Part shown: positions 1 through 64,000 of the stretch, piece after piece | How the letters are laid out: each line of letters starts with the position of its first letter | Position numbering within the stretch: the first letter of the stretch is position 1 | IMG/VR virus record: IMGVR_UViG_3300021256_000013 | Coordinates: 1,183-65,182 of that record | Direction: 5' to 3' (one strand) | Source: a virus | Lineage: Duplodnaviria; Caudoviricetes | Length of the DNA: 64,000 nt | Program-made: the position numbers and the translations under genes | Notes under the pieces: model-generated | Seen by the model: the letters and a program-made list of their open reading frames with translations, nothing else | Databases searched by the model: none | Told to the model about the DNA's origin: nothing

Positions 1-1036
1 GGATTGCCTGATTATTGAATGTCTCGCAGATGATATCCAGGAAAGAGGAAATCGCCATGCCAAACATCTGCGTCTTGTCGGAGCTGAGCGCGAAGCTGCC
101 AACCGCCTCATGTCCAAGCTGGATAAAGTCGGCCATGACTGTCTGGGCGATTGCGGTTGAATACCTTGTGATCACGCCCGATGTGTCAAACTGCCTGGAT
201 CCGCCGGAAGAGAGCAGTTCCGCTTTATACGAGCTCGGAAGCACAAGGCCCTCAAACTCGTTCCTGCGGATGTTCTTCACCATGGTGACAAGCGCGGCAT
301 AGATCTTCTGCGCCTCTTTGTCATCAGGATCGAATATCTGCAGTTCATCAGGTACATAGATGATCGGAAGGCCGGCCAGATCCCTCTCAATGCCGATTGC
401 CTCAATCTCTTGCATGCGGCGCTTGAAATACCAGCTTCGGTATGCATTGCGAAGGATTGACCTGCCTTCCGGATTATCCTTTGAGCTTTCCGTACGGAAA
501 AGCATTGCTTTGGTGATTGGTATGGTGAGCAGTTCATAAGAGGGCGGTGGCTGCTGTGTCATGCCGATCAGGTTGTCGTAATCGTCATATTCCCATCTGT
601 AAAGCGTGTCCTGTGACCGGATCGGGAGCTTTGACCAGCCGATCAGGCCGTCCGTGTATTTGCTGTTCAGTTCCCGGTTACGGTTTTTTCCATTCCTCCG
701 CTTATAGCAGATTTCGTGATAGCTCCATCCATAGGTCAGGAATGACAGGATCTCAGAGATCGTATCTGTCCATGTGTTGGCCATGTCGTCCATGCAGCCC
801 TCGATGAACTCAGCCGCTTCCTCGTCCTTGGATCCGCTGCCGCCAGGCTCCACACTCCATGTGACGTGCCGGATCAACATCTTAATCGCAAAGAGGATCG
901 AGCCGACAGTATCGTCATTTGACGCCATCTCCTTATAGACCTTGATTCCCTTCAGGCCGTTCAGTTCCGGAAGGAACTCTTCAGAGAAGACTCCTTCCCA
1001 TCGGCGCTGGCCTATGCGTCCATATTCTTTCGCTAT
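1..1036 (-). CDS. Phage portal protein (DUF935/Mu gp29-like), 3' part outside the window
   Basis: Translated by hand, absent from the ORF track: (M)AKEYGRIGQRRWEGVFSEEFLPELNGLKGIKVYKEMASNDDTVGSILFAIKMLIR...PEGRSILRNAYRSWYFKRRMQEIEAIGIERDLAGLP. Lies directly after terL, and the frame stays open to position 1. Confidence 0.88.
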   Translation of the reverse strand, partial: MAKEYGRIGQRRWEGVFSEEFLPELNGLKGIKVYKEMASNDDTVGSILFAIKMLIRHVTWSVEPGGSGSKDEEAAEFIEGCMDDMANTWTDTISEILSFLTYGWSYHEICYKRRNGKNRNRELNSKYTDGLIGWSKLPIRSQDTLYRWEYDDYDNLIGMTQQPPPSYELLTIPITKAMLFRTESSKDNPEGRSILRNAYRSWYFKRRMQEIEAIGIERDLAGLPIIYVPDELQIFDPDDKEAQKIYAALVTMVKNIRRNEFEGLVLPSSYKAELLSSGGSRQFDTSGVITRYSTAIAQTVMADFIQLGHEAVGSFALSSDKTQMFGMAISSFLDIICETFNNQAI

Positions 1037-1049
1037 CGTTCTCACCTCC

Positions 1050-2540
1050 TTATCCGCTTGATCCCCAGTAGTTCTCTTTGCTGAGTGCATTGATCGCATC
1101 AGCTCCGGGAGCTACGCCGGTATGTTTCTTGATCTTGCCCAAGTACAGGCATAAAGAAAGAGCGTCAGCCCTGTCCGGGGAGTCAAGGCCGCGCTTCTTC
1201 ATATCGCTTTTCGGTTCGATTTCCAGCTTCCCATTGGAAGCCATGCGGTATTTTCTGCTGGCAAGCTGCGCGACTGTTTCTTCATCGTCGGATATCTCGA
1301 TCGTTTTGGCCTCGAGATGATCCCGCATCGTCGCCCACATGTCCGTTGTCAGATTGTTGTAGTGCTCTGCAGAGGCCTTCCCCATCTGGGTGTCAGTCTC
1401 AATCTTTTCCGCTGCATTGATCGGTATGATCACCATCTTATACAGCTTTTGCTCCTTCTTGACTTCCTTAAGTCGGTCCGTAACGCCACCGCCAAGGCCG
1501 GTATCATCGATCTGTATATATGTTTTGCCGAAGAAGTCCTTGTGTTCCTCATAGATCTTCTTGAACTCGGCAACCAGATCACCGACCGTGCTCATGAGAT
1601 CCTGGCCGCGCCGTTTTTTCACAAGCCTGCAGCGCCCCCTCATGTTCCGGAAGATGATCGTTTCATCGTCTCCGAATCTGGCAACGTCACAGCCAAGGAT
1701 TACGAACGGCATCTCTTTATCCGGTGGCAGCTCGTATGTTCTTGACGTGCATTGCTCAATCAAGGAAAGCGGGATAAAAACATCGTCCTCCTGAGATGGG
1801 AATTCTCCGAGGACTCTGACTTTCACCACGTTTGATTCGCGGCCATACTTCCGGATCAGCGCTTCAATGTTTTCCTTGTTCGTCCTTGGGCTGTCCTCAG
1901 ACGACACGGTATAGCATTTATATAGCGCCCGGTCTCTGGTATGGCTGTCATAGAATGTTCCTGACGTCCGTGTGGGGTTGCCTGTCAGGAGCAGCTTATT
2001 GTTCACACCAGAAAGTGTTCCGAGGATTGCCTCCATGATCTGCTCGTCAACACCGGAAGCCTCGTCCACGATGAAAAGCATGTTCTCTTCATGGAAGCCC
2101 TGCATGTTCTCAGGCTTAGTTGCTGTCCTTGCGACCGCAAACCATCGGCTTTCAGCACCTTTCACATAGACGTAGGTCTTTGTCCATTTCATGAGACGCG
2201 TCAGGATCGGGCTGTTGCCCATCCATTTACTGATCTCTGGCCAGAGGACGTCATTGAGCTGCCGCATCGTTGGGGCAGTGGCAACGACTCTGGAGTTCTC
2301 ATGAGAGAACAGGAACCAGAGCGCACAGCAGGCCACCGTGCCGGTCTTGCCGACACCCTGACCGGACTTTACCGTGATTCTGTTGACGCCTGGCGTGTTC
2401 AGGTCTTTCAGAATGTCCTTTTGCCATTCATCGGGAGAGAAGAGCAGAGCCTGCTTACAGAAAAGCTCCGGATCCTTCACCCAGCTCGGTATAGCCTGAC
2501 TTAAAAGGATCGCGTCCTCAGGATTGATTTTCATCTTCAC
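1050..2540 (-). CDS. terL: Terminase large subunit
   Basis: Walker A SGQGVGKT, Walker B FIVDEASG, LLTGNPTR coupling motif, nuclease LGCDVARFGDD and SPDRADAL. Confidence 0.95.
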   Translation of the reverse strand: MKMKINPEDAILLSQAIPSWVKDPELFCKQALLFSPDEWQKDILKDLNTPGVNRITVKSGQGVGKTGTVACCALWFLFSHENSRVVATAPTMRQLNDVLWPEISKWMGNSPILTRLMKWTKTYVYVKGAESRWFAVARTATKPENMQGFHEENMLFIVDEASGVDEQIMEAILGTLSGVNNKLLLTGNPTRTSGTFYDSHTRDRALYKCYTVSSEDSPRTNKENIEALIRKYGRESNVVKVRVLGEFPSQEDDVFIPLSLIEQCTSRTYELPPDKEMPFVILGCDVARFGDDETIIFRNMRGRCRLVKKRRGQDLMSTVGDLVAEFKKIYEEHKDFFGKTYIQIDDTGLGGGVTDRLKEVKKEQKLYKMVIIPINAAEKIETDTQMGKASAEHYNNLTTDMWATMRDHLEAKTIEISDDEETVAQLASRKYRMASNGKLEIEPKSDMKKRGLDSPDRADALSLCLYLGKIKKHTGVAPGADAINALSKENYWGSSG

Positions 2541-3417
2541 CCCTCGCTTTCCTCAGGCCTGCAAGATAGAGTGCCATCAGGTCTTCATCTGATCCGCTGG
2601 CGATCTTGTCCTTCTCAAGCAGAAGAGCAGCAAGCTTCGCTTCGACATCAGCGCGGGAGCGCTGAACCGTTGACAGTTCCTTTTCCCATCTCTGCAGGAC
2701 ATCATCTACGCTGCGTGTATTCGTGACGAGATGGAACCTCTCACCCGGAAGCCTGTCGCCTTTTTCGATCTTTTCCTGTATGGCCATTTTGTAAGCCAGC
2801 TCGTCTTCCTCAGTCTCGAAAGATCGCTTTTCTTCATCCTTCTGGATTGATTCTATGATGATCTTCTGGCCTTCCTTTAGTTCCTTGATCCTTTTCATGA
2901 TACGGAACTCCCTGACGCGGAACATTTGTATCTGCTCACGGTACAGGTCTTCCAGCTCCGTAGGTGTCTGATTAACTATTTCGTCTTCACCGTCCATCAG
3001 GCATCCACTCCAAAAAGGATCCGCGTATACGCCATGTTTTAGAGCGTTCCTACGCGGATCCGGGTTGCCCCTTCCACCAACAGCATTTTTATTGCCCTTC
3101 GGCGCACCGATTTTCTTCTTGGTCTTCTTGACCGTTTTCTTCGGATTATCGACGCTCAGGGCAATCGTTGCCGATTTCTTTTGTGTGGAACGTTCCACCT
3201 TCTTGCCTTGTGACTTTCCGGTGGAACGTTCCATCTCAGGAGGTGAACTATGAAGTGTTAGTTTGCTGTCCCATTTGTCCAGACTTTTCCACTTCCGTAT
3301 CTTGAGGTCGGGGAGCCGCAGATCCGCCGCAATGTCAACAAGCTTTCGCTTGCCGCCGCTTTCAAGATACATTTGCTCAGCGCGTTTGCGCTCATCGCTT
3401 CTGCGGTCTTCACACAT
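2518..3417 (-). CDS. terS: Terminase small subunit
   Basis: N-terminal HTH (RAEQMYLESGGKRKLVDIAADL...IRKWKSLDKW), GAPKGNKNA...NALKHG motif, upstream of terL. Confidence 0.88.
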   Translation of the reverse strand: MCEDRRSDERKRAEQMYLESGGKRKLVDIAADLRLPDLKIRKWKSLDKWDSKLTLHSSPPEMERSTGKSQGKKVERSTQKKSATIALSVDNPKKTVKKTKKKIGAPKGNKNAVGGRGNPDPRRNALKHGVYADPFWSGCLMDGEDEIVNQTPTELEDLYREQIQMFRVREFRIMKRIKELKEGQKIIIESIQKDEEKRSFETEEDELAYKMAIQEKIEKGDRLPGERFHLVTNTRSVDDVLQRWEKELSTVQRSRADVEAKLAALLLEKDKIASGSDEDLMALYLAGLRKARGEDENQS

Positions 3418-3525
3418 GCCCTCCTTTCCTCCTTCTTGATTTGTTTCGGATACGGCAGGAGGGAGGCCGCGACCGCCACCGCGCCGTCCGTTGTGTTATA
3501 TTGCATTTGCATATTGTGAATAGCA

Positions 3526-4062
3526 TCAGACTTTTACAATAATCTTTGCATTACTGTATCTGTCTCCGTCCTTCGTCATCATGTTCAGGAATTCCTCACG
3601 GGTGAATCCTGACAGCCTGAAGATCTCTTCCGGCTTCATACCGAGCTGTTTCCCGATCTCCTTTACCGTCTTTCCGTCCTTAATGAGGTTCTGGACGATT
3701 GCCTTCATCGGTTCCAGAAGGTGTGTTCCCCTTGCCCGATTATGTGTAATGGTTCCGTACACATCCGCGTCCGTGTCTCCGTGATGATCCACGATTACGA
3801 CAGGGACTTTCCCGCCGAGCTTTGTGCGCAGCGGTTCCCTTTGTGCCACAGTCCATCTGTGGAATCCGTCGATGATCGTATAATCCGGTTTCACCACGAT
3901 CGGTAGCGTCCAGCCATTCGTGAGGATCGACTGTATGAGCAGCTCCATGTTCTGGCCTGTCACCTTATTCGGGTTCCATCCGTTCGCATGCAGCTTCTCA
4001 ACCGGCACCCACTGGAGTGATCCGAGCGGTGCAAACAGGTCCATGGTTGATTTATCAGCCAT
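3526..4062 (-). CDS. ParB/Srx N-terminal domain protein, IbrB-like
   Basis: WVPVEKLHANGWNPNKV...SILTNGWTLPIVV...IIDGFHRW...HNRARGTH, adjacent to an IbrA-like gene. Confidence 0.85.
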   Translation of the reverse strand: MADKSTMDLFAPLGSLQWVPVEKLHANGWNPNKVTGQNMELLIQSILTNGWTLPIVVKPDYTIIDGFHRWTVAQREPLRTKLGGKVPVVIVDHHGDTDADVYGTITHNRARGTHLLEPMKAIVQNLIKDGKTVKEIGKQLGMKPEEIFRLSGFTREEFLNMMTKDGDRYSNAKIIVKV

Positions 4063-5200
4063 TGCGCACCTCCTTTCTCATATCCGTATTGGCACGGAGG
4101 AAGGTCTTTGTCCACAAGGCGCGGAGCTTCCGTCTTTTTGGATCACCTATCAGGAGTGCCTCATACAAATCGCGGTAATCATTCTGTGTCGCGAATCCCC
4201 AGGACTGCACGAAATAGGATTTGAAGGACGACAGGGTTTTCTTTGTCTCTGGAGGAATGTTATATCTCTCCGGGTGCAGGTACAGAATGTCCTGGCACAA
4301 GGCCTTGTAATCCTTCTTTTTCTCGTCCTTCTCCAGCTCACGGCGCTTTGCGGTCGATCTGCTGAAGAATTCCGAATCCCAGTAGAGCAGTACGAGGTAA
4401 GCATTCGGGTATCTTTTCTCGATCTTGTCCCAGAGCTCCGGATCCGTCTGTGCAATCCATCTGAGGCCGACCGTAGTGGTGTCCCCGAAGAATGAACACA
4501 GCCTGAGGCTTCTCCGGCTGCACCCTGCTTCATAGAGCCTCATGTAGATCTCCGGAAATTCCAGATTGCGCTCCTTTATGTACAGCCAGATATCATTGTC
4601 CGTCCAATCGTAGATTGGATAGAAGAGGCTTCCCGGTTTCGGCGTGGTCTTTGATACCGCAGCGACCGCGTGAAGGCGCTGGACGCTTTCCTGTGTCCTT
4701 ACGCCCACCATCATGATTCCGTCCGCGAATGCCACTTTATCGAATGACTGATAATTCATCTCGCCCGGATACTTCAGGTATGGGCTGTCCGTGATAGCTC
4801 CTTTCGGGGGCTGTCTCATCCATACATCTTCTTTTCCAGGCTCGAATGTGATCCAGCTTTCCGTATTGGAGAGCTGGTTCAGGCATGAGGCCTGCTTAAA
4901 CGGCAGGCATATCCAGAGGAATGGCACGCCGATTGCAGTAAACTTCCTCTGCCAGCGTTCCGCGTTCTCCACCATGGAGCGGTAGAGGCCTTCCTCATCT
5001 ATGAAAACGACGGTGAGAAGGCTTTTGTCGATCTCACCGCCGAGGAGCATTTGATATAAAATGTCTGACATCACCAGTGAATCTTTTCCGCAGGAGAATG
5101 CCATATAGACTTTTATCCCGTTGCTGAATGCGTTCCTGATCCGGATCCGCGCCGCGTCCAGCACCGTATGGGTCTTATCCTCGATCGTCCTTACAGCCAT
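4055..5200 (-). CDS. PAPS reductase-family (PP-loop) protein, IbrA-like
   Basis: AFSCGKDS PP-loop, VFIDEE, VGVRTQESVQR, YPIYDWTDNDIW. Confidence 0.85.
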   Translation of the reverse strand: MAVRTIEDKTHTVLDAARIRIRNAFSNGIKVYMAFSCGKDSLVMSDILYQMLLGGEIDKSLLTVVFIDEEGLYRSMVENAERWQRKFTAIGVPFLWICLPFKQASCLNQLSNTESWITFEPGKEDVWMRQPPKGAITDSPYLKYPGEMNYQSFDKVAFADGIMMVGVRTQESVQRLHAVAAVSKTTPKPGSLFYPIYDWTDNDIWLYIKERNLEFPEIYMRLYEAGCSRRSLRLCSFFGDTTTVGLRWIAQTDPELWDKIEKRYPNAYLVLLYWDSEFFSRSTAKRRELEKDEKKKDYKALCQDILYLHPERYNIPPETKKTLSSFKSYFVQSWGFATQNDYRDLYEALLIGDPKRRKLRALWTKTFLRANTDMRKEVRNG

Positions 5201-5814
5201 ATCTTTTCCCCGCATTTCGGGCAGATGATATAACGTCCGGATTCTGCAGGTGCGGATCCAATGTCCTGCGTTGCTCCGGCGGGCTGTGAAGGGGTCTCGG
5301 TTGCCTGGAATGGCGCCGCCGATCCGGCCTCCGTTCCTTCCCGCTTTTCCTCGATCTTCTTAATCGGTTCCGTGGCTGCCTGATCGAAGGTTCCATAGGA
5401 ATTGATCTCTTCGGCAACCTCATTCGCCGTCGCCGTGATCGTCCTCAGGAGATCTTCGTCCCAGCCGGGAACGTCCAGGTCGTCTTCAAGATCTTTGAGA
5501 ATCTGGTCGAAGGCCTTGTTATCCATCGCGCCAAGCTCATAGACCTTGTTGTCTGCCAACATCAGCTTTTCCTTCTGCTTTTTGGTCATTCCTTTGACCT
5601 GATAGCATTCAGCAGACTCCATTTCCATCTGCAGCATGGCCGTGTACAGGCCGTTTCCTGCGATGATGACGTTATTCTCGTCTATGACAATCGGCCTGAT
5701 CTGGCCGAACATTTTTATGGATCGGATATACTCCTGTATCTGGCGTGTCGGGTGCATCCTGATATTGATCTCTGATGGATGCAGGTCTGAGAGCTTTACC
5801 TTTATCACCTTCAT
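5191..5814 (-). CDS. ParB N-terminal domain protein with C-terminal Zn-ribbon
   Basis: Start MKVIKVK overlaps the previous stop (ATGA). RSIKMFGQIRPIVIDENNVIIAGNGLY...MLADNK, C-terminal CPKCGE. Confidence 0.85.
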   Translation of the reverse strand: MKVIKVKLSDLHPSEINIRMHPTRQIQEYIRSIKMFGQIRPIVIDENNVIIAGNGLYTAMLQMEMESAECYQVKGMTKKQKEKLMLADNKVYELGAMDNKAFDQILKDLEDDLDVPGWDEDLLRTITATANEVAEEINSYGTFDQAATEPIKKIEEKREGTEAGSAAPFQATETPSQPAGATQDIGSAPAESGRYIICPKCGEKIWL

Positions 5815-6602
5815 GCATCCACCTCCAGACTCTGGAGGAACGATTTGGCACCAGGAATTACCTGCGCGGCCTCTTCGATGATTGTGTGGTCGATCTCCCA
5901 GACTTCCCTGTATCCCTGTTCGGGCGTCTTCATGTTCAGCCTTGCCGGCCATGAGTGCGTTCCCTGTCTCCATCCGTCTTTCCATTCATAGATCGGCGGG
6001 AGAGGGAGCTTGAAATAGTGGATATATCCATACAGGAGCTCATGCGGCCAGTCGGCAAGAGGAGCGTATCTGTCGAATCCGTTATTCCGTCTTACATGCC
6101 TGTCCTGTCCGATATTATTTCCGTCTATTCTCCTGTGTCCGGAAATAATCATATCGAGTCCGTTATCCAGCTGATATCTCACATAGGTTTTCTGCTGGAT
6201 AATGGAATACCACCTTCCGAGTGTTGCCGAGTCCTGCGGGAAGATCATGTTCTGGTGCTTTTCCAACCATTGCAGATCCTGCCCGGAACAGATCATGTCA
6301 CATCCCTTCGGCGCGTGTTCCTTCACCCATGCCATGAATGCCGGATACTCGAGATTACTGTAGGCGAAGACGGATTTTTTGATACCGGCCTTCCTGCAGA
6401 TGTCTCCGAGGACGATGGAATCCTTTCCACCGCTCCATGCGAATGCTGCCGTCTTTCCGTCCAGTATCCTGTGGATATCCTCGATTGCTTCTTTCTGCGC
6501 TTTCTTTACTTCTTCGATGGTCACGTATTCTTCAATGTGGTCGATAACTGCCTGGACCTGTTCTGTGGTCGTGTTCTGTTTTCTTCCGAGTACCTTCTTC
6601 AT
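5811..6602 (-). CDS. Second PAPS reductase-family (PP-loop) protein
   Basis: AFAWSGGKDSIVL PP-loop, ISGHRRIDGN, YAPLADWPHE. Start MKKVLG overlaps the symporter stop. Confidence 0.82.
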   Translation of the reverse strand: MKKVLGRKQNTTTEQVQAVIDHIEEYVTIEEVKKAQKEAIEDIHRILDGKTAAFAWSGGKDSIVLGDICRKAGIKKSVFAYSNLEYPAFMAWVKEHAPKGCDMICSGQDLQWLEKHQNMIFPQDSATLGRWYSIIQQKTYVRYQLDNGLDMIISGHRRIDGNNIGQDRHVRRNNGFDRYAPLADWPHELLYGYIHYFKLPLPPIYEWKDGWRQGTHSWPARLNMKTPEQGYREVWEIDHTIIEEAAQVIPGAKSFLQSLEVDA

Positions 6603-7969
6603 GCTGCCACCGCCTTTCTTGAGGCGATCGTCAAAGCGATTGCTATGACTCCGGAGATCAGCACCGTGTAAAGCGCGAAGACGCTTTTCCATACGCTGAG
6701 TCCGTTCAGCGTGGCATATGAAAACAGGGGAAGGCCCGTACACAGGGCCGTGATCACTCCTGCAATCACGCCTCGTTTATCCAGATGCACATCGCAGAGC
6801 GTGAGCACCGTCGGCAGAAGAGTAGTGGCGCGAAGCGTACCGTAGATCAGGAACAGCTTCGATACGGTCAGGCCGGGGATTGACGCCACGCATATCCCTG
6901 CAGCGAGAAGCGCGACCATTGCGATTCTCGGTCTGCTTTCCTTCAGGTCCGTTGTGAGGCTTGCGACTGCGCAGAGGTTACTGTCAATCGTACTCAAAAG
7001 CCCTGAGACCATCATGAACAGGAACGGAACCATTACCCATGCCGGGAAGATCTTCCCGATCAACTCGAAGTTGACAAGTCCTGTGTTTTCAGCCTGCATT
7101 CCGGATCCGGCGGCGATGAAGCCGAGAGCGCCCATGCTCAGCGGTACGATGCCGAACAGGATCGCGCCGAGGAAGAATGACCTTCCGATCTTTTCCTTCT
7201 TGATGGAAAAGGCCCGCTGCCAGAAACACTGGTCTCCGAATGGACCTGAGATCAGGCCGATTGTGGTTGCCAGTCCTGTCGAGATGAAGACTGACCAGCC
7301 GCTTGATCCGAGCAGGCTCCGGAATTCTCCTGTGATTCCTCCGAGGCCCTTTACCAGATTGTTTACGCCGCCGTGCATCCCAAGCGCCCAAGGCACCATC
7401 AGCGCACAGCCGGCGAGGATCAGCGCCATCTGGATCACGTCGGTCAGGACAGAAGCACGGATCCCGGAGAACTGCGAATACGAAAAAGCGATTGCTGCTA
7501 GGATAATTGTTACCAGTATGAACGGCAGACCTGTGATCTTGCTGACGATGCTTCCTCCGGCCAGCAGCTGCACTGCCGTGGAGAGGATCGCCAGAAACGA
7601 GAGCTGGAATCCGTACACGCGCTTGACGCCCGCGCTTTTGTACTGCGTTCCCATGAATCCGGAAAGCGTGATGCCGTTCTGCATCTTTTCCCTGATCTTC
7701 TTAGCGAACGGGATAAAGAGCATCAGGCATAATACATTCGGCACGACAAACCAGAACAGTCCTGGTATGCCCATCTTATAGGCGTTCTCCGCAGAGACGA
7801 GCAGCGCCGGTGCCCATATCCATGTGGCTGCGATGCTCATGGCTGAAGGGAACGTTCCCATTTTCCGGTTGCCTACGTGAAAGTCTTCACCTTCACTCCG
7901 TTTTGTGAATAATAGTGTAGCTGTCAGCATGATCGCTGTGTACACCACGAGGATGACTATACCTATCAT
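6599..7969 (-). CDS. Sodium:solute symporter (SSS) family transporter
   Basis: About 13 hydrophobic segments, DFHVGNRKMG...SIAATWIWAPALL, GIRASVLTDVIQ, DQCFWQRAFS, SGLLSTIDSNL. RBS GGAGGAG before ATG 7969. Confidence 0.9.
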   Translation of the reverse strand: MIGIVILVVYTAIMLTATLLFTKRSEGEDFHVGNRKMGTFPSAMSIAATWIWAPALLVSAENAYKMGIPGLFWFVVPNVLCLMLFIPFAKKIREKMQNGITLSGFMGTQYKSAGVKRVYGFQLSFLAILSTAVQLLAGGSIVSKITGLPFILVTIILAAIAFSYSQFSGIRASVLTDVIQMALILAGCALMVPWALGMHGGVNNLVKGLGGITGEFRSLLGSSGWSVFISTGLATTIGLISGPFGDQCFWQRAFSIKKEKIGRSFFLGAILFGIVPLSMGALGFIAAGSGMQAENTGLVNFELIGKIFPAWVMVPFLFMMVSGLLSTIDSNLCAVASLTTDLKESRPRIAMVALLAAGICVASIPGLTVSKLFLIYGTLRATTLLPTVLTLCDVHLDKRGVIAGVITALCTGLPLFSYATLNGLSVWKSVFALYTVLISGVIAIALTIASRKAVAA

Positions 7970-8055
7970 TTTTCTCCTCCGTTTATGTTCATCCAACATT
8001 AACCGCTGCGAAGGAGTTGGCCATCCTGTTTATTCACTTCCTTTCCGGACATAGT

Positions 8056-8085
8056 AAAAGGGCCCTGGCGAACCAGAGCCCTTTT
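8056..8085. terminator. Intrinsic terminator hairpin in the late-operon leader
   Basis: AAAAGGGCCCTGG-CGAA-CCAGAGCCCTTTT, with T4 on both strands. Confidence 0.7.
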
Positions 8086-8128
8086 GTCTCTTCTCATGTG
8101 GCAAGCATGATCAAACTTCATCCCCTAT

Positions 8129-8157
8129 AACATACGCAATTTTGAAAACGAAGTCAA
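8129..8157 (-). promoter_or_regulatory. Putative late promoter
   Basis: TTGACT-N17-TATGTT on the minus strand, just downstream of the ArpU/RinA-like gene. Confidence 0.55.
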
Positions 8158-8187
8158 TAGCGAAACGCAGAAATTGCTAAACAAGTT

Positions 8188-8673
8188 TTATTCATTCGCA
8201 TTTTCCGCAACTTCACCCGGCGAAAAACGGAGCCCATCGACTCCAAAATATTTCGCCGAGAGATGTGCTTCCGCTTCCCGGAGGTCCATTTGAATCTGCC
8301 GGCGGGAGACTCCGAACTTTGCTGCCAGCTGACCTGTGTCCATGCGCTTTTTGGCGATATAGAACCAGAATATCACCTGTACCCTGCGTTTGTCCGTGTC
8401 GGATCCGCGCTGGGCATCCGCCTTATACGCCTTCATCATCGCTTCGATATCGGCGACCATAGTGCGCGTCCTCAGGATGGAACGGTATGTCGAGTCCAGT
8501 ATTACGTCATCGTCTCTGCCCTGCATCAGATCCTCGATCTGCTCAAAGCGCGTGCGCTGGTCAAGCATCCGGCTGTCATAGACGCCTTTATCGCATCTGT
8601 CCTTAAGGTCTCTGTAATGCTTAAGCAGAAGCCGGGTGTTGTGAAGTTTCCAGTCTTTCTTTTTGTCTCCCAC
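8188..8673 (-). CDS. Late transcriptional activator (ArpU/RinA-like, C-terminal HTH)
   Basis: NTRLLLKHYRDLK N-terminus, C-terminal HTH (MDTGQLAAKFGVSRRQIQMDLREA), positioned between the early genes and the packaging operon. Confidence 0.7.
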   Translation of the reverse strand: MGDKKKDWKLHNTRLLLKHYRDLKDRCDKGVYDSRMLDQRTRFEQIEDLMQGRDDDVILDSTYRSILRTRTMVADIEAMMKAYKADAQRGSDTDKRRVQVIFWFYIAKKRMDTGQLAAKFGVSRRQIQMDLREAEAHLSAKYFGVDGLRFSPGEVAENANE

Positions 8674-8675
8674 AG

Positions 8676-8894
8676 TTACGCTCCATGTCCTGGCCTGTTC
8701 GCCATCATTTCATGAATGGTTGCCTTTGCTTCTTCCAGTTCTTCCGGGGCTCTGCCGTTGGCTTCATAGAAAGTCTCAAGAGCCTCATTGATCCCGCACT
8801 CAGGACAGATCTGCGTCTCATTGTCCTTGCGGGAGAGTGCAGGCGGATCTGCGAATGTCTTGCCGCAAATTGGGCACTTCATTTCCTGTTTCAT
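8676..8894 (-). CDS. Small Zn-finger hypothetical protein
   Basis: CPICG...ICPECG, co-oriented with neighbours. Confidence 0.6.
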   Translation of the reverse strand: MKQEMKCPICGKTFADPPALSRKDNETQICPECGINEALETFYEANGRAPEELEEAKATIHEMMANRPGHGA

Positions 8895-9069
8895 CCTCGT
8901 TTTCCTCCCCTCTTAGTATATCATACACTGTGATCTGGCCTGGTATCGCTCTGAATGTGTTTTCGCCAATAATTCCACTCCAGCATTCCGGACCGTAACC
9001 TCTCGCCTTTGACTCCGGATCCGTCAGCCTTTTTCCGCATCTTTGGCATCTGATCCACATGGTTCCCAT
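8818..9069 (-). CDS. DUF6011-like Zn-finger protein
   Basis: RCQRCGKRLTDPESKARGYGPECW. Confidence 0.7.
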   Translation of the reverse strand: MGTMWIRCQRCGKRLTDPESKARGYGPECWSGIIGENTFRAIPGQITVYDILRGEENEDETGNEVPNLRQDIRRSACTLPQGQ

Positions 9070-9380
9070 CCTTTTTCTGCAGCGACTCTCTGCCATGTCC
9101 GGTCAACCTTCATTTCCATGATCTTAGACAATTCAGCATCCGTGATGCTCATGAGGTGCATTATCTGATTGAGCATCACAATCACGTCGCCAGCTTCCTC
9201 TATCAGGTTACGCCGAACCTTTACCCGCTCAAAGACAGTGCTGGTCTTTTTGTATACGCGAATCACTTTGTTGGCCGCTGTTATCAGTTCACCACATTCT
9301 TCCATCAGTTGCCGAAGCTGTGACTCCGGACCGAGCGCTTTCGCAATACTGATATTCATCTGTTTATGCTCTGTGTCCAT
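9024..9380 (-). CDS. MazG-like nucleotide pyrophosphohydrolase
   Basis: QLRQLMEECGELITAANK...NLIEEAGDVIVMLNQI (EExxE...ExxD). Confidence 0.75.
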   Translation of the reverse strand: MDTEHKQMNISIAKALGPESQLRQLMEECGELITAANKVIRVYKKTSTVFERVKVRRNLIEEAGDVIVMLNQIMHLMSITDAELSKIMEMKVDRTWQRVAAEKGWEPCGSDAKDAEKG

Positions 9381-9381
9381 C

Positions 9382-9588
9382 TCAACCCCATTTCTTCCTT
9401 CCGCGTCTTGATTTTTTCTCTTCCATTTCCGCTTCCTTTTTCCTAAAGCAGGTCCATGAACACATGATATACTGCTTTCCGAACCATACCCTTGCATAAG
9501 CCCATGTATCAACGTAATAGCAGTGGAATACTTTCCCACATACCGGGCATGTAATCTCACCTACCGGTTTTGATGGCATCCTGCTCAC
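9382..9588 (-). CDS. Hypothetical Zn-binding protein
   Basis: CPVCGK...CSWTC. Confidence 0.55.
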   Translation of the reverse strand: MSRMPSKPVGEITCPVCGKVFHCYYVDTWAYARVWFGKQYIMCSWTCFRKKEAEMEEKKSRRGRKKWG

Positions 9589-10289
9589 CTCTCATAAACA
9601 ATCTCAAGCGGCTCAATCACATTTGGCAATGTCATGCCCATATGCATTCCATATAACTCAATGAAGCACCACAGCTGAAATTCCGTATATCCGTTTTCAT
9701 CTTCTCTCGGGAACCTTGGTTTGCATATCTCTCTTCCTGCGATCTGGTTTGTCCTGTCGTATTGGTGGTAATAGATTTCCTTGCCCCAGTCGGTCAGTTT
9801 AACCTTTATCAGTTCGTTGAGATTAATTCGGATAGGTTCTGGCTGTGCGGATGGCAAATGCTCTATGTCCGTTACATTAATAGTCTCCTCGACAACTTCA
9901 TATGTGCGGAGACTTCGCACTTTATTTCTCGGTAGCGCAAGCACCATTTTTCTGCTGATTAAATCGCACGAGTGCGTTTCCGTGCATTTTTCGGGCTGCG
10001 CGGTAAACACCTTTTTGCATTTGTCCATCTGGTCGCAATCTATCATTCCGCAGGCATTACATATTTTGTAATTTGCCGCCTGACGGCTGATTAACTCTCC
10101 AAAATTGTTGTCGAGTTCTGACGAGTTGTTGGAGACTTTCTGTGCCTTCTCCTGCGCTTCCAGTGCGTTGATTGCCATTTCTATAGCTTCTACGCCACTA
10201 TAGTCTGACCCTCGTGCCACCCTGAGATTTTCGAGTTCATAGTGCAAGCAGTCTAACATATCCTCCCTTGTCATCCCTCGCCCTCCCAA
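9585..10289 (-). CDS. Hypothetical phage protein
   Basis: Long ORF coupled to its neighbours in the early operon. Confidence 0.6.
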   Translation of the reverse strand: MGGRGMTREDMLDCLHYELENLRVARGSDYSGVEAIEMAINALEAQEKAQKVSNNSSELDNNFGELISRQAANYKICNACGMIDCDQMDKCKKVFTAQPEKCTETHSCDLISRKMVLALPRNKVRSLRTYEVVEETINVTDIEHLPSAQPEPIRINLNELIKVKLTDWGKEIYYHQYDRTNQIAGREICKPRFPREDENGYTEFQLWCFIELYGMHMGMTLPNVIEPLEIVYER

Positions 10290-10516
10290 TCAATCGCCTG
10301 ACCGCACTCAGGGCAATTGTTATATTTATCAATTAACGGAAATCTAATATACTTTCCGCATTTCGTACATTTTACAAATCCATTTTCAATGATTATCGGT
10401 GTAGGTATCTGCTTCCGCATCGCATCCACCGCAATCTCAGCCGCCCACGGATCAACATCCAGTGAAGATTGGATGTGTCGGATCGCGCACTCAATGCGGT
10501 CTTTCTGTTCAGACAT
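10271..10516 (-). CDS. Hypothetical protein with C-terminal Zn-ribbon
   Basis: KCTKCG...CPECGQAIDW. Confidence 0.6.
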   Translation of the reverse strand: MSEQKDRIECAIRHIQSSLDVDPWAAEIAVDAMRKQIPTPIIIENGFVKCTKCGKYIRFPLIDKYNNCPECGQAIDWEGEG

Positions 10517-10676
10517 CCTCATCCGCCTCCATATCTGCCATTGCTCTCCTGTAACCTGCTTCATAACCATCAGAGAAACCTTTTGTCATGCCTTCCTTGT
10601 AGATCTCACCAAGGCTTTTATTCTCCGGGTTCTTGTATTCTCCGGTCGCTGGGTTATATGTGTTTTTCTGCTTCAT
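10509..10676 (-). CDS. 55-aa hypothetical protein, below the ORF track cutoff
   Basis: MKQKNTYNPATGEYKNPENKSLGEIYKEGMTKGFSDGYEAGYRRAMADMEADEDV fills the gap and overlaps both neighbours. Confidence 0.5.
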   Translation of the reverse strand: MKQKNTYNPATGEYKNPENKSLGEIYKEGMTKGFSDGYEAGYRRAMADMEADEDV

Positions 10677-10878
10677 CCGCTTTCCTCCAATAATCCTTGC
10701 AGCTCCTCTTACACTTCCGACATGGAAGTTCCCACTCTACAACAGACTCATAGGCGCATCCGGCACAACCGTCCGCCAGATAAGCATCAAGCACCTTCCG
10801 AAGTTCAGCAATCGCCCACGGATCGACGTCTGTAGCTGACCGGATATGGTCATACATCATGATCGCTTTATCTTTCAT
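10654..10878 (-). CDS. Hypothetical protein
   Basis: CAGCAY...PCRKCKRSCKDYW. Shares DVDPWA with the neighbouring ORF. Confidence 0.55.
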   Translation of the reverse strand: MKDKAIMMYDHIRSATDVDPWAIAELRKVLDAYLADGCAGCAYESVVEWELPCRKCKRSCKDYWRKADEAEKHI

Positions 10879-10915
10879 TGGGTACCCTCCTTCTCTTTCG
10901 CCCATCTTCATACGC

Positions 10916-11482
10916 TCACCTCACAAGCATATGCTCTATTTCATCGTTAATAGCCCCAGTGCATTTCCACAGTTCCTTTCTTTGTATTTGCGGACATTCA
11001 TATTCTCTCATTGACAGTACCAAACAACCATCATAATCAGGATTCAACACATAAGCGATATCCCCATCCTTGTTCTCCACTTCTGCCCCTACACAAAATT
11101 CCTTTTCTCTTTTTTTCTGACAATATTCATCATATTCCTTCTTTGCTTCTTCATATGTCATTTCCAAGGCAACGTCCATGCCTTTGCCGCCGTTCATGGA
11201 CAAATAAATATTCCCAACAATATCCTGATCAATTCCATTGAGATGTCTGGCAAAATCCCACGCATCCGATGTGCCTTGCTTGTAAGAATGCTTGCATTCC
11301 TTAATGATGATTTTATGTGCATCATCAAAGCCTCTCTGGTATTCTCCACCTTCTGTATATGGAGTCAACTTCCCTATCAGGTGATCGCTTGCTGACCACC
11401 ACGGTGCATCAACACATGTGTAATATGCCAGCCCTTCCTCTAACAATTCCGGCTCATCCTTGAATTCTATGATGTATTTCAT
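10916..11482 (-). CDS. Hypothetical phage protein
   Basis: 188-aa ORF in a lower-GC stretch, translationally coupled. Confidence 0.6.
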   Translation of the reverse strand: MKYIIEFKDEPELLEEGLAYYTCVDAPWWSASDHLIGKLTPYTEGGEYQRGFDDAHKIIIKECKHSYKQGTSDAWDFARHLNGIDQDIVGNIYLSMNGGKGMDVALEMTYEEAKKEYDEYCQKKREKEFCVGAEVENKDGDIAYVLNPDYDGCLVLSMREYECPQIQRKELWKCTGAINDEIEHMLVR

Positions 11483-11787
11483 GCGTCCTCCTTCTCCTCC
11501 GCTTCGATCACTGCGTTCATTTCTTGTATTGAATGATATAAATCATTCCATGTCGGCCTTTGTTGCTGTGTTAAAAGCCAATTCATTACAATTCGGACTT
11601 CGTTTTCATCAATTAATCTTCCGTGCTTGTCGGGGAGTGCAGATATGGGGCAATCCGAAAGCCTTTCCCTATACTCATAATCTCTATCAATCTCGCTTCT
11701 AGTTCTCTTACAATACAACGAAGACACATTAAAATCGCATTTTCCACAACTCTCAGGCATCTTCATGTCTTTTATGTATACTCCCAT
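11479..11787 (-). CDS. Hypothetical phage protein
   Basis: MGVYIKDMKMPESCGKC...CPISALPDKHGRLID. Confidence 0.6.
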   Translation of the reverse strand: MGVYIKDMKMPESCGKCDFNVSSLYCKRTRSEIDRDYEYRERLSDCPISALPDKHGRLIDENEVRIVMNWLLTQQQRPTWNDLYHSIQEMNAVIEAEEKEDA

Positions 11788-11798
11788 CGCTCGCCCTC

Positions 11799-12125
11799 CT
11801 ATATGGTGATATAAACCACGATGCACTTTACCCATGGGACCGATTTATACAGCTTATCCCACTCATCATCAGAAAGATCATAGATATCTCTTCCATGTGG
11901 GTCATGGCTATATTCACACCCTACCAGATCATTCAATACATTTTCTTCATCATCATCCTTAAAGTGTATTCTCTCCCTCCCTGCGTAATACTCCGTGACC
12001 TCACATATTCCCCATTTGCCCAGCCAGTATCCGCAGTCATCTGCTACGACCTCACTATCTACCATTGGCACGATAGGCAGATCCGGATTCTCTTCGATCA
12101 ACTTTATAATTTTTGGTTTCATCAC
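11799..12125 (-). CDS. Hypothetical phage protein
   Basis: LIEENPDLPIVPMVDSEVV...PWVKCIVVYI. Confidence 0.65.
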   Translation of the reverse strand: MMKPKIIKLIEENPDLPIVPMVDSEVVADDCGYWLGKWGICEVTEYYAGRERIHFKDDDEENVLNDLVGCEYSHDPHGRDIYDLSDDEWDKLYKSVPWVKCIVVYITI

Positions 12126-12369
12126 TTGCTCTCCCTCACGACTCTGTTCTCAAACTTCTTGTAAGCGTCCAGATACCATTCCTTCTTGTCACCGTTATAT
12201 GTGAGCTCGTAGTACATACCGTCGCTAAGTGTAGACGAGATCAGGAATTTCCAGTTCTGCAGTGTCTTGCACATCCACACCAATACACCTCATATGCTGG
12301 CGCCGGATCGCTCTTATCCAGGTGTTCGTTGATGTAGTCGCATACAATCTTCATCGCTCTTTCTTTCAT
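12122..12369 (-). pseudogene. DUF6275-like gene with a 1-nt frameshift (or a sequencing error)
   Basis: Frame 1 MKERAMKIVCDYINEHLDKSDPAPAYEVY continues in another frame as VWMCKTLQNWKFLISSTLSDGMYYELTYNGDKKEWYLDAYKKFENRV. Span is 248 nt, one short of 83 codons. Break near 12282. Confidence 0.75.
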
Positions 12370-12379
12370 GGTTATCTCC

Positions 12380-12916
12380 TTATGAATATCCAAAATACTG
12401 TCCCCACGGAGACCAGAAGCCACCGATCCCTTGTACGCTGCGGCTCTGCCATACATAGCACTCGTCCAGCATTGTTTCTCCTGTCCGGTACCACTTGTCG
12501 AGCAGTTCTTCGGCATCCCGCCAGGCTTCTTCCGTGGGTTCCCAATAGTCGCTGCTTGTCCAGACTCCGTCCACCATCATGTAGAATTTGCCATCCGAAT
12601 ACGTGGCATACTGGTCGGGCTGTTCCACCACCTCTTTTATGGTGTTCGGAAAATCCGGTGAATCAACTCTGTTGAGCGGCACGGATCCCGTCCACTGACG
12701 TTCCTGTTTATCTGTGTTCCCCGCCTCTGCCATAATCAGATTTGCTATATACCAGTCATCAGATCCATAGGATCGATCCCAGTGCCATTCGGTTTCGGTT
12801 TCCGTTTCCTTTGCTGCCAGCTCCTGATAAACCGTAACAGTATCATCTTCGTGAACCATGCCATCAGGGCCGATGCCTGCGAGAGTGATGGAAGCGGAGA
12901 GAAGCAATGCTATCAT
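12380..12916 (-). CDS. SleB-like cell wall hydrolase (Hydrolase_2) with N-terminal signal/anchor
   Basis: IANLIMAEAG...VPLNRVDSPDFPNTIKEVVEQPDQY. Confidence 0.82.
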   Translation of the reverse strand: MIALLLSASITLAGIGPDGMVHEDDTVTVYQELAAKETETETEWHWDRSYGSDDWYIANLIMAEAGNTDKQERQWTGSVPLNRVDSPDFPNTIKEVVEQPDQYATYSDGKFYMMVDGVWTSSDYWEPTEEAWRDAEELLDKWYRTGETMLDECYVWQSRSVQGIGGFWSPWGQYFGYS

Positions 12917-13170
12917 TTCGTCACCTCTTTTATTGAGAAAACAACGTACCCGGGTTCCAGCCCCCAGCCGGAGAGAAGATAAGTAATGCACCATTTCTGG
13001 TGGTTGATCTTGTGCCCAATCGGCTGGCCGGTTTTGTTATCAACCGCCTGGAACTGGATGATGTCTCCTTTCTGATAATTCCTGTCGTTGTTCCTGATCT
13101 CGAAAGTCTTCCTGTGAGCAATAACCTCATCAGCAAATTTCTTCCGGATCTTTATGTTATGCGTCTTCAT
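12913..13170 (-). CDS. DUF3850/ASCH domain protein
   Basis: HNIKIRKKFADEVIAHRKTFEIRNNDRNYQKGDIIQF...GLEPGYVVFSI. Confidence 0.85.
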   Translation of the reverse strand: MKTHNIKIRKKFADEVIAHRKTFEIRNNDRNYQKGDIIQFQAVDNKTGQPIGHKINHQKWCITYLLSGWGLEPGYVVFSIKEVTK

Positions 13171-13172
13171 TT

Positions 13173-13418
13173 TTACCTCCTGCGATGCTGATCGGCGAAA
13201 GGGCAGGTCGCGAAATGGCTGTTATATCCAGTGCTCACATCCTTTTCTCCTGGTTTCGCAGTGATTCCGCGAACAACTGCGCCGCCTTTTGTGACGAATA
13301 TTTCCCTACCGGCAGGATCCTGATGGAACTGCACAGGATCTGCGTCAACCGGCATCTTTTTTCCTGTGGTAGTTGTTATCCACATGATCTCAGCGCCGCA
13401 TGATTTACATCTGCTCAT
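13173..13418 (-). CDS. Hypothetical phage protein
   Basis: CKSCGAEIMWITTTTGKKMPVDADP...SHFATCP. Confidence 0.7.
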   Translation of the reverse strand: MSRCKSCGAEIMWITTTTGKKMPVDADPVQFHQDPAGREIFVTKGGAVVRGITAKPGEKDVSTGYNSHFATCPFADQHRRR

Positions 13419-13821
13419 TCATTACCTCCTTAAAGTCTTTCCAGTGCTTATAGGCTCCGCTGCTAAGACAGCTCATCGCATATTCATGAACGTCCTGATC
13501 GGTATGGAGCCAAGCGCAATGCAGCCGACAGTGCGTCTCAATCTGAAACAGGAGAGTGTTCTTGTCCTCTTCGCGGATGGCCTCTTCCATCAAACGACAC
13601 CATTCGTCTTTATCGAGCTTTCCGCGACGAGTTGGAATATATTCTTTCCCGATAGTCTCTTGTTTCCTGGTGCCGTTTCTGTTAAGTATCCAGTTTCCGG
13701 TTGGCTCCTGCCTGTATTCCCTGGCTGCTGTCTGCCTCAGATCTTCAAGAGTGTACTTTTGGGATATTTCGTATTCACCCATCATGATCCTCCTCCCATG
13801 CGACTCCATAGAATTCATCAA
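13405..13821 (-). CDS. Hypothetical protein
   Basis: Co-oriented coupled ORF. Confidence 0.55.
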   Translation of the reverse strand: MMNSMESHGRRIMMGEYEISQKYTLEDLRQTAAREYRQEPTGNWILNRNGTRKQETIGKEYIPTRRGKLDKDEWCRLMEEAIREEDKNTLLFQIETHCRLHCAWLHTDQDVHEYAMSCLSSGAYKHWKDFKEVMNEQM

Positions 13822-14230
13822 GCAGTTCGTCTGGCGTTCTGGCCCCTTCTTCGTAATTACGCCTGACCCGATTTTCTATCATCTCCACTGAATCATTCAG
13901 CCCAATGCTGGAATATATGCTCTGATAGCAGCCATTGTGCATTCTTGGTGGTGGGAACGCAGGCAGGAAGATTCCGAGGCTGTGGCCAAATTGCCATTTA
14001 TTATCCATCTCCCGGATGAATCTGTTCACTACCCACTGAGGACGGTCAATCTTCCCGTCTTCATACGCTTTAAGCTGTGCAAGCCTTTTATCTATCTCGT
14101 CTGCGGATAGCCTACAGTTATCATCAAACATATCGTTCCCGAGTATGAGGCAGCCGCAGGAATTGCACTCACCTTCGTAGTCCCTGTCTTCCCATCCCGC
14201 AGGGCAATTTTCACACTTCATCAGCGTCAT
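13775..14230 (-). CDS. Cys-rich hypothetical protein
   Basis: MKCENCPAGWEDRDYEGECNSCGC. Confidence 0.55.
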   Translation of the reverse strand: MTLMKCENCPAGWEDRDYEGECNSCGCLILGNDMFDDNCRLSADEIDKRLAQLKAYEDGKIDRPQWVVNRFIREMDNKWQFGHSLGIFLPAFPPPRMHNGCYQSIYSSIGLNDSVEMIENRVRRNYEEGARTPDELLDEFYGVAWEEDHDG

Positions 14231-14762
14231 CCTCCCATCGCGATATCCACTTCGCCACTTCAGGCTCAACATATTTGTGGAAATATTCAGCCCATCTTTT
14301 CTGCCACGGCGTATATGATTTCCTGATGCATTCCCAGGCATCGCCGTAATCGAATTCCGTATCGTGGAAGACTCTGTCTATATCGAAGACGGAGGAACAA
14401 TAACTCAGCTCATCAAGGAAGTTCCGGCAGTCTTCTTTATCCGATTCGTTTTCCCATTCATCGATATCGCTGAAATAATCGTTTATATCTTCCACGATGC
14501 TGTCGGCGTCATATTCCTTTTGATCGTGACAGCACTTTTCCATCACATAGCTGTCGCCGACAGATGACATTAGCTTCAGGAACCGTTTCCCATTTTCCGG
14601 CCATCGATGAGCATAATGCCCAATGTCAGAATCGCTCAGCAGCTGGCCGTGCTCCGGATCCAGATAGACGCGCATCCATAAGCAAGCGCCGGCATCATCG
14701 CCTTTCTCCGGCAGAACATCTATGACAAGTATTCCGTCATGGTTTTTTGATGATACTTTCAT
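14211..14762 (-). CDS. Hypothetical protein
   Basis: 183-aa coupled ORF. Confidence 0.6.
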   Translation of the reverse strand: MKVSSKNHDGILVIDVLPEKGDDAGACLWMRVYLDPEHGQLLSDSDIGHYAHRWPENGKRFLKLMSSVGDSYVMEKCCHDQKEYDADSIVEDINDYFSDIDEWENESDKEDCRNFLDELSYCSSVFDIDRVFHDTEFDYGDAWECIRKSYTPWQKRWAEYFHKYVEPEVAKWISRWEDDADEV

Positions 14763-15058
14763 GCCTTGACCTCCTCATCTATGATGAATGCATCGGCGCA
14801 GAGCAGATCCCTAATGACGCCGATCAGGATATAGGTCCATGTTTTTCCCGTATCTGTCCTTTCCGTGACGAAGTACGGCCTCAGGTCCTTGAAGTATCCG
14901 TAATCGATCATGCGGCTCATGTGCCATTTCTGCGTATCGACATCCTTCTGTGCCATGAGATAGTCATATTCGAATCGGCTGAGATGCACTGGTTTTGTGA
15001 TCGGGATCTTCGTCACGTCTCCGTGGAAAAAGATCTTCGCATAATATCCTTCTTTCAT
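14759..15058 (-). CDS. Hypothetical protein
   Basis: Coupled ORF with RBS. Confidence 0.55.
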   Translation of the reverse strand: MKEGYYAKIFFHGDVTKIPITKPVHLSRFEYDYLMAQKDVDTQKWHMSRMIDYGYFKDLRPYFVTERTDTGKTWTYILIGVIRDLLCADAFIIDEEVKA

Positions 15059-15104
15059 TTGCTGATAGCTCCTTTCTGTTCTGATCAGATTCGCTCCTCA
15101 CCCG

Positions 15105-15317
15105 TCATGAGGGATTGCTTTCAAGTTCAATTTCTGCTGTATCCATGTTCAGGAACAGGTTCACGGATTTTCCAATAGAGTCTTGCTGCACACATGTCTT
15201 CAAAGTAGAAACCAATTCTTCATTCTTGAGATCGATTGAGAACCTCTGGCGGCCATTTTTCAATCTTTCTCCATTCAACAGCATTTCTATCTGTGATTTT
15301 GTAAGTCTTGCTCTCAT
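15105..15317 (-). CDS. Hypothetical protein
   Basis: Co-oriented 70-aa ORF. Confidence 0.45.
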   Translation of the reverse strand: MRARLTKSQIEMLLNGERLKNGRQRFSIDLKNEELVSTLKTCVQQDSIGKSVNLFLNMDTAEIELESNPS

Positions 15318-15434
15318 TGTTGTTCCTCATCCTTCTGATCATCCGGACAATCGCCCATTTCTTTGTTCCACAATCCTTTGAAATACCACCCGGCTGCATA
15401 GCCAACCGCAAGGAGAGAGAAGAGTGCTGCAAAT

Positions 15435-15680
15435 TCATATAACGTTATCCTCATTTTTCTGCTCCTTTCGTTTTTTCTCGTTGTTCCTTGCATCTATCGC
15501 TTCCCATCTCGGACAGTGGGAGAAGTTACTGGAATCCACATACCGGAACGCAGAGTTGCGGTATTTCATCGGAATATTGTTCGGGTGGTGTTCGCAGTCG
15601 TAATACCTGCACGCAAAGCCGTTGCACCACCTCATGCTGTTCAATTTGTTTGTGTATGCCTGTCCCTTTTTCTTCCCCAT
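15435..15680 (-). CDS. Hypothetical Cys/His-rich protein
   Basis: WCNGFACRYYDCEHHP, good RBS. Confidence 0.5.
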   Translation of the reverse strand: MGKKKGQAYTNKLNSMRWCNGFACRYYDCEHHPNNIPMKYRNSAFRYVDSSNFSHCPRWEAIDARNNEKKRKEQKNEDNVI

Positions 15681-15685
15681 ATTTA

Positions 15686-15901
15686 TTACTTAATGTCCTC
15701 CTGATCCGTAGAGACTCCTCCTCGCGTGTTCCATGCCCTGCATGCCGCACCAGGCGACTCATAGTGGAAAGATTCCCCTCCGACCGATGCACCGCAGAAT
15801 GTGCAGACCACTTTCCATGATGGCGGCGTGATCCGTTCGTCTCTCGCCAGAGTTGCAACCTCACCACAGAAAGGGCAGTTAAGTAGTTTTGGATAATCCA
15901 T
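15686..15901 (-). CDS. Lar family restriction alleviation protein
   Basis: LLNCPFCG...VVCTFCGA...AACRAWNTR. Confidence 0.78.
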   Translation of the reverse strand: MDYPKLLNCPFCGEVATLARDERITPPSWKVVCTFCGASVGGESFHYESPGAACRAWNTRGGVSTDQEDIK

Positions 15902-15980
15902 TCCCCCTCCTTTCCGGGAGCGGAAGACCACCATCCGCTCCCTTTTATGAAGCGCCATTTGTGTGATGTATCGGCGGCGC

Positions 15981-17051
15981 TTAGATGTTCACTGGCAACA
16001 CGATCATTTTTAATGCCGAGTCTTCTTCCGAGATATAAACCGGAGCCCTCGGACCCATCAGCTTCAGTGTGATGATGTCTCCTGAATATCCTTTGAGCGC
16101 TTCCAGAAGCATTTTGGGATTCAGACCGATTTTCAGTTCTCCGGTAAAGTCTGTGTCCGCTTCCAGGATCTCGTGATATCCGCTCGTGCTTGCCACCAGT
16201 GTCATGTCAATGGTCTGGCCGTTGAGTTGTACGACCAGTGCGTGTTTCGTTTCATCCGAATTACACAGGTTCGCTCGGGTGAGTGCTGCGATCAAATCCA
16301 TTCTGTCAATGCGGAGCGCATGCAGCTGGTCGTCCGGTGCGAATAACTGATCTGTGTTGATGTACTTCCCGTCGATCAGCCTTGAATAGATCGTGTAGGC
16401 GGTTGTTTCAAAGACTGCACTTCTCCCATCGTGGGTAAGGGTGATGTTGTCATCCATATCCATGCTGATCAGTTTCCTGACTGTGTTCTTCGGTATGATC
16501 AGGTCCATATCGCTAACCCCGTCAGCGATAACCTCGTCGATCGCAACCATGTGGCCGTCAGTAGCCGTGATCTTGATGACCCCGCCTGTCGCACGGAGAT
16601 TGACACCTGTCAGTTCCCGCCTTGTCGATGTGTCATCTGAAGCGAACACCACCTTCGATAGTGCCTCCATCAGTTTCCCTCCAGGCAGTATGACTCCATC
16701 CGCATCAGGCCTCTCACGCCTGAGCGTGAAATCTAATACCTTGTAACTGCTGAACCGGCTGGTTGTCTTCCCGGCCTTGATGACTACTGTCAGGTCATTA
16801 TCCTGCTCAATATCAAGCTCACCTTCCGGTAGGTTCCGAACCATGTCGAATGCCCTCATAGGCAACAGGAGAGAAGTGCCGCCAGAAGCCTCTAATTTGA
16901 CCTCTAACGTAATCTCCGTATTTGATGCAATAGCTCTTTGTCCGTCAATTAAAAGCGCCGAGAGCGCCGGGATGGACGCGTTCTTCTGAACAATTCCTTT
17001 CGCTTTGTCGATTGCCCTCATCAATTCGTATCGGTTAATCTTCATAGTCAT
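15981..17051 (-). CDS. dnaN: DNA polymerase III beta sliding clamp homologue
   Basis: 356 aa. ELTGVNL...ITATDGHMVA, IYSRLIDGKY, IGLNPKMLLEAL, MIVLPV C-terminus. Confidence 0.9.
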   Translation of the reverse strand: MTMKINRYELMRAIDKAKGIVQKNASIPALSALLIDGQRAIASNTEITLEVKLEASGGTSLLLPMRAFDMVRNLPEGELDIEQDNDLTVVIKAGKTTSRFSSYKVLDFTLRRERPDADGVILPGGKLMEALSKVVFASDDTSTRRELTGVNLRATGGVIKITATDGHMVAIDEVIADGVSDMDLIIPKNTVRKLISMDMDDNITLTHDGRSAVFETTAYTIYSRLIDGKYINTDQLFAPDDQLHALRIDRMDLIAALTRANLCNSDETKHALVVQLNGQTIDMTLVASTSGYHEILEADTDFTGELKIGLNPKMLLEALKGYSGDIITLKLMGPRAPVYISEEDSALKMIVLPVNI

Positions 17052-17574
17052 TTCCTCTCAGCTCCACTCCGTCAAGGAAGCGGAGGATCCCGTTCTTAAA
17101 AGTTATCTGGTAACGGAAGAGGTCTTTTCTGTCCATGTATTTGTGGTCATAGATCTTTTTCATATCCCGGAAAATCACCCATGGAACACGGTAAAAGTCC
17201 CTGAATCCGAGGGAGATTATCAGAAAGCAGAAAGCACCCATTTTTGTGTATCTTTCAAAGCATTCTTCCTGTTCGTCAGTGACGGCGCTTCTCCGGATCT
17301 GACCTGCATCCGTGTGCTTCGCATCGAACAGGACCATGGTCGCGTCCTGAAGCGCTCCCTTGAAATCGGGCTGTGCCTGTTTTGCAAAGCATGCTATGAA
17401 CTGACCCTTCTTCCGGTCATAAGGCTTGAGGATCCGCATCGGCTCTGGCGTCTTGTCGATCGCACAGATCCCCCTGTTTTCGTAGAACCTGCATGCGTCC
17501 TCGATCATGGCCTCGAAGTATGCCCCGTCCGAGCGGGACTGTTTACCTTGCAGTGACCGGCTGTATGAATCCAT
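17035..17574 (-). CDS. recU: RecU-like Holliday junction resolvase
   Basis: GAYFEAMI...IDKTPEP...QPDFKG...LFDAKHT. Confidence 0.85.
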   Translation of the reverse strand: MDSYSRSLQGKQSRSDGAYFEAMIEDACRFYENRGICAIDKTPEPMRILKPYDRKKGQFIACFAKQAQPDFKGALQDATMVLFDAKHTDAGQIRRSAVTDEQEECFERYTKMGAFCFLIISLGFRDFYRVPWVIFRDMKKIYDHKYMDRKDLFRYQITFKNGILRFLDGVELRGNDYED

Positions 17575-17881
17575 ATCTTTTTGCCACCTCCAAAAGCTTG
17601 CTGATGGTAACCGCTCCAATCCCGGGGATTTTCTCTTTCTTCAGGACGTCTATGAAATCCTGGGCGGTTGGTTCTTTCTTTGCATGGACGTTCCTGTCGC
17701 ATGACTCGCATATCGCTTTGCCTGCGTCCTTTGCATCATCCGAGGCTTCTTCATAAGCCTTCTTCCGGATCTCCTCCATGTACTCCGTTATCTGCATGTC
17801 CGTCATCTTCCTGATCCGAACTGCTACAGCATGAGCCGCATTTTCCTCATTTGTTCTCCGGCAGCTTCTTTTCTTTGCCAT
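17543..17881 (-). CDS. Hypothetical protein
   Basis: CRRTNEENAAHAVAVRIRKMTDMQI...IPGIGAVTISKL. Confidence 0.65.
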   Translation of the reverse strand: MAKKRSCRRTNEENAAHAVAVRIRKMTDMQITEYMEEIRKKAYEEASDDAKDAGKAICESCDRNVHAKKEPTAQDFIDVLKKEKIPGIGAVTISKLLEVAKRYGFIQPVTAR

Positions 17882-18896
17882 TCTCTATCTCCTTTTCATG
17901 TCTCAGATATTCTTCAAAGCCGTAAATCTTGTGTTTCTTACAGAATTTTGAGTAGCAATCAAAGCACATAGCCCCGATCCGGATGCAGGTGTACCGCTTG
18001 TTTTTGTAGGCCGTTCCAACCCTGGCCTGCAGTGTGACCATATTGTGCTTCTTCAGCTTCTTCCGGCACTCCATGCATTTGTCTGTCGTGAGCCAGGACT
18101 GGAGCCTGCCCATTCCACGGAGAGTGAGCTCATCCGGGTATTCCTGCGACATTAGTTCTTCGCCAACGATCGGGCTGAGATTATCCCTCATAAACACCGG
18201 CACTTCCATTTTGTCGGCCAGCGCGAGTATTGACTCTATCCACTTTCGCTGCGGAACCACTTTGTTCTTTACCCGCCCTGTCATGGCTCCGATCGTGATC
18301 CAATCAACCCCTTCCAGATCCTCTGGTGAAAGGAAGAGCTCTTCCGTCAGCGGCTCAAAGTTCACAAATGTTTTTCTTCCGGAGGGAAGCAGGTCCACTT
18401 TCTCAATATCCTTGTTCTTTGTGATCGTGACTCCGTACCAGTAGTGATTCCCTTCCGGCAGTTCCACCTGCCCATATCTTTTTGGGTTTCTGGTCAGGAA
18501 CATGTAGTAATGCTGCGGTGTCGCAGCGCAAGTTTCAAAAACGAAACGGATCCAGTCATCCGGTATGCTGTCACCGAACCCGTCCGAGATTGCATTTACC
18601 AGTACGCGGCGGCTTTCACGGATAGGTCGGTAATCATTTGCTTTATACCTGTGGAGGGTGGGAGAGGGGCCAAACGGATATTCAACGATCCTTCCGGTCT
18701 CATCCCTGATCGGGGACTGCAGGTCATAGCATCCTCCTGTCTCCGTAAAGATGTCCGTCATAGCCTTGTGCCGCCTGGTGTCTCCGCCCTGCGCTTTCGT
18801 GAGGCGCTTCGCAAAGCAGTAATCGCAGTCGTACTCACAGCCGGTAATCAGGTTGTAGGTGTATTCGGCCCATTCAATTCTCGTGTACTGCATCAT
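17847..18896 (-). CDS. DUF5131 (phage Gp37/Gp68) radical-SAM-like protein
   Basis: TRIEWAEYTYNLITGCEYDCDYCFA (CX3CX2C), HYYMFLTRNP, FVNFEPL, DWITIGAMTG. Confidence 0.82.
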   Translation of the reverse strand: MMQYTRIEWAEYTYNLITGCEYDCDYCFAKRLTKAQGGDTRRHKAMTDIFTETGGCYDLQSPIRDETGRIVEYPFGPSPTLHRYKANDYRPIRESRRVLVNAISDGFGDSIPDDWIRFVFETCAATPQHYYMFLTRNPKRYGQVELPEGNHYWYGVTITKNKDIEKVDLLPSGRKTFVNFEPLTEELFLSPEDLEGVDWITIGAMTGRVKNKVVPQRKWIESILALADKMEVPVFMRDNLSPIVGEELMSQEYPDELTLRGMGRLQSWLTTDKCMECRKKLKKHNMVTLQARVGTAYKNKRYTCIRIGAMCFDCYSKFCKKHKIYGFEEYLRHEKEIENGKEKKLPENK

Positions 18897-19083
18897 CCAC
18901 CTCCCAGTATTCGACCGTGTATTCCATCTGCGCATTCTTCTTGCCTTCGGATCCTTCCACGGGTTTACGGTTTATGAAGACTGCGTACCCGCATTTTGCA
19001 AGGAGTTGCACCAGATATAACCGGTCTTCCTCGTTCCATTGAACCGAGCCTTTTCTGATGCTCCTTATGACCTGTCTTTTCAT
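18874..19083 (-). CDS. Small hypothetical protein
   Basis: WNEEDRLYLVQLLAKCGYAV...YTVEYWE. Confidence 0.65.
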   Translation of the reverse strand: MKRQVIRSIRKGSVQWNEEDRLYLVQLLAKCGYAVFINRKPVEGSEGKKNAQMEYTVEYWEVDDAVHEN

Positions 19084-21116
19084 CAGCTGGCCCTCACTTT
19101 CATGCTCTGGCTATCTTTCGCTATCTCATGCATTTTTCTTTCAAATGCGCTTACGAAGGCCTTCACATCTTTTGGCATGTCGCAGTTGTGGGATCCTCTG
19201 CATTGGATGACCCTGTTATCACGCCACTCCATAGTGAAGAACGGTCTTTCCGGTTCTTCAACCCTGCGCACAAACAGGATCGTTGTCTTTCCTTCTGCGA
19301 CCCTGTTCGCATAAGTTGCGACACAATGGTGCAGTGTCTTGCCTTCTTCCTTGAGTTCATCCACTGATCCGGGAAGTCTGATCAGATACTTCTTTGTTTC
19401 CATGTGCATCGGGTCAACACCGGTCATGGATTTCATCTGCTCCTTAATGATCTTGTCGATACCTTCAACGGCTTTCCTGATGTTGGCGTCGCGTTTCTCC
19501 TGGAGCTCCCTATATACCCTGTCATGCGTTTTTCTGAAATCCGGTGGCATCAGGACATATGGATCATTCAAGTCATACCCGAGTTCCCCGCACCAATCTG
19601 TGTAATCCGTCCAGTCATGGAAGAAATTTGCCCGGGTTGATGCGTCCTTTTTCCATCTGCCAGCTTGTTTCTTTGCGTATCTGGCGAACTTCCTGATGGA
19701 CAATCCATGGGCGAATATTGCCCGGAGTATTGTTGTGCTCGTGCCAAAGGCATCGATAAACTCCTGTAATTCTGATCTATTCACATCCTTCATGCAGCGC
19801 TCTACTTCACGGAACAGGCCAATCATGCTGTTTCCTCCGTTCAGCTCACGCAGCATCCGGAGATGAGGCTTTGAAAGCAGCTTCAATTCCTTCAGGACAT
19901 TCGGTTCATGCCAGTACAGGATATTGCGGATATTCTCCATCGCAAGTTTTGAAAGTCCTGTTTTTGCAAGCATTTCCAGCTCATTGCATTTCTCATAAGC
20001 CCTGAGATACTGGAATACCGGTATGTGTCTGAATTCTTCTTTCTCCTGCAGGGATTCCAGCCCGCTATACCGATATGGCGTATCTGCCAGCAGATCTCTC
20101 AGACCGTCCCTTCGTATGATGAATTCCGTTACATTGTTCTTCCCGACGTCCGGGCACCAACGCTCACTGTGACTCTGTTTGTACTCTGCATATTCAAAGC
20201 ACTCCCAGCTGTACCCGTTCATGAAGATCCTGCCAAACTCATGTATATGCTGCGTCTTTTTGATCATCAGCAACGGCATTTCCGTCTTGCGAAAAACATA
20301 ACTGATTGAGAAACACCGGAAGAGAAGACGACCGTCCTCGATCTTCTGGACAATCACCACGTTGTTTTCGGCAAGCTCCGTTTCGTGCCATCGCTTCATG
20401 GTCTTCATGAAAACCGGGCTCCCGCAGCACGGGCATTCGCCCCATTCATTCATCCGCAGCCTGACTTCTCTGGAATCGATCTCCATATGCTGACCGCATT
20501 CCGTGCAGAATGCCTGTCTGATCCGGATCTTGCTGTTGCCGTCATAGATCAGATACCGGCGGGATCTCATTCCGTAGTCGTGGATCCACGTCTCAAAGTC
20601 TTCCGGAAGGCCCGGGACAAGCTCCATCATCAGGTTCGTGTGTGCCAGTTCCCGTTCGTGCCTTTCACTGAGCCGTCTCGCCAGTATTTTGTCCTGCCAG
20701 TCCTCAACCGTTATGAACGGCGTTTTCTCCTGATTGCTCCACCAGCTTCTTGCGGCCGGCGGGAAGCGGCGTTCGAACAGTTTCCGGCTTTTGGTATCTA
20801 CGAACACCACGCTATTCCAAGGGCTGTTCCAGTATCCAACCTGGAGAGTGTTGGACATTTTCCCTGTCAGCCATTTTGTCTTCTCTACGGTAAGATCCTG
20901 CGTGATATAATCGTCCTCGCTCAGGAAGAAGCGGTACTTTGCCTGCGTGGTGCCTTCCGTCCGCATATCCACGGCGCTCCATGCACTTACCTGCAGGATC
21001 CCATCTAACTCTGATACATGAAGGAGCCATCGGCTTTGTTCCGCGTTCCTGGCCAGCTCTATGTATTCCGGCTTTGCCACTGGCCTTGGTATCTGCCGGA
21101 GCAATTTCTTATCCAT
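19083..21116 (-). CDS. PcfJ domain-containing protein
   Basis: C-terminal LKEEGKTLHHCVATYANRV...ILFVRRVEEPERPFFTME...QCRGSHN, internal CTECG/CPCCG Zn fingers. Confidence 0.88.
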   Translation of the reverse strand: MDKKLLRQIPRPVAKPEYIELARNAEQSRWLLHVSELDGILQVSAWSAVDMRTEGTTQAKYRFFLSEDDYITQDLTVEKTKWLTGKMSNTLQVGYWNSPWNSVVFVDTKSRKLFERRFPPAARSWWSNQEKTPFITVEDWQDKILARRLSERHERELAHTNLMMELVPGLPEDFETWIHDYGMRSRRYLIYDGNSKIRIRQAFCTECGQHMEIDSREVRLRMNEWGECPCCGSPVFMKTMKRWHETELAENNVVIVQKIEDGRLLFRCFSISYVFRKTEMPLLMIKKTQHIHEFGRIFMNGYSWECFEYAEYKQSHSERWCPDVGKNNVTEFIIRRDGLRDLLADTPYRYSGLESLQEKEEFRHIPVFQYLRAYEKCNELEMLAKTGLSKLAMENIRNILYWHEPNVLKELKLLSKPHLRMLRELNGGNSMIGLFREVERCMKDVNRSELQEFIDAFGTSTTILRAIFAHGLSIRKFARYAKKQAGRWKKDASTRANFFHDWTDYTDWCGELGYDLNDPYVLMPPDFRKTHDRVYRELQEKRDANIRKAVEGIDKIIKEQMKSMTGVDPMHMETKKYLIRLPGSVDELKEEGKTLHHCVATYANRVAEGKTTILFVRRVEEPERPFFTMEWRDNRVIQCRGSHNCDMPKDVKAFVSAFERKMHEIAKDSQSMKVRAS

Positions 21117-21651
21117 TGAGTCCTCCAAACAGATCGAAGATGGACATCTGCCCGGATTCCTCGTCTTTTTCCTTCTGCGTCTTCTTCGGTTTCTTCTGCG
21201 CCTTCGGTTTCGCCAGGATCTCAGGCTCCGGTTCATCCTCGTCCTTCTTGCCTTCCTCTGGCTTTGCTGTGGCCTTCTCTATGGCTTTCTTCATGTCGTA
21301 TGTAGAAGTCTTAGGCTTTGCGGGCTTCGTCTTGCCAGAGGTCTTTTCTGCGGCCTTCCCGGCCACCTTCTCGACATCCTTGTCTGTTCCCCTGTAGTAG
21401 TCTTCGGCCCATTCGAAAACCGTCTCGTCGATAATTGCAGCGGCTTTCTGTCCTCCTGCCATTTTCCGTGCCTTCTCATAGATGTACTTGAAGCACTGTT
21501 CCCAGCTTTTCTGATTCTTCAGCACATCCTTCGCAAGGCCCTCGTCTTCCTCGATGCGTTTGATCAGGTAATCAATGATCGGCTTAGCAAATGATTTCTG
21601 CTTCGCGGCTTTCAATTCCTCCCGAAGCTTGCTGATAGCTTTGTCTTTCAT
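21109..21651 (-). CDS. PcfK-like / AcrIIA9-family protein
   Basis: KSWEQCFKYIYEKARK...IIDETVFEWAEDYY, acidic/basic tail ending QMSIFDLF, upstream of pcfJ. Confidence 0.72.
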   Translation of the reverse strand: MKDKAISKLREELKAAKQKSFAKPIIDYLIKRIEEDEGLAKDVLKNQKSWEQCFKYIYEKARKMAGGQKAAAIIDETVFEWAEDYYRGTDKDVEKVAGKAAEKTSGKTKPAKPKTSTYDMKKAIEKATAKPEEGKKDEDEPEPEILAKPKAQKKPKKTQKEKDEESGQMSIFDLFGGLNG

Positions 21652-22468
21652 TCAGTTCCTCCTCTCTGAAGTTGAAAAAGAATGTGTACTTTCTGACCGG
21701 ATCCGGTTCTATGGCCGGTGTTCTGACTCTGGTCAGAAGATCCATCTTCCTGCCGATCCTCCTGATGCTCCACTCGTCACGATAGAAGAAAGGCGTGTAC
21801 CAAAATTCCTGTCCTTCTTTTTCATCAGGTATCAGCACATCCCCCGTCATTGGATTGCTGAGCGTATCGGCGATAACTATGTAGCCCGGCATTCCGAGCA
21901 GTGACATCTGGATATAGGCCATCATGCCGGCGATCCTGTCTATATCCTGCCCAACAAAGAGCATCGAATTCTGGTAATTGATTCCCATGATCCTTGCCTT
22001 GCTGGCAGCTGCGACCATCATGGCACCGCCTCCGATGCACGGATCGCAAATGGAAATCCATCCGTCACGCTCGATCTTTCCCTTCAGGTCGTCCATTTGG
22101 ATATCTGCCATGAGATGGCACAGGCTGTATGGGGTGAAGAATTGTCCGTGCCAGTGCGACCCAAGCTCAAACCTCATGTAGAGAGAGCCGAGGAAATCCT
22201 GATCTGGATTCGCTTCCAGCGCGTCCACTACCACACCGAAGGCTTTCGCAGGAAGATCAATACCGCCGCACCGTTTCAGGCAGCCCTGATATTCCTTTTC
22301 GCGTCTTTGCCTTCTCACGCTGTCCGGATCAAGCGCGTTGCTGATGGAGGTGGCCATCATGGTTATGAGGTCTGCCCATACTTCCCACTTCATCCGGTTG
22401 TAAGTCAGCTTATCCATGATCTTCTCGAATTCCTTCTCGTACTCGTCCTTGGCCTTGAAGTGCCTCAC
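21584..22468 (-). CDS. N-6 DNA methylase-like protein
   Basis: GQFFTPYSLC, ICDPCIGGGAM (motif I), GQDID, ADTLSNP. Confidence 0.82.
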   Translation of the reverse strand: MRHFKAKDEYEKEFEKIMDKLTYNRMKWEVWADLITMMATSISNALDPDSVRRQRREKEYQGCLKRCGGIDLPAKAFGVVVDALEANPDQDFLGSLYMRFELGSHWHGQFFTPYSLCHLMADIQMDDLKGKIERDGWISICDPCIGGGAMMVAAASKARIMGINYQNSMLFVGQDIDRIAGMMAYIQMSLLGMPGYIVIADTLSNPMTGDVLIPDEKEGQEFWYTPFFYRDEWSIRRIGRKMDLLTRVRTPAIEPDPVRKYTFFFNFREEELNERQSYQQASGGIESREAEIIC

Positions 22469-23340
22469 GCTCCACCACCTCCCATTTCTTCTTCCCGGAA
22501 TTGCTCCTTCATGATCATTTCGGACACAGCATCCCAGTCAGTATTACTCTGCGTGAAGTTTGAGAAACTGGTGGCCCTGGCTTTTGATTCCACCGGAGCG
22601 GGACGATAATTCTCGTCCAGATAATCGATATAACCGCTGTTGAAAAAAGTGCTCCCATTCTTCCAGTTAGGGGTAAATGCACCGCTGCGCTCCTTAGTAT
22701 TATGCTCATCGACATACCTCTGGATCGCACGAAGCATTTGTTCTTCCCCGATTTCAAGGAAGGCTCTTTTCTTTGCATCGCTGACATTACCCTTGCCCCT
22801 TTTGTTCGGGTATCTGTCCCATAGTCTTTCAAACAGTTCGTTTGCTTCGCGCTGTTTGTTCCTTGCAGGCTTCTTTTGGCTATCCTCCAGAACCTGCTCG
22901 GAGCCAACCGGCTCTGAGCATATATTTTGATTCTGATTCGGATTCTGATTCGGATTGGATTGGATTGGATTACGGGGACATTTGAAATCATCTGATATCA
23001 TTTGCATGCAAGTTGCATCAGGTGCAGGATACTTGCTTTTCTTTGCCCGGATCTGTTGGTGGCGCTCCCATGTTACCAGTTGCAGGACGGGTCTTCCCTG
23101 TACCACGTACCTTTGTACCAGTCCTGCCGCGGATAACTTATCGAGGGCCTTCTTTAGATCGGAGTCTCTGATATCTTTGAGAGGAAAACAAATGCTGTTT
23201 ATAATCTTCTCCCGTCCATCGAACCTTCCGTAATCGTCGCAATTGACGATCAGCCTATAAAACAGACACTCTTCAAACCAGGATAAGGAATCGATCTCAT
23301 CGCTTCGGCAGATGCTCTCTTTCAATATCCTGTTTGGCAC
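22465..23340 (-). CDS. Phage replication initiator (replisome organiser)
   Basis: MPNRILKESICRSDEIDSLSWFEE...FERLWDRYPNKRGK...KNGSTFFN. Confidence 0.82.
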   Translation of the reverse strand: MPNRILKESICRSDEIDSLSWFEECLFYRLIVNCDDYGRFDGREKIINSICFPLKDIRDSDLKKALDKLSAAGLVQRYVVQGRPVLQLVTWERHQQIRAKKSKYPAPDATCMQMISDDFKCPRNPIQSNPNQNPNQNQNICSEPVGSEQVLEDSQKKPARNKQREANELFERLWDRYPNKRGKGNVSDAKKRAFLEIGEEQMLRAIQRYVDEHNTKERSGAFTPNWKNGSTFFNSGYIDYLDENYRPAPVESKARATSFSNFTQSNTDWDAVSEMIMKEQFREEEMGGGGA

Positions 23341-23355
23341 ATCACCACCTCCCCA

Positions 23356-26300
23356 TTAATCCCACTGGACGTGACTTCCGTCATCGTCCTTTGTTACTGT
23401 GACGCTCTGACTGAACCTGGCCTTGAACTCATCATCATGTGTGATTGCCATGATTTCCATGTTCGGGTATCTCTGCCTGATCGCCTCGAGCGCGTCTACA
23501 TAAGCCTGTGTTCCCTCGTCATCGAGGAACGGCGGTTCGTCAATGTGAAGCATCCCCAGCTGGATCCCCGCAGCGGTTGCTTTGATCTCTGACAGAGAGA
23601 GGATGACGGCGAGAGAGGATTTTACCTTTTCGCCACCAGACTTCGCCGCATATGGCAGCTTCGTCTTCCCGTATTCGTCGATCAGCACATCGAGCGTCGC
23701 TTTCTCGTTTCCGGTGCCCTTCACAATCTTATCCAGCACAAACTCCACGCCCATCGTCCCGCCGGTCATGGATCCGAGGATCGAGTTGGCCGTATCGGTG
23801 ATATGAGGAATGATGTTCCTGATGATCTGGTGAGGAACCCCATCCTGACTGAAGGCCTGTTTCAGCGCGTCATACCTGACCGCAGTAACCGCATCAGAGT
23901 CGATTTTCTTCTGCAGGATTGCAATCTCAAGCTTCAGCGCTTCGATATCCTCCAACTTCTGTGTGAGCGTTCCCTTCGTGATATTCAGCCGCTCCTGCGT
24001 CTGACTGTTGGCCTGCAGCTTCATCTTCGTGTCGAGCAACTTCGTCTCGATGTCCGTCTCAAAACCAGCCAGCTCCGTCTGAGCGCCCGTCATGCGGACA
24101 ATGGCGTCTGTCAGCGCGTGTTCATCATCAGTCAGTTTTGCCTTGGCCGATTCCAGTTTCTCAGCGAAATTCTTCCGGCGTTCCTCCCAGAGAGGGATCT
24201 CATTCCGCTGCTCGATATAGGAAATGAGAGTGTAGTACATGGACTTTGCCTCCATATACCTTGTCACCGATTCAGAGAGGGTATTCGCCGTTTCTGCAAG
24301 CCTGAGGGCTTCAGATTTGACCTCTGTGACCTTTTCCTCGCACTGGGTGAGGGATTCTTGGGTTGAGGTGATTTCTCCCTCCAGGCGGCTTATAGCGCGT
24401 TCTGCATCTTCGTGCTGTTTTCTGATGGTTTCGTAAGGTGTCAGTGCCCGGATCCGCGCTGCCAGCTCTGTTTCCTTATCAGCGCTGTAGCCGATCTCCT
24501 GCAGTTTGGCCATGTTGTTTGCCTTGCGGTTTTCAAAACTCTGCTTCTTTTCAATTAACGTTTCCTGTATTCCATTGAGTTCTGCGATCAGGCCTTCCAC
24601 CTTATCTGCGTCAATCTTTGCCTGAGAGAGGAATTTGCAGGTCGCCGTTTCAACGATCGGGCACCCGGAGTTATCAAGGAATGCCTTCTGTTCCATGCAT
24701 TTCTTCAGTTCCGCCTGCTTCATGTTGCGGTCAGACATGAGGCCCATGATTTCCTTCTGCATCTTTACAATCTCTTCAGAAGACGATTTCATGAACTCAG
24801 CTTCCTGATCCTTCTTCGCCCGGAGCGCCTCCATTTCCTGTCTTGCGATGGAAAGCTCATCGATCCTCTGGTCAATATCTGCCGGGATGGAATCTCCACG
24901 GAGAAGATCGATCTTCTGTTTTGATGCCTGGATAGCAGACCTTAATGTGTCTGCGCGGAGCTTAAGCGAAACAACTTCCCGCTGTTTCTGTTCCTGCTGG
25001 CCGACGATCTCATCCCTGCGGACCACATCTGCCTGGAGGTTCTTCATGAGTTTTTCCGATTCTTCACATTCTGCAGCCTTCTTCCTGATCTCCTCTGATT
25101 TGGCAAGCTGCATATCGCATGCACTGATATTGGTGTTCAGCTCTGAAATAGTCTTTTCATCGGCTTCGGTGTCAGCCTTTTTCTTGTCCCTTTCAGCGGA
25201 CGCCTTCCGATATTCCTCAAGGGCTTTTGCGTAAGAAGCAGATTTTTCCTTGAGAAGATCATATTTTGCCTGAAGGATTTCGCCCTCCTTCCGGAAGGAG
25301 TTGAGCATCATTTCCAGATCCTGCAGCTCCTTCTCCGGATCTCCCTTCTGGCTGATCTGCTCTGTGTGGATCCTGACGTCCTCACGCGCTGCGGCGAGTG
25401 CCCTTTTGACGTCTGCCAGATTGTCCCTGGCGATCTTTTCCATGTACTGGTAAATGCCGAGGCCGAGAAGGTTGGCAAGGATTGAAACACGGTCTTCCTT
25501 CTTTGCCTGCAGGAAGAGCCCGTACTGATCCTGCATGATGAGAGCGCAGGAGCGGAAAGTCATGCTGTCCATCCCGATAATGTTGATGATTTCCTCCTGC
25601 GTGTCTGCGAAACGTTCCTTTGACCTGTTTTCCCATGCGCCATCTTCACCGAGCTGGGATATGTTCAGCGTTGCCCTGCCTGACTTTACTCTCGTCCGGA
25701 CCACGCGGAACCGGCTTTCCCCGATGTCGAAAACGAACTCGATCGAGCCACCTCTTGCATCCTCTGTGGCGCGGATCCAGCCCTTGAGGTCTCCTTCCCT
25801 CGGCTCCTCGTAAAGTGCGTCAATAATTGCGTCCATGAAGAGAGAGGACTTACCGGCTCCGTTCTGGCCATTGATCGTGCAGAACTTGATGTCGGTGAAA
25901 TCGAATTCAGCGTCCTTGTAATTCCTGTAATTGTGGACACTGATTGATACCGGGCGAAATACGCCATGCACCTTTGATGTGACCGCAAGCATCTGCGCTT
26001 TCCTGATGATCGGTTCACCAAGCTCCGCAATCTCATCTGGATCCGGGAACTTCTTTTCATCGAGCCATTTCTTCAGGTTGGCAAGCGGATCTGATTCTTC
26101 CGAGAGAAGGTCCTTGTTCGTAATCTCCGCTGTGGTGTCAGCCTCGATCTCAGCGACATAGAAAGCGCCGGCTTCATAAAGCTGCGACTGGAGAAGCGGA
26201 ATATTCATCGCTTCCTTCTGCTCAGGAGTGCATTTGTAATGGATTCTGACAATCTTATCCTTGACCGTGTCAGCGATCTGCCGGGCGGCGATGTACAGCG

Positions 26301-27192
26301 TCGGGGACTGAAGGTATTCTGTGACGTCCTCTGGAGCCCATTTCAGCGTGATGAAATGACGATACGGGAGAATATGGAAGCTGGACTCCACAAGCCGTCT
26401 CTGGTCAAATCTGTGGACGTAGAAGCCACGTTCCTGACCCTCGTCGTTGAAGTTGAGGGCATTGACAGCGCCTGCGTAGTACACGTTTTCAAATCCGAAC
26501 ACCAGCTGGGGCCTGTGGATATGGCCGAGACAGGCTGCATCGAATTGAGCAGCACGGAGAACCTCGGTCGGAATGACCGGCTCAAAGTTGGCAAAGAAAC
26601 TGGTCTGTCCGGATTCTGTATTGCAGCCCGGAACTGTGTAATGTGCGGCCAGTACCGCAGGTTTTCCTTCTTCGCACTGGATTCGCAGTCCGAGGACGAT
26701 CTTTCCGATTTCTTCGGTCCATACCTGGTTCTCTTCCTCCGATGTGAGACCAGGATACTTCGCACGGAAAACACCTTTGTCAAATCCGGGGATACATGCG
26801 AAATTCGCATATGCTGTCTGGATCACCTGCGGGGTGGTCGCGATCTTAACCTTCGCATCATCGCGGAAGAGTTCTTCCAGAAGCCGGAACTGACCGGCTC
26901 CGTCGTGGTTTGGTGTGCCGCGAAGGACGATCACGTTATTGGTTGTTTCTGCCAGGCTCCTGATGGTCTGCTCCGCAAGGACGACTTCCTGAGAGACCCT
27001 ATTGGCCTGAACCTCAGCCTGGTTGAAGATGTCTCCGGATATCACGATGATATCCGGCTGTTCTGCTTTCGCCTGTTCCACAAGGGAATTGAGGCAGTTC
27101 GCTATGTCAGCGAACCTGAGATTGACGCCCTCCCTGACAGGCCCTTTGTAATTTCCGATATGCCAATCGGAAGTGTGAAGGAGTTTGATCAT
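23356..27192 (-). CDS. Single-chain SbcD-SbcC (Mre11-Rad50) fusion
   Basis: Phosphoesterase motifs SDWH, SGD, PNHD, GHIH followed by ABC-ATPase Walker A GQNGAGKS, Q-loop, coiled coil with CP..C hook, KSGGE signature, IDE Walker B, THD. Confidence 0.92.
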   Translation of the reverse strand: MIKLLHTSDWHIGNYKGPVREGVNLRFADIANCLNSLVEQAKAEQPDIIVISGDIFNQAEVQANRVSQEVVLAEQTIRSLAETTNNVIVLRGTPNHDGAGQFRLLEELFRDDAKVKIATTPQVIQTAYANFACIPGFDKGVFRAKYPGLTSEEENQVWTEEIGKIVLGLRIQCEEGKPAVLAAHYTVPGCNTESGQTSFFANFEPVIPTEVLRAAQFDAACLGHIHRPQLVFGFENVYYAGAVNALNFNDEGQERGFYVHRFDQRRLVESSFHILPYRHFITLKWAPEDVTEYLQSPTLYIAARQIADTVKDKIVRIHYKCTPEQKEAMNIPLLQSQLYEAGAFYVAEIEADTTAEITNKDLLSEESDPLANLKKWLDEKKFPDPDEIAELGEPIIRKAQMLAVTSKVHGVFRPVSISVHNYRNYKDAEFDFTDIKFCTINGQNGAGKSSLFMDAIIDALYEEPREGDLKGWIRATEDARGGSIEFVFDIGESRFRVVRTRVKSGRATLNISQLGEDGAWENRSKERFADTQEEIINIIGMDSMTFRSCALIMQDQYGLFLQAKKEDRVSILANLLGLGIYQYMEKIARDNLADVKRALAAAREDVRIHTEQISQKGDPEKELQDLEMMLNSFRKEGEILQAKYDLLKEKSASYAKALEEYRKASAERDKKKADTEADEKTISELNTNISACDMQLAKSEEIRKKAAECEESEKLMKNLQADVVRRDEIVGQQEQKQREVVSLKLRADTLRSAIQASKQKIDLLRGDSIPADIDQRIDELSIARQEMEALRAKKDQEAEFMKSSSEEIVKMQKEIMGLMSDRNMKQAELKKCMEQKAFLDNSGCPIVETATCKFLSQAKIDADKVEGLIAELNGIQETLIEKKQSFENRKANNMAKLQEIGYSADKETELAARIRALTPYETIRKQHEDAERAISRLEGEITSTQESLTQCEEKVTEVKSEALRLAETANTLSESVTRYMEAKSMYYTLISYIEQRNEIPLWEERRKNFAEKLESAKAKLTDDEHALTDAIVRMTGAQTELAGFETDIETKLLDTKMKLQANSQTQERLNITKGTLTQKLEDIEALKLEIAILQKKIDSDAVTAVRYDALKQAFSQDGVPHQIIRNIIPHITDTANSILGSMTGGTMGVEFVLDKIVKGTGNEKATLDVLIDEYGKTKLPYAAKSGGEKVKSSLAVILSLSEIKATAAGIQLGMLHIDEPPFLDDEGTQAYVDALEAIRQRYPNMEIMAITHDDEFKARFSQSVTVTKDDDGSHVQWD

Positions 27193-27194
27193 GA

Positions 27195-27644
27195 TTATTT
27201 CCTTTCTTTCCCGCACTGTTCCATCCTGCGGGAAGCCGTGATGAGGTTTGATAGAAGTGCCAGCCCGACATAATCGTCAAGGCCGCATAAGCTGACTCCG
27301 TTTTCATCTTCGCTTGCCACTCCTGCGAAGATAACGGTTCCGCGGATCGGGATCTTATGGATCTCCGTACCATACAGCCAGCTTGCCACAAGGTTGATCG
27401 GGTAATCTTTCCTCCATGCTTCGTATTTATCCGTAAGCATGCAGACCGCTTTTCCGGGCGGATCGTCTTCCTGCGGGGTATCTGTGTTATGCCAGATGCT
27501 GTAGAGCCTTTCCGGGAAGACTGCCTTTGTGTCCGTACAGTACTTCCCGATAGCCTGCCTGATTGCCAGGCCCGGATCCTCTGCCTGTTCCAGATCAAGG
27601 GTGTCCGGGCTTCCTGTGGGGCGGAGTATGATAAGATTCCTCAT
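27195..27644 (-). CDS. DUF3846-like protein
   Basis: YPINLVASWLYGTEIHKIPIRGTVIF. Confidence 0.6.
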   Translation of the reverse strand: MRNLIILRPTGSPDTLDLEQAEDPGLAIRQAIGKYCTDTKAVFPERLYSIWHNTDTPQEDDPPGKAVCMLTDKYEAWRKDYPINLVASWLYGTEIHKIPIRGTVIFAGVASEDENGVSLCGLDDYVGLALLSNLITASRRMEQCGKERK

Positions 27645-28729
27645 CGCCTGTTCCCCCGTGCCTGTTTCTGGCAATTGAAGCAGAGGGGCTGTCCGAAGTG
27701 CTGGGTGGAATAATCCCAAACCTTCTCGTTTATCACAGAGCCGCATTTGCTGCACTGGAAATCATTGGCCCTGGTCTGCATTGTTTGGGGAGCGTGCTGC
27801 ACAGGTGCTTGGGAGAATTGGTTTGAGTGGTACTGCTGGGAGGCAGCCTGTTGCACCTGTGCGGGCATCGCGTTCGGTGGTTGCTGATACGCAGGCTGTA
27901 AGGGAGCAGCCTGTGCCAGCTGCGGAGTGGGGGCTTCCTCGTAGGTGCCGTCCACGTACTGGTCATAGTTTTCGCCATCTGAAGCTTCAATCGCCGCCAC
28001 TTCCGGAACCTGCGCTTCGATCTGCTCGATCGCAGGAGCTTTGATGGCGGGTGTTACCCCAAACAGATTGGAAGATGATGCGAACATCGCTTCGATAGCC
28101 GCCCGCTTTACGTCTGCCTGATCGAGATTCGGAACGAGGTAGGCAACCACGAATGGCTTCTGGAGCTCCTGCTGGGTATACCCGCTCTTGACATGCAAGG
28201 CGGTTCTGATCGCCCCGTTGAGAGCCTTAGCCTCACATATCTGTGCGCGGTGCTTCATGAACTCATTTTTCTGAGCTTCCGTCATGCCGCGTGTGGCATC
28301 ATCGATGATGATCTCATGTGTATCTGTGACTGTTACAATCTCTCCGGTAAGCTGCGGCACTGCGATCGTGACCCTGTAGGCTACGTCCTTGTTCGGGCAC
28401 TCCCAGCACCGGGGGGAAGTGCGGGACGCAGCGCTTGCTGCGGAGCACTTCTGACAGGTGGTCGGAATGACATGCTCAGAAGAGATCATTTTGATCCCGG
28501 CTCCATCGGCCAGTTTCTTCAGTCCATTCTTTGTGATAGCGAGAAGTTTCGTACGCTTCTCATAGTAGACATCCCCTTTATTTGTATCCGGGTCAATCTT
28601 GATGACCTGGATCACGGGAGACTTGATAGCAGGAATCCTTGCCACTACAGTGGTATCCCCAAGCAGATTGAACCTGTCTGTCGGATACTGCTGTTCAATG
28701 GCAATGATATTCGCTGTGGATTCGCTCAT
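27641..28729 (-). CDS. Putative recombination (ssDNA-annealing-like) protein with C-terminal Zn-ribbon
   Basis: Globular N-terminus, P/Q-rich linker, CSKCG...VWDYSTQHFGQPLCFNCQ. First gene before the nuclease. Confidence 0.55.
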   Translation of the reverse strand: MSESTANIIAIEQQYPTDRFNLLGDTTVVARIPAIKSPVIQVIKIDPDTNKGDVYYEKRTKLLAITKNGLKKLADGAGIKMISSEHVIPTTCQKCSAASAASRTSPRCWECPNKDVAYRVTIAVPQLTGEIVTVTDTHEIIIDDATRGMTEAQKNEFMKHRAQICEAKALNGAIRTALHVKSGYTQQELQKPFVVAYLVPNLDQADVKRAAIEAMFASSSNLFGVTPAIKAPAIEQIEAQVPEVAAIEASDGENYDQYVDGTYEEAPTPQLAQAAPLQPAYQQPPNAMPAQVQQAASQQYHSNQFSQAPVQHAPQTMQTRANDFQCSKCGSVINEKVWDYSTQHFGQPLCFNCQKQARGNRR

Positions 28730-28746
28730 AGATGTACCTCCGATAA

Positions 28747-28891
28747 TTGATTTTATTCCGCATCTCTGCTATACTCAGAGGTGCTGATAGCTTATTAAGT
28801 TCACCGACTAAGTAAGCTGATTAGTTCTGACAACTCTCGTCCTGGTGCTATCGTCCGTCAACGTGGTACCATCCAGGGACGGGAGTTTTTT
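28747..28891 (+). ncRNA. Putative antisense small RNA with its own promoter and terminator
   Basis: TTGATT(28747)-N17-TATACT(28770) with extended TG, then AACTCTCGTCCTGG...CCAGGGACGGGAGTT and a T-run ending at 28891. Confidence 0.6.
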
Positions 28892-28904
28892 ATGCTCTTG
28901 TACC

Positions 28905-29171
28905 TCATGCCGCTTCATCCTCCCTGCGTCTGACTGTCACATAGCGGCTCTCCTTCCTGTTGGCATACCAGTCATGGATACTTCCTGAAGAGAAGTAAGA
29001 CAGCCACAGGAGCGCAGCCACAATGACAAACCAGTCGAACGCTGAAGTTACCTGATCGGCCAGCCCGGCCACATCGATCAGCTTCGTGATGATTCCTGTC
29101 ACTACAACAGAAGCGCCAATCTCGCCGATCCTGATCTTGCTCTCAATGTAATCATCCAAAATATCCCTCAT
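28905..29171 (-). CDS. Small membrane protein
   Basis: Two hydrophobic segments, RBS GGGGAG. Confidence 0.6.
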   Translation of the reverse strand: MRDILDDYIESKIRIGEIGASVVVTGIITKLIDVAGLADQVTSAFDWFVIVAALLWLSYFSSGSIHDWYANRKESRYVTVRRREDEAA

Positions 29172-29183
29172 TGTTCTCCCCTT

Positions 29184-29351
29184 TCATATCGCTATCTTCA
29201 GCTGCCCGTCTTCGCCTTCAGCCATCAGCTGATAAAGCCTTTCCTGAATCTCGGCTTTCTTGTCATTGAGCCTTTCCTTTTCTTCTACGCAATCGCAGGT
29301 TTCTCCCGGATCCAGATATGCACCGCACTCCGGGCAGATATAACCGTACAT
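29184..29351 (-). CDS. 55-aa Cys-rich phage protein, below the ORF track cutoff
   Basis: MYGYICPECGAYLDPGETCDCVEEKE..., RBS GGAGTGG. Confidence 0.7.
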   Translation of the reverse strand: MYGYICPECGAYLDPGETCDCVEEKERLNDKKAEIQERLYQLMAEGEDGQLKIAI

Positions 29352-29582
29352 TTACACCACTCCCTCCTCGATCATGAAGTTTCTGTTGAATATCCTCTTC
29401 GGAACACGTCCGGCGGGATAATCATTCGACAGCAGCCCTTTGGCCTGATACTCTTCACGAAGGTTCTGGCATACTTTGTATGCTTTCGACTTTCCGACTC
29501 CGAGCATCTGCCCGACTTCCTCTGCCTTGTAATAGGACCTTGCTTCCAGATCCAGCTCCTTAACAACGCCTCTTTTTGCCAT
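29352..29582 (-). CDS. Excisionase-like (Xis/RDF) HTH protein
   Basis: YYKAEEVGQMLGVGKSKAYKVCQNLREE...GRVPKRIF. Confidence 0.7.
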   Translation of the reverse strand: MAKRGVVKELDLEARSYYKAEEVGQMLGVGKSKAYKVCQNLREEYQAKGLLSNDYPAGRVPKRIFNRNFMIEEGVV

Positions 29583-30060
29583 GTTCTGACCTGTACCTTT
29601 CTACCTGGATTTCCATGTTCTTAAACCTTCCGATAAGCTCATGCATATCATCCACGATCTTCCGGAATGCCCCTTCCTCCGCCTCGTCTACCAGTCCATC
29701 TGCCATAATGTTCAGAAGCATCTCCCTTTCCGAAACGAGCTTCCCGCAGGAAATTGCTACCTGTATAGCCAGGCATTCAGCGGATTCTTCCGTGATCTTC
29801 GGCAGGTTCCTTCCGAGCGGACAGCACTCAGAGCAGTAGTAGTACTGCAGGTCTTCCCTCTCGCATGCCAAAGAGATCAGCCGGGCTTCCTCCGGCGTCG
29901 GGTTCTGCGTCCCGGCCTCGATAGCTGCCAAACGATGATGGTCTATGCCGGTCTCATCCTCAAGGCCCTCACGGGAGCCAAAGCTCTGATCGTGTTCGGA
30001 ATGCTCCTTTCGTGCGAGATACCACACGTTAGTCAGGGTGCTTGCCCTAAATTTTGGCAT
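29560..30060 (-). CDS. XRE/CII-like phage regulator
   Basis: SREGLEDETGIDHHRLAAIEAG...YYCSECCPLG...IMADGLVDEAE. Confidence 0.75.
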   Translation of the reverse strand: MPKFRASTLTNVWYLARKEHSEHDQSFGSREGLEDETGIDHHRLAAIEAGTQNPTPEEARLISLACEREDLQYYYCSECCPLGRNLPKITEESAECLAIQVAISCGKLVSEREMLLNIMADGLVDEAEEGAFRKIVDDMHELIGRFKNMEIQVERYRSEHGKKRRC

Positions 30061-30073
30061 TAACTCCACCTCC

Positions 30074-30325
30074 TCACTGCGCTACACTGCAGGCAGGTAC
30101 CTGATAGGGATACGGGGTCTTCACTCCAAGGTAAGCGTTGATTGCATCTGCGATTTCAGGTGCAATACTGTTCTCAGTAATTGTCTTGACAACGCGCGTG
30201 CGTTCAAATCCAATCGCTTCTGCAAGTTCGGCATGGGTCATGTCCTTCTCAATACATTTGATACGGACTTCCTTCTGCCATTCAGACCGTGGTCTCCGAG
30301 TCCTTCTTCTTGTTGCCTCTGGCAT
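30074..30325 (-). CDS. Cro-like HTH protein
   Basis: EVRIKCIEKDMTHAELAEAIGFERTRV, divergent from the repressor, strong RBS. Confidence 0.75.
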   Translation of the reverse strand: MPEATRRRTRRPRSEWQKEVRIKCIEKDMTHAELAEAIGFERTRVVKTITENSIAPEIADAINAYLGVKTPYPYQVPACSVAQ

Positions 30326-30374
30326 TTTCAGTTCCTCCTTTCTCGTTTACTTTTTGTGGCACAGTTGTTAAAAT

Positions 30375-30477
30375 GGCAATAAGCGTGTGCATCGTCACTT
30401 TTGCCGGGCGTCGATGCACCGCAATCATTTCCTGCCAGGGAAAGCTCCTTCATGAGCGGTTGCCGCCGCTTATTGCC
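30375..30477 (-). ncRNA. Structured RNA element in the cro 5' leader
   Basis: Perfect 11-bp closing stem GGCAATAAGCG/CGCTTATTGCC enclosing three hairpins. Confidence 0.5.
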
Positions 30478-30512
30478 TTTTATTGTTTGGTGGCACAAGT
30501 AGCCACAACCAC

Positions 30513-30563
30513 ATAATACTATCGTATTCGATACTTGTCAACATAAGAATATCGTATTCGATA
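30513..30563. promoter_or_regulatory. Lytic promoter and two repressor operators
   Basis: Minus-strand TTGACA(30541-30536)-N17-TATTAT(30518-30513). Identical palindromes TATCG-TATT-CGATA at 30520-30533 and 30550-30563. Confidence 0.82.
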
Positions 30564-30594
30564 GTTTTGTGTGGTGGAATGTGTGGGTAATAGT

Positions 30595-30981
30595 ATGGGA
30601 ATCATTTCACGTATCAAAGACTGTGCGAAAAAGAAAGGCCTGACAATTGGCGAGGTGGAAAAGGCCTGCAACCTTGGAGAGAACAGTATTTATAAATGGG
30701 ATCGAAGTTCACCGTCACTTGACAAAGTACTGCGGGTAGCAAATTTGATAGATGTATCTATCGACTATCTCGCAACCGGTGAAAATGCGCCAGTTTCTTC
30801 GTTATCTGACATTGATGTCAAGATTCTTAATAGCCTTCATATGCTCGATGATAAGACACAGAGTGATTTCTTGGGGTTTATTGAAATCTTTAGACAAGCG
30901 CATCCAGATAACATGAAGGAACTTGGGCTTATATCTGATACTCAGGAATTGCAAGAAAGGAGAATGATCTCTTCAAAATAA
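30595..30981 (+). CDS. CI-like repressor (XRE HTH)
   Basis: RIKDCAKKKGLTIGEVEKACNLGENSIYKWDRSSPSLDKVLRVANLIDVSIDYL. Confidence 0.85.
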   Translation: MGIISRIKDCAKKKGLTIGEVEKACNLGENSIYKWDRSSPSLDKVLRVANLIDVSIDYLATGENAPVSSLSDIDVKILNSLHMLDDKTQSDFLGFIEIFRQAHPDNMKELGLISDTQELQERRMISSK

Positions 30982-31075
30982 TAAGCCTCGAGTGGCACCG
31001 GGGCCATCCAGAAGAGTTGAAAGCAATCAAAAAGCGGAATAAACGTCGAAGGATGATAAAGATAGAGAAGCATAA

Positions 31076-31711
31076 ATGAACGACAATATTTCCTCAAAAA
31101 TAGATAAGCTGCTTTCCTTGTCTCATTCGGACAATATAAACGAGGCCAGATCAGCGCTTGATAAAGCAAGGCTTCTAATTCAAAAACAACAAAGGGATCT
31201 TAACCGATCAGGAATAGCAGCTGATCCGACCAAGCAATCACGAAAGGTCACTATTCACGGCCAGGTTGTTGATCTGTCCAAGCAATCAGGACGGAAGAAG
31301 TGGGAAATTCTTCGCCACTTAGAAATAATGGAGGAAAGCATAGACATTGTGAATAAGTCAAACAACCTTTCTACTGTAATAACTCGTCTGGATACTGCGA
31401 TTACTGAATTAAGCTGGCTTATAAAATGCAAAGATTCCGACCTTGTTTCATGTAAACTAAAGCGTTCCGAACAATTAAAAGAACAGCTTTCATCATTGAT
31501 TGCGAATAAACCAAAAATAATAACCAACGGCATCAAACGTGCAAGCTCTGCCGCGATAGCGCACGCTAAAACTCTGAAGACGCCAAGAGGACAGATTGAT
31601 CATATTGAGTCCTTTATTGAAGAATCATTATTGTTAAAGGGGTTATATCAAGAAAACATAGATGCATTGCTCTCAATAAGAGCTGCGTTGCATAAGAATG
31701 CACCGCAATGA
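31076..31711 (+). CDS. Low-GC hypothetical protein with DUF2786-like N-terminus
   Basis: SKIDKLLSLSHSDNINEARSALDKARLLIQK. Confidence 0.6.
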   Translation: MNDNISSKIDKLLSLSHSDNINEARSALDKARLLIQKQQRDLNRSGIAADPTKQSRKVTIHGQVVDLSKQSGRKKWEILRHLEIMEESIDIVNKSNNLSTVITRLDTAITELSWLIKCKDSDLVSCKLKRSEQLKEQLSSLIANKPKIITNGIKRASSAAIAHAKTLKTPRGQIDHIESFIEESLLLKGLYQENIDALLSIRAALHKNAPQ

Positions 31712-32019
31712 TTGGAGGTAAGACGATGAGACATGGCATGCTCTATAACATTAGGCTTTCCATTGATGGACGGGAGGCCAGCGCTGTTCTGGCAGGAGAC
31801 AATACGAGAGATGGAGGAGCCGAGGCATATCACGCTTCAAAAGTGTTCCGTGATCTATTTATAGGAAATGATCAGTATGACACTCTGACGTTAACGGTTA
31901 TTGATCGCGAGGATCCGAAGCACATCCTCTGGTGCTTCAAGTTAAAACTTCATGACGATTATGAAAATTATATCCTTGATCTGGTCGGCGGGGAATTTCT
32001 GGCCGGCCTTTCAGCGTGA
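31708..32019 (+). CDS. Hypothetical protein
   Basis: Coupled ORF in the lysogeny operon. Confidence 0.55.
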   Translation: MIGGKTMRHGMLYNIRLSIDGREASAVLAGDNTRDGGAEAYHASKVFRDLFIGNDQYDTLTLTVIDREDPKHILWCFKLKLHDDYENYILDLVGGEFLAGLSA

Positions 32020-32027
32020 GGTGAATT

Positions 32028-32378
32028 ATGACAGTCGGTGAACGAATAAAGGAGCTGAGGGAAGAACACGGATACAGCCAGACGGACGTCGCTGCAGGAA
32101 CCGGATCCACCTCGATCGTTATCAGTAATATCGAGACAGGTCGGTGCGGAGTAAAGATCGATCTGCTCTGCGCCCTGTCGGAATTTTTTAATGTATCGAC
32201 GGATTACCTGGCCGGAATAACAGATAAGCGCTCCAAGACGTACATTGTCTTTGAAAGCCCGGATGAACACGACCTCCTTGACGGGTTCCGGAAGATGAAC
32301 AAATCTCAAAAGAGGATCCTGCTCGGGACCATGGAAGACATTCTTTCCCGTAAGGAGGCAAACAATGCCGGTATATAA
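32028..32378 (+). CDS. Second XRE-family HTH regulator
   Basis: GERIKELREEHGYSQTDVA...IETGRCG...SEFFNVSTDYLAG. Confidence 0.85.
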   Translation: MTVGERIKELREEHGYSQTDVAAGTGSTSIVISNIETGRCGVKIDLLCALSEFFNVSTDYLAGITDKRSKTYIVFESPDEHDLLDGFRKMNKSQKRILLGTMEDILSRKEANNAGI

Positions 32379-33435
32379 GGATGCTGAACGTGGTACCTGG
32401 TATGCCAGCTTCCACTATACGGATTACACCGGCATAAACAGGAGGAAGCTTAAGCGGGGATTCAAGAAGAAAAGCGAAGCACAGGAATATGAAAGGCAGT
32501 TCAAGGAGCGTGGCCATAAGGATCCGACCATCACTTACGCTGCATTTGAAAAGGAATATATAAACGACTGCAAGCACAGGTTCAAGCCAACGACAATCGT
32601 TGGGAAGGAGAACACCCAGAACAATTATATCATTCCATACTTCGGAAAAATGAAGCTGTGCGATATCACGCCTCTGAAGGTTCGAACATGGCAGAATGAG
32701 ATGATGGAGGACGGTGCGTATGCTGATACCACGCTGAATCGCATGCATGCCGAATTCTCCTCCGCTTTGAATTATGCCGTGAAGTATTTCAATCTTCAGC
32801 AGAATCCGTGCCGGCTGGCCGGATCCATGGGAGCACAGACCGCTGCGGAGATGAAGATCTGGACGCAGGAGCAGTTTGAAGAATTCATCAAGCATGAGAA
32901 GAAGGCTGCATACCGCATAGCATTCATGACCCTGTATTGGACAGGCATGAGGGCCGGGGAGCTGCTGGCGCTGACTCCTGAGGACATAGAGCGGGATAAG
33001 ATGGTGATCCATGTGAACAAGGGATTCGCCGTGGTGGATGGCGCGGAGCTGTTCCTGACTCCAAAGACACCGTCCTCGAAACGAGATATCGAGATCAACA
33101 GCCAGCTCCATGAGGAGCTACTTAAGTATATCGACGGTATGGTGATCGGGAGAAAGGAGCGGCTGTTTTACTTCCAGCGGCCCGGAATGCTGAAAGAGTT
33201 CCACAAGAAAAGCGAAGAGGCTGGCCTTGAGCCGATCCGCCTTCATGATCTCCGGCATTCCCATGCTTCCTGGCTGATCCATAAAGGGATCCCGATCACG
33301 GCGATCTCGAAAAGGCTTGGCCATCGGGACCCGTCAGTTACGCTCAAGGTGTACTCGCATCTGATGCCCGGAGACGAAAGGAGCGTCGCTGAAAAGATCG
33401 AAGAAAGCATCCGCGAATCAGCTGATACCAAGTGA
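32365..33435 (+). CDS. int: Tyrosine integrase
   Basis: Arm-binding N-terminus (RKLKRGFKKKSEAQEYE), TGMRAGELLAL, HDLRHSHAS, RLGH, VY. Confidence 0.95.
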   Translation: MPVYKDAERGTWYASFHYTDYTGINRRKLKRGFKKKSEAQEYERQFKERGHKDPTITYAAFEKEYINDCKHRFKPTTIVGKENTQNNYIIPYFGKMKLCDITPLKVRTWQNEMMEDGAYADTTLNRMHAEFSSALNYAVKYFNLQQNPCRLAGSMGAQTAAEMKIWTQEQFEEFIKHEKKAAYRIAFMTLYWTGMRAGELLALTPEDIERDKMVIHVNKGFAVVDGAELFLTPKTPSSKRDIEINSQLHEELLKYIDGMVIGRKERLFYFQRPGMLKEFHKKSEEAGLEPIRLHDLRHSHASWLIHKGIPITAISKRLGHRDPSVTLKVYSHLMPGDERSVAEKIEESIRESADTK

Positions 33436-33644
33436 TACCTTTTTGATACCTGAATTTTTCAAGAATGTATGGAATGAAAGGAAAGTGAAAAATCAAAGCC
33501 AGTAAATACGCAGAGGGGATCTGATCATTACGACCAGAACCCCTTTTGATACTCGACGACGAACTCGCTCCATATTTCCGGAAACCCTTGATTTTACTGC
33601 ATTTGCGATAGGTTAAAAGTTCTCTTTGATACCTTTTTGATACC
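33423..33644. other. Putative attP with integrase arm-type sites
   Basis: TGATACC at 33423, 33433, 33444, 33627 and 33638. The identical 18-mer TGATACCTTTTTGATACC at 33433 and 33627 brackets a non-coding interval right after int. Confidence 0.72.
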
Positions 33645-33693
33645 TTTTCTTCAAAAAAGCACCTTTTGGGGGACTGTTTTTATCCAAGTGAGG

Positions 33694-33909
33694 TTAAACA
33701 GTTTTATCATCCGGATGATACTCCAGGAGATCTCCGGGTTCACAGTTCAGGAACCGACAGAGAGCGTCCAGCGTCCTCAGGTCTATCGACTTAGCCGTGT
33801 TATTCCAAAGCGCGGCGATCGTTGGTCGGGTGCGTCCGGTTGCATCGATCAGCTGCTGTTTGTTCACGCGTCTGTCCCCTGCCATTCTGGATAACTTACA
33901 CTCAATCAT
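33694..33909 (-). CDS. Cro/C1-type HTH (HTH_26/YozG-like) regulator
   Basis: AKSIDLRTLDALCRFLNCEPGDLLEY. Confidence 0.85.
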   Translation of the reverse strand: MIECKLSRMAGDRRVNKQQLIDATGRTRPTIAALWNNTAKSIDLRTLDALCRFLNCEPGDLLEYHPDDKTV

Positions 33910-34141
33910 GATTACCTACTTTCTCGAACCTGTCAACACCAGGTATCAGGTTCAACCCTCGTCCATTTTCCCACTTTACCATAATGTGGCCAGCATCATC
34001 TACATTCTCGACTTCTCCAATCGTTCCCGGCTCAATGGGCCTCGGATCGTTCGGCATCTCGATCAGCCTGACTTTGGTACCTTCAGTGTACTCATCTCGC
34101 AGATGCAAGATGTACGATGTTCCAGGGAATCTGATTATCAT
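33902..34141 (-). CDS. DUF4314 domain protein
   Basis: GTKVRLIEMPNDPRPIEPGTIGEVENVDDAGHIMVKWENGRGLNLIPGVDRF. Confidence 0.85.
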   Translation of the reverse strand: MIIRFPGTSYILHLRDEYTEGTKVRLIEMPNDPRPIEPGTIGEVENVDDAGHIMVKWENGRGLNLIPGVDRFEKVGNHD

Positions 34142-34142
34142 A

Positions 34143-34325
34143 TCACTGCACCTCCTGTTTTGATCTTCGGACGATCTCATCTGTGATTTTAAGGAACCGT
34201 TCCATGAACCAGGGATATATAGCTTCCTTTCTGTCCATAAACTCCCTGATCGCACCGGCGCCGAATTCGTAACTGGCCCGGAGTTCTGCCATAGTTGAAG
34301 TATGAACGTCCTTCATATTATCCAT
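34143..34325 (-). CDS. Hypothetical protein
   Basis: 60-aa coupled ORF with RBS. Confidence 0.5.
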   Translation of the reverse strand: MDNMKDVHTSTMAELRASYEFGAGAIREFMDRKEAIYPWFMERFLKITDEIVRRSKQEVQ

Positions 34326-34329
34326 TGCT

Positions 34330-34548
34330 TCACCCCCAGATCGATTTCTTGATGACTTCGTTGTTGCTGTACAGCGGGCCTGAACCTGTCCATGAATATT
34401 GGCCATCAGGCCCACCAATGGCGTCAACGATCTTGTGGGTAGCTTCGTCAACGTCTGCAGCCCAAACCTGCAGCCTGATCTTTTCTCCTGTTTCCTTGTG
34501 CATCATTCCGACCGAGAAGAGTTGTACAGTCATTGTCATTGATACCAT
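34330..34548 (-). CDS. Hypothetical protein
   Basis: First ORF after the leftward promoter, RBS GAAAGGA. Confidence 0.6.
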   Translation of the reverse strand: MVSMTMTVQLFSVGMMHKETGEKIRLQVWAADVDEATHKIVDAIGGPDGQYSWTGSGPLYSNNEVIKKSIWG

Positions 34549-34596
34549 CCTTTCTGCCTCTTGCCCTGAGGCTGGGTGCTATTGTCCGTCAGGATC

Positions 34597-34706
34597 ATCC
34601 TACCACGATTTGAGAAGCGTGTCTATTATTTAAGAAAAAATATTTTCTAAAAAAGATAAAATATTTTTCAATTTGTGGTTGACAAGAGATGCTCTGGTGG
34701 TATCAT
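34597..34706. promoter_or_regulatory. Divergent promoter pair of the accessory module
   Basis: Minus TAGACA-N17-TAGGAT (34625-34597) and plus TTGACA-N16-TATCAT (34679-34706), both with extended TG. Two AAAATATTTT palindromes lie between them. Confidence 0.65.
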
Positions 34707-34794
34707 GACACTATCAACGGTACACTTGCTCAAACAACTATACAACATCTGGTATTGACGGATACCAACCACTTCACAGAAAGGAATTAAGAAA

Positions 34795-35715
34795 ATGTCA
34801 GAACTGATCAAAAAGCAGAGCTTCGGAGTTGAGATTGAGACCTACGGCATCAGCAGAGAGAAGGCAGCAAAGATCATTGCCAACCATTTCGGAACAGTGA
34901 ACACCATTAAGCACAATCGTTACAGTTATGATCGCTGGGAGTGCAAGGATAACAAGGGCAGGACATGGACAGCCATGAGCGACTGTTCCATCCAGGATCC
35001 GACCAGAATTAGCTGTGTGAATGGCAAGGTTGGATGCGAGATTGTTACCCCGCTCCTTCAGTATGAAGATATCGAGACTCTGCAGGAGATCATCCGGGAG
35101 CTCCGGGCAGGCGGTGCAAAAGCCAACAGCTCCTGCGGGATCCATGTCCATGTGGATGCTGCCATGCAGGACGCCAAGTCGCTCCGCAGACTGGTGAAAT
35201 TCTTCTTCTCACGTCAGGATCTTATCTACGATGCACTTCAGATCGGTGACAGAAAAGACCGCTGGTGCAAGCCAATCACCGAGAGTTTCATGACTGTCCT
35301 CCGCAAAGACAGAAACATCAGCCTCAGCAGCCTGGAGAATGAGTGGTACGGAAGGGCAAACGACGGTGCAGGATATGTAGACCATTCCCATTACAATCAC
35401 ACCCGCTATCACGCCCTTAACCTTCACAGTTACTTCACCGGCAAGGGGATTGAGTACAGGCTCTTCAATGGAACAACACACGCCGGCAAGATCAAAGCAT
35501 ACATTCAGTTCTGCCTCGCCCTGAGCGCTTGGGCAATCGAAGCGGATGAGTCTATCCGGTTCAATAGAAAAGACGGCCTCACCATGAAGCAGAAAGAGGA
35601 TCTGTGGTCATCGATCCTGCGCAACCGCCTCGGCCTTGTCGGCAAAGAGTTCGCAACATGCAGACAGTGGATGCTGGCCGGATATCATCAGGAATCCGGA
35701 CAGGTAGCAGCTTAA
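34795..35715 (+). CDS. Amidoligase_2 (COOH-NH2 ligase) family protein
   Basis: FGVEIE, DCSI, EIVTP, SCGIHVHV, YHALNL, IEYRLFNGT. Confidence 0.9.
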   Translation: MSELIKKQSFGVEIETYGISREKAAKIIANHFGTVNTIKHNRYSYDRWECKDNKGRTWTAMSDCSIQDPTRISCVNGKVGCEIVTPLLQYEDIETLQEIIRELRAGGAKANSSCGIHVHVDAAMQDAKSLRRLVKFFFSRQDLIYDALQIGDRKDRWCKPITESFMTVLRKDRNISLSSLENEWYGRANDGAGYVDHSHYNHTRYHALNLHSYFTGKGIEYRLFNGTTHAGKIKAYIQFCLALSAWAIEADESIRFNRKDGLTMKQKEDLWSSILRNRLGLVGKEFATCRQWMLAGYHQESGQVAA

Positions 35716-35763
35716 CACCATAATGGCTGACCTATCGGCCTGACGGGGAGAAAGGAATCGGCA

Positions 35764-35970
35764 ATGAATAAAGTTATGGAGCTTCACAAACAGGTAATGA
35801 TGGCAGCTATGGACCAGACTATTACTGATGCTGAGTATTATAAGATCCTTGAGTCGTGCCTGGATGAAATGGAGAAAATCGGGATATCGGACGCAGATAT
35901 GGAAAATATAGAAGCTGACGTACTGACGACCATGCTTATGATGGCCGGCCCGATAAAGGCAGTAGGTTGA
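35764..35970 (+). CDS. Small acidic hypothetical protein
   Basis: RBS plus ORF in the amidoligase operon. Confidence 0.55.
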   Translation: MNKVMELHKQVMMAAMDQTITDAEYYKILESCLDEMEKIGISDADMENIEADVLTTMLMMAGPIKAVG

Positions 35971-35985
35971 AAATGGGGAATCGAG

Positions 35986-36183
35986 ATGAAAGATTATAAT
36001 ATTTATGAAACAGTGTATCCCGCAGTCGGTGAACCGTTCGTGGAGTTTGTCGGTAGAGTGGAAGCCAGGACGGAAGGATCAGCCCTCCGGAAGGCTGTGA
36101 AGCATTTTAAGGTTCATGATGGCGGCATTCCAGTAAGGTACAGAAGGCCGGAGAACTTTTCTGCGAAGGAAAGATGGAGGTGA
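35986..36183 (+). CDS. Hypothetical protein
   Basis: ORF in the amidoligase operon. Confidence 0.55.
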   Translation: MKDYNIYETVYPAVGEPFVEFVGRVEARTEGSALRKAVKHFKVHDGGIPVRYRRPENFSAKERWR

Positions 36184-36187
36184 AACG

Positions 36188-36670
36188 ATGAAGCGTACAT
36201 ATTATGTTGCCTATGGGAGCAATCTTAATATCGCTCAGATGAGGTTTCGCTGCAAAGGTGCGACGCCTGTCGGTGTTGGGTATCTGAAAGACTGGGAGCT
36301 GTTCTATGCCGGATCCTTCAGCGGGAATTATGCCACGATCCGTGAGAAAAAGGGCGGTATCGTTCCGGTCGGAGTTTGGCTGATATCAGAAGAGAACGAG
36401 AAAGCGCTCGATCGCTATGAGGGATGGCCAAGGTTCTATTCAAAGCAGGAGATAGTGGTCAACATGGTGACCGGGCATGTCGGAAAGAAGATAACCGGAA
36501 TGGTGTACATCATGAACACACATGCAAAGGAAGGGCAACCTTCACCATCTTATATTGCTACCTGCAGATATGGATACAGGGATTTTGGAATTGCAGAGAG
36601 ATATCTGGATGAGTCGCTGATCCGCGCCGGGATCGAAGATCCAGATTCCGATATATGGAATCAGTGGTGA
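36188..36670 (+). CDS. Gamma-glutamylcyclotransferase (AIG2-like) family protein
   Basis: YVAYGSNLNIAQMRFRC...LDRYEG...PSPSYIATCRYGY. Confidence 0.9.
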   Translation: MKRTYYVAYGSNLNIAQMRFRCKGATPVGVGYLKDWELFYAGSFSGNYATIREKKGGIVPVGVWLISEENEKALDRYEGWPRFYSKQEIVVNMVTGHVGKKITGMVYIMNTHAKEGQPSPSYIATCRYGYRDFGIAERYLDESLIRAGIEDPDSDIWNQW

Positions 36671-36790
36671 GCACTTTTCTGGTGGTTGCGTACAAATAAT
36701 CCGTTATTTGTACAAAAAATCCGTTGATTGGGCAAAAAACGTTGATAATGGGCATTTTCAAGCCCGGATAATATAGCACTTGCTATACAC

Positions 36791-36828
36791 AGAAAAAGGA
36801 TGCAGTTTGCCGTCTGCATCCTTTTTCT
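36791..36828. terminator. Bidirectional intrinsic terminator
   Basis: AGAAAAAGGATGCAG-N8-CTGCATCCTTTTTCT between convergent genes. Confidence 0.85.
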
Positions 36829-36831
36829 TGT

Positions 36832-37077
36832 TTACTGCTTGGGGTTGTTTTGCCGAGGAACGTCGTTCGATCTGGTCTGACACTTGTACACGATAAGGTC
36901 TCCGGGCTGACAGTTGAACACCTCACACAAGGCTTCCAATTCGTCAAGCTTTACTGACTTAGCCAGCGAGTGGCACAGAGACATTATCCGGTTCTCATTG
37001 ATTTTGGTCCTTTGTCCAAGCTCCTTTTTCGTCCAGTCTTTGGCCTTCCTCATGTCGTTAATATGAAGTTCGATCAT
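36832..37077 (-). CDS. Cro/C1-type HTH (HTH_26) regulator
   Basis: AKSVKLDELEALCEVFNCQPGDLIVY, paralogue of 33694-33909. Confidence 0.85.
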   Translation of the reverse strand: MIELHINDMRKAKDWTKKELGQRTKINENRIMSLCHSLAKSVKLDELEALCEVFNCQPGDLIVYKCQTRSNDVPRQNNPKQ

Positions 37078-37145
37078 TGCTTACAACTCCTTCCCTTGTA
37101 ATATAGTGTTGTGGGAAGGGGAATGCCAGATATATCTACCTTTCA

Positions 37146-37178
37146 GGGATTTTATCTACTTTTTCGTGATAAAATCCC
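37146..37178. promoter_or_regulatory. Palindromic operator upstream of the HTH gene
   Basis: GGGATTTTATC-N11-GATAAAATCCC perfect inverted repeat. Confidence 0.65.
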
Positions 37179-37239
37179 TATTTTTATGATCGAACTGTTG
37201 ATAGTTGTGGTACCTGATAAGGAGTGCAGTATTTAGTTA

Positions 37240-38661
37240 TTATACATCGTATTCTTTGATGATCGCATCAAATCCCATATAACGGAGAGAATCCACCTTT
37301 GCTTCGGCGTTAGCCTTGATGCTATAGGCTCCGCACTGGACTCGGTAGAAGCCTTCCTGCAGATCCGTAATGAAGCAATCAGTTCCGGTTGCGGAGATCT
37401 GCCTGAGCTTCATCTCTGCATTCTTCCGATTTTTGTACGCTCCAACCTGTACTCGGTACAGTTTTCCGGACGGAGCTGGCTCCGGAGCCGGCGTCTCACC
37501 TCCGAGCGCGGCAGTTACCTTCTTGGCCAGATCATCCATACGGGACATAAGCCAGTTGCCCGGGCAGGCCTTCGCCGCAAACCAGCGGTGGACGGTCAGG
37601 ATCATCTCATCCGCTTTCGGCTTGTAAGACAGGGTGTATTCCTTCTGACCGAACCAAATCAGTTTTTTCTTTCCATTCCTGCGACAGATGTCCGTGCACA
37701 GTTCGATCAGGCGCTTATAGACCACATCCTTGAATGCATAAGGATCAGCTTTGTCAGACGCACATTCGATCGTGACTGCCCTCTGGTCATTGGCAGAACT
37801 GGAAGAGCACCAGCTGCGGACGTCCTCCGGGACACACAGCATGACCCTGCCATCTACTCCAATGCCATAGTTGCAGCTGGCCTGGGCAGAGGAATGATCG
37901 AAGCATTCTCCGATCGTCTCCACAGACAGCTGGCCTACGACACAGTGTGGCGTAATCCTGTCGATCTTCATGGTTCGCTTTCCGCTGTTACACGGAGACA
38001 GCTTTGTATAGGAAACAAGTGGGCTATTCACTGACGACGCTCCTTCCTCCTTCTTTGCTCCTGAAGGCCAGTAATCAGATGGCGTGACCTTGCTAATTTC
38101 GTCATATTTGGTCAGGCCGTGTTTCTCGATGATTTTCATGATCCCGGAGGAATAAGTCGTCCCTGTGGCATATCCGAGGCTGTGGACGGTACTGATCAGG
38201 GACTTGTAGTCGTGAAGGTCCTTGATCTTCGAATAATATTTTGGATTGCCGATCGAATACCCGCCCCATCGCATGAAGCACAGGTAATCCACAAACGACT
38301 GCTCTATGTCATCGTAAATCCGGAAGTCATCATAGATCGTGACAGGAATCCCCCCATAGACTTCGGGAGTCTTCTTATTGATCCATTTTCCCGGCCACAC
38401 CCCGAGTCCAATATCCGTCCAGCTTTTGTTAAGGAGATCCCTCTTAATTCCGACCATGTTGTTATAGGTAACAAGGGCTTCCACACCGGGATTATCCCAA
38501 TATGACCTAATGCCATATCCGTTTTCCTTTGCAGCCTGCGCGATAAGAACAGAAGGCAAATAAAAAGCCTGGCCAAGCTCTTTCTCGAAGCGCTTGCAGG
38601 CTCTTTGTGCTGCCGGGTAAACCGCTGTGATAAATTCCAGCTCTGACGTGCATACCTTCAT
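37240..38661 (-). CDS. Endolysin: glucosaminidase + Amidase_2 + SPOR
   Basis: SVLIAQAAKENGYG...NNMVGIK, ITPHCVVGQ...ASCNYGIG...AVTIECAS...TVHRWFAAKACPG, LYRVQVGAYKNRKNAE. Confidence 0.92.
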   Translation of the reverse strand: MKVCTSELEFITAVYPAAQRACKRFEKELGQAFYLPSVLIAQAAKENGYGIRSYWDNPGVEALVTYNNMVGIKRDLLNKSWTDIGLGVWPGKWINKKTPEVYGGIPVTIYDDFRIYDDIEQSFVDYLCFMRWGGYSIGNPKYYSKIKDLHDYKSLISTVHSLGYATGTTYSSGIMKIIEKHGLTKYDEISKVTPSDYWPSGAKKEEGASSVNSPLVSYTKLSPCNSGKRTMKIDRITPHCVVGQLSVETIGECFDHSSAQASCNYGIGVDGRVMLCVPEDVRSWCSSSSANDQRAVTIECASDKADPYAFKDVVYKRLIELCTDICRRNGKKKLIWFGQKEYTLSYKPKADEMILTVHRWFAAKACPGNWLMSRMDDLAKKVTAALGGETPAPEPAPSGKLYRVQVGAYKNRKNAEMKLRQISATGTDCFITDLQEGFYRVQCGAYSIKANAEAKVDSLRYMGFDAIIKEYDV

Positions 38662-38662
38662 A

Positions 38663-39418
38663 TCAGACCTCCTTTACGAAAGCGTCGATTCCCTTCGCTT
38701 TCAGCTGGGCAGCTTTTCTCTCGGCGTTCGTCTTCCCGGAATAAAGGCCGACTTGGCATTTATAAAGGTTTTCTTCCTGTATCATCTTCACCGGGAAGCC
38801 CTTGCTCTTGATCAGCGCTTCATGTTCGCGGTATTTGGTGATATCAGAATAAGCCCCTGCCTGCACACGGTAGTGCGCTCTGTACTTATCCTTGAAGCGC
38901 AGAATAAAGTAAACCTTTGTGTTCTTCGCAGACAGACTGCCGATGAATTTGTTTATCTTCGCGCCTTCCCCGCTGTGCGGTGTTGCATAAGCGTGCCCGG
39001 AATCGAAAGACTTTTCACCACCGTAGTAGGCGTTTGTATGGTTCATGCCTGAATATCCAAGAAGGATATCGCCGTCGCAAAGCTGCATATGATCATACAT
39101 GTACTTCGGCGTTTTTCCTCCGGTGCTGATGATGTCGAAGTACTTTTCTACATCCTTCTTAGCATGATCATTCAGCCAGACAATCTTCTGCATTCCACCG
39201 TACCATGACGTACATTTCACGCCGATTGCCTTCAGCGCCCACTGCGGACCATCAACGCAGTTGATCTTATATTTCCCAGCTTTTCGGGCTGCTTCAAATC
39301 CGTTTGCCTTCTTCCTGCTTGTATTGCAATACGTCCACTGGTGACCAGCCTTATTATCGGCCTTCATTGTGGTGTTCATATATTTCAGGTATTCCAGGAA
39401 CTTTTCGTTCAGTTTCAT
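38663..39418 (-). CDS. Second putative cell-wall hydrolase (Cys/His peptidase-like domain + SPOR repeats)
   Basis: INCVDGPQWAL...GDILLGY...HTNAY, YRVQAGAY / YKCQVGLYSGKTNAE. Confidence 0.7.
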   Translation of the reverse strand: MKLNEKFLEYLKYMNTTMKADNKAGHQWTYCNTSRKKANGFEAARKAGKYKINCVDGPQWALKAIGVKCTSWYGGMQKIVWLNDHAKKDVEKYFDIISTGGKTPKYMYDHMQLCDGDILLGYSGMNHTNAYYGGEKSFDSGHAYATPHSGEGAKINKFIGSLSAKNTKVYFILRFKDKYRAHYRVQAGAYSDITKYREHEALIKSKGFPVKMIQEENLYKCQVGLYSGKTNAERKAAQLKAKGIDAFVKEV

Positions 39419-39448
39419 GTGTCATTCCTCCCTGTAAATATGATTGTT

Positions 39449-39486
39449 AAAATCAAAAATCCTGCGATGAGGATCCACCGCAGGAT
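39449..39486 (-). terminator. Intrinsic terminator between holin and lysins
   Basis: ATCCTGCG-N12-CGCAGGAT followed by TTTTGATTTT on the minus strand. Confidence 0.6.
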
Positions 39487-39502
39487 AATCCGCATTATTT
39501 CG

Positions 39503-39787
39503 TCAGACATCTTCCTCTTCGTCTTCTTCGTCCGGCCAGATCTTTATGTCATCATCGTCATCTTCTCCGACCGTTTCCATTTCGTACTGCACCCGATTGT
39601 ATTGTGCAGTGGAGATCCCCAGGAGTGCGCCCAAAAGCGTACAGATGACCGTCGTGGTCTTGGCAACCTGATCGGCATATGGCCATCCCCAAATAGCTGC
39701 CAGACCGACATAAGCTGTTGCCAACGCGGGAAGGACTATCATCGTGATCCATTTCAAAACGTCATAAACCTTAGAATTTAACTGCAT
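39503..39787 (-). CDS. Holin (Dp-1 type)
   Basis: LNSKVYDVLKWITMIVLPALAT...CTLLGALLGISTAQYN, two TM segments. Confidence 0.88.
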   Translation of the reverse strand: MQLNSKVYDVLKWITMIVLPALATAYVGLAAIWGWPYADQVAKTTTVICTLLGALLGISTAQYNRVQYEMETVGEDDDDDIKIWPDEEDEEEDV

Positions 39788-39799
39788 TTGAAAACCTCC

Positions 39800-40231
39800 T
39801 TAATAAGACCAGTCTCGTTTTTCAAGTCTCTCATTGTATCCATGTTTGATATGGGATACGGTAGCGGTTGTTTGGTTGTTACGGAATTTTGGATGCGCCT
39901 CGCAGTAGGATTCGTAGGAGTCAATGTCGGACATCGCCTGATCCCAACTATCTTTACTGTGACGTTGCTCCGCTTGCAGTTCGTCCTCAAAACGAAGGAT
40001 CCGGACACGGCACGCCACGGCATTGTAGCTGTCTGCCTTTGCGTCTACCGTGTCGATCTTCTGATCTAAAGAGTCAAACCGCACGGACATATCATCTGAT
40101 AGGTGCCGGATGGAGTCTGTAACACCCTTTAGCCTGTCATGTTTTTTATCATGCCGGTTTATCAAAAACTGGATGAATGCGAATAGACCACCTCCCACCA
40201 AGATGCCCGCAATAGATGCAATAAAGTCCAT
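39800..40231 (-). CDS. Lysis-module membrane protein
   Basis: N-terminal TM, RVRILRFEDEL...IDSYESYCEAHPKFRNN. Confidence 0.7.
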   Translation of the reverse strand: MDFIASIAGILVGGGLFAFIQFLINRHDKKHDRLKGVTDSIRHLSDDMSVRFDSLDQKIDTVDAKADSYNAVACRVRILRFEDELQAEQRHSKDSWDQAMSDIDSYESYCEAHPKFRNNQTTATVSHIKHGYNERLEKRDWSY

Positions 40232-40254
40232 TGGCCTTTAACCTCCATACCAAT

Positions 40255-40278
40255 AAAAAAGATCAGCTTTCGCTGATC
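40255..40278 (-). terminator. Terminator after the DGR cassette
   Basis: GATCAGC-GAAA-GCTGATC-TTTTTT on the minus strand. Confidence 0.7.
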
Positions 40279-40286
40279 TGATCGTG

Positions 40287-40451
40287 TTACTGTTCCTGTT
40301 CCATTTTCATGATGTTTCGCAGGTGAGCCAACTCAGTCGCCTGCCTTTGGATGATTTCGCCCAGGTGGTGAATAATTTCATCCTGTTTTTCTGTCATTTC
40401 TATGTACAATTCGAGCGTCTCTAACAGCTCGTCATCCGATAAGCGACTCAT
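40287..40451 (-). CDS. 54-aa coiled-coil protein downstream of the RT, below the ORF track cutoff
   Basis: MSRLSDDELLETLELYIEMTEKQDEIIHHLGEIIQRQATELAHLRNIMKMEQEQ, overlaps the RT stop. Confidence 0.6.
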   Translation of the reverse strand: MSRLSDDELLETLELYIEMTEKQDEIIHHLGEIIQRQATELAHLRNIMKMEQEQ

Positions 40452-41538
40452 CCTGTTCTCCGTTGTTATGTGTCAAAACGAATTCGCTGAATATCTTTTT
40501 CCTAAGTTCCTCGCTGTCAGTCTTATCCATCATGGCGATGTACGCCTGGACAGTTTCATTTGCCTCAAAAAAGGTCATTTCCCATCTGGAGTATAGATCC
40601 TGTACCTGCTTCAATCGACGCTTCATACGAAGCGATGTACTTTTCCTGAGCCTCATGGAGTGCGGTTTGATAAAATATCCGACAAATTCAATTCCACACT
40701 CTATAGGCCTGATTGCAGTTTTGTGATTGAAATTCAATAAAAGGCGATTTTCAAGGAAGTCATTCAGCTTGTAATATGTCTCATGCAGCTTTTCCTTACT
40801 GTCCATAAGCACGACAATATCATCCATACATCGGATGAAGAAGTGAAGCTGCAGCTCCCGCTTTGCGTACTGATCCAGCTCATTCAGGTAAACATTACCA
40901 CTCATGTGCGACATGCCGCCGCCAATCGCAACCCCCTTATTCCAGAGCAATTCCCTTTCGTCTATGGTCATGGGGTTAGATGCACCGCGCGGAAGGCCAA
41001 AAGGCTTTGACGCGAACCTGGTGTAATGGTCCAGCAGATCAAGCGTCCTCCGATCGGCAATCTTATGTTCATAGATCCTCATCATGACATTCTGATCGAT
41101 ACGATAGAAGAACTTCTCACAATCCGCTTTCAGATAATACCATCGCTTTCCGGAATCAGCGCAGTAGTTGATCCAAGAAGCCAGACGCTGGCCGGCAGCA
41201 AGGTTCCCCCTTCCGGGGATACATGCATATGAATCTTCAATCCACCCTTTTGCGAGACGCTCATTCAGGGCATTATAGGCTGACCGCTGTATTACTTTGG
41301 TCGTGTAGTCACTGCAGGTAATCTTCCTGAGCTTCGGCTCATATACCGGAAACGTGCGGTATATATCCGGTGGATAGGTTCTGCTATAAAGGCAGTCCGA
41401 TATCCGATGAAGGTTATCCTCCAGGTTATCCCAGAACATCAGCTCCTCTGGAAGAAACCGCCTGCCAAGAGATGAATCATGTTCAGCCAAACGGAGACTT
41501 TCAAAAGAAGCTATTTCATCGAAGACATTTTTAATCAC
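40432..41538 (-). CDS. DGR reverse transcriptase
   Basis: YEPKLRKI, SYACIPGRG, LKADCEKFF, R-CMDD catalytic box, IEFVGY, next to TR and avd. Confidence 0.92.
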   Translation of the reverse strand: MIKNVFDEIASFESLRLAEHDSSLGRRFLPEELMFWDNLEDNLHRISDCLYSRTYPPDIYRTFPVYEPKLRKITCSDYTTKVIQRSAYNALNERLAKGWIEDSYACIPGRGNLAAGQRLASWINYCADSGKRWYYLKADCEKFFYRIDQNVMMRIYEHKIADRRTLDLLDHYTRFASKPFGLPRGASNPMTIDERELLWNKGVAIGGGMSHMSGNVYLNELDQYAKRELQLHFFIRCMDDIVVLMDSKEKLHETYYKLNDFLENRLLLNFNHKTAIRPIECGIEFVGYFIKPHSMRLRKSTSLRMKRRLKQVQDLYSRWEMTFFEANETVQAYIAMMDKTDSEELRKKIFSEFVLTHNNGEQDESLIG

Positions 41539-41726
41539 GAATGCACTATCCCTTCCGGAGCATTGCAGCGTTCTCGATTAGCGTAAGATACTTGCGGCAT
41601 TCCACATTCGCTTATGCACAAAGGCAATTTTTTGGCAAGAGCCACGGAGACGTGATCCTTTTGCCACCTTGTACTGGATGCAGCCCCTTAGGGATGCAAC
41701 TTCTGACGTGTTACATTTGTGGCAAG

Positions 41727-41842
41727 AGCGGCGCGGAAGCCGATGTTGTCGTTGGCGTTGGAGCGCGCGTTGTTGAGGTTCACGTAGAAGACACCGGCGT
41801 TGCCCGTGTTGTTCCAGTTCCCGCCGCAGATCGCCATCCGCT
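41727..41842 (-). repeat. DGR template repeat (TR)
   Basis: 116-bp copy of the VR with 10 in-frame AAC codons. Confidence 0.95.
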
Positions 41843-41846
41843 AGTA

Positions 41847-42218
41847 TCACGTTCCCGTCTTTCCTTTTCGAGTTTCATCGGCATAGGCAGCTTTCAGCAT
41901 ACCGCCAACCTGCTTGCCGATTTCGCCTATCATGCCAGACAGGATATCGTATTGCTTTGGAGCGATATATCGCAGATCGTAAGCCAATCGTACATATTTC
42001 TTCAGTACATTTACGGACACATCCAATTCACGTAGAACCGTTTTCTTCTGGGTATGACGTTTCAACTCTTCGAGGTTCCATACAACATCGTGCATGCACT
42101 TCTTTATGTCAGTAACCAGACCATATTTTTCTGAATGCGGGAACTGTTTCAGAGGTGTTTGATATGCATAAATCATCATATCGTGTACCGATCGTTCAAC
42201 TGGCAGTTCCTTTTCCAT
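41847..42218 (-). CDS. avd: DGR accessory variability determinant
   Basis: LKQFPHSEKYGLVTDIK...LRELDVSVNVLKKYVRLAYDLRYI...IGEIGKQVGG. Confidence 0.9.
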   Translation of the reverse strand: MEKELPVERSVHDMMIYAYQTPLKQFPHSEKYGLVTDIKKCMHDVVWNLEELKRHTQKKTVLRELDVSVNVLKKYVRLAYDLRYIAPKQYDILSGMIGEIGKQVGGMLKAAYADETRKGKTGT

Positions 42219-42284
42219 TGCTCACGACATCCTTTCTTACCGCACGCTGAGACACATCGTAGCACACATTACCAAATCTATCTT

Positions 42285-42310
42285 TTTTATCTACTTTTCA
42301 TAGATAAAAT
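42285..42310. promoter_or_regulatory. Palindromic operator upstream of avd
   Basis: TTTTATC-N11-GATAAAA, 22/26 identical to the site at 37150-37175. Confidence 0.6.
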
Positions 42311-42342
42311 CTATCTTTTCATGATTTTTAGCCTGAAAAAAA

Positions 42343-42372
42343 TTGTAATCACCGCTATCGCGGTGATTACAA
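42343..42372 (-). other. DGR target-recognition hairpin/cruciform
   Basis: Perfect 13-bp inverted repeat TTGTAATCACCGC/GCGGTGATTACAA with a 4-nt GATA (GRNA-type) loop on the coding strand, 15 bp after the target stop. Confidence 0.85.
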
Positions 42373-42387
42373 AAAACAAAATTCAAA

Positions 42388-43443
42388 TTACAAGTCGCAA
42401 TAAGCGGCGCGGAAGCCGATGCCGCCGCTGGCGGTGGAGCGCGCGTGGTAGAGGTCCACGCAGAAGACACCGGCGTTGCCCGAGTCGTTCCAGTACCCGC
42501 CGCAGATGGCCATCCGCTCACCGCCGAGCTGTGCGTATCTATAATCACCGCCATAAACGTCGCCAGACTCTTCCGGATACAGAATCAGGGCTTTGATAAG
42601 CTCCGGAGCAGTGAGACCAGAGGCAAGTGCCAGATCCTTAAAGCCTGTTCCTCTTCCCGTGGAGCCATCGTCTGTAACAGTACCGCTCGTAAGAGTGAGC
42701 TTATTGTTAAGGAAATCATACTTCAATGATCCATCGGCACCAGGTTCGATCAGGGATCCGTCCGCAGAGATCGCCTTCCAGGCAGTGGAATTGGCTCCGA
42801 GAGATACCTCCGGATCCATGGCATTTGCGTACGGAATGATATTGATCTCGCCTGCATTCAGCCTCAGGCCGGCGTTCCATTCATATACATTACCATTCAA
42901 ATCAGCTATGCCATTCTTCGTGTGATCATGGTACCAGGTCTTTGGCCCAGAACCTGTCAGGCAGCGAGATACTCTGTTCTCGCTATCGTAAGCTGCGGGC
43001 GTTCCTTTCTCAAAGGAATACGCATGATCTTTCCCATAGTTGTTGTTTCCACGGGGCATCGTTCCATTTTTCTTTGTCCACAGAGCCACTGCCGCCCAGA
43101 GAGAAAACGGAGTCAATGACCAGCCTTTCCCTTTGTTACGGCAGGCTGCGAGAGCATTATCATGGTTGATTGACACTTTCGGGTCCCTGAGCGGAAGAGA
43201 GTAACCTCTGTCGTTCATCACGATATTCTGGAACTTCGAGAAGTACATGACATCTTTCTCAACGGAATTGACCTGGAAGGCCGGGTGTGTGATGGCAGAG
43301 CCACCGGATACGATGTCGGAGTTCTGGAGCTTCGTGATCGGTACCATGATTGACGGGTAACCAATGTTATCAAAAAGGACGGTGTTCTCACCGCCAGAAA
43401 TAGCCTCAACGGCCAGCTTCAGATCATCTAAATTCAGTGCCAT
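42388..43443 (-). CDS. DGR target protein (C-type lectin / FGE-sulfatase fold)
   Basis: IADLNGNVYEW, C-terminal CGGYWNDSGNAGVF...GFRAA carrying the VR. Confidence 0.92.
   Translation of the reverse strand: MALNLDDLKLAVEAISGGENTVLFDNIGYPSIMVPITKLQNSDIVSGGSAITHPAFQVNSVEKDVMYFSKFQNIVMNDRGYSLPLRDPKVSINHDNALAACRNKGKGWSLTPFSLWAAVALWTKKNGTMPRGNNNYGKDHAYSFEKGTPAAYDSENRVSRCLTGSGPKTWYHDHTKNGIADLNGNVYEWNAGLRLNAGEINIIPYANAMDPEVSLGANSTAWKAISADGSLIEPGADGSLKYDFLNNKLTLTSGTVTDDGSTGRGTGFKDLALASGLTAPELIKALILYPEESGDVYGGDYRYAQLGGERMAICGGYWNDSGNAGVFCVDLYHARSTASGGIGFRAAYCDL
42403..42518 (-). repeat. DGR variable repeat (VR)
   Basis: 13 mismatches to TR, 12 of them at TR adenines. Confidence 0.95.
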
Positions 43444-43446
43444 GTC

Positions 43447-43812
43447 TTAAGCCTCCTTTGCCCACAGTGTCAGGATGCACTTCGAAATGTCGAAGGGCAC
43501 CGCAGTTCTGGTAGTGATATACTGCTGTGACGTCGGATCTTCCGGATCGTAATCCGGGTTCTCGATTTCATCGTCCACATATTCCCGTGCAGGGATAAAG
43601 ATCTGAGCGCGGTAATTCTCTGCACCCTCAACACCAATCAGACCACCATAGCGGTCTTCACAGATGTCGATCAGGACGTCATAATCACGCTCCTTTTTCT
43701 TAAGGTTCATCATGAGCTCGTCGTCTTCAAAGCTCACAACATTGCCGGTCTGCTCAAAGCTCAGATATCCTGTGCCGCCTACCGGACGATAAATTACCTG
43801 AATGTCTCCCAT
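43447..43812 (-). CDS. Hypothetical tail-associated protein
   Basis: Coupled to the DGR target gene. Confidence 0.65.
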   Translation of the reverse strand: MGDIQVIYRPVGGTGYLSFEQTGNVVSFEDDELMMNLKKKERDYDVLIDICEDRYGGLIGVEGAENYRAQIFIPAREYVDDEIENPDYDPEDPTSQQYITTRTAVPFDISKCILTLWAKEA

Positions 43813-43973
43813 TACTGATACCTCCTTGCATCTTCGATGGTTTCTCTTGTCCTTGCTGCTATGATCTCTACGGCCTCACGCATTGCGGGATCGCTGCGAT
43901 CGAAGTCGAACTGACTGGCCACATGAGCTTCATCTGCTTGACGATCCTCGCTCTTGATGATGATGTTCGCCAT
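43812..43973 (-). CDS. 53-aa hypothetical protein, below the ORF track cutoff
   Basis: MANIIIKSEDRQADEAHVASQFDFDRSDPAMREAVEIIAARTRETIEDARRYQ, overlaps both neighbours by one base. Confidence 0.6.
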   Translation of the reverse strand: MANIIIKSEDRQADEAHVASQFDFDRSDPAMREAVEIIAARTRETIEDARRYQ

Positions 43974-44474
43974 TAGAATCCTCCTCTCACGTACAGTTTC
44001 AGTGTGACGGATGACGCAGATCCGGTGAAGTGGACCTTGAATCCGTTCGCCAGCTTGTCATAGATCTCGACATCTCCTGCAGAGCAACCGGGGGATCCGG
44101 ACACGGAAACGATCTCATAAGTGACTGTATAGGTCGTTTTATTACGGAGCTTATCAAGCTGGACGGTATAAACCGAACTGTTAAAAGGATATGCATAAGT
44201 ATTCGTGAGCGTTACCTCATGAATCTCTGCATCCAGACCTTCTACATCCCTCTGAAGGTGAAGACTATTCAAAAGTGCCTCTTCGGCAACCATCAGCGCT
44301 TCAAAGATTCCGGCATCCATGTTTTTGAAGTTGGCTGCATTCTGGGGTGTACCGGGTTCCTCAATCGTGCCGGGTGCTTTTTCAAGAGTGAACAGGTCAC
44401 CCCCCAGGCCGGTGAGTTCCACCCGGTGAGGATACTCGACCTGCCTGTCTTTCCAGTTTATTAACTCTCTCATC
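43973..44474 (-). CDS. Putative tail fibre/receptor-arm base protein
   Basis: NWKDRQVEYPHR...GTPQNAANFKNMDAGI...KLANGFKVHFTGSA. Confidence 0.65.
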
Positions 44475-44783
44475 TTATCCCTCCGTTGTCTCAGTGATAC
44501 CAATCCGGACAACATAAGCAAAGCCGGTGGCCACGTCATTCATTGACAACGAGACGGTTTTTTCATACCAGACCTCGTTATCAGTGTTGATCAGCTGCAC
44601 CTTAGTGACCGTGCCGGTGACGTTCTCGATCATGAATTTTATCTTCACGATCGTTCCGTCAATGGTAATGCTGTCCAACGTTACCGTATGCCATGTGCCG
44701 TTGCAGCAAAATTTCGCACATGCCACACGCCGCTTGATGTATGACCGAAGGTCTGACAGCGCGGTGCTTGTCAATAGTGCCAT
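44475..44783 (-). CDS. Hypothetical baseplate-associated protein
   Basis: Coupled ORF in the baseplate cluster. Confidence 0.6.
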   Translation of the reverse strand: MALLTSTALSDLRSYIKRRVACAKFCCNGTWHTVTLDSITIDGTIVKIKFMIENVTGTVTKVQLINTDNEVWYEKTVSLSMNDVATGFAYVVRIGITETTEG

Positions 44784-45710
44784 TCAAATATCCTCCTCTC
44801 CGCAATATGTTATATCAACGCTGTATATTTCATCGGCGGTGTTGATGGCAGTGCCATGTTCCACCGATAAAAACCCACGGGAAAGTAACGGTTCGCTTCC
44901 GGCTTCAAGTTCTCCGGTCGGACTGAAATGCAATTCAATGGCGTTTTCACTTTCAGCGAGAGTGATGCCAGGATTTGTAATCACGACCTCAGTTGATATG
45001 CCTGGATATGTGCCAGCCTCTATTTCACCTGCAGAATTAAATGACAAATCAACTGCATTCTCGCTTTCTGCGAGGTTTATCACAGGATCGGAGAGGGAAA
45101 GGCCTGTCGACACACCGGGATAGGTTCCTGCGATGCGGAAGTTCATCTTCCATGGTGTGCAGCCGACTGTAAGGAGGATCCCGACATCAGACGTGAATTC
45201 CAGTTCGTATACAGTATGGCTCTGTTTTACGGTATCAATCCTTTGTTTGAGTGCCGTGATGTCTACGGAAGCGCTACTGTCCACCTGCACAACAAAAATG
45301 TTGGGATGGGAGAAGTAGTCTTCCCATCCCTCGTCGTTACAGTCATGAATTTCGCATGCTCCTTCGCCTGTATAAGCTTTCAGGATCTGCTCCATTCTCC
45401 ATGGAGACATAGGAGCTTTGTTTTCCAGCTTCTTTTGCTGGATTAGTGCGCGCCGCTGTTCATATGGCAGGTCCTCCAACACGGGAAGCCCATATTTGAT
45501 CTCGTGGTATTTCAGCGCCCAAGTAGCTGTTTGGTACAGCATTTCTTCTGGCAACGAGTCGATAATGGCTTTTACGTTGTCGATCTCTCTGCCCATGACC
45601 TCAAATACCCATTTGCCGACATAGGATTTGTCATACCAGTGAGCAGTGACATAAGTGAGCATTCTCTGAGCAGCTTCGCTGTTTGGGAATCTTTCCAGAT
45701 CTATTGCCAT
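44784..45710 (-). CDS. XkdU/YmfQ (DUF2313)-like baseplate protein
   Basis: LYQTATWALKYHEIKYGL, follows baseplate J. Confidence 0.75.
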   Translation of the reverse strand: MAIDLERFPNSEAAQRMLTYVTAHWYDKSYVGKWVFEVMGREIDNVKAIIDSLPEEMLYQTATWALKYHEIKYGLPVLEDLPYEQRRALIQQKKLENKAPMSPWRMEQILKAYTGEGACEIHDCNDEGWEDYFSHPNIFVVQVDSSASVDITALKQRIDTVKQSHTVYELEFTSDVGILLTVGCTPWKMNFRIAGTYPGVSTGLSLSDPVINLAESENAVDLSFNSAGEIEAGTYPGISTEVVITNPGITLAESENAIELHFSPTGELEAGSEPLLSRGFLSVEHGTAINTADEIYSVDITYCGEEDI

Positions 45711-45721
45711 GCTTCACCTCC

Positions 45722-46846
45722 TTATGTCGAAAAAGATACCGTCCCTGTGACCGCGTATCCGTCTGATCCGAGGCTGATATTCGTTTCTCCATTATTTACC
45801 AAGAAGGTGGCAAAGTCGGTCACTCCGTCGATATTAGCGAGTGCTGCGTACAGTTTAGCGTACCTCAGGACATTATCTTCCTTTGCCGAAGCATATACCG
45901 CTTTCACTGCATCCTGGAAGGCAGATGAGACAGCGGCAATGGATGTTCCGTCAAGTACAAGTCCCGTCGCAACATAATTTACCTGAATGGTTGTGGCTGC
46001 TACACAGGTCAGCTCTGCGGAGCCTGTCGGAAGAAGCCTTGCGCTTCTGTCGTTCGGGGACAGGATCAGGTCAGATACAGCCTGAACCATTTCAGCACTG
46101 GCGGGCTGGCCGTTGCTGTCCACAAGGATCAGCCGGACAGTGCCGGGGCCGTTCCATGCCGGATCTACGATACAGTCACCGATGCCGTTCACCTGAAGCG
46201 CCCATTTCCTCAGGTCCGAATCATTGCCGATGTAGGAATTACTGTCCATGTTCTCGGCGTGGATCCGCTCGTAGAAGTCGTCATCGTCTTCCTCGTCCAT
46301 GCCTCCGGAGGTGGGTGTGCTATTCGTGACAGCAGAAACCTCGTCGATAGGGTCTTCCATGACAGTGATCGTTCCTGCAGCAACGTTTCCATCGGCGCCT
46401 CCTTCCACAGCTGTAACAGCAACATCAAGGGTTCCGTCTTCCTCCCATTCCACATCCTCTATGGATTCGAATTCTATTGCGTCTTCTGTGTCTGTCGCGG
46501 GAACCAGGAACACGGTTCCTGCCTCGATCACGGTCCCGGCTTCCGCAGTGACCTGAACGGTTCCGGTTGCCGCCATGGCCGACTTTCTTGTTAAGCCGGC
46601 ATCTGCTCCGTGAAGGTCAAGGAATTCATCTGCAGCATATTCGGGGAATGCCGCCATAAGTGCCTGCACGAGCCCCTCCTGGTAGAGTTGGGACAGCTCG
46701 ATCGCTGTCGGCATTGTGAAGTCATAAGGAAAATCACCTTCCATCTGCGAGATGTCCTCAGGAAGGTTCTCCATCATTCGTTCCTGTATATCATCTGTAT
46801 CTGTGTCTTCCAGAAAATCCGGATCTTCAAAATCAGGTCTTGCCAA
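45722..46846 (-). CDS. Baseplate J/gp47 (XkdT-like)
   Basis: EGDFPYDF, FLDLHGADAGLTRK, GNDSDLRKWA...PAWNGPGTV. Confidence 0.9.
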   Translation of the reverse strand: MARPDFEDPDFLEDTDTDDIQERMMENLPEDISQMEGDFPYDFTMPTAIELSQLYQEGLVQALMAAFPEYAADEFLDLHGADAGLTRKSAMAATGTVQVTAEAGTVIEAGTVFLVPATDTEDAIEFESIEDVEWEEDGTLDVAVTAVEGGADGNVAAGTITVMEDPIDEVSAVTNSTPTSGGMDEEDDDDFYERIHAENMDSNSYIGNDSDLRKWALQVNGIGDCIVDPAWNGPGTVRLILVDSNGQPASAEMVQAVSDLILSPNDRSARLLPTGSAELTCVAATTIQVNYVATGLVLDGTSIAAVSSAFQDAVKAVYASAKEDNVLRYAKLYAALANIDGVTDFATFLVNNGETNISLGSDGYAVTGTVSFST

Positions 46847-46860
46847 CTTTCATCACCTCC

Positions 46861-47313
46861 TCAGGCCTCTGCTTCAAGAACCGCATCTACTGTGAACGGC
46901 TCTTCTTCAACGCTGTTGACAGTGAATCTCACCCTTACGTGCCCTCCATTCCATGTGAATTCAAAGTTCTCGACAGAGACCGTTCTCGGATTCATCATAA
47001 GGGCTTCTTGAATTGTTCGCTGAATTGCCAACTCCACTGCGTTTTCATCGTTATAGCTGATAGCATCATCCATCTCTGTTCCCATTTCATCGGAATAGGC
47101 CAGACATGTATAGCGTTCCGTATACACCGCTTTCACGCACCACACTTTATATGCTTCTGTGCCGGAGCTTAGTGGGATCTTGTTCGCTGGCGTCCTTACA
47201 AAATCACCGGTAGAAAGATCCCATTGAATGGAGGGCCGATAAGTGGTGTCATAATTATCAGATTCCGGTGTGAAGACAGGAATATCTGCAGTTGGGAAAA
47301 GATTCTCTGCCAT
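46861..47313 (-). CDS. XkdS (DUF2634)-like baseplate wedge
   Basis: AYKVWCVKAVYTERYTCLAYSDEMG...IQEALMMNPR. Confidence 0.85.
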   Translation of the reverse strand: MAENLFPTADIPVFTPESDNYDTTYRPSIQWDLSTGDFVRTPANKIPLSSGTEAYKVWCVKAVYTERYTCLAYSDEMGTEMDDAISYNDENAVELAIQRTIQEALMMNPRTVSVENFEFTWNGGHVRVRFTVNSVEEEPFTVDAVLEAEA

Positions 47314-47323
47314 TTCTCACCTC

Positions 47324-47659
47324 CTATATTGCTGATCCTTTTTTTATAACTCCAAGGATAACCGGCTCTTCCTGCACCCAGATAAATACCACATGATCTC
47401 CGGCTTTCAGCTTTGGCCATTTATGACTGTGATCATAGCCTGTACCGTTGAGTGCTGTTCCGGTTGACTGCCCTGTAAGATATTCGAGAACACTGTAATC
47501 ATTCTTCGAAATCTTTACATTCATCGTGTTTGGCTGTAGGTACAGGCCCTTTTTGATCACACCAAAATCAAATGTCAGACCAGTCTCCGAATGCTCATTG
47601 ATCCGCTTATCCAGTGTTTTTGCAAGCTTTGAAATACCTTCCTTTTTCCTGTCTGCCAT
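47324..47659 (-). CDS. XkdR-like baseplate protein
   Basis: Size and position between hub and wedge, LKAGDHV. Confidence 0.6.
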   Translation of the reverse strand: MADRKKEGISKLAKTLDKRINEHSETGLTFDFGVIKKGLYLQPNTMNVKISKNDYSVLEYLTGQSTGTALNGTGYDHSHKWPKLKAGDHVVFIWVQEEPVILGVIKKGSAI

Positions 47660-47669
47660 ATTTCCTCCT

Positions 47670-48917
47670 TTATGACAGCTTGCCCGCTGTCACCCATCCG
47701 CTGATTTTGGTCTTTTTGAAATTCCTTGTCTTTACACGGTACGGATGTGCGGCTCCTGACTTTATTTTCGTGATCTTTACTTTGCCCTTTTTTGCGGTTT
47801 TCTTCTTTGCCTTTTTAGAAGCGCCGGCATAATATGTGCCGCCGCTAAAGGTGACGATGTCTCCTTTTTTCAGAGACGATCCGCCGCCTCCTTCGCTATC
47901 CAGGTTAAAACGTTCAGAAGGCTTAACCGTGCATGTCATCAAGCCGGAGGACATGTCATGTGTGACAGCCACAACGATGTAGTAGTCTTCTCCGACCGTT
48001 TCCGTATTAAGATAGACTTGATCACCTTTTTTTACAGCCGGAATGTCCGGAAGAGTAACAGTGATATTCTCATCCTCGACGCCTTCATCTGCCAGTGTCT
48101 GTTTCGCTTCTTTCTTCAAATCCTTCAGCTTTTCTTTGTTCCCCTGAACTATGATTTTCTGACGGATTCCGAATTCTGTGCTCCCATTTACTGTGGCTTT
48201 AACTTTGGCGTTACCGCTTTTGTTCTTTTTTCCATAGATCTGGACACGCGTAACCATACCGGCCGTAGATATTTTATGGTTTACTTCAGTGAGGTTTTCG
48301 GCCTCACTGAAGCAATAGATCGTGTCGTTGCTGCCATACCTGACAACTGACACCGAGGTTTGAGATGCTCGGAGGACAGCATCCACTCCTCCTTTTTTAC
48401 GAGCCTCCTTGAGGATCTTTACGATTGCAGTCCCAAGACGTTCATTTGAGTACACCATTTTGGGATGGGATACATTCGGGCCGTCGTAGGAGGCTATTCC
48501 GACTCCCCACTTCGAAAGAGTTTTCTTGATAGCAGTCTTTGTCTTGGTGCCTTTCTTAAAATACACATGGTCGTGTGATTCCTGAAGATCATACAGACAG
48601 TCGTATGCTTTCGCTTTGAATGTCTTGCCGCCACTGCGCGTAGCGGGATTCCAATCGACAATCTTTCCGCATACAGCCTCTGCATAGGCGCCGCCGTTAT
48701 AGCTGTACTGAAACGAGAGCCAGCTCCCTGGAGCGGCAATTGATGACAGCGCACCGAGCGTTTCAGAATCGTTTTTGCATTCAAAATTCATCCTGGTAGA
48801 AAGCTCATCTTCCAGCTCTTCCCATGACGGTTTTATCGCATAGCTTGTAATGTCATATTGGGTTCCCTGTGCGTCACTGACAACGATCTTGTATTTGTAC
48901 TTACTGGGATCTATCAT
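47670..48917 (-). CDS. XkdQ/YqbQ-like baseplate hub protein
   Basis: KAYDCLYDLQES...MVTRVQIYG...FGIRQKI. Confidence 0.8.
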   Translation of the reverse strand: MIDPSKYKYKIVVSDAQGTQYDITSYAIKPSWEELEDELSTRMNFECKNDSETLGALSSIAAPGSWLSFQYSYNGGAYAEAVCGKIVDWNPATRSGGKTFKAKAYDCLYDLQESHDHVYFKKGTKTKTAIKKTLSKWGVGIASYDGPNVSHPKMVYSNERLGTAIVKILKEARKKGGVDAVLRASQTSVSVVRYGSNDTIYCFSEAENLTEVNHKISTAGMVTRVQIYGKKNKSGNAKVKATVNGSTEFGIRQKIIVQGNKEKLKDLKKEAKQTLADEGVEDENITVTLPDIPAVKKGDQVYLNTETVGEDYYIVVAVTHDMSSGLMTCTVKPSERFNLDSEGGGGSSLKKGDIVTFSGGTYYAGASKKAKKKTAKKGKVKITKIKSGAAHPYRVKTRNFKKTKISGWVTAGKLS

Positions 48918-48928
48918 GCAGCACCTCC

Positions 48929-49609
48929 TTACGGCAGCGTAATTTTGGTGCCGGCATACAGGTACTTACCGTTTGAGCATCCTTTTCGGCCATGTTTCTT
49001 TGCTGCTTTGTTCAGAACCTTCTTGTTTTTCTTGAGTATCTTTTTCCATTTTTTGGTGGTCCCGTAATGCTTTTTGCTGATTTTCGAAAGCGTATCACCT
49101 TTTTTGATGGTGTATGTGACCTTCGCAGACGCGCCATTACGGTTCGTTTTCTTTTTCTTTTTCTTCTTAATGCCAACCTCCGTAGTGGTATATACACGGG
49201 TTTGGCTATAAGCGTTCAGGACAATACTGTATTGTATGTCGCCGTGGCCACCGACCGGCTGATACTGGAAGGATCCGATAGTGACATCCATATCGATGCC
49301 TCCTCCGGAAACAACAAGCGTCAGGGGGGTTCCCGCCTGACGCCATTCTTCCAGCTGCTTGACGCATCCTGCCGGATCCTGCCATTGGCGGTTGATCCCC
49401 GACATTTGCGACCTATCAGAGCCCCAGAAAGTGGCGCTCCATTTTACCAGATGTTTGCTTGTTCCTTTTGGGAACTGCCGATTCCCCATCGCAATGAGAT
49501 TGTACGACTGATATGCCGTTTCTCCCTGCACCGTGAGAGAATCCTCCGGAAGAGAAGGGAATCGGAATTTATTCGATTTGTTGGACAACTCTGACAGATA
49601 GATATCCAT
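48929..49609 (-). CDS. XkdP-like LysM tail-tube initiator
   Basis: YTIKKGDTLSKISKKHYG...LYAGTKITLP. Confidence 0.85.
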   Translation of the reverse strand: MDIYLSELSNKSNKFRFPSLPEDSLTVQGETAYQSYNLIAMGNRQFPKGTSKHLVKWSATFWGSDRSQMSGINRQWQDPAGCVKQLEEWRQAGTPLTLVVSGGGIDMDVTIGSFQYQPVGGHGDIQYSIVLNAYSQTRVYTTTEVGIKKKKKKKTNRNGASAKVTYTIKKGDTLSKISKKHYGTTKKWKKILKKNKKVLNKAAKKHGRKGCSNGKYLYAGTKITLP

Positions 49610-49618
49610 GCTCCCTCC

Positions 49619-52600
49619 TTATGCCACTGGTCTGTTTTCATAAGTCTCTGCCAACATATCGGCGATGTCTCCAGCCATGGAATCTGCATATTCCTTCATC
49701 TTCTTATTCATGGCTGCCTGCAGTGATGCGCCGTCCATTCCGTTGACATTGATCCTCGGATTGAACTTGACGTTCGCATTGTTATTGTTCGTGCCGCCTC
49801 CGATCTCGACCGGGACGGGCGCTGCACTCGTTGACACTGGCAACGGCGAGTAACCATCCGCAAAGCCAGGGACACCGAGCGCCTCGCCGGCCTGTGCCCA
49901 GAGATCCAAGCCTCTGGAGTGCTTATCAGCTCCGACCGGGATTACAAACTCCGGACCGTCTTCACCGATCCATGACAGGAGAGGCCCGTCAACATAACGG
50001 CCATTCGCACTTGCTGCTGCGCTTGCAATCGTCGCGGTGGCTGTTCCTCCGGCAGCTGATACATTGATTGACGCTGTCGGGTTTGTGATATTCCAATGAA
50101 GAGTGACATCAACATTTGCGGATGTGGAATAGCTGCTGATAGCACTGTCAATGTCGCTCTGTACTTCCGCTGACATCTCGCTGGCATTGTTTGTCTGAGA
50201 GAGATTTACATCAACTTCAGCATCTGCCTCGGGCGGATCTCCGTCTATGGCGCCCTGAGCTTCCTCCTCGACTGCAGCGGGGATTTCAGAGGCATCTGTT
50301 TCTCCTGGTGTAACAGTAGTGTCAGCTTCAGTTTCCACATTGGTAGTGTCTCCGTCTGCTGATTCTTCTATTGCACTTTGAAGCTGTGTGGTATCAGTAG
50401 TAATGCTTTCCGGGCTGAATGTGATAGTAGCCCCAGCAGTAAGCTCTGCTTCGGATACGCCAGTCATCCCGGAAAGTTCTTCCATTGTGATCCCCATTGC
50501 GGACGCCAGCTGCTCTACAGCGCTCGGTTCGTCGACATCGACCTCACCTAACGTGACTTTCACTCCATCAGCTGTGTATTCCACATCAGATCCTCCGGCC
50601 TCTACTCCGGATATGAAATTGTTGATGGATTCCCGCATTGCCGATGCGCTTTCCTGTGTGACAGTCAGCTCCTCGACCTGGGCTTTCATTCCCTCTACTT
50701 CTACTGGCTCTGTTGTGGTCTCTGCAAGAGATCGTTCCAAAGCGGCGCGAAGCGTGTCATTTCCGGCATATCCGTTCTGAATAGCCTGTATCAAAGCGGT
50801 ATCTCCGCTCTCTACGAGGGAGTTGGCAAATGTCTGCCAACCAGCCTCTGTATTACCAGCGGCAGCTCCTACCTGGATCGCCTCATTGTAGGAATCCATA
50901 AGGGCCTGCGGTACAGCGCTGCCGGCTTTGATGTACTCATCAATAGCGCCCTGCATATCAGTTACGTCTGGTATCATCTGCGTGTACAAATCCTTCAGGC
51001 CTGCATCAGCGCTCCAGTTTGTATACGATCCCTGAAGCGTATCCATCATGCTGTTAATCTGATCTGCATTTGAAAGCTTTCCGTTCTCGTCATAAGTGGC
51101 AGATTCACTGAGATAAGCGGTTGACTTTTGTGCTTCCTCAGGAGCTGCAGCATTCCACGCTCCGATTTCTTCGGAGTAGGCATTGTTCAGCGTTCTGGTT
51201 TCGAAGCCCAGGGAATTCGCTATTTCCTTGTTCTTCTCATACTGGATAGCCTGCCTCCACTGTTCCTGCATAGTCTTAATATCGAGACCGGCTTCTGCAA
51301 GCCTTCCTTCGTTATCAAGCGCATGAAGTATGGTATAGAACTCCTCTGTTGACTGGTCGAGGGTATCGTTCGCGGCCTGCCTCTGTTCCTGAAGCTCTGA
51401 GACGAGGTCCTTGTAAGCTCCACCAGTAAGCTGTTCGCCGCTCATGTTGCCATATTTATCACTCAGAAGATCCATTGATGCCTGATTTTCTGCAGCTTTC
51501 CACTTATTGACTATGCTGTCTATTTTCTCCTGCAGAGCGGAGATGGCCTGTGACTCATCTGCTGAGATTATGCCATCCGCAAGTGCATCAGATACTGCAG
51601 TTGAAAGCTGTGAAGAGAGTGAAGACATCTCAATGTTGTCTTCAAGGGTCCATGAATCAATTGCGCTCGACAGCGTTTTTCCTTCCGGAGTGGAAAGAGT
51701 AGTGTCTACTAATAGCTTGGCACTAAAGGTTCTTCCGTCGAGCTCTTCCTGCCTGGCATCAATAAACGACTGCACATTCGAAGCGTAGGTTTCAGTGTCA
51801 TCCTGCGAGAGCGTAACGCCTACCTTGGCCTTGTACTCAATCGCCGCATTTTTGTTCAGAGATTCTTCTGCTGAAGATCTCAGCGTGTCTGCATTCCGAA
51901 GCTCACCAAGAGCCAGATCAATATTTGCTTTCCACTCAAGCTCCAGAACCTCAGAAGCGATAGCCTGTTTCTGTTCTTCGGTCAGTTCAATTGTTCCGAA
52001 GTGCGCCTCAAGGCTGCTTTTTACTTCTTTCTGGTTGTAAGCATCGATTGCTGTGCACACACCCCATATCGCAGTAGCTGCCGCAGCAATTCCAAGGGCA
52101 ACCATACCGGCGGTTCCGAGGCTTCCCCATGAGAAGCTTCCGACTTTCTGCCCGAGATCGTAGACCTTTGCTGCTACACCAGCTATCTTTTCACCTGCGA
52201 TCACAAGAGCACCAAGGCTCAGCCAGTCCGTCAACTGCGCCTCATCGCCTCCAGGAAGGACATCCAGAGCGTTTGAGAAAAGGCCACCGACGATATCTGC
52301 GATCGTGGAAGCTCCGGAACTGTCGGCCCATTCACGGAACGGGTCTGCGATCAGCGTATCCCATGCAATATTGACCTTTCCGAAAAAGTCCGCTTCCGTC
52401 CATTCCTTCGTATTGGTCATGTTGAAAATCTTTTCGTCTACTCCATCAAAGATCTCATTGATCTTTTCCTCCACGCCTGGCAGTGCGTCTTTAAGTGCAT
52501 TGGCGCCGGCAGTGACATAAGGTGCGAGACGTGTTCCGAAAGAAGTCTGGACCTGATCCCACTGTGAAGAGAGCAGAGTAAGAGATCCCTGCATGTTGTC

Positions 52601-54160
52601 GAGCATCGTGTCCGCCATCCGCTCTGCAGCTCCGTCAGCGTTGTTGATGGACCTTGTGAGATTCTGGTAATCTTCATCTGACGCATTGATAATGGCAAGC
52701 ATACCGGACATGGCGTTCTTTCCGAAGATCGTTTTGACCGCAGCAGCCTGTTCATCTTCCGACAATCCACGGAGAGATTCCCGGGTATTCTCCATAACTT
52801 CCGCTAACGACTTCATGTTTCCATTCTCGTCCGTCAAGCTGAGCCCGTATTTCTCCATAGCTGTTGCCATCTGGTCTGTAGGAGCGGCCAGATTGGAGAT
52901 GGCGGTTCTGAGAGATGTACCTGCCATGGATCCCTTAACGCCTGCATTTGCCATCAGGCCAAGCGCAACGCCGACATCCTCAATCGAATAGCCCATGGCA
53001 CCCGCGAGAGGTGCGATGTACTTAAAGGATTCTCCGAGCATTCCGACATTCGTGTTCGATGAAGCTGCGGACTGTGCAAGGACATCAGCGAAGTGTGTGG
53101 ACTTGTCCGCGCTGAGGCCAAAAGCTGTCATTGCATCGGTCACGATATCTGAAACGGAAGCGATGCTTTCACCGGAAGCCGCCGCCAGGTTGATAACACC
53201 ATCTATACCGGCTTCCATCTGTTCGGGCTTCCAACCGGCCATAGCCATGTATCCGAAGGCCTGTGCGGATTCCGTGGCTGTAAACTTCGTCGTAGCTCCC
53301 AGTTCTTTCGCCTTATCTGTAAGGGAAGCGAATTCTTCCCCGGTTGCTCCGGAGATTGCCTTCACATGGCTCATCTCACTTTCAAAATCTCCGAAGGTCT
53401 GAAGCGCCGAACCGACACCGAGCCCTAAACCAGCGAAACCTGCGGCAGCGGTGATTGCCCCCATGCCTCCCGATATAGCGCTCCCTGCGGCACTGCTTGC
53501 CATGCTACCTCCGACAGAGAGCCCGCCAGAACCGCCTCCTGAGCCCGTAGAGCCACCGGATGCCGTACCTGTGTTATCCTCGGCATTTATCTCTATCGTG
53601 GCTCCCTGCCCATTTAGTGAGGCCAGAGCGTCCTCTACATCGGCTATGACATTGGTCGCGGAGTCATCGGCGCCGATATCTACCACTGCATCGTTGCCGT
53701 CCAGTGCTGCCACAGAGTCATCCACATCGTTTATGATGTTGGTCGCGGCATCATCAGCGCCAAGCTCCACGTTTGCGTCATTGCCATTGAGGGCGGCGGC
53801 TGCGTCCTCCACGTCAGCGATCTGTGCTGTCGCGTCGTCAGCTGCCGCGATTTCCATAGTGGCAGTCATGCCGGATATTCTTGATGCAGCATCCTCGACC
53901 CCGGCGATGGTGTGGGTGGCGTCATCGGAAGCACCAATATCAATCTTCCGATTGCTGACACTGTCGATCTTTCGCTCGACACCTGATAGAGTCCGTTCGA
54001 GCCCGGATGTTCTGACAGTCGGGTTCATGAGCTTGCTGACCTTCTTTGCAGACGAAGCCAACTTATTGAGCTTGCCCGATATATTCGACAGAGCGGGATC
54101 CGTGCTGTCCTGCACGGAAACAGGTATCTCAATCCTGATCGATTCTGCCAAGTCCGTCAC
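49619..54160 (-). CDS. Tape measure protein (TP901-type core)
   Basis: FESEMSHVKAISGATGEE...LGATTKFTATE...ADVLAQSAASSNT. Likely TTG start at 54151. Confidence 0.93.
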   Translation of the reverse strand: MTDLAESIRIEIPVSVQDSTDPALSNISGKLNKLASSAKKVSKLMNPTVRTSGLERTLSGVERKIDSVSNRKIDIGASDDATHTIAGVEDAASRISGMTATMEIAAADDATAQIADVEDAAAALNGNDANVELGADDAATNIINDVDDSVAALDGNDAVVDIGADDSATNVIADVEDALASLNGQGATIEINAEDNTGTASGGSTGSGGGSGGLSVGGSMASSAAGSAISGGMGAITAAAGFAGLGLGVGSALQTFGDFESEMSHVKAISGATGEEFASLTDKAKELGATTKFTATESAQAFGYMAMAGWKPEQMEAGIDGVINLAAASGESIASVSDIVTDAMTAFGLSADKSTHFADVLAQSAASSNTNVGMLGESFKYIAPLAGAMGYSIEDVGVALGLMANAGVKGSMAGTSLRTAISNLAAPTDQMATAMEKYGLSLTDENGNMKSLAEVMENTRESLRGLSEDEQAAAVKTIFGKNAMSGMLAIINASDEDYQNLTRSINNADGAAERMADTMLDNMQGSLTLLSSQWDQVQTSFGTRLAPYVTAGANALKDALPGVEEKINEIFDGVDEKIFNMTNTKEWTEADFFGKVNIAWDTLIADPFREWADSSGASTIADIVGGLFSNALDVLPGGDEAQLTDWLSLGALVIAGEKIAGVAAKVYDLGQKVGSFSWGSLGTAGMVALGIAAAATAIWGVCTAIDAYNQKEVKSSLEAHFGTIELTEEQKQAIASEVLELEWKANIDLALGELRNADTLRSSAEESLNKNAAIEYKAKVGVTLSQDDTETYASNVQSFIDARQEELDGRTFSAKLLVDTTLSTPEGKTLSSAIDSWTLEDNIEMSSLSSQLSTAVSDALADGIISADESQAISALQEKIDSIVNKWKAAENQASMDLLSDKYGNMSGEQLTGGAYKDLVSELQEQRQAANDTLDQSTEEFYTILHALDNEGRLAEAGLDIKTMQEQWRQAIQYEKNKEIANSLGFETRTLNNAYSEEIGAWNAAAPEEAQKSTAYLSESATYDENGKLSNADQINSMMDTLQGSYTNWSADAGLKDLYTQMIPDVTDMQGAIDEYIKAGSAVPQALMDSYNEAIQVGAAAGNTEAGWQTFANSLVESGDTALIQAIQNGYAGNDTLRAALERSLAETTTEPVEVEGMKAQVEELTVTQESASAMRESINNFISGVEAGGSDVEYTADGVKVTLGEVDVDEPSAVEQLASAMGITMEELSGMTGVSEAELTAGATITFSPESITTDTTQLQSAIEESADGDTTNVETEADTTVTPGETDASEIPAAVEEEAQGAIDGDPPEADAEVDVNLSQTNNASEMSAEVQSDIDSAISSYSTSANVDVTLHWNITNPTASINVSAAGGTATATIASAAASANGRYVDGPLLSWIGEDGPEFVIPVGADKHSRGLDLWAQAGEALGVPGFADGYSPLPVSTSAAPVPVEIGGGTNNNNANVKFNPRINVNGMDGASLQAAMNKKMKEYADSMAGDIADMLAETYENRPVA

Positions 54161-54165
54161 CTCCT

Positions 54166-54330
54166 TTATTTATTCCTGTTATGGTATTCCTCAAGCCGGA
54201 GCAACGTAGAGGCGAAGAGGAAAGCCCTTTCGCCTGGAGGCAGGGACATTACTTCGCTCGGAAGGATTCCCTGCCTCTGGAATATCTGATGCAGCAATGT
54301 GGCCTTGCCCCCGGCCATGATCAGTTTTTT
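54166..54330 (-). CDS. -1 frameshift extension of the tail chaperone (gpGT-like)
   Basis: Slippery A-AAA-AAC at 54330-54324. The -1 frame reads KLIMAGGKATLLHQIFQRQGILPSEVMSLPPGERAFLFAS...* and stops just before the tape measure RBS. Confidence 0.8.
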   Translation of the reverse strand, partial: KKLIMAGGKATLLHQIFQRQGILPSEVMSLPPGERAFLFASTLLRLEEYHNRNK

Positions 54331-54881
54331 GCGTTCGCCTGAAGATCCTCTGTGTTGTAACCATTAAGAGCGTCAAGCTGTTCAATGATATAATCAATTT
54401 CGCCGGGAAGGAGAGTAGCGATGATGCAATCGAGCGCATTCAAAATAACCTTTCCTTTCGCTTCAAGCCCTTTCCAGAGCTTCTTGTTGTCCCAGAACTT
54501 CCGCTGATCGGACTCAACCGTGGAGTTGTAGATCAGGGATGCACGGTATTTCGGGGCATCCGTGCCAATTGCTACGCGAATACCGTTCCGGCGATTCTTG
54601 TCGTATTTTGTGTACTTGTTGCGAATGTCGTCCAGCTTTGTGGTGCTGAGCGGATGTACCGTAAATGCGATGAGGAGAGTAGACTCACCATGCACCTTCC
54701 GATAGATCTCCAGCGTCTTGTTCTGGTCGGCATCCTCGTCCTTTTCATCCGGGATCATGCCAAGCAGGTTCCGAATGGCTTCATCCTCGTTCTGGATGAT
54801 TACGGACCTGCGTTCGTCCTTATCTTCTTCTGTAAGGTTCTCGTCTGTGAGATCGAGAGAATCATTAATCTTTACGTCCAT
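54321..54881 (-). CDS. Tail assembly chaperone (XkdN-like)
   Basis: Between tube and tape measure, LIYNSTV...LLPGEIDYI. Confidence 0.82.
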   Translation of the reverse strand: MDVKINDSLDLTDENLTEEDKDERRSVIIQNEDEAIRNLLGMIPDEKDEDADQNKTLEIYRKVHGESTLLIAFTVHPLSTTKLDDIRNKYTKYDKNRRNGIRVAIGTDAPKYRASLIYNSTVESDQRKFWDNKKLWKGLEAKGKVILNALDCIIATLLPGEIDYIIEQLDALNGYNTEDLQANAKN

Positions 54882-54972
54882 TTCAGTCCTCCATTTCTGA
54901 AATCATTAAAAGATGGGCTGGAAGGATATCCCTCCAGCCCTTGCGCAAAAGTATGATATATTTGGTAAACCG

Positions 54973-55428
54973 TCAAATAGACAGTTCGCTCTGCTTCTTA
55001 ACGGCGCCGTTGCAATGCAGCGAGAAGGCACGCTTCAGAACGTCTCCCGTGGAAACATTCTGGATGTCCTGATCGCCGCTGAAAATGCACTCGTTGTAAA
55101 CGACGCGCTCCTCGGATCCGTTTCTGCCCTGGATGACTCCGGTCATTGCCAGAACAGGGCTTTCTCCGTTCGCGATCGCATCGAGCACTGCATTGAACAG
55201 TTCTCCATCAACAACAACCAACTCGGAAATGTTGATCTTAACACCGATGGTGTTGTTGACTTCAAGCTCCCTGTTCTGTCCGAGCGGGGAGTATGTATAG
55301 TTGTTGAAGGAGCCGGAAGTAGAGAAGGATTCAGCCTGTGCGAACGGCTGTCCTGCATCGTTATAAAGCATGGCATCCTTGCCGGCACGCGAATGACGTG
55401 CATCTGTTGCTGCTCTGGTATTCAGCAT
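54973..55428 (-). CDS. Tail tube protein (XkdM-like)
   Basis: Follows the sheath, QGRNGSEERVVYNECIF. Confidence 0.82.
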   Translation of the reverse strand: MLNTRAATDARHSRAGKDAMLYNDAGQPFAQAESFSTSGSFNNYTYSPLGQNRELEVNNTIGVKINISELVVVDGELFNAVLDAIANGESPVLAMTGVIQGRNGSEERVVYNECIFSGDQDIQNVSTGDVLKRAFSLHCNGAVKKQSELSI

Positions 55429-55447
55429 TTCTTAGTTCCTCCTTTCA

Positions 55448-56854
55448 TTACTCCACGTTTGTGCTGAACTGGAAGTAGTAGATCAGGTAGATGTGCTCAG
55501 CGGAATCCTTGTCGATGACATCGATATCGAATCCGCAGGTGTCGCCATCAGTTACGACCTTGGTCGTCGGAGTGACGGTGCAGGCGTTCAGCTTGCCTTC
55601 TCCGATCATCGCATCTCCAACCCTCTGGATCGCTGCCATAATCGTCATGCGTCCGTTGTTGTCGTTATCGACCTTTCCTGCAAGGGCATCAGCCGCCTGA
55701 TTGCCACGATACAGGAGCTCATATCTGGTCTTCGTTCTGCGGATCTTCTTCCAGCCGTCGTCCTGATCTGCGTCAGGGGTTACAAGCGTAGTGATCGCAT
55801 TGTCGGTCCAGACCTGATCGTTGCTGTTGACCTCAAGAACAAGACCTCCGGCAGCTTCCGCAGCCTCGATCTCGGACGGCGTATAGCGGTCCCTCAGGTC
55901 GGTGTAGTGAGCAATGACTGTATGCATAATGGACTGGTTCGCCGGCTTCGCAGCGATAAGGCCTGCGATATAAGCCGCGACCTGATATCCATACAGATTG
56001 CCATAAGCAGTGGAAACATCCGGGTTGACGACATAGACGATGTTTTCACCGTTGAAAGCCGCCGCCGCAGCATTTCTCTGCGCCTTCGTGAGAGTAGATG
56101 CCGGTGCGAAAACCGTGATTCCGAAGGAACCGTTGCGGTAGATCCTCTTCAGGAATGCCTGTACCAGAGCCTGCACAGCTGCGTCCTCTGTGTCGATCGC
56201 AAGGACATTGAAGAAGTACGGCTCAAGAGCAGTCAGGCCTTCGCTGTACTGAGCATTCGCAACAGTCGGATCCACGCCACCAGCAAGAGCGGTCTGGGAA
56301 ACATTCGTTATTACACCTGCACCTGCAGGACTGCTACTGGCCGCGACTGTGAAATAAGCGGATTTTGCGCAAGCTGCAACTGCCGCAGCAACCTCATCGC
56401 TGCCTGCGGCAAACTCGAAGAGTTCGATCTGTGTCGTGCCACGGTAAAAGATGATTTCCTTAACAGCGTTGTCCGTGAGTTTGTTCCGGACTGTGACGCT
56501 GTAAGATTCATTGCCGACAGATTTTGCCGTGACGACGAGTTTTCCGGTTTCTGCAGCGAGTTCCGCTGATGCTGCCGTACCTCCAGTGCCAAGACGTACC
56601 GCAACGATCTTGGAAGCGCCACCGTAAATTGCTTCACGGATTGCGTCTGTGGTAAGCCCGTCACCGAAGATCTTCGTGTAATCATCCTCTGCGGAGATTA
56701 CGGTCGCTTCCTCAAGCGGACCCATCTTTGCGCGGAAGAGGACTGCTACAACACCATCCACAGCACCGGGTGTTACACCGGATCCTTTTGCCTGGACGTT
56801 GAAGTAAGCACCGGGACGGATTTTGGTTTCGCCGATTGTGAAATACCCTGCCAT
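55448..56854 (-). CDS. Tail sheath protein (XkdK-like)
   Basis: GETKIRPGAYF...DNAITTL...WKKIRRTKTR. Confidence 0.92.
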   Translation of the reverse strand: MAGYFTIGETKIRPGAYFNVQAKGSGVTPGAVDGVVAVLFRAKMGPLEEATVISAEDDYTKIFGDGLTTDAIREAIYGGASKIVAVRLGTGGTAASAELAAETGKLVVTAKSVGNESYSVTVRNKLTDNAVKEIIFYRGTTQIELFEFAAGSDEVAAAVAACAKSAYFTVAASSSPAGAGVITNVSQTALAGGVDPTVANAQYSEGLTALEPYFFNVLAIDTEDAAVQALVQAFLKRIYRNGSFGITVFAPASTLTKAQRNAAAAAFNGENIVYVVNPDVSTAYGNLYGYQVAAYIAGLIAAKPANQSIMHTVIAHYTDLRDRYTPSEIEAAEAAGGLVLEVNSNDQVWTDNAITTLVTPDADQDDGWKKIRRTKTRYELLYRGNQAADALAGKVDNDNNGRMTIMAAIQRVGDAMIGEGKLNACTVTPTTKVVTDGDTCGFDIDVIDKDSAEHIYLIYYFQFSTNVE

Positions 56855-57129
56855 TACTTGACCTCCTTGTTCATGAATTCATTTACTGCCGCCCGGACTT
56901 CCGTGACGGTGTATTCCTTTTTCTTCGTGTCCTTGAGCGCCGCCACGACAACCTCGGACGGTACCCCGAACACTTTCCTGCTGGCCTGCATCAGTTCACT
57001 CAGCGGATAGGCATCTTCCGCAGGAGCTGTCTGGGCGGGAGCAGTGACCGTCTTCTCAACGGCCTCTGGTTTCGCTTTTGCCATTTCTGCACTCCTTTCA
57101 CGAATGGTAATTTGCATCGATGTCTGCAT
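56854..57129 (-). CDS. Small hypothetical tail protein
   Basis: FGVPSEVVVAAL...YTVTEVRAAVNEFMNKEV. Confidence 0.65.
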   Translation of the reverse strand: MQTSMQITIRERSAEMAKAKPEAVEKTVTAPAQTAPAEDAYPLSELMQASRKVFGVPSEVVVAALKDTKKKEYTVTEVRAAVNEFMNKEVK

Positions 57130-57985
57130 GGTTCAACCGATGCACCTTGAAGGATTTCTTGATGCATCCGAATTGGCAGTTCAGTGTGATCTGTCCGGAT
57201 CTGAGGTAATCAGCCTGGTTGCTCATGACTGTCCTTTGGATATCCATCGGTGAGCCATCGTCCATGATTACCTCTCCTTCACAGGCAAGCTCCTGATTAA
57301 GACCCGCCACCATCTTCAGCCTCATCGATGCGTCCGGGCATATCAGATGGATCGATATGGAGCAAACGAACCATGTGAATGAGCCGCCCAGCATACCGTG
57401 CTGGTCAGCCGCCAGCTGAATACTCGTCAGCCTGCAATACCAGACCGGCTTTTCAGCTGTGTTTGTGAAGTCGCCAACTTTATCAACGCCGAGCACTATA
57501 CTGCTATCGCCGAAGAGCGACTTAATGTAACTGGACATGGACAGGATCGGATCCGGATCCGTGGTTTCCTGATCCGGGTATTCCAGAACATCGAAATCCA
57601 CTTCCTTCACCATAACCGCAGACCCTTCATACTGATAGGCGTCTGTTCTGGACCATGCCACGCACAAAGGAGCCTTGTCTGACGGCTTCATCAGCACATC
57701 TCCAAGGCTCCTTCTTACCTGTGCTTCAATCTGCTCTGCAATGAGCGGATTCTTTTCCGTATAGATCAGGCATCTGAGAAGACCAGATGAAGCCCTCTGC
57801 GGGTCTGCCATCATGTCAACCTGATAGTCGATCCTCGGATATTCGACCTTGCCACTCCATCCCGGCTGTTGGTCTGCAGGAAATTCCTGGCAGAAAATCG
57901 CCGGCTGGTTATCAAATCTCGCCAAACTGGCGACAAGAGTCGCATTTGCTGCGAGTCTGGAGTATATTAACTGGTTAAAATCCAA
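57098..57985 (-). CDS. Putative tail completion/terminator protein
   Basis: Position between neck genes and sheath. Confidence 0.6.
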   Translation of the reverse strand: MDFNQLIYSRLAANATLVASLARFDNQPAIFCQEFPADQQPGWSGKVEYPRIDYQVDMMADPQRASSGLLRCLIYTEKNPLIAEQIEAQVRRSLGDVLMKPSDKAPLCVAWSRTDAYQYEGSAVMVKEVDFDVLEYPDQETTDPDPILSMSSYIKSLFGDSSIVLGVDKVGDFTNTAEKPVWYCRLTSIQLAADQHGMLGGSFTWFVCSISIHLICPDASMRLKMVAGLNQELACEGEVIMDDGSPMDIQRTVMSNQADYLRSGQITLNCQFGCIKKSFKVHRLNHADIDANYHS

Positions 57986-58291
57986 TTATTCACCGCCTCC
58001 TTCCTGCTCAGGCTCGATATTGAATTCGATCACAGTCACGAGCCCGTCGGAAGAGTAGCGGACCTGCCATTCCGGTTCCTCGCCCGTAAGCTCGGAAGCC
58101 GGGATCTCGAAGTGGTTCTGGACGTTTTGGACAGAGGGAAGATACCTGACGGTGATCTTCTCCTCAGTTACGCCGGATACGATACCGCAGATACCAGCAC
58201 CCCATGAGGAATGCTTCGCCCAGATCAGCGTCCCCCGCGTAATCTCTTCGGTATTGATCGTCGTCTTTGATTCAGTAATGATAATCGCCAT
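57986..58291 (-). CDS. Hypothetical protein
   Basis: Coupled ORF in the neck cluster. Confidence 0.6.
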   Translation of the reverse strand: MAIIITESKTTINTEEITRGTLIWAKHSSWGAGICGIVSGVTEEKITVRYLPSVQNVQNHFEIPASELTGEEPEWQVRYSSDGLVTVIEFNIEPEQEGGGE

Positions 58292-58292
58292 A

Positions 58293-58658
58293 TCATCCCC
58301 CTATTTCCTGGAAGATGGAGCGGATCTGTGGCATCGCCTGTTCCTGGATCTTCTGCACGAACGGTCTTGCGGCCATTTTGCTTGTGCCGCCTTCCAGATA
58401 TCCCGCATATCCCATGCCGGCCTCAATGCCGAAGGTGTCCCCTCCATAGAACATCGTCCAGTTCCTTCTCAGGTCACCAGACCGCACGCCGGGAGGACTG
58501 CCGGGAGCTGACGGGCTTGGATTGGCAAGCACCTTCAATTCCTCGTTCCTAAGCGCGTTTGCTGCTCTTGGAAGCCTTTCGGTCACCTTCGTTCGCGCCT
58601 CAGTAACCTGATCCTTAACAACCTGCACAATAGCTACTGCAGCCGCTTCAGGACTCAT
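58293..58658 (-). CDS. HK97 gp10-like neck/tail-completion protein
   Basis: PGVRSGDLRRNW...YAGYLEGGTSKMAARPF. Confidence 0.82.
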   Translation of the reverse strand: MSPEAAAVAIVQVVKDQVTEARTKVTERLPRAANALRNEELKVLANPSPSAPGSPPGVRSGDLRRNWTMFYGGDTFGIEAGMGYAGYLEGGTSKMAARPFVQKIQEQAMPQIRSIFQEIGG

Positions 58659-59029
58659 CCTTTCAGGTCATTCCTTTCTTCCAAATAGGCAAGCCCCGCT
58701 AATCCGAGGTTTGCCGGGTCATCAGTTGCCAGAACCAGATAGGCTTTCGCGTTATCCTCTGTCGAACAAAGCAGATCCCCTTTCCGAAGATCGCACCGTC
58801 CCTTTGTCACAAGTGTGTGGGAGAGCGAGTGCTGATCCTGATCCCACAGATGCTTCGTGCGCTCTGCCTGATTGGTATCTGCCTGTGAGATCACGCCTGT
58901 TACCTGTTCGCCGGTCTTCTGATAACCGCTGACAGGATAGCCCATCTGGTTTGTTGTTTCGTTCCTGGAGACATCAAATGTCTTCCAGAGGTTCCCGGGT
59001 CTGAGGAACAATCTCGTTTGATGGATCAT
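58655..59029 (-). CDS. Head closure (stopper) protein
   Basis: Size and position, WDQDQHSLSHTLV. Confidence 0.65.
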   Translation of the reverse strand: MIHQTRLFLRPGNLWKTFDVSRNETTNQMGYPVSGYQKTGEQVTGVISQADTNQAERTKHLWDQDQHSLSHTLVTKGRCDLRKGDLLCSTEDNAKAYLVLATDDPANLGLAGLAYLEERNDLKG

Positions 59030-59469
59030 ATGTCAGTGCCCTCCGCTTCTTCGTGGCTCATCATCCCGTTGTAGAAGTACGGAGGTGTGATCTCCGACGT
59101 GGCAGGATTCTGTGCCAGGATTGCGATGGCAGAAGCGGAGGCGGCAGTGGTGCCAAGCTCAGACTTGAGTTCGTCATACATTTGTTTCCAGAGCTTTGCC
59201 CTTTCACCAAACTTGATGTCCAGCGGCCCGATCTTCTGATCAGGCTCGTAGGCGAACTTCCGCATGATCGCCTCAATGCATCTGAGCTTATGCTTTTTCC
59301 ACTGTTTCGGAGATGGACTGGAGGACAGATCGGAGAGCACCGCAATGTACTCTTCATCGCACAATGCGCAGGTTTCTACCCCTCCCTCGACCATCGTGTC
59401 CCCCAGCTCAAACCGCATCCTGTCAGGACCGTAACCAGCAACATTGGAGGGCGTGTAAGTGTACGCCAT
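59026..59469 (-). CDS. Head-tail adaptor
   Basis: DRMRFELGDT...LCDEEY. Confidence 0.7.
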   Translation of the reverse strand: MAYTYTPSNVAGYGPDRMRFELGDTMVEGGVETCALCDEEYIAVLSDLSSSPSPKQWKKHKLRCIEAIMRKFAYEPDQKIGPLDIKFGERAKLWKQMYDELKSELGTTAASASAIAILAQNPATSEITPPYFYNGMMSHEEAEGTDI

Positions 59470-59825
59470 CAGGCCTCACCTCCGTCCTCCGTCTTTGCCT
59501 TCTTGCGGCTCTTCTTGCGCGGCTGCGGGGCAGGAGCTTCCTCCTGTCCAGCCTCCGTCTCATTTACCGGCGTCTTTTCTTCGACAGTATTTGTCTCTTC
59601 TTCAGCAACCTCTGTCACTTCTGTCTGCGCCTCGTCTCCCGTGGTATGCATCTCTTCTTCAGCAACCTCCGGATCATTCATTGCCGTTTCTATTGCCACT
59701 TCTACTTTCTGTACTCTCCCGGTGCGGATCAGCACACTCTGTGTGATCTCTTCATCCTGGAGGATTTCGCCGATCAGCCTACGCTTGCCGTTGAGGTTGA
59801 TCGGCCTCTTTACAATGTAGGCCAT
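59469..59825 (-). CDS. Hypothetical acidic head-associated protein
   Basis: Follows the capsid gene, E-rich tail. Confidence 0.6.
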   Translation of the reverse strand: MAYIVKRPINLNGKRRLIGEILQDEEITQSVLIRTGRVQKVEVAIETAMNDPEVAEEEMHTTGDEAQTEVTEVAEEETNTVEEKTPVNETEAGQEEAPAPQPRKKSRKKAKTEDGGEA

Positions 59826-59836
59826 GTGAGTCCTCC

Positions 59837-60880
59837 TTAATTCGCCGCTACGGCCTGATACAGATAGAAGGCCAGATCGTCGCAGGTCTTCTTCATTGCG
59901 GATGCCATCAGACCTTCCACGAATTCGGCGTGCGTGCCGCCCTCACCCTCGAATGCATCTGTGGTCATGAAGCTGCCGTTTCCGAGCATATCCCATGTGA
60001 TGATGTAGCCGGCGGACGGCTCCTCAAGAGACGGGGTCTTCGGGCAGTAGGTCAGCAGCGCGTCACGGCTGTTGAAGTTGAACTGCATATTCGCAGCCTG
60101 TCCGAGTTTGGCAACATTGCGGGTCCCGTACAGAACCTTAACTTCCTCGATACCGAGGACGGTCGCGATAACCTGCTCATTAACGAGTGCCGGGTTCGGG
60201 GTGGATCCGGAGCCGGTGACTCTCTCAAGGAACTGCGGATGGTTCTTGATCGCCACATAGGCGTCATAGCCAAGCGTCAGCCTGTTCGGAAGCCTTCTTC
60301 CGTTCAGGAGCATGTCCCTCTTCAGCTGATCGAAATAGCCGATGATGTCCGCATTCGCGTCATTGAACTGAAGGAACTCGTTGGTGCCCGGACTGGAAGC
60401 CTTTCCGGTCTTCACATTCGCCCATGCGGATGCATTGAAGAAGCCGTCAGAGAACACATGATCCAGATGGATCTTCATCTGCTCTGCCAGCAGACGGGTC
60501 TTCGCGCGGCGCGGATCAATGGTTGCCGGAGCGCCAGATCTCTGATAATTCAGGGCAGCAATCTGGTCAACGCCGATGATCACCTGATCGACAGCCACGG
60601 AATATGTCTCTTCCGAATGACTGAAGACTGCCGGAGCAACCTTACCGAAGGCCGGTTTTCTCTGAACCTGGTCAAGTGCCAGTTCCTCTTTGTGGAATAC
60701 ATAGTAGTTACCGGTGCTGGTCGGAACCGGAAGAATCGGGAAGATATCCGGTGCGACATAGAACGACGGCTCCTGGAAGTGCGCGATAGCCATGTTCGTC
60801 AGATACAGGTTCGGCTTCCAACCTTTTGCGATACTGTTCTCAATGCCAGCCGCAGATGCATGCATATCTCTCTGTGCCAT
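59837..60880 (-). CDS. Major capsid protein
   Basis: 347 aa after the cement gene, PNLYLTNMAIAHFQ...SLEEPSAGY. Confidence 0.85.
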   Translation of the reverse strand: MAQRDMHASAAGIENSIAKGWKPNLYLTNMAIAHFQEPSFYVAPDIFPILPVPTSTGNYYVFHKEELALDQVQRKPAFGKVAPAVFSHSEETYSVAVDQVIIGVDQIAALNYQRSGAPATIDPRRAKTRLLAEQMKIHLDHVFSDGFFNASAWANVKTGKASSPGTNEFLQFNDANADIIGYFDQLKRDMLLNGRRLPNRLTLGYDAYVAIKNHPQFLERVTGSGSTPNPALVNEQVIATVLGIEEVKVLYGTRNVAKLGQAANMQFNFNSRDALLTYCPKTPSLEEPSAGYIITWDMLGNGSFMTTDAFEGEGGTHAEFVEGLMASAMKKTCDDLAFYLYQAVAAN

Positions 60881-60908
60881 TGTTTATCTCCTTTCTGATA
60901 CTGGTCTG

Positions 60909-61310
60909 TTACGATGCCGGTACAACCGCGCCGCTGTTAAGCAGCTGGACCTTGATCAGGTCTCCTGCGGCGGTCGCGGCTTCCAGTGCGCGGGCAATGA
61001 TGTGATTGCCGGATCCTGCCGTTACAGCTTTGCCAGCAGCTGTGGTTGCAAGAAGTGCACCTGCATTGATCGCTGCGGATGCCTCCCAGAGCCCGATATC
61101 CTTGATCTGGATATCCACGTCACCGCCTGCGGCGACAGCGTCCGGGTTGCTGATCAGCGCGATACCAACACAGTCTGCTCCGGCAGCCGGAAGAGCGACT
61201 CCGGAAGAGCTGAGAGCGAGGGCAATGGCCTTCGGTGCAGTGAGCGCAGCTGCAGCCTTGAGGCTGATGGTCGGGCTCTCATTGATCTGGGCATATTCGA
61301 ATGTAGCCAT
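60909..61310 (-). CDS. Capsid cement/decoration protein (DUF2190-like)
   Basis: Small Ala/Gly-rich beta protein, ARALEAATAAGDLIKV. Confidence 0.8.
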   Translation of the reverse strand: MATFEYAQINESPTISLKAAAALTAPKAIALALSSSGVALPAAGADCVGIALISNPDAVAAGGDVDIQIKDIGLWEASAAINAGALLATTAAGKAVTAGSGNHIIARALEAATAAGDLIKVQLLNSGAVVPAS

Positions 61311-61327
61311 GGTCTGATTCTCCTTTC

Positions 61328-62488
61328 TTACTGGTCGATCTGAGCGCGGAGCTCGTCATCGTTGAGTGCGACCTCGTCCATGGCCTGTGCGAGAGAGAGG
61401 CCAGGCTTGGTCTTCATGAGTTCTTTCGCCTTTGTAATCCACATCTTCTGCGGATCGCCGGTAGCATCGCCGGTCGTGCTCTTGCCGATCTCGGTGAAGA
61501 TGCCGGAGCTCTTCTGAATGTCGAGCTGCTGGTCGAGCAGTGCGACATAGTTGTTGTAAAGATCTTCGCCGCCGGCTTTCATCTGCTTCAGGACCGGAAC
61601 AAGATCCTCAACCTTCTTGCCGAGCGGGACATACTTCTTCGCAACCTCGGTCATTTCTTTGTTCAGCGCCTCATCCTTCATCGCGTCAAGGGACTTCCTG
61701 GTCTCCTCGATCTGGGCTTTAAGGGCCTTCACGATATCGGACTCAACCGGCTCTTCCTGAGCAGTCGGCGCGTCTTCCTTGGACTTGTCCACGACTTCTT
61801 CCGGAACAGGATCCGCTTCCGGATTCCCGTCCGGCTCATCGACCGCATACTTCTTGATGATCTCGTCGTATGCAGCCACTTCTTCGGGCGTCATTTTGCT
61901 TTTGTCAATCTTAAGCATTTCCTCAAGTTCTCCTTTCTTGACATCATCTTCGTTGATATCGTCGTCATCTTCATCATCTTCGGGTTTCAGCTTTCCAATC
62001 AGAGCTCCAAGAGCCTGATACTCAGCTTCCATCTTTGCCAGCGTGTCATTATCAGTGCTTTTGGCGATCGCTGTCTGACCAGCACACCATTTTGGGATAT
62101 ATTCCTGCATGGCTGTCGCGAACTGGTTGACTGATTCCGTCATCGCCGCAGGCTTGTTCGCAGCATCCATTTCCGTATCCACGACAATGGAATACAGGGA
62201 AGCCCGGAGAGCGCTGGTAGCATTCCATATCTCGGAATCAATCTCCTCCGAGTTCCTGACCGCAAGCTGTTCGTTAAACGATACAGCCGCTTTCTGGATC
62301 TCGGCCTCGATCTGCGCTTCGTCCATCCCTTCACCTTTCAGCCAGCTGACAAACCTTTTGAACATGGAGTCCTGTGGTTTGTCCTCTGGATCCCTCCTTT
62401 TGAAAAGGTTGATGTCTGCCCTCTGGTTCGCCCCTTCGTCGACAAAATCGACACTGGTAACCTTCAGATTTTTCAATTTCTTGGCCAA
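61328..62488 (-). CDS. Scaffold-like protein
   Basis: LKNLKVTSVDFVDEGANQRADINLFK N-terminus, acidic coiled coil. Probable TTG start. Confidence 0.7.
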   Translation of the reverse strand: MAKKLKNLKVTSVDFVDEGANQRADINLFKRRDPEDKPQDSMFKRFVSWLKGEGMDEAQIEAEIQKAAVSFNEQLAVRNSEEIDSEIWNATSALRASLYSIVVDTEMDAANKPAAMTESVNQFATAMQEYIPKWCAGQTAIAKSTDNDTLAKMEAEYQALGALIGKLKPEDDEDDDDINEDDVKKGELEEMLKIDKSKMTPEEVAAYDEIIKKYAVDEPDGNPEADPVPEEVVDKSKEDAPTAQEEPVESDIVKALKAQIEETRKSLDAMKDEALNKEMTEVAKKYVPLGKKVEDLVPVLKQMKAGGEDLYNNYVALLDQQLDIQKSSGIFTEIGKSTTGDATGDPQKMWITKAKELMKTKPGLSLAQAMDEVALNDDELRAQIDQ

Positions 62489-62563
62489 TCCTTTCTTGTA
62501 ACCTCCTTTCTTTGGTATCAAAAAAGCACCCTTTCGGGTGCTCCTGACCATCTTCATTCCCGA

Positions 62564-63058
62564 TCATTCATCGGGATCCTCGGGGATATCGATCCTTTCG
62601 GCGGTTCCTTCTATGCTGAACATCGAGTAGGTGCCATCTTTTACCTTCTCCCAGACTTCCGGATCCAGAACCTGGAATCCGATCCACCACCCGATGGGGA
62701 GTGTTCCTTCCGGAACTCCCATAGCCTTCAGCTTTTCTTCTGTGAAGACCACGCTTTCGATCAGCGTTCCTGCTGTCTTTGGTTCGCCAGCATAGTGCAT
62801 CTCGCCGCTCTGTCGGTAGAACCTTACAAACTGGTATGCCGCCTGCTCAAGTTCTTCCGGATCGATCATATCGCCTTGCCAATCCTCAAGCTGATTGCCG
62901 GCCTCGTCTATGGACACATTCGCCCATCCAAAAGCCTGCATCTTTTCTTCGTTGGCCTTGGTTACCTTGAATCTGGATTTGACCACGGCTTCTTCCTGCG
63001 GTCGCTCCCTGGCCCTCCCTGTCAGTTCATCAAATGATTTCATCATATTTTCCTCCAC
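62564..63058 (-). CDS. XkdF-like putative prohead serine protease
   Basis: AFGWANV...DWQGDMI...GEMH...LIES...WWIGF...YSMFSIEG. Confidence 0.85.
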   Translation of the reverse strand: MEENMMKSFDELTGRARERPQEEAVVKSRFKVTKANEEKMQAFGWANVSIDEAGNQLEDWQGDMIDPEELEQAAYQFVRFYRQSGEMHYAGEPKTAGTLIESVVFTEEKLKAMGVPEGTLPIGWWIGFQVLDPEVWEKVKDGTYSMFSIEGTAERIDIPEDPDE

Positions 63059-63073
63059 TCAGGATTTTGATAT

Positions 63074-63172
63074 TTGACATCAATGCATTTCAATGTATAC
63101 TGTAGTTAAGTACTAATGTACTGAGGGAATTGAACGTGATCCACTGTTTGGTTGCGGCGCAATTCCCTTTTT
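63074..63172 (+). ncRNA. Putative convergent small RNA (promoter, two hairpins, U-tract)
   Basis: TTGACA(63074)-N16-TATACT(63096), AGTAC/GTACT hairpin, 9-bp AGGGAATTG/CAATTCCCT stem then TTTTT. Confidence 0.55.
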
Positions 63173-64000
63173 ATTTCCTTCGAAGCACTTTCAGTATTTC
63201 ATTTCCACGGATTATCATCAATTCTTTTACGAACCGAGTATTCCCAGCCCTGAACACTACATCGGACTGTCTATATACTTCAGATAGATCCAATGGGCTG
63301 TTAGTTACGTCAATAATAAAGTGGTCAGCTTGCTTATGCTTTTTATGAATAATGTTTCTTATAGCATCCTTGCTTGATCCACGAATCTCTTTTAAATCCC
63401 ATTTCTCGCGGTTTGGCCCGAGCAGGAAATCTGGCGTATGAACATTGCTATAAGGTCCTGCGATCTTTGGAGCCATAACTACCTGCTTCCCAGATCTTCT
63501 GGATAGCATCTCGCCAACCTCTTTCTCTCTGGGAGTATAATCAACTTTTATATCCTTGCCATCAACTTGATATTTAACTCCCTGATAGACAAAAGAGGTT
63601 GCATCAGTTACATCGCTGTCACTATCCTGTGTCCAATCCTCTGTAACATCTGCGTATTCAGCTTCTTCATTCCCGGATGTTGTATCTGCCGAAGGTGATA
63701 CTGCCGCATCCTCGCTGACCTCTTCTCTGTATTCAACAGCACACATACAACGCGGATGCATTGGTGGGAGTTCACATGTGTAATCCCTGTCATGCCATGT
63801 TGTAGAAAACTGCCCGGTTCCTTCGTCGATTGCCATTCCTTCCAGATCCTCGCAGACCGGACACACATTCCCGGAGTGTGCAGTTGACCAGTACGGAACC
63901 ATGTGGGGCATCAGGCCAGCTGCTTCGGCCTGTCGGATCGCTTCATCATTCCCGTAGTTGTATGCGTAGGCGTTCTCCGTCCGGGCTATGGTCACAGCCC
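63171..64000 (-). CDS. MuF head morphogenesis protein with C-terminal CdiA_C-like nuclease domain, 5' part outside the window
   Basis: IARTE...CPVC...PPMHPRCMC (MuF), then HTPDFLL...KWDLKEIRGSSKDAIRNIIHKKHKQADHFIID. Confidence 0.82.
   Translation of the reverse strand, partial: AVTIARTENAYAYNYGNDEAIRQAEAAGLMPHMVPYWSTAHSGNVCPVCEDLEGMAIDEGTGQFSTTWHDRDYTCELPPMHPRCMCAVEYREEVSEDAAVSPSADTTSGNEEAEYADVTEDWTQDSDSDVTDATSFVYQGVKYQVDGKDIKVDYTPREKEVGEMLSRRSGKQVVMAPKIAGPYSNVHTPDFLLGPNREKWDLKEIRGSSKDAIRNIIHKKHKQADHFIIDVTNSPLDLSEVYRQSDVVFRAGNTRFVKELMIIRGNEILKVLRRK

Follow-up and report, generated by a model that had tools for sequence, protein, structure and literature searches.

The window analysed here is a 64,000-nt stretch of rumen phage DNA, in which five minus-strand genes encoding an SSS importer, PP1, ParB1, IbrA and IbrB lie between a late regulator gene on the 5′ side and terS on the 3′ side. 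The SSS gene (6599..7969; 456 aa) starts at M11 of its ORF, preceded by the Shine-Dalgarno (SD) sequence GGAGGAG, and its product matched PF00474 (2.8e-23) and phrog_20720 (2.5e-166). It is followed by PP1 (5811..6602), a predicted PP-loop ATP pyrophosphatase of the PAPS-reductase fold with the motif WSGGKDS (PF01507, 5.9e-10; phrog_424, 2.6e-18); by ParB1 (5191..5814), a ParB-N protein (phrog_620, 6.6e-47); by an IbrA-like gene (4055..5200) with the motif FSCGKDS (PF01507, 3e-14; phrog_2302, 7.2e-76); and by an IbrB-like gene (3526..4062), whose product combines ParB-N and HTH regions and carries the motifs DGFHRW and HNRARGTH (phrog_2159, 1.9e-70). Parts of this cassette go by the labels cysH, IbrAB and ParB in the literature. 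Successive genes overlap by 4, 4, 10, and 8 nt, in agreement with the 4 to 10 nt given in the first-pass annotation, and the five coupled genes that it had placed between a late promoter and terS were all found there on the minus strand.

The flanking genes are also on the minus strand. On the 3′ side, terS (2518..3417; PF10668, 1.8e-12), which bounds the slot, is followed by terL (1050..2540; weak P-loop and gpA ATPase matches) and portal. On the 5′ side lies a candidate late regulator of 161 aa with an HTH (8188..8673; phrog_1558, 1e-35; weak HTH matches). In most related loci, too, a homologue lies 5′ of the cassette, and the gene at this position in phage FP_Taranis is annotated as a RinA-like activator. 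The minus-strand leader (7970..8187) reads as a promoter-like site, a GC-rich terminator hairpin with a U-tract, an SD-like GGAAAGGAAG, CTCCTTC and the true SD; this pattern is repeated in the leaders of related phages, and the leader matched no Rfam family.

SSS is a LeuT-fold importer driven by protons or sodium, and its gene shows translational coupling to those of ParB1, IbrA, and IbrB. Its best sequence and fold matches were the SLC5-branch proteins DUR3, a urea/H+ symporter (profile match, 2.7e-19), and CHT1/sfCHT, which transports choline (sfCHT, 5.8e-19). By sequence, SSS forms a phage-specific subfamily with DUR3 and CHT1 as its closest relatives, and the transporter-clade comparison proposed in the first-pass annotation led to a branch whose substrates are small nitrogen compounds. 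The pocket and coupling residues were conserved among 106 cluster representatives, down to 31% identity. SSS retains the TM1 Trp pair, the TM6 Asp found in DUR3, and the CHT QR gate (PMC11840088; 10.1101/2025.09.30.678764), whereas the urea hydrogen-bonding residues of DUR3 are replaced by hydrophobic ones (A, F, L, F, and F), the Q124 position is Cys, Thr, or Ala, and four of the five aromatic-cage residues of CHT are lost (three of them mapped, the fourth unmapped).

DNA identity between the window and the sister phage L167 was 88% at 9591-8009 and 86% at 5861-813 by blastn, and only weak patches matched from 8008 to 5862. The swapped minus-strand segment (5862..8008), with its left edge at about 8008, holds SSS and PP1, in place of which L167 carries a 331-aa importer, T2, and a different PP1. 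The AF2 model of T2 (pLDDT 82, pTM 0.82) had human CHT1 as its top Foldseek match (9bfj; TMq 0.70, E 1.8e-4), and an hhalign comparison of SSS and T2 was collinear over 199 columns, though at a probability of just 8.5%. The model thus assigns T2 to the same transporter branch as SSS.

The PP1 gene was missing from about 14 of the 80 SSS loci and from 62 of the 80 T2 loci, with ParB1 present throughout, and the PP1 tree divides by importer type. PP1 is an accessory that can be absent and moves together with the importer, and the idea that each enzyme has its own ParB is therefore unsupported. The earlier proposal of two enzymes, each with a dedicated ParB partner, is not borne out; the ParB1 family also partners unrelated DNA-modifying enzymes.

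ParB1 had no Pfam match at the 0.01 limit. It matched the N-domain of phrog_498 DNA methyltransferases (2.2e-31) and PADLOC MTase_II (8.7e-15), and it has an acidic linker and a C-terminal CPxCG. The ParB-N part of the original ParB-N/Zn-ribbon description held (phrog_620), but the ribbon came down to this single conserved CPxCG, half a ribbon, and the zinc-ribbon search gave no significant match. ParB1 may be read as a generic DNA-targeting partner of the slot. The predicted complex of ParB1 with IbrA and IbrB had an ipSAE of 0.47 (runs 0.10, 0.47, and 0.47; best control 0.00); in the ipSAE benchmark, 58 of 80 solved complexes and 2 of 110 mismatched pairs scored at least as high, but only 7 of these solved complexes, together with both mismatched pairs, did so with values of 0.60 or below. 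The runs shared at least 39% of contacts, with a partner pLDDT of at least 51. These models weakly suggest a ParB1-IbrA-IbrB complex.

IbrA consists of an intact PP-loop domain, similar to those of CysD and FMN adenylyltransferase, and a helical C-terminal domain. VIA-align comparison of its AF2 model (pLDDT 75) gave CysD (Z 12.8; rmsd 3.7, 168 aligned), the PAPS domain of human FAD synthase (Z 12.6; rmsd 3.4, 160 aligned), and APS reductase (Z 12.4), and the oxyanion adenylyltransferases CysD and FMN adenylyltransferase are the closest folds to the predicted structure. Because the PP-loops of both IbrA and PP1 are complete, the two proteins should split ATP into AMP-X and PPi. IbrB scored 26.0 bits against ParB_N (cut-off 26.3), had a mean column identity of 75% across 25 phages, and weakly matched SerK (E 0.0023). 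Its profile also weakly matched ParB, Spo0J, and Noc, with the HTH region included in the alignments.

Among the phage and prophage loci fetched, about 240 showed the order importer-(PP1)-ParB1-IbrA-IbrB. It was kept in all 80 fetched IMG/VR loci with SSS and, three deletion remnants apart, in the genome loci whose flanks were long enough; with T2 as the importer it was seen in 76 of 80 fetched loci, including that of the cultured Faecalibacterium phage FP_Taranis. SSS was present in 159 species genomes, and the cassette-bearing records that name a taxon were all from Clostridia, except one 5.5-kb contig of a ‘Bacteroidales’ MAG. The whole cassette and both junctions are bridged by contigs from four independent studies, which rules out an assembly artefact as its source. 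This arrangement is far beyond chance. The gene-neighbourhood survey called for by the first-pass annotation thus found the importer together with ParB1, IbrA, and IbrB, the exceptions being the deletion remnants and one locus (L285) with SSS alone 5′ of terS.

Using terL, we found 567 IMG/VR relatives sharing the packaging module. In phages whose terL is 57-64% identical and whose regulator belongs to the same family, the slot from regulator to terS holds various DNA-modifying enzymes: a ParB (phrog_620) with a C5 DNA methylase (5.9e-43); a ParB with a TAGT glycosyltransferase (4e-10) and a UDP-sugar dehydrogenase; or a ParB with a TGT/DpdA-like protein (phrog_887, 9.9e-55) and a Vut_1/YhhQ-family importer (1.9e-47). 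The last combination, a phrog_620 ParB with a DNA-modifying enzyme and a precursor importer, occurs in eight related phages, and the slot is empty in one. By position only, these neighbours would support a DNA-modifying role for the cassette. They bear out the packaging-operon context of DNA modifiers that had been proposed, since sister phages carry bona fide DNA-modifying enzymes in the slot, one with a precursor importer. A phage importer adjoining a DNA modifier has a precedent in the phage YhhQ described next to DpdA (PMC6884629); DpdB, a ParB-like ATPase, is required for DpdA insertion (PMC12839542).

The reading to which we give slightly better than even chances is a DNA modification guided by ParB, driven by adenylylation and supplied with a small nitrogenous compound through import. 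The cassette would be expressed late, as a module fed by its own importer, whose substrate may be a small cationic or urea-like compound containing nitrogen. ParB1, together with IbrB through its HTH, would position IbrA on replicated phage DNA shortly before packaging. IbrA would adenylate DNA at an oxygen of the backbone phosphate or of a base carbonyl; the imported compound or a derivative would then displace the AMP. PP1, optional and inherited with the importer, would probably pre-process this compound, and the resulting mark may shield the DNA from host restriction or defence. No thymidylate-synthase-like gene for a hydroxymethyl-pyrimidine route and no TGT/DpdA were found in the phage; therefore, IbrA would have to act on canonical DNA. 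In outline, the import-plus-modification idea of the first-pass annotation is retained (co-occurrence, the DUR3/CHT1 branch, and the slot), without its paired ParBs and its sulfur option. Several points weigh against this reading. We know of no enzyme of the PAPS-reductase fold that attaches amines to DNA, and ParB/Srx folds may also be small-molecule kinases. IbrA/IbrB pairs without an importer lie 3′ of the lysis genes in an S. thermophilus phage and in the recombination module of a Microcystis phage, the sole known IbrAB experiment, in E. coli, reportedly concerned gene expression, and L285 carries SSS alone.

A small-molecule pathway off DNA is a rather unlikely alternative. A vitamin-like or amine compound would be imported, phosphorylated by a ParB/Srx-fold protein, and adenylylated by IbrA or PP1 to give a nucleotide-linked cofactor, signal or counter-defence metabolite; in a variant, a compound such as a polyamine would just be supplied for DNA condensation in packaging. 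The top structural matches of IbrA, CysD and FMN adenylyltransferase, are small-molecule enzymes, IbrB weakly matches the ParB-fold serine kinase SerK, PP1 moves with the importer, and yeast DUR3 transports polyamines too. SSS stands alone beside terS in L285, and in environmental phages a distant SSS branch has a different SGGIDS-motif protein nearby and no IbrAB. However, IbrB has an HTH after ParB-N and aligns with ParB/Spo0J/Noc, the ParB1 family forms the N-domain in DNA methyltransferases of phages and partners DNA enzymes in the slot, and the importer occurs without ParB1-IbrA-IbrB only in the deletion remnants and that one locus.

We regard as improbable a regulatory or RNA role, in which the importer would give a cofactor or signal and IbrA/IbrB would serve as ‘co-activators of prophage gene expression’, through tRNA/RNA modification like that of TilS/TtuA or through a DNA site switching on late genes. 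GenBank relatives do bear the name ‘Co-activator of prophage gene expression IbrA/IbrB’, the PP-loop RNA modifiers TilS, NcsA, and TtuA are among the fold matches, and the cassette heads the late operon behind an elaborate leader. These RNA enzymes rank below CysD and FMN adenylyltransferase in fold score, however, no RNA-binding domain was detected, and the slot holds DNA modifiers in sister phages. The cassette is dispensable for late expression, since the slot is empty in one related phage.

Sulfur chemistry, either DNA phosphorothioation/thiolation (DndC/SspD/BrxP-like) or a sulfate-assimilation auxiliary gene (CysH/CysD), is very improbable. It is suggested by the PF01507 matches, by weak DndC and BrxP matches, by four Cys conserved in most SSS-linked IbrA proteins and a CGTH motif in most PP1 proteins; surveys class such genes as cysH/cysD AMGs (10.1101/2021.01.05.425418). 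The invariant residues of the IbrA family include no Cys, however, the window IbrA lacks two of the four, and a Q replaces the CysH-like Cys of CGTH in the window PP1, which makes sulfur chemistry unlikely; nor was a cysteine desulfurase found in the phage, and the option of attaching sulfur raised at first is therefore not upheld. CysH is not known to have a full PP-loop, which both IbrA and PP1 possess. The DndC score was 18.9 bits against a cut-off of 290, DUR3/CHT1-like importers are no known sulfur-uptake type, and in tblastn searches with the window proteins the flanks showed only cassette and packaging genes, with no DndD/E- or SspBC-like partner among these. Finally, a membrane protein unrelated to the enzymes (a moron, superinfection-exclusion or lysis-timing protein placed there by chance) is conceivable at an operon head and would fit the lone SSS of L285, but it is hardly to be expected given the translational coupling of the SSS gene, its pocket and coupling residues conserved over 106 clusters, the same-fold transporter substituted in the sister phage, and the strict synteny in about 240 loci.

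New here are the exchange of SSS and PP1 in a sister phage, the optional nature of PP1, the DNA modifiers in related slots, and the absence of an invariant Cys in IbrA and of the CysH-like Cys in the window PP1. Among known systems, lambda NinC shares the broad PAPS-reductase family annotation of PP1 and was listed as non-essential by earlier work (PMC10695390); it sits in the nin region without an importer beside it, whereas PP1 adjoins one. DndB/DndC of DNA phosphorothioation, with SspD and BrxP, likewise combine a ParB-superfamily protein and a DNA-acting ATP pyrophosphatase of the PAPS-reductase fold (PMC10853773, PMC12914056). Compared with Dnd/Ssp phosphorothioation, the cassette lacks conserved Cys, an Fe-S signature and any DndA/D/E or SspB/C among the genes seen, and scores were far under the family cut-offs. 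Phage 7-deazaguanine modification with salvage (DpdA and the preQ0 importer YhhQ) shares its logic and its slot, and bacterial Dpd systems include the ParB-like DpdB; in the window, the enzyme is a PP-loop ATP pyrophosphatase instead of a TGT/DpdA, and the importer is of the SSS/LeuT instead of the Vut_1 type. Phage IbrA/IbrB pairs correspond to phrog_2302 and phrog_2159, annotated as ‘co-activators of prophage gene expression’. Of these, gp37 and gp38 of FP_Taranis are 58% and 76% identical to the window IbrA and IbrB, and its gp35-gp38 follow the window order of importer, ParB, IbrA, and IbrB, then terS, with a 333-aa T2 importer and no PP1 where the window has the 456-aa SSS and PP1 from the other lineage.

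The cassette consists of five genes on the minus strand of a complete IMG/VR virus record (65,182 bp, direct terminal repeats; the window spans its bases 1183-65182), placed between a late regulator and terS. The symporter gene SSS (6599-7969; PF00474, 2.8e-23; phrog_20720, 2.5e-166) is followed by PP1, encoding a small PP-loop protein (5811-6602; PF01507, 5.9e-10; motif WSGGKDS; phrog_424), ParB1 (5191-5814; phrog_620, 6.6e-47), the PP-loop enzyme gene IbrA (4055-5200; PF01507, 3e-14; FSCGKDS; phrog_2302, 7.2e-76 over positions 16-357), and IbrB (3526-4062; phrog_2159, 1.9e-70 over positions 8-176; ParB_N just below the cut-off), and the consecutive overlaps are 4, 4, 10, and 8 nt. Upstream on the same strand lie a leader (7970-8187) and the regulator gene, which encodes a 161-aa HTH protein (phrog_1558; 8188-8673); downstream lies terS (2518-3417, minus strand), with terL and portal next. 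The Pfam and PHROG matches bore out the gene labels of the first-pass annotation; for ParB1, described there as a ParB-N/Zn-ribbon protein, the ParB family was retained and the Zn-ribbon was dropped, only one conserved CPxCG being present. IbrA and IbrB were assigned to the IbrA/IbrB pair by full-length phrog_2302 and phrog_2159 matches in adjacent genes (COG3969, DUF3440), a result unspecific for kinship to Escherichia coli YbdN/YbdM because controls for these families matched most genomes; relatives of both proteins are annotated IbrA/IbrB. An 84-aa ORF between IbrB and terS (3258-3512), which runs across the annotated start of terS in a different frame, gave no match in a family search; a small ORF and a DUF6275 gene stand at the corresponding place in the cultured Faecalibacterium phage FP_Taranis.

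The leaders preceding the importer, in the window and in 80 fetched loci (L001-L080), have in common a TAAAAT-like box, a GC-rich hairpin that leads straight into a U-tract, an SD-like GGAAAGGAGG, and an anti-SD-like element, CTCCTT(C), that frequently lies in the loop of a hairpin; they end in a true SD, AAGGAGG. By its sequence, the importer leader resembles a switch that acts by antitermination, on translation, or both. Rfam matched no family in the window and none significantly in the leader, and no ligand-naming riboswitch was found. The replication side carries a MazG-like gene whose weak match falls slightly short of the Pfam cut-off (9024-9560), a DNA polymerase III beta clamp (15981-17051), a DUF5131 (gp37/gp68-type) protein (17847-18935), a PcfJ-like protein (19083-21236), and an N6 DNA methylase (21584-22468), indicating that the phage also encodes an ordinary DNA methyltransferase.

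The space between the phrog_1558 regulator and terS was surveyed in fetched phages with terL 57-72% identical and the same regulator family. Without IbrA/IbrB, this slot holds a phrog_620 ParB with a C5 cytosine DNA methylase in locus L316, and the same ParB family with a TET-associated-glycosyltransferase-like protein and a UDP-sugar dehydrogenase in L326 and L328; it is empty in L306. In eight further loci, the phrog_620 ParB accompanies a phrog_887 "queuine tRNA-ribosyltransferase" (DpdA-like, 9.9e-55) and a Vut_1/YhhQ-family importer (1.9e-47). This deazaguanine-type, importer-fed module lies immediately before terS (L296:4383-6246, also L297-L300, L303, L307, and L308). YhhQ is a preQ0 importer, and phage copies adjoin DpdA (PMC6884629); bacterial Dpd systems contain a ParB-like ATPase (PMC12839542). 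The slot occupants thus mark the family of ParB1 as a general companion of the DNA-modifying enzymes found there, and the DpdA-like and YhhQ-family loci provide a direct precedent in sister phages for a design of enzyme plus precursor importer. These occupants, although the argument is positional, are the strongest indication that the cassette may act on DNA.

On balance, we favor, with a little more confidence than doubt, a late, ParB-guided, adenylylation-driven phage DNA modification that would consume an imported nitrogen compound, with PP1 as an optional, importer-tied preprocessing enzyme. The outline proposed at first, in which an importer and ATP-dependent enzymes with ParB proteins act on DNA, holds in that the importer is syntenic and the slot is shared with DNA modifiers, whereas the idea that each enzyme has its own ParB was abandoned, since PP1 is optional and swapped with the importer and the ParB1 family partners unrelated DNA modifiers. 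The importer and PP-loop enzymes might instead serve to activate or salvage a small molecule, but the DNA modifiers that occupy the same slot argue against such a pathway, which we consider unlikely.

To characterize the two ParB-like proteins, their ParB signatures were inspected. IbrB scored 26.0 bits against ParB_N (cut-off 26.3), with an arginine box reading DGFHRW, and aligned weakly to ParB, Spo0J, and Noc, HTH included. ParB1 had no Pfam match at the 0.01 limit and a box (AGNGL) without Arg, and no ParA was found in the cassette neighborhood. Both proteins were therefore rejected as canonical CTP-dependent partition ParBs, given ParB_N below the cut-off, no GERR-type box, and no ParA nearby. 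PDB sequence-profile searches with IbrA, PP1, IbrB, and ParB1 returned weak generic matches only. In a three-chain prediction, ParB1 scored 0.47 against IbrA/IbrB (best control, 0.00), the runs sharing at least 39% of contacts with partner pLDDT at least 51. Of 80 solved complexes, 58 attained the score mark, as did 2 of 110 mismatched pairs; passes at 0.60 or lower came from just 7 of the solved set but from both mismatches, so that a pass at 0.47 is a weak one. The model thus lends weak support to binding of ParB1 to IbrA/IbrB. A regulatory or RNA-directed role appears improbable beside the DNA modifiers that fill this slot in sister phages.

SSS relatives were encoded on 143 IMG/VR contigs, and the order SSS-(PP1)-ParB1-IbrA-IbrB was kept in all 80 loci fetched from them, with PP1 missing from approximately 14. 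The gene order was constant in these loci, yet the proteins were just 40-70% identical and the terminases differed. Co-occurrence of the importer with the PP-loop and ParB genes, which the first-pass annotation had named as a check, was thus confirmed, and a membrane protein unrelated to its neighbors is hardly credible beside this constancy. With one genome per species in the search set, SSS was present in 159 genomes; all titles that name a taxon were Clostridia, except one 5.5-kb "Bacteroidales" MAG contig, and they included Lachnospiraceae, Oscillospiraceae, Ruminococcus, one Clostridioides difficile, Anaerotruncus colihominis DSM 17241, and Acetatifactor muris DSM 23669. The latter two cultured strains carry cassette prophages, as do Agathobaculum desmolans ATCC 43058 and one C. 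difficile genome. The prophage in C. difficile chromosome OX246690.1 (6980-12126; L177) has the full SSS-PP1-ParB1-IbrA-IbrB-terS array, its proteins being 37-66% identical to those of the window. A ruminal Candidatus Copromorpha MAG contains the cassette at 89-98% protein identity, suggesting that this taxon is the likely host; ruminant gut metagenomes from at least nine studies, the possible source not counted, contain near-identical DNA, and in four studies contigs span the cassette from end to end. The few incomplete cassettes in the genome set are deletion remnants. In one related phage (L285:3703-6263), the sole such case seen, an intact SSS (462 aa) is followed at once by terS, with ParB1, IbrA, and IbrB absent, which may reflect deletion or a stand-alone value of the importer.

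SSS scored 82.9 bits against PF00474 (cut-off 22.8) and 109 bits against TIGR00813, under its cut-off of 184, indicating a divergent member of the sodium:solute symporter family. Among solved structures, the best matches to the phage SSS profile were DUR3 urea/H+ symporters (2.7e-19), together with a bacterial choline transporter of the CHT type (5.8e-19). The urea site of DUR3 comprises W93, W95, T98, Y117, Q124, N305, D312, Y315, and W338 (AtDUR3 numbering; PMC11840088). In the HMMER alignment, SSS keeps only the TM1 Trp pair (W93, W95) and the TM6 Asp (D312), the other six positions being A, F, C, L, F, and F, with C at the Q124 position; a DUR3-type urea site was ruled out by these six replacements of nine. 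For sfCHT, an aromatic cage (W99, Y126, W176, W298, W445) and a Q303/R304 gate are reported (10.1101/2025.09.30.678764). SSS keeps W99 and the QR gate, and Y126, W176, and W298 are replaced by L, L, and D (W445 not mapped), so a CHT1-type choline transporter was also rejected, W99 alone being kept of the mapped cage residues. Conservation of the pocket positions extended over 106 cluster representatives, some as little as 31% identical. Judged from these sequences, the subfamily probably has one conserved substrate, a small amine-type or urea-like nitrogen compound. In one viral scan, a distant SSS branch at 31% identity (L249:3212-7452, L248:1420-3531) occurs in environmental phages without IbrAB, immediately downstream of a gene for a conserved protein of 229 aa in which the pattern HxD...H is present; L249 also encodes, two genes upstream, a protein of 390 aa whose motif SWSGGIDS is PP-loop-like. 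Neither protein has a Pfam family.

FP_Taranis has no SSS but, in its position, a 333-aa "transporter membrane protein" (T2), for which no Pfam, NCBIfam, or PHROG family was found. T2 was encoded on 141 IMG/VR contigs, and in 80 fetched loci, the order was T2-ParB1-IbrA-IbrB in 62 and T2-PP1-ParB1-IbrA-IbrB in 14. The AF2 model of T2 (pLDDT 82, pTM 0.82) best matched human CHT1 (TMq 0.70), then other LeuT-fold carriers, and T2 and SSS have common TM1 and TM6 motifs, with an hhalign probability of just 8.5%. Given the CHT1-like fold and these motifs, the view of SSS and T2 as unrelated importers with independent substrate clues was rejected. The IbrA of the window is 58% identical to that of FP_Taranis versus approximately 40% to SSS-linked IbrA. 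A sister phage, L167 (65,784 bp; T2 of 331 aa), has DNA identity of 88% to window 9591-8009 and 86% to 5861-813; between these conserved flanks, the 2.1 kb that hold SSS and PP1 in the window are replaced by T2 and another PP1. SSS and T2 are thus interchangeable in one genetic background, and the importer plus PP1 is the unit of exchange between the two phages. In a quick tree, PP1 sequences grouped according to their importer, with a single change (SH-aLRT 92); T2 loci were sampled narrowly. This natural sister pair, differing only in the importer-PP1 unit, offers an experimental handle beside the cultured FP_Taranis and the prophages of cultured strains named above.

To delimit the chemistry of IbrA and PP1, their folds and motifs were compared with those of PP-loop enzymes. 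The IbrA N-domain (AF2, pLDDT 75) resembled CysD (Z 12.8, rmsd 3.7, 168 residues aligned), the PAPS domain of human FAD synthase (Z 12.6, rmsd 3.4, 160 aligned), and APS reductase (Z 12.4, rmsd 3.6, 174 aligned), with lower scores for TilS, NAD and GMP synthetases, and TtuA/NcsA; structure comparison of the helical C-domain gave no clear match. In distant IbrA proteins from Streptococcus, Microcystis, and Pseudomonas phages, the PP-loop is invariant, as are a number of Asp, Glu, Lys, and Arg residues, but no Cys is. The window IbrA lacks two of the four Cys near-invariant in SSS-linked IbrA: positions 75 and 118, Cys in more than 90% of those proteins, are Ser and Thr. It has a Cys inside its own PP-loop (SCGKDS). 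In PP1, a CGTH motif reminiscent of CysH is present in 52 of 67 copies, with Q at the Cys position in the window and Y or E in T2-linked PP1. The PP-loops of both window proteins are complete, and that of CysH is degenerate. CysH identity was rejected for both, since PP1 has Q for the catalytic Cys (ECGLH-type), IbrA is without such a motif, and both PP-loops are intact.

IbrA reached 18.9 bits against TIGR03183 (cut-off 290.4), and a PADLOC DndC match (5.9e-5) was limited to a 55-residue stretch. No cysteine desulfurase was found in the phage, and tblastn of the flanks of the fetched loci with the window's proteins as queries gave cassette and packaging genes only, with no DndA/D/E- or SspB/C-like partner among them. 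DndC/SspD/BrxP identity was rejected on the lack of an invariant IbrA Cys, the TIGR03183 score, and the missing desulfurase. PF01702 had no match in the complete phage record (the control matched 14 of 14 genomes; the search covered the PF01702 TGT fold and not the divergent phrog_887 type), and Dpd-type 7-deazaguanine modification was set aside for the window phage, as no PF01702 TGT-fold DpdA is encoded. A search of the phage for a thymidylate-synthase-like gene was likewise negative. Together, these absences make sulfur transfer, deazaguanine exchange, and hydroxymethyl-pyrimidine routes unlikely. The sulfur option of the first-pass annotation was given up for want of an invariant IbrA Cys, of Cys at the CGTH position of the window PP1, and of a desulfurase; we regard sulfur chemistry as very improbable. 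What remains is ATP-dependent adenylyl transfer. As one tentative form of the adenylylation-driven DNA modification, less likely than not, ParB1 and IbrB would place IbrA on DNA, and IbrA would adenylate a DNA oxygen and then couple the imported amine-type compound to it; the product would be a DNA modification of a new kind, such as a phosphoramidate in the backbone or an aminated base.

The cassette parts were already annotated in FP_Taranis, and a literature search on IbrA/IbrB, YbdN/YbdM, DUF3440, and ParB with PAPS reductase found no biochemical study. The new elements are the exact exchange of importer and PP1 in a pair of sister phages, the likeness of the T2 fold to CHT1, the precedent of DpdA with YhhQ within this slot, and the analysis of cysteines. 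The cassette may bring to light DNA chemistry and an anti-restriction strategy that are both new. If IbrA couples amines, a widespread enzyme pair is now mislabeled as sulfur metabolism, and its occurrence in hundreds of phages would be explained. In gut-virome surveys, IbrA/IbrB-type genes are among the commonest auxiliary metabolic genes and are routinely counted as cysH/cysD sulfur metabolism (10.1101/2021.01.05.425418); our analysis instead favors a module that is directed at DNA and has a nutrient importer of its own, in which case such surveys would read these genes differently.

Follow-up and report, generated by a model that had tools for sequence, protein, structure and literature searches.

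A candidate HTH regulator sharing promoter operator arrays with the avd-TR-RT unit of a gut/rumen phage DGR

To our knowledge, no natural system other than the DGRs is known by which bacteria and phages hypermutate proteins in a targeted way. The DGR of Bordetella phage BPP-1 (mtd-avd-TR-brt) has the same gene order as the locus described here, with the target gene carrying the VR and the GRNA hairpin placed first, and we know of no dedicated DGR regulator described for it. FP_Lagaffe is the nearest cultured relative of our phage, with an Mtd-like target that is 44% identical; in its 71-bp gap, avd comes right after the hairpin with an RBS only, and the phage has neither the operator and promoter nor the post-lysin HTH_26 gene. 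Most of the HTH-less metagenomic relatives are arranged in the same manner, avd standing straight after the hairpin with only an RBS. According to a 2024 preprint (10.1101/2024.11.15.621889), the signals and regulatory mechanisms of mutagenic retrohoming "await discovery", and DGR activity tracks the avd/TR/rt transcript levels. In our literature searches, none of the papers listed for mutagenic retrohoming combined with repressor/operator contained the term mutagenic retrohoming, and those for YozG/HTH_26 were unrelated.

In the present study, we analysed a window of 64,000 nucleotides from a complete gut/rumen phage record of 65,182 bp with direct terminal repeats. The DGR lies on the minus strand and starts with an Mtd-like target gene (42388-43443; phrog_2889, PHROG match 4.6e-122) with the VR at 42403-42518. 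A GRNA-loop hairpin follows 3' of the VR (42343-42372; 13-bp stem and GATA loop in the terminator scan, then T7), and equivalents of it occur in all relatives. Next come avd (41847-42218; Pfam bAvd 5.2e-20), the TR (41727-41842; 116 nt, 89% identity to the VR), the reverse transcriptase gene (40432-41538; Pfam RVT_1 2.8e-13) and, 3' of RT, a terminator-like hairpin (40260-40279) which is the likely end of the avd-TR-RT unit. The TR/VR pair has 13 mismatches over 116 nt, 12 of the 13 at TR adenines, and with RT, Avd and these adenine-specific differences the locus is a DGR. The extended -10 that had been noticed by avd from the letters alone (TGCTACGAT, 42256-42264, minus strand) was confirmed in the sequence and would belong to a dedicated avd-TR-RT promoter, and an equivalent TGnTAnnAT box is conserved in all HTH-positive classes; promoter and transcription-start positions given here are predictions from consensus only. 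The VR hairpin is terminator-like and would insulate avd from the late transcript, which, together with the conserved extended -10, fits the earlier claim that the unit is controlled independently of the late operon.

The candidate regulator, HTH81, is an 81-aa Cro/C1-type HTH_26 protein encoded on the minus strand (36832-37077). The gene call made earlier at this place holds, as the protein belongs to Pfam PF13443 (59.3 bits against a cut-off of 22, 4.5e-16, residues 5-66 covered). Its AF2 model (pLDDT 86.8) has an HTH fold with helices at residues 6-12, 17-24, 28-35 and 44-54 and strands at 2-4 and 62-64, the recognition helix being residues 28-35. Foldseek matched this model to SaPI2 Stl, CylR2, SinR, P22 c2 and 434 Cro with probability 1.00, and the modelled fold is that of a CylR2/SinR/P22 c2-like HTH. 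The gene occupies the far end of the lysis cassette, next to moron genes, and has a predicted promoter on the minus strand (37100-37129; CTGGCA, 18-nt spacer, TATATT by consensus scan), and a bidirectional terminator (36791-36828; 15-bp stem, then T-run) ends its transcription unit. In the close relative L003 (~88% nt identity) the promoter hexamers are kept, while the sequence between them varies. The HTH81 lineage is rare: only two other clusters were found at E<=1e-10 among 1.84 billion representative proteins, and the nearest of them (P0008, 47% identity) is in the syntenic phage L026. Searches of IMG/VR, JGI metagenomes and GTDB genomes returned the L003 contig or distant HTH_26 proteins only, the latter at 25-39% identity in unrelated contexts. 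A word-index protein search gave only relatives of at least 84% identity on short contigs, and a PDB sequence search gave no match.

Two 26-mers had been reported by the sequence-only reading, one upstream of the HTH gene (37150-37175) and the other between the VR hairpin and avd (42285-42310), and both the coordinates and the identity at 22 of 26 positions were reproduced exactly. The dyad TTTTATC-N11-GATAAAA, on which that reading was built, is present at both sites, and with up to two mismatches it occurs at just these two sites in the window (0.13 expected by chance; two or more sites in 0 of 100 shuffles). With up to one mismatch, the same two sites are the sole occurrences in the whole record. 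In a position-weight-matrix scan, no further site approached the two, both of which scored 42.7, the runner-up (18.2) being the unit adjoining site A. The dyad itself is better described as tandem 17-mers, since the architecture is one of arrays of 17-bp units (ATC-N11-GAT, core ATCTA-N7-TAGAT) with a 20-bp period; the extra ATCTA half-sites seen beside both dyads are real and are the neighbouring units of each array. Array A, upstream of HTH81 (37134-37190, minus strand), has three 17-mers at 37134-37150, 37154-37170 and 37174-37190, and the site at 37150-37175 is its middle unit plus spacers. Array B, upstream of avd (42277-42325, minus strand), has 17-mers at 42289-42305 and 42309-42325 and a half unit at 42277-42285, and the centres of its units lie ~48 and ~68 nt upstream of the inferred transcription start. 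In L003 the half-sites of both arrays are intact and all changes fall in spacers, with invariant arms and one spacer change in array A and spacer changes only in array B. The likeness between the two upstream regions spans ~41 nt and thus goes beyond the 26-mers. An exact IMG/VR scan for GATTTTATC-N9-TAGATAAAA gave 10 stretches, among which the L003 contig alone is related; the other eight, including L017, share no genes with the phage and look like chance.

Co-conservation of HTH and operator in related DGR phages had been proposed as a check, with relatives that keep the site while lacking the HTH as the case against the idea. We compared 80 related DGR loci, and an HTH_26 gene just after the endolysin was found in 16 of them, which form one RT clade in a quick IQ-TREE tree. 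In all 16, the first HTH gene is immediately preceded by an array, and the target-avd spacer of 113-169 bp combines the GRNA hairpin with an operator block and an extended -10 (TGnTAnnAT). The operator block was seen in none of the 31 HTH-less loci whose post-lysin region is visible (at least 5.3 kb downstream); in these the spacer either measures 18-72 bp, with the hairpin followed by an RBS, or is of an unrelated kind. The outcome was therefore positive, and no locus keeping the site without the HTH was found among the loci compared. The block also occurs on L038, L058, L063, L088, L093, L100, L105 and L107, contigs too short for HTH status, and we left out L033 (a syntenic HTH, but the contig stops before avd) as well as L035 and L036 (which stop before the post-lysin region). 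In addition, the HTH co-occurs perfectly with an adjacent amidoligase-GGCT module and so could belong to that module. An RT profile search of GTDB representative genomes found no prophage, and megablast against cultured phages gave no match.

The HTH proteins fall into three diverged classes, each with its own 5-N7-5 operator common to the HTH and avd promoters. When the avd and HTH upstream regions were compared (avdUP x hthUP), the Smith-Waterman matrix was block-diagonal by HTH class, with within-block scores of 18-27.5 (class I), 15.5 (class II) and 9-18 (class III) and off-block scores of 6-11.5, although for L052, L062 and L115 of class III the within-locus score is no higher than the best shuffles. 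In L026 (class II), both upstream regions carry TATCGGAnnnnRATATTA with a 20-bp period, and this motif is absent from the rest of the 39-kb record. In class III, ATAAC-N7-GNTAT stands at both promoters in 5 of the 7 loci scanned and almost nowhere else in these loci. The layout expected of a regulon of two, with one operator at both promoters and none (in class III almost none) elsewhere, is found in the window, in L026 and in class III. The recognition helices of class II (PNLVMELY) and class III (PNTINELY) are similar, that of class I being ENRIMSLC; the half-site GATAT is common to classes II and III, and the class I half-site is TAGAT. Furthermore, the operator-to--10 spacing is equal at both promoters within each class, with operator centres at -48/-68 (avd) and ~-50/-70 (HTH) in classes I and II and at -58 at both promoters in class III. 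Both co-inheritance and co-variation are seen in these loci, with the caveat that the HTH-positive loci are a single RT clade, so that presence and absence count as a single evolutionary event.

The sequences show sites that are common to both promoters, are inherited along with the HTH, co-vary by class and keep a fixed spacing to the -10. The best explanation is that an autoregulated HTH81 controls avd-TR-RT through shared operators, and from the sequence evidence we regard this as reasonably probable. HTH81 would be a small dimeric Cro/Xre-type protein binding pseudo-palindromic operators of 17 bp (5-N7-5) that recur at 20-bp intervals in arrays, and the bound arrays would adjoin two promoters on their upstream side, HTH81's own and the dedicated extended -10 promoter of avd-TR-RT. 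The VR hairpin and T-run would separate avd-TR-RT from the late tail transcript. In this arrangement, the supply of Avd, TR RNA and RT would track the state of HTH81 and not late transcription alone, and mutagenic retrohoming would consequently follow it too. Adjacency and co-variation suggest sequence-specific operator binding by HTH81. Its action on the avd promoter would be activation by a slight preference, because the operators lie upstream of the core promoter, helically phased and at conserved positions, and because a conserved -35 is missing from the avd promoters; repression is the somewhat less probable alternative.

The arrays might also be real operators bound by another phage protein (HTH71 or its class equivalents, CI, Cro or HTH116), which would then control HTH81 together with avd-TR-RT; we consider this unlikely. 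This phage has genes for at least five HTH proteins, and HTH71 (33694-33909, minus strand), a paralogous HTH_26 protein with 34% identity and a different recognition helix, is a rival candidate binder. Co-variation by itself does not decide in favour of HTH81, given that the second HTH_26 varies among the three classes as well. However, it is the first HTH gene that has the array directly upstream in 16/16 loci, and a different dyad (AAAAATATTTT-N11-AAAATATTTTT, 34636-34668), which is kept in L003, lies in the promoter region from which the HTH71 operon and the amidoligase gene diverge. The second HTH of L026 likewise has its own repeats, and in class III the motif is missing in front of the second HTH gene. 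Between the window and L003, identity is 96-100% for CI, Cro and HTH116, yet there are no sites near the immunity region. We infer that HTH81, and not its paralog, is the binder. A CI/Cro immunity switch was set aside separately, as HTH81 is not divergently paired and HTH81-type sites are absent at CI/Cro (~30-31 kb).

That one promoter was duplicated and its copies were perhaps held alike by gene conversion, the AT-rich repeats serving only as curved DNA or in the manner of UP elements without a dedicated regulator, appears to us rather improbable. This reading agrees with the inclusion of non-palindromic parts in the ~41-nt likeness and with the equal orientation and -10 distance at both places, and A-tract-rich 20-bp repeats could bend DNA. 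Nevertheless, the copies stay matched in three diverged classes though flanks and inner spacers diverge, and the 5-bp half-sites are spared by the changes. Moreover, 26-41 bp is a short length for recombination, A-tracts are not a marked feature of the units in classes II and III, and the paired-operator trait always comes with the HTH gene. That the inverted repeats are RNA hairpins (processing, stability, attenuation) on read-through late transcripts is very hard to believe because the folding is not conserved: energies are -17.9 kcal/mol at site A (z -7.8) and -20 kcal/mol at the avd site of L026, but site B folds weakly (-7.8 kcal/mol), z is only -1.5 at the HTH site of L026, and in class III the avd site forms no fold (0 kcal/mol). 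What is conserved is a sequence word at 20-bp period upstream of predicted -10 boxes. DnaA, Fur, IHF and LexA boxes were set aside on account of poor fit and of a motif that changes with the phage class.

Control by HTH81 would probably amount to a dedicated transcriptional switch for hypermutation, of a kind not known to have been described, since the pairing of HTH and avd sites has been kept with matching changes across the clade. A more doubtful extension, which we put forward only tentatively, is that this Clostridia-type gut/rumen phage clade has a self-reinforcing retrohoming switch, in which a positively autoregulated moron-end HTH would switch on the insulated avd-TR-RT promoter, and tail-fibre diversification could run or be silenced in lysogens or a subpopulation, independent of late genes. 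In a sister clade the layout appears to have evolved a second time, with another repeat (GGACAGTCC) and probably under another regulator. If the proposal is true, no regulator-operator pair of a phage DGR would have been defined before this one, and DGR-based diversification tools could be controlled through it. The candidate is compact (an 81-aa protein, a 17-bp operator and a ~170-bp promoter), three natural specificity variants exist, and sister phages co-transcribing avd with the target gene offer a natural contrast.

Among the known systems, the controller (C) proteins of restriction-modification systems (C.AhdI, C.BclI; Foldseek 1y7y, 2b5a) and other small, autoregulated dimers of the Xre family are, like HTH81, stand-alone HTH proteins of ~80 aa with the same fold, and their adjacent tandem operators upstream of their own promoter also control a second gene set, as proposed for HTH81. 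At low occupancy C proteins act as activators, at high occupancy as repressors. Unlike these systems, the phage has no restriction-modification genes and the second target is 5 kb away and not in the same operon; its operators differ too, each array consisting of 2-3 units of 17 bp that recur every 20 bp. CylR2 of Enterococcus faecalis (PDB 1utx, 2xiu), a dimeric HTH protein of 66 aa that has beta-strands at both termini like the HTH81 model, ranks with the best structural matches when target coverage is considered (TM ~0.72 on the HTH81 query, 0.87 on the target), but identity is ~15-17%, and CylR2 with CylR1 represses the cytolysin operon and has no retroelement link. Phage CI/Cro switches share with the proposal an Xre-type HTH, multiple operators at phage promoters and autoregulation, whereas this phage has a separate CI/Cro pair at ~30.0-31.0 kb. 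Overall, the regulator type and the regulatory parts are conventional, and the regulated target is new.

Two putative operator arrays were found in the window, site A directly ahead of the gene for HTH81, an 81-aa HTH_26 protein (37077-36832), and site B ahead of avd. The relevant genes are all encoded on the - strand. In the order of transcription, the DGR target gene (43443-42388, with VR at 42403-42518) is followed by a GRNA-loop hairpin and T7 (42372-42343), then by site B, an extended -10 TGCTACGAT (42264-42256), avd (42218-41847), TR (41842-41727), RT (41538-40432) and a terminator-like hairpin (40279-40260). A 143-aa ORF, a holin, a SPOR protein and the endolysin (38661-37240) then lead to site A, the HTH81 gene and a bidirectional terminator (36791-36828); between the latter and the GGCT stop codon lies a tandem repeat, ACAAAAAATCCGTTAATTGG (36692-36739, 20-bp period, 2.4 copies). 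Since 12 of the 13 differences among the 116 TR/VR positions fall on TR adenines, the DGR looks active. Terminator-like hairpins after VR, RT and holin (including 39459-39486 and 40260-40279) interrupt the expected late tail-lysis operon, which suggests that late transcription relies on antitermination or additional promoters.

The shared-operator observation of the sequence-only reading was confirmed, as both 26-mers are present and identical at 22 of 26 positions, and the A/B similarity spans ~41 nt of the sense strand. With up to two mismatches, TTTTATC-N11-GATAAAA occurs in the whole window at sites A and B only (chance expectation 0.13; two matches in 0 of 100 shuffles), and with up to one mismatch the same holds for the full phage record, a 65,182-bp sequence with direct terminal repeats. 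The proposed dyad exists as sequence but was refined to a middle unit plus flanking T3/A3 spacers, the sites being arrays of 17-mers ATC-N11-GAT with 3-nt gaps and thus a 20-bp period. On the sense strand, from distal to proximal, site A (37190-37134) consists of ATCATAAAAATAGGGAT, ATCACGAAAAAGTAGAT and ATCCCTGAAAGGTAGAT, and site B (42325-42277) of ATCATGAAAAGATAGAT, ATCTATGAAAAGTAGAT and the half unit AAGATAGAT. In its best form the unit reads ATCTA-N7-TAGAT, pseudo-palindromic with a 5-N7-5 layout. The perfect 12-bp arms of site A represent a local elaboration.

The comparison of relatives supports the regulatory reading. In the sole close relative found (L003, IMGVR_UViG_3300031853_001916, ~88% nucleotide identity) both arrays are kept with invariant half-sites, and all three changes fall within inner spacers. 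The nearest HTH81 homologue, P0008 (47% identical across the aligned region), is encoded directly after the endolysin in L026, a syntenic phage locus (target 60%, Avd 74%, RT 69% identity). Here two units TATCGGAnnnnRATATTA with the 20-bp period precede avd and HTH alike, and across the 39-kb record the motif is confined to these two upstream regions; its reversed control gave no match in that record. Furthermore, 80 related DGR loci were gathered with a target-protein profile and their ORFs screened with an HTH profile and anchor profiles. An HTH_26 gene directly follows the endolysin in 16 of them, and all 16 have a target-avd spacer of 113-169 bp made of hairpin, AT-rich repeat block, variable stretch and TGnTAnnAT, whereas none of the 31 loci lacking a post-lysin HTH_26 gene within at least 5.3 kb of visible downstream sequence has this spacer type, so the expected co-conservation was borne out. 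In most of these 31 the hairpin leads directly to avd with only an RBS (gaps 18-72 bp), and one sub-clade has a different kind of spacer. Short contigs with the operator block stop before the HTH position and were not counted for or against the pairing. In the RT tree these contigs and the HTH-positive loci group in a single clade (support 100%) that contains no HTH-less locus; therefore, the presence/absence pattern represents one evolutionary event. Despite one origin, the arrangement was retained without exception across deep divergence.

Three diverged HTH/operator classes could be distinguished, namely I (window, L003), II (L026) and III (the remaining HTH-positive loci), the last with recognition helix PNTI(N/S)ELY and operator ATAAC-N7-G(A/C/T)TAT, a perfect palindrome in L077. 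This motif precedes both avd and HTH in five of seven scanned class III loci (L052, L065, L077, L084, L091), with one stray match outside both promoters, in L084; L109 and L115 have it upstream of one gene only (avd or HTH). The Smith-Waterman matrix of each avd spacer against each HTH upstream region was block-diagonal by class, scoring 18-27.5 within class I, 15.5 within class II and 6-11.5 between classes; class III pairs scored 9-18, overlapping the maxima of shuffled sequences (11-14, mean ~7.5), so that some lack significance on their own. Classes II and III share the half-site GATAT and similar recognition helices, and class I is set apart from them in both.

HTH81, the candidate binder of the arrays, is a Cro/C1-type HTH (Pfam HTH_26, 59.3 bits). 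In its AF2 model (pLDDT 86.8) residues 28-35 form the recognition helix and beta-strands lie at the termini, and Foldseek matched it to SaPI2 Stl, CylR2, VanU, SinR, P22 c2, 434 Cro and R-M controller proteins. The lineage is rare, with only two other clusters at E<=1e-10 among 1.84 billion representative proteins, and variants at 84-95% identity exist on short contigs. The phage also encodes a CI/Cro pair (~30-31 kb), a 116-aa HTH protein ahead of the integrase gene, and the paralogue HTH71 (33909-33694, - strand; 34% identity, different recognition helix). It is rather improbable that another of these proteins binds the shared arrays; the second HTH likewise differs between classes, yet its repeats are separate ones, and the shared motif is absent upstream of it. 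Between the amidoligase gene and the HTH71 operon, in their divergent promoter region, lie two perfectly matching inverted arms of 11 bp separated by 11 nt, AAAAATATTTT-N11-AAAATATTTTT (34636-34668). This dyad differs from that of sites A and B, is conserved in L003 and is probably the HTH71 operator. Site A folds well as RNA, but action of the arrays as RNA hairpins is unlikely, as the class III avd site shows no RNA folding at all. A mere duplication of the promoter leaves unexplained that the two copies changed jointly in three classes amid drifting flanks and spacers.

In contigs of sufficient length, convergent genes for gamma-glutamylcyclotransferase (GGCT) and amidoligase come next after the HTH gene behind the endolysin, and a second HTH_26 lies beyond them; in the window this moron module spans 33694-36670, and all 16 HTH-positive loci have an equivalent stretch. 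The module is co-inherited with the candidate DGR switch. The ~260-bp non-coding gap from the integrase stop to the convergent HTH71 gene (33436-33693) is likely the attP region, which would place the HTH/amidoligase/DGR end at one prophage border.

Promoter geometry was examined with transcription assumed to start 7 nt after the -10 hexamer and the TATATT and TATACT boxes placed by hand. Operator centres lie at -48 and -68 of avd and about -50 and -70 of HTH in classes I and II (in class I also -90 of HTH), and at -58 of both in class III. The operator-to--10 stretch varies in sequence at constant length and no conserved -35 was found at the avd promoters of the HTH-positive loci compared, which favours a face-specific contact with RNA polymerase and thus leans modestly to activation. 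In class III a second, inverted operator copy overlaps the -10 and RBS region of the HTH gene and would suit autorepression.

One sister clade in the RT tree lacks the HTH_26 gene and has 103-136-bp target-avd spacers with GGACAGTCC repeats (L078, L080, L082, L083, L097 and L112, with variant forms in L108 and L067). For two of these loci, L078 (stretches 9600-9680 and 14760-14890) and L112, the repeat is otherwise confined to the intergenic region behind the endolysin, ~5 kb farther downstream, where it precedes a 214-aa ORF whose Rha match is sub-threshold. The avd promoter of this clade may thus have an analogous regulator-operator pairing that arose independently.

Overall, the claim that the HTH protein controls avd-TR-RT is supported by the relatives, short of proof. 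According to a 2024 preprint on Bacteroides DGRs, retrohoming is controlled at least partly via avd/TR/rt transcription, by mechanisms that "await discovery" (10.1101/2024.11.15.621889). The regulatory parts described here, an Xre-type autoregulator with tandem operators, are conventional; as the target of such regulation, a mutagenesis cassette served by a separate insulated promoter would be a new variant of DGR organisation, unlike the cultured relative FP_Lagaffe, whose DGR has the unregulated layout.

Follow-up and report, generated by a model that had tools for sequence, protein, structure and literature searches.

Polymorphic toxins are thought to be kept in check by cognate immunity proteins. 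In the toxins carried by phage MuF proteins, among whose domains a Bp1026b-type nuclease (cd13442) has been recognized, a small ORF follows 89% of the toxin genes and has been taken as the immunity gene, with no mention of an RNA partner (Jamet et al., 2017; PMC5576092). What, then, occupies the immunity position where a nuclease of this type is followed by no small ORF directly downstream, as is the case in the phage genome described here and at all loci homologous to it? The analysis below indicates that one branch of the MuF nucleases appears to use a small RNA. This branch spans prophages of S. pyogenes, S. pneumoniae, S. suis, and S. equi as well as many gut and rumen phages.

The window (i.e., the whole stretch of DNA analyzed, 64,000 nt) comprises bases 1183–65182 of a 65,182-bp IMG/VR record; the record carries a 127-bp terminal repeat, and the phage genome is therefore complete and circularly assembled. 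A CI-like HTH protein and a tyrosine integrase are encoded, which mark the phage as temperate and agree with the lysogen setting proposed in an earlier reading made from the letters alone (hereafter the sequence-only reading). Around the MuF gene, the minus strand of the window is the phage late operon: a portal ORF (496 aa) immediately precedes the MuF gene, and a 124-nt gap (63047–63170) separates the MuF stop codon from the ATG (63046) of the next gene. The toxin strand of this gap holds zero ORFs of at least 20 aa, and its plus-strand ORFs are antisense frames only and unconserved. A hidden protein encoded by such antisense ORFs (e.g., a 72-aa frame at 63130–63348, with similar frames in relatives) was considered and rejected, as neither its position nor its presence is conserved. 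A rumen “Candidatus Copromorpha” MAG holds a 99%-identical copy of the toxin region. The features of the locus are:

62567..63046, minus strand: XkdF-type prohead protease gene, the next late gene, with its Shine-Dalgarno sequence at 63052–63056
63074..63079, plus strand: –35 hexamer TTGACA of the small-RNA promoter
63096..63101, plus strand: –10 hexamer TATACT, separated from the –35 by a 16-nt spacer; predicted start near 63108
63109..63122, plus strand: P1, a small 5' hairpin or palindrome, AGTAC-TAAT-GTACT, with a 5-bp stem and 4-nt loop
63124..63168, plus strand: P2, a long irregular hairpin of 45 nt that forms the terminator stem, its inner helix containing G-U pairs
63168..63176, plus strand: small-RNA U-tract TTTTTATTT, which overlaps the stop codon of the toxin (63171–63173) and the last Lys/Arg codons
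63171..64000, minus strand: 3' portion of the MuF gene, which in full encodes 497 aa and wraps round the record end
about 63174–63602, minus strand: CdiA-CT(Bp1026b)-like PD-(D/E)XK nuclease domain at the MuF C-terminus

The protein upstream of the gap combines a head protein with a nuclease. PF04233 (Phage_Mu_F) matches the partial MuF protein at 2.6e-5, under the gathering score on that fragment, and PHROG head-morphogenesis families also match it; the ~140 residues at its C-terminus score above the cut-off with PF18451 (CdiA_C), at 5.1e-11. Across 39 homologues of the domain, the E, PD, and DxK residues do not vary. An AlphaFold (AF2) model of the domain has a pLDDT of 96.3, and in Foldseek its sole significant PDB match is 4g6v_A (E 4.6e-5, TM about 0.6), the CdiA-CT toxin of B. 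pseudomallei 1026b—a structural match that needed a fold search, since phmmer found none among the PDB sequences. PADLOC and NCBIfam gave no matches. The C-terminal toxin domain of this MuF protein is thus common to other polymorphic toxin families, as both the PF18451 and the 4g6v_A matches indicate, and PF18451 itself includes the CdiA-CT(II) tRNase of B. pseudomallei 1026b, a PD-(D/E)XK enzyme (PMC9990079). The CdiA-CT-like domain is presumably toxic in its MuF context. An exhaustive profile-free search returned 511 representatives of the domain, which in nearly all of them lies at the extreme C-terminus of proteins of 400–600 aa; the two closest homologues, P0002 (68% identity) and P0003 (55%), are known only from Logan/ENA.

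The gap between the MuF toxin and protease genes is filled by a convergent RNA gene of ~65 nt. The sequence-only reading had proposed a structured RNA with its own promoter in the place of an immunity gene, and its promoter, small hairpin, long stem, and U-tract were each recovered where it had located them. The promoter, whose –35 lies 18 nt from the protease Shine-Dalgarno, matches the consensus at 11 of 12 positions and is the top site in the 8 kb scanned; it is one of only four sites of at least 11/12 in the 64-kb window, both strands counted, where shuffled sequences lead one to expect 0.8. It is read as constitutive. Downstream of it, the outer stem of P2 consists of 9 bp between AGGGAATTG (63124–63132) and CAATTCCCT (63160–63168), and the plus-strand RNA from 63105 to 63176 folds at –25.1 kcal/mol (z = –4.9), a value that 0 of 200 shuffles equaled. 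The minus strand of the gap folds more weakly (z = –2.6), because the inner helix of P2 relies on G-U pairs. The RNA is a single hairpin unit, single-copy in the phage genome; Rfam has no match to it in the window at E up to 10, nor to 10 related loci at E up to 1, and ARAGORN finds 0 tRNA genes in the window. A search of the phage genome for trans targets returned chance matches of 9–12 nt only, and in that same search the P1 palindrome was unique.

As the RNA is transcribed toward the toxin gene and ends on its stop codon, it is a perfect complement of the last codons and 3' UTR; on the toxin mRNA it covers, by this geometry, the last codons together with the stop and about 60 nt of 3' UTR. 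The sequence-only reading had held that the RNA is free of the toxin coding sequence and RBS and that classic type I antisense action was unlikely. The RBS is indeed spared; the U-tract and 3' end, however, overlap the stop and last codons, and full complementarity to the 3' UTR and last codons is the very geometry of Firmicutes type I systems and of lambda OOP, and the argument against antisense action thus finds no support.

The same arrangement recurs behind every MuF gene with this toxin domain that was examined. An alignment of 39 homologues was too diverse for locus finding, and a search of IMG/VR for exact words from part of the stem was discarded, its sole match (L003) lying by chance inside a coding region. 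A pattern scan of IMG/VR yielded 45 loci with a MuF gene bearing a CdiA_C-type domain (30–44% identity), 43 of them with a readable gene end, and 28 distinct gap sequences. At all 43 readable loci a long hairpin starts at the toxin stop codon, and no sizeable ORF follows that codon for 170–460 nt. On the opposite strand the parts stand in one order at every locus: promoter, spacer of ~7 nt, usually a small palindromic hairpin, irregular hairpin, and U-rich tail. The convergent sigma-70-type promoters score 10–12/12 in all sequence classes but one (L009/L017, at a weak 7/12). The main hairpin measures 40–65 nt across relatives and its end falls –3 to +4 nt from the toxin stop; the tail, with 7–11 U in 12 nt in all relatives, is complementary to the stop codon and to conserved C-terminal Lys/Arg codons of the toxin. 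A palindrome in the P1 position is present in most relatives, with a differing sequence, and absent in some.

Among deposited phage genomes, 42 carry the toxin domain, 41 of these being Streptococcus prophages. We opened six named phages—S. pyogenes 315.6 and Javan513, S. pneumoniae IPP24, S. suis Javan573, S. iniae Javan273, and a rodent-gut virus in which the gene is annotated “CDI toxin, Bp1026b-like”—and the promoter–hairpin unit was present in every one (6/6).

What is conserved in this family is structure and strand rather than sequence. Stem sequences are wholly different between classes, yet pairing is always kept; loops vary freely from 3 to 9 nt with no conserved sequence, and no nucleotide, primary-sequence, or loop feature is shared by the whole family. 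The CTGTT loop of the window RNA is not kept either, and the tentative suggestion in the sequence-only reading that it resembles part of a tRNA-Asn anticodon loop finds no support in loops so variable in size and sequence or in the blank ARAGORN and Rfam searches. All 20 distinct elements tested are more stable on the RNA-sense strand (mean difference –4.85 kcal/mol), which over these elements holds 46 G-U pairs vs. 9 on the other strand. Within the AT-rich class, double-sided changes occur at 7 of 17 pairs and 88.6% of cells pair, values that 0 of 500 shuffles reach and that slid controls fall far below. The apical hairpin sequence is conserved among streptococcal members while the basal stem co-varies, and in the 99%-identical MAG copy all three substitutions fall in unpaired RNA positions. 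In several lineages U-runs flank the hairpin on both strands, so that sense transcription could also terminate there.

For one member of the family, transcription has already been mapped. Rosinski-Chupin et al. (2019; PMC6431027) determined primary 5' ends by dRNA-seq in the M1 strain S119 of S. pyogenes, and the 50 nt upstream of their start site pyotss0677 are identical to Javan513 at the predicted promoter TTGATA-17-TATAAT, the mapped start lying 7 nt after the –10. This start yields SP119_SR103, a 70-nt ncRNA with an intrinsic terminator, in a lysogen whose late operon stays below 3 rpkm (PMC6431027). The transcript ends at 1445636, about 13 nt into the MuF CDS (1445623–1447068), and its mapped ends thus confirm the overlap with the toxin message. 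SP119_SR103 is the homologous locus of the window RNA; its promoter is identical in sequence to that of Javan513, in which MuF carries this toxin domain (34% identical to that of the window), whereas the small 5' hairpin of the window RNA is absent. At least for the S. pyogenes homologue, then, the RNA is real and lysogens make it, in line with the lysogen expression that the sequence-only reading had proposed. The published study lists SP119_SR103 as antisense to a 3' UTR and a 5' UTR and gives it no function and no link to toxin or immunity (PMC6431027).

If the RNA were the second component of a toxin cassette, it should follow the toxin type, and the sequence-only reading had suggested a survey on this point. 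We compared about ten distinct control cassettes, from two lineages, in which the MuF gene has another toxin or none. In the lineage of the window, the relative closest by portal (97% identity) encodes a MuF protein with an unrelated C-terminus; a 53-aa ORF overlaps its MuF stop, a sense-strand terminator follows, and no convergent promoter lies behind the gene. Four further relatives have a short toxin-less MuF, with the next head gene beginning at –3 to +45 nt. In the second lineage, defined by a MuF N-terminus 57–100% identical, the RNA unit stands behind MuF in both phages with a CdiA_C domain; each of four other-toxin cassettes instead has a 73–75-aa ORF overlapping or abutting the stop, and their top convergent “promoter” scores only 7–9/12. 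The toxin-less MuF of this lineage has neither RNA unit nor small ORF. Thus the element is present with the CdiA_C domain and small protein ORFs are present with other toxins, and an element behind toxin-less MuF genes, which the sequence-only reading had named as evidence against itself, was not found in the two lineages examined.

Recombination tells the same story. Between L013 and L103 the flank and promoter are 92–93% identical, the hairpin is 70% identical, and the toxin domains share 53% amino-acid identity; the recombination boundary falls at the RNA, so that P2 moves together with the toxin domain. Given this swapping of RNA and protein ORF with toxin type, the RNA gene behaves as the second component of the CdiA_C cassette, and these data support the view that it replaces the usual protein immunity gene in CdiA-CT-type MuF cassettes. 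An RNA unit that sits in the immunity slot and travels with the toxin suggests in turn that the antidote is probably RNA.

How the RNA might act is the harder question. We predict that, on balance, it is a toxin-linked RNA antidote working by an antisense or a direct route, and within this prediction we tentatively favor, by analogy with type I systems and lambda OOP, cis-antisense action against the toxin mRNA at its 3' end. The abundant RNA would, in lysogens and at early stages of infection, use its hairpin loops to pair with leaky late transcript; the resulting duplex would be cut by an RNase III-like activity, and the toxin-encoding upstream part, now lacking its 3' end, would be degraded, until the burst of late transcription out-titrated the small RNA. 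Three points argue for antisense pairing: the placement of the RNA always makes it complementary to the end of the toxin message, no nucleotide is kept family-wide, and the layout equals that of lambda OOP and of the type I systems with 3' overlap in Firmicutes prophages. However, the overlap spares the toxin RBS and nearly all of the coding sequence, the target is a long polycistronic late mRNA unlike the messages of classical small-peptide type I toxins, and toxin protein brought in by a virion cannot be neutralized by antisense RNA. The conserved streptococcal apex above a co-varying basal stem also hints at sequence-specific recognition over mere complementarity. For an antidote of either kind, the weak promoter of the L009/L017 class and the both-strand U-runs of several lineages, where sense transcription could end at the hairpin, are points on the other side.

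That same streptococcal pattern also speaks for the proposal of the sequence-only reading, in which the folded RNA would bind and block the nuclease domain directly, in the manner of a type III antitoxin or as a substrate decoy. We consider this unlikely, though it is the main alternative within the antidote prediction, and it has attractions: the RNA sits in the immunity position and is exchanged together with the toxin domain, it is made in the lysogen while the late operon is silent, and the nuclease belongs to a domain family whose founder, as a tRNase (PMC9990079; 4g6v match), binds RNA. An RNA antidote works even with translation blocked; if this unlikely route were the true one, it would protect producers, lysogens, and freshly infected cells, in which a tRNase prevents the synthesis of an immunity protein. 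Against it, there is no family-wide conserved sequence or loop, the loops ranging from 3 to 9 nt and without tRNA-like character in ARAGORN or Rfam. Nor does a trans-acting binder need strict abutment of the RNA 3' end on the stop, and the repeats and processing sites of ToxI are absent.

A weak hint for direct action came from Clostridia. In one Clostridia family, 23 of 143 genomes encode standalone nuclease homologues of ~130 aa that have no conserved protein neighbor; these homologues precede small RNA genes that are co-directional with the nuclease and so cannot be antisense to it. This RNA, B1, is a conserved gene of ~55 nt with its own promoter. However, B1 also stands behind DUF3800-like and ParE/RelE-like genes, and sometimes behind no ORF, so its association with the nuclease is not specific; its covariance model gives a single weak match, to the L050 element (19.8 bits, E 0.07), and none to the window RNA. 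RNAduplex between B1 and the neighboring toxin mRNA gave no consistent site. We therefore dropped B1 as proof of a non-antisense mechanism, given its unrelated neighbors and the model mismatch.

Two further readings dispense with immunity altogether. The RNA or its hairpin could tune processing, termination, or read-through from muf to the downstream head genes or, in streptococci, might control small downstream ORFs. The RNA is antisense to an intercistronic region of the late mRNA, the AT-rich class has U-runs on both sides of the hairpin, the streptococcal –35 overlaps the RBS region of a gene for a 37–40-aa hydrophobic peptide, and the published annotation, antisense to both a 3' UTR and a 5' UTR (PMC6431027), would fit. 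Sister phages with the same head module and no toxin or another toxin, however, have no such element, so a generic need of the late operon does not explain it, and the small peptide gene is absent from the window, the AT-rich class, S. suis, and the rodent-gut virus; such control is, in our estimate, quite improbable as the function of the element. The other reading, of a chance promoter-like sequence beside an ordinary hairpin with no RNA gene, draws on the expectation that about 0.8 sites of at least 11/12 arise per 64 kb. For practical purposes it is refuted: position, strand, and spacing are kept across loci whose toxin domains are only 30–45% identical, the G-U asymmetry favors the RNA-sense strand, the stems co-vary, and a primary transcript has been mapped in S. 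pyogenes.

Set against known systems, the locus shares features with several. As in MuF polymorphic toxin–immunity cassettes, the MuF gene follows the portal gene, the C-terminal toxin is swappable, and exchange occurs between related phages; unlike in the cassettes of Jamet et al. (2017), a convergent RNA gene stands in place of the small ORF. Its layout, a constitutive small RNA directed toward the toxin gene and overlapping the mRNA 3' end, with a terminator hairpin shared or abutting, in a prophage setting and Gram-positive hosts, is that of the type I systems of Firmicutes. Convergent antitoxin RNAs that overlap in this way at their 3' ends are those of txpA/RatA and bsrG/SR4 in B. subtilis and of par RNA I/RNA II in E. 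faecalis. The toxin here differs from theirs in being a nuclease domain on a 497-aa head protein in a polycistronic late operon rather than a small membrane peptide. Lambda OOP, a 77-nt RNA antisense to the 3' end of the cII mRNA that overlaps about 50 nt of coding sequence, is likewise a short phage RNA with a constitutive promoter and a hairpin end, complementary to the 3' end of a phage message; its target gene and biology are other than those of the present RNA, by which only the last few codons are overlapped. With the type III systems (ToxIN, CptIN, TenpIN) the locus has in common the idea of a structured RNA neutralizing a nuclease toxin on mobile elements. However, the toxin fold is PD-(D/E)XK and not ToxN/AbiQ, and the RNA has no tandem repeats and no evident processing, and is downstream and convergent rather than upstream and co-transcribed.

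We found no publication linking such an RNA to a MuF toxin, the transcript SP119_SR103 itself having been published (PMC6431027). Per the literature searched, an RNA antidote has thus probably not been described before for the polymorphic or MuF toxin class. If our prediction is true, RNA antitoxins extend to polymorphic toxin systems, the “missing” immunity ORFs of CdiA_C-type MuF cassettes are explained, and SP119_SR103, a streptococcal prophage sRNA already detected and so far unexplained, gains a function. Should the direct antidote be the true mechanism, a polymorphic toxin system would for the first time have an RNA as its immunity determinant, PD-(D/E)XK nucleases would gain a new class of RNA antitoxin, and lysogens and newly infected cells would be protected, without translation, against a packaged and injected tRNase-type toxin.

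The MuF toxin domain is in the same Pfam family (PF18451) as that of CdiA-CT(II)Bp1026b/CdiI (PDB 4G6V); that system, unlike the MuF case, relies on a protein antidote, CdiI, and on type V secretion for delivery. Among more distant Clostridia homologues, L055 and L057 have protein ORFs of ~80 aa downstream.

The RNA associated with the standalone nucleases (~130-aa CdiA_C homologues of one Clostridia family, not fused to MuF) is a co-directional type, B1, of ~55 nt, delineated in comparison loci L052-L083 by alignment and a covariance model (e.g., the L065:1914-1980 region). In that alignment the core, CGACCCACUGCUG ... AGCGGAGGGCC, is invariant and the outer stem co-varies. B1 lies ~40 nt downstream of the nuclease gene, on the same strand, with its own TTGAC(A/T) promoter and U-tract; it was found in 26 of the 143 genomes of that Clostridia family, and some loci carry two tandem copies. 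Rfam holds no entry for B1, leaving this RNA uncatalogued.

B1 is also found behind genes of 224 aa (DUF3800-like), 100 aa (ParE/RelE-like) and 166 aa, and at times without any preceding ORF (L116-L119, L120-L122, L125, L126). Therefore, it is not a companion of the nuclease alone, but accompanies small toxin-like or defence-like cargo genes in general. Two further motifs occur near the standalone nucleases:

L077, L078, L080, L081, immediately 3' of the nuclease stop codon, same strand as the nuclease: B2, a second co-directional RNA type
L052:2262-2309, minus strand: DUF3800-XI RNA (Rfam), 51.8 bits, above the gathering score

B2, with an outer stem GGAAC/GUUCC around AGGACC...hairpin...ACACC, follows standalone nucleases that are more divergent. 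The DUF3800-XI RNA sits upstream of the nuclease gene, and standalone-nuclease neighbourhoods thus hold several small RNA motifs.

More distant PF18451 domains occur in the long, non-MuF toxins of L055 and L057, where the toxin stops are followed by homologous ~80-aa Cys-rich ORFs (CxCG...CPxC) with a strong RBS, presumably protein immunity genes.

In some loci, small ORFs accompany the convergent RNA of the MuF toxins. In several streptococcal prophages, a gene for a strongly hydrophobic peptide of 37-40 aa adjoins the RNA promoter, whose -35 overlaps the RBS region of that gene:

L127:2018-2133, hydrophobic peptide gene
L128:1317-1433, hydrophobic peptide gene
L132:1221-1334, hydrophobic peptide gene
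L129:1469-1591, hydrophobic peptide gene
L016, hydrophobic peptide gene also present

No such gene was found in the window or in most other classes of the RNA. In some lineages only (L012, L043, L044, L046), a conserved hydrophilic ORF of ~53 aa (MLIAKI.../LKVRVIHDF...) with a good RBS is placed in the stretch that separates the RNA promoter from the next head gene. The remaining gap sequence may be a 5' leader of the head gene that follows; in many loci it also carries a sense-strand terminator-like hairpin, and in L006 a GP20-b-like match precedes the scaffold gene:

L006:3113-3184, plus strand: GP20-b motif (Rfam), sub-threshold, 26 bits

Elsewhere in the phage genome, three other sigma-70-like sites score 11/12:

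window 23177, plus strand
window 34679, plus strand
window 30541, minus strand

The lysogeny and accessory region lies between the sites near 30.5 kb and 34.7 kb.
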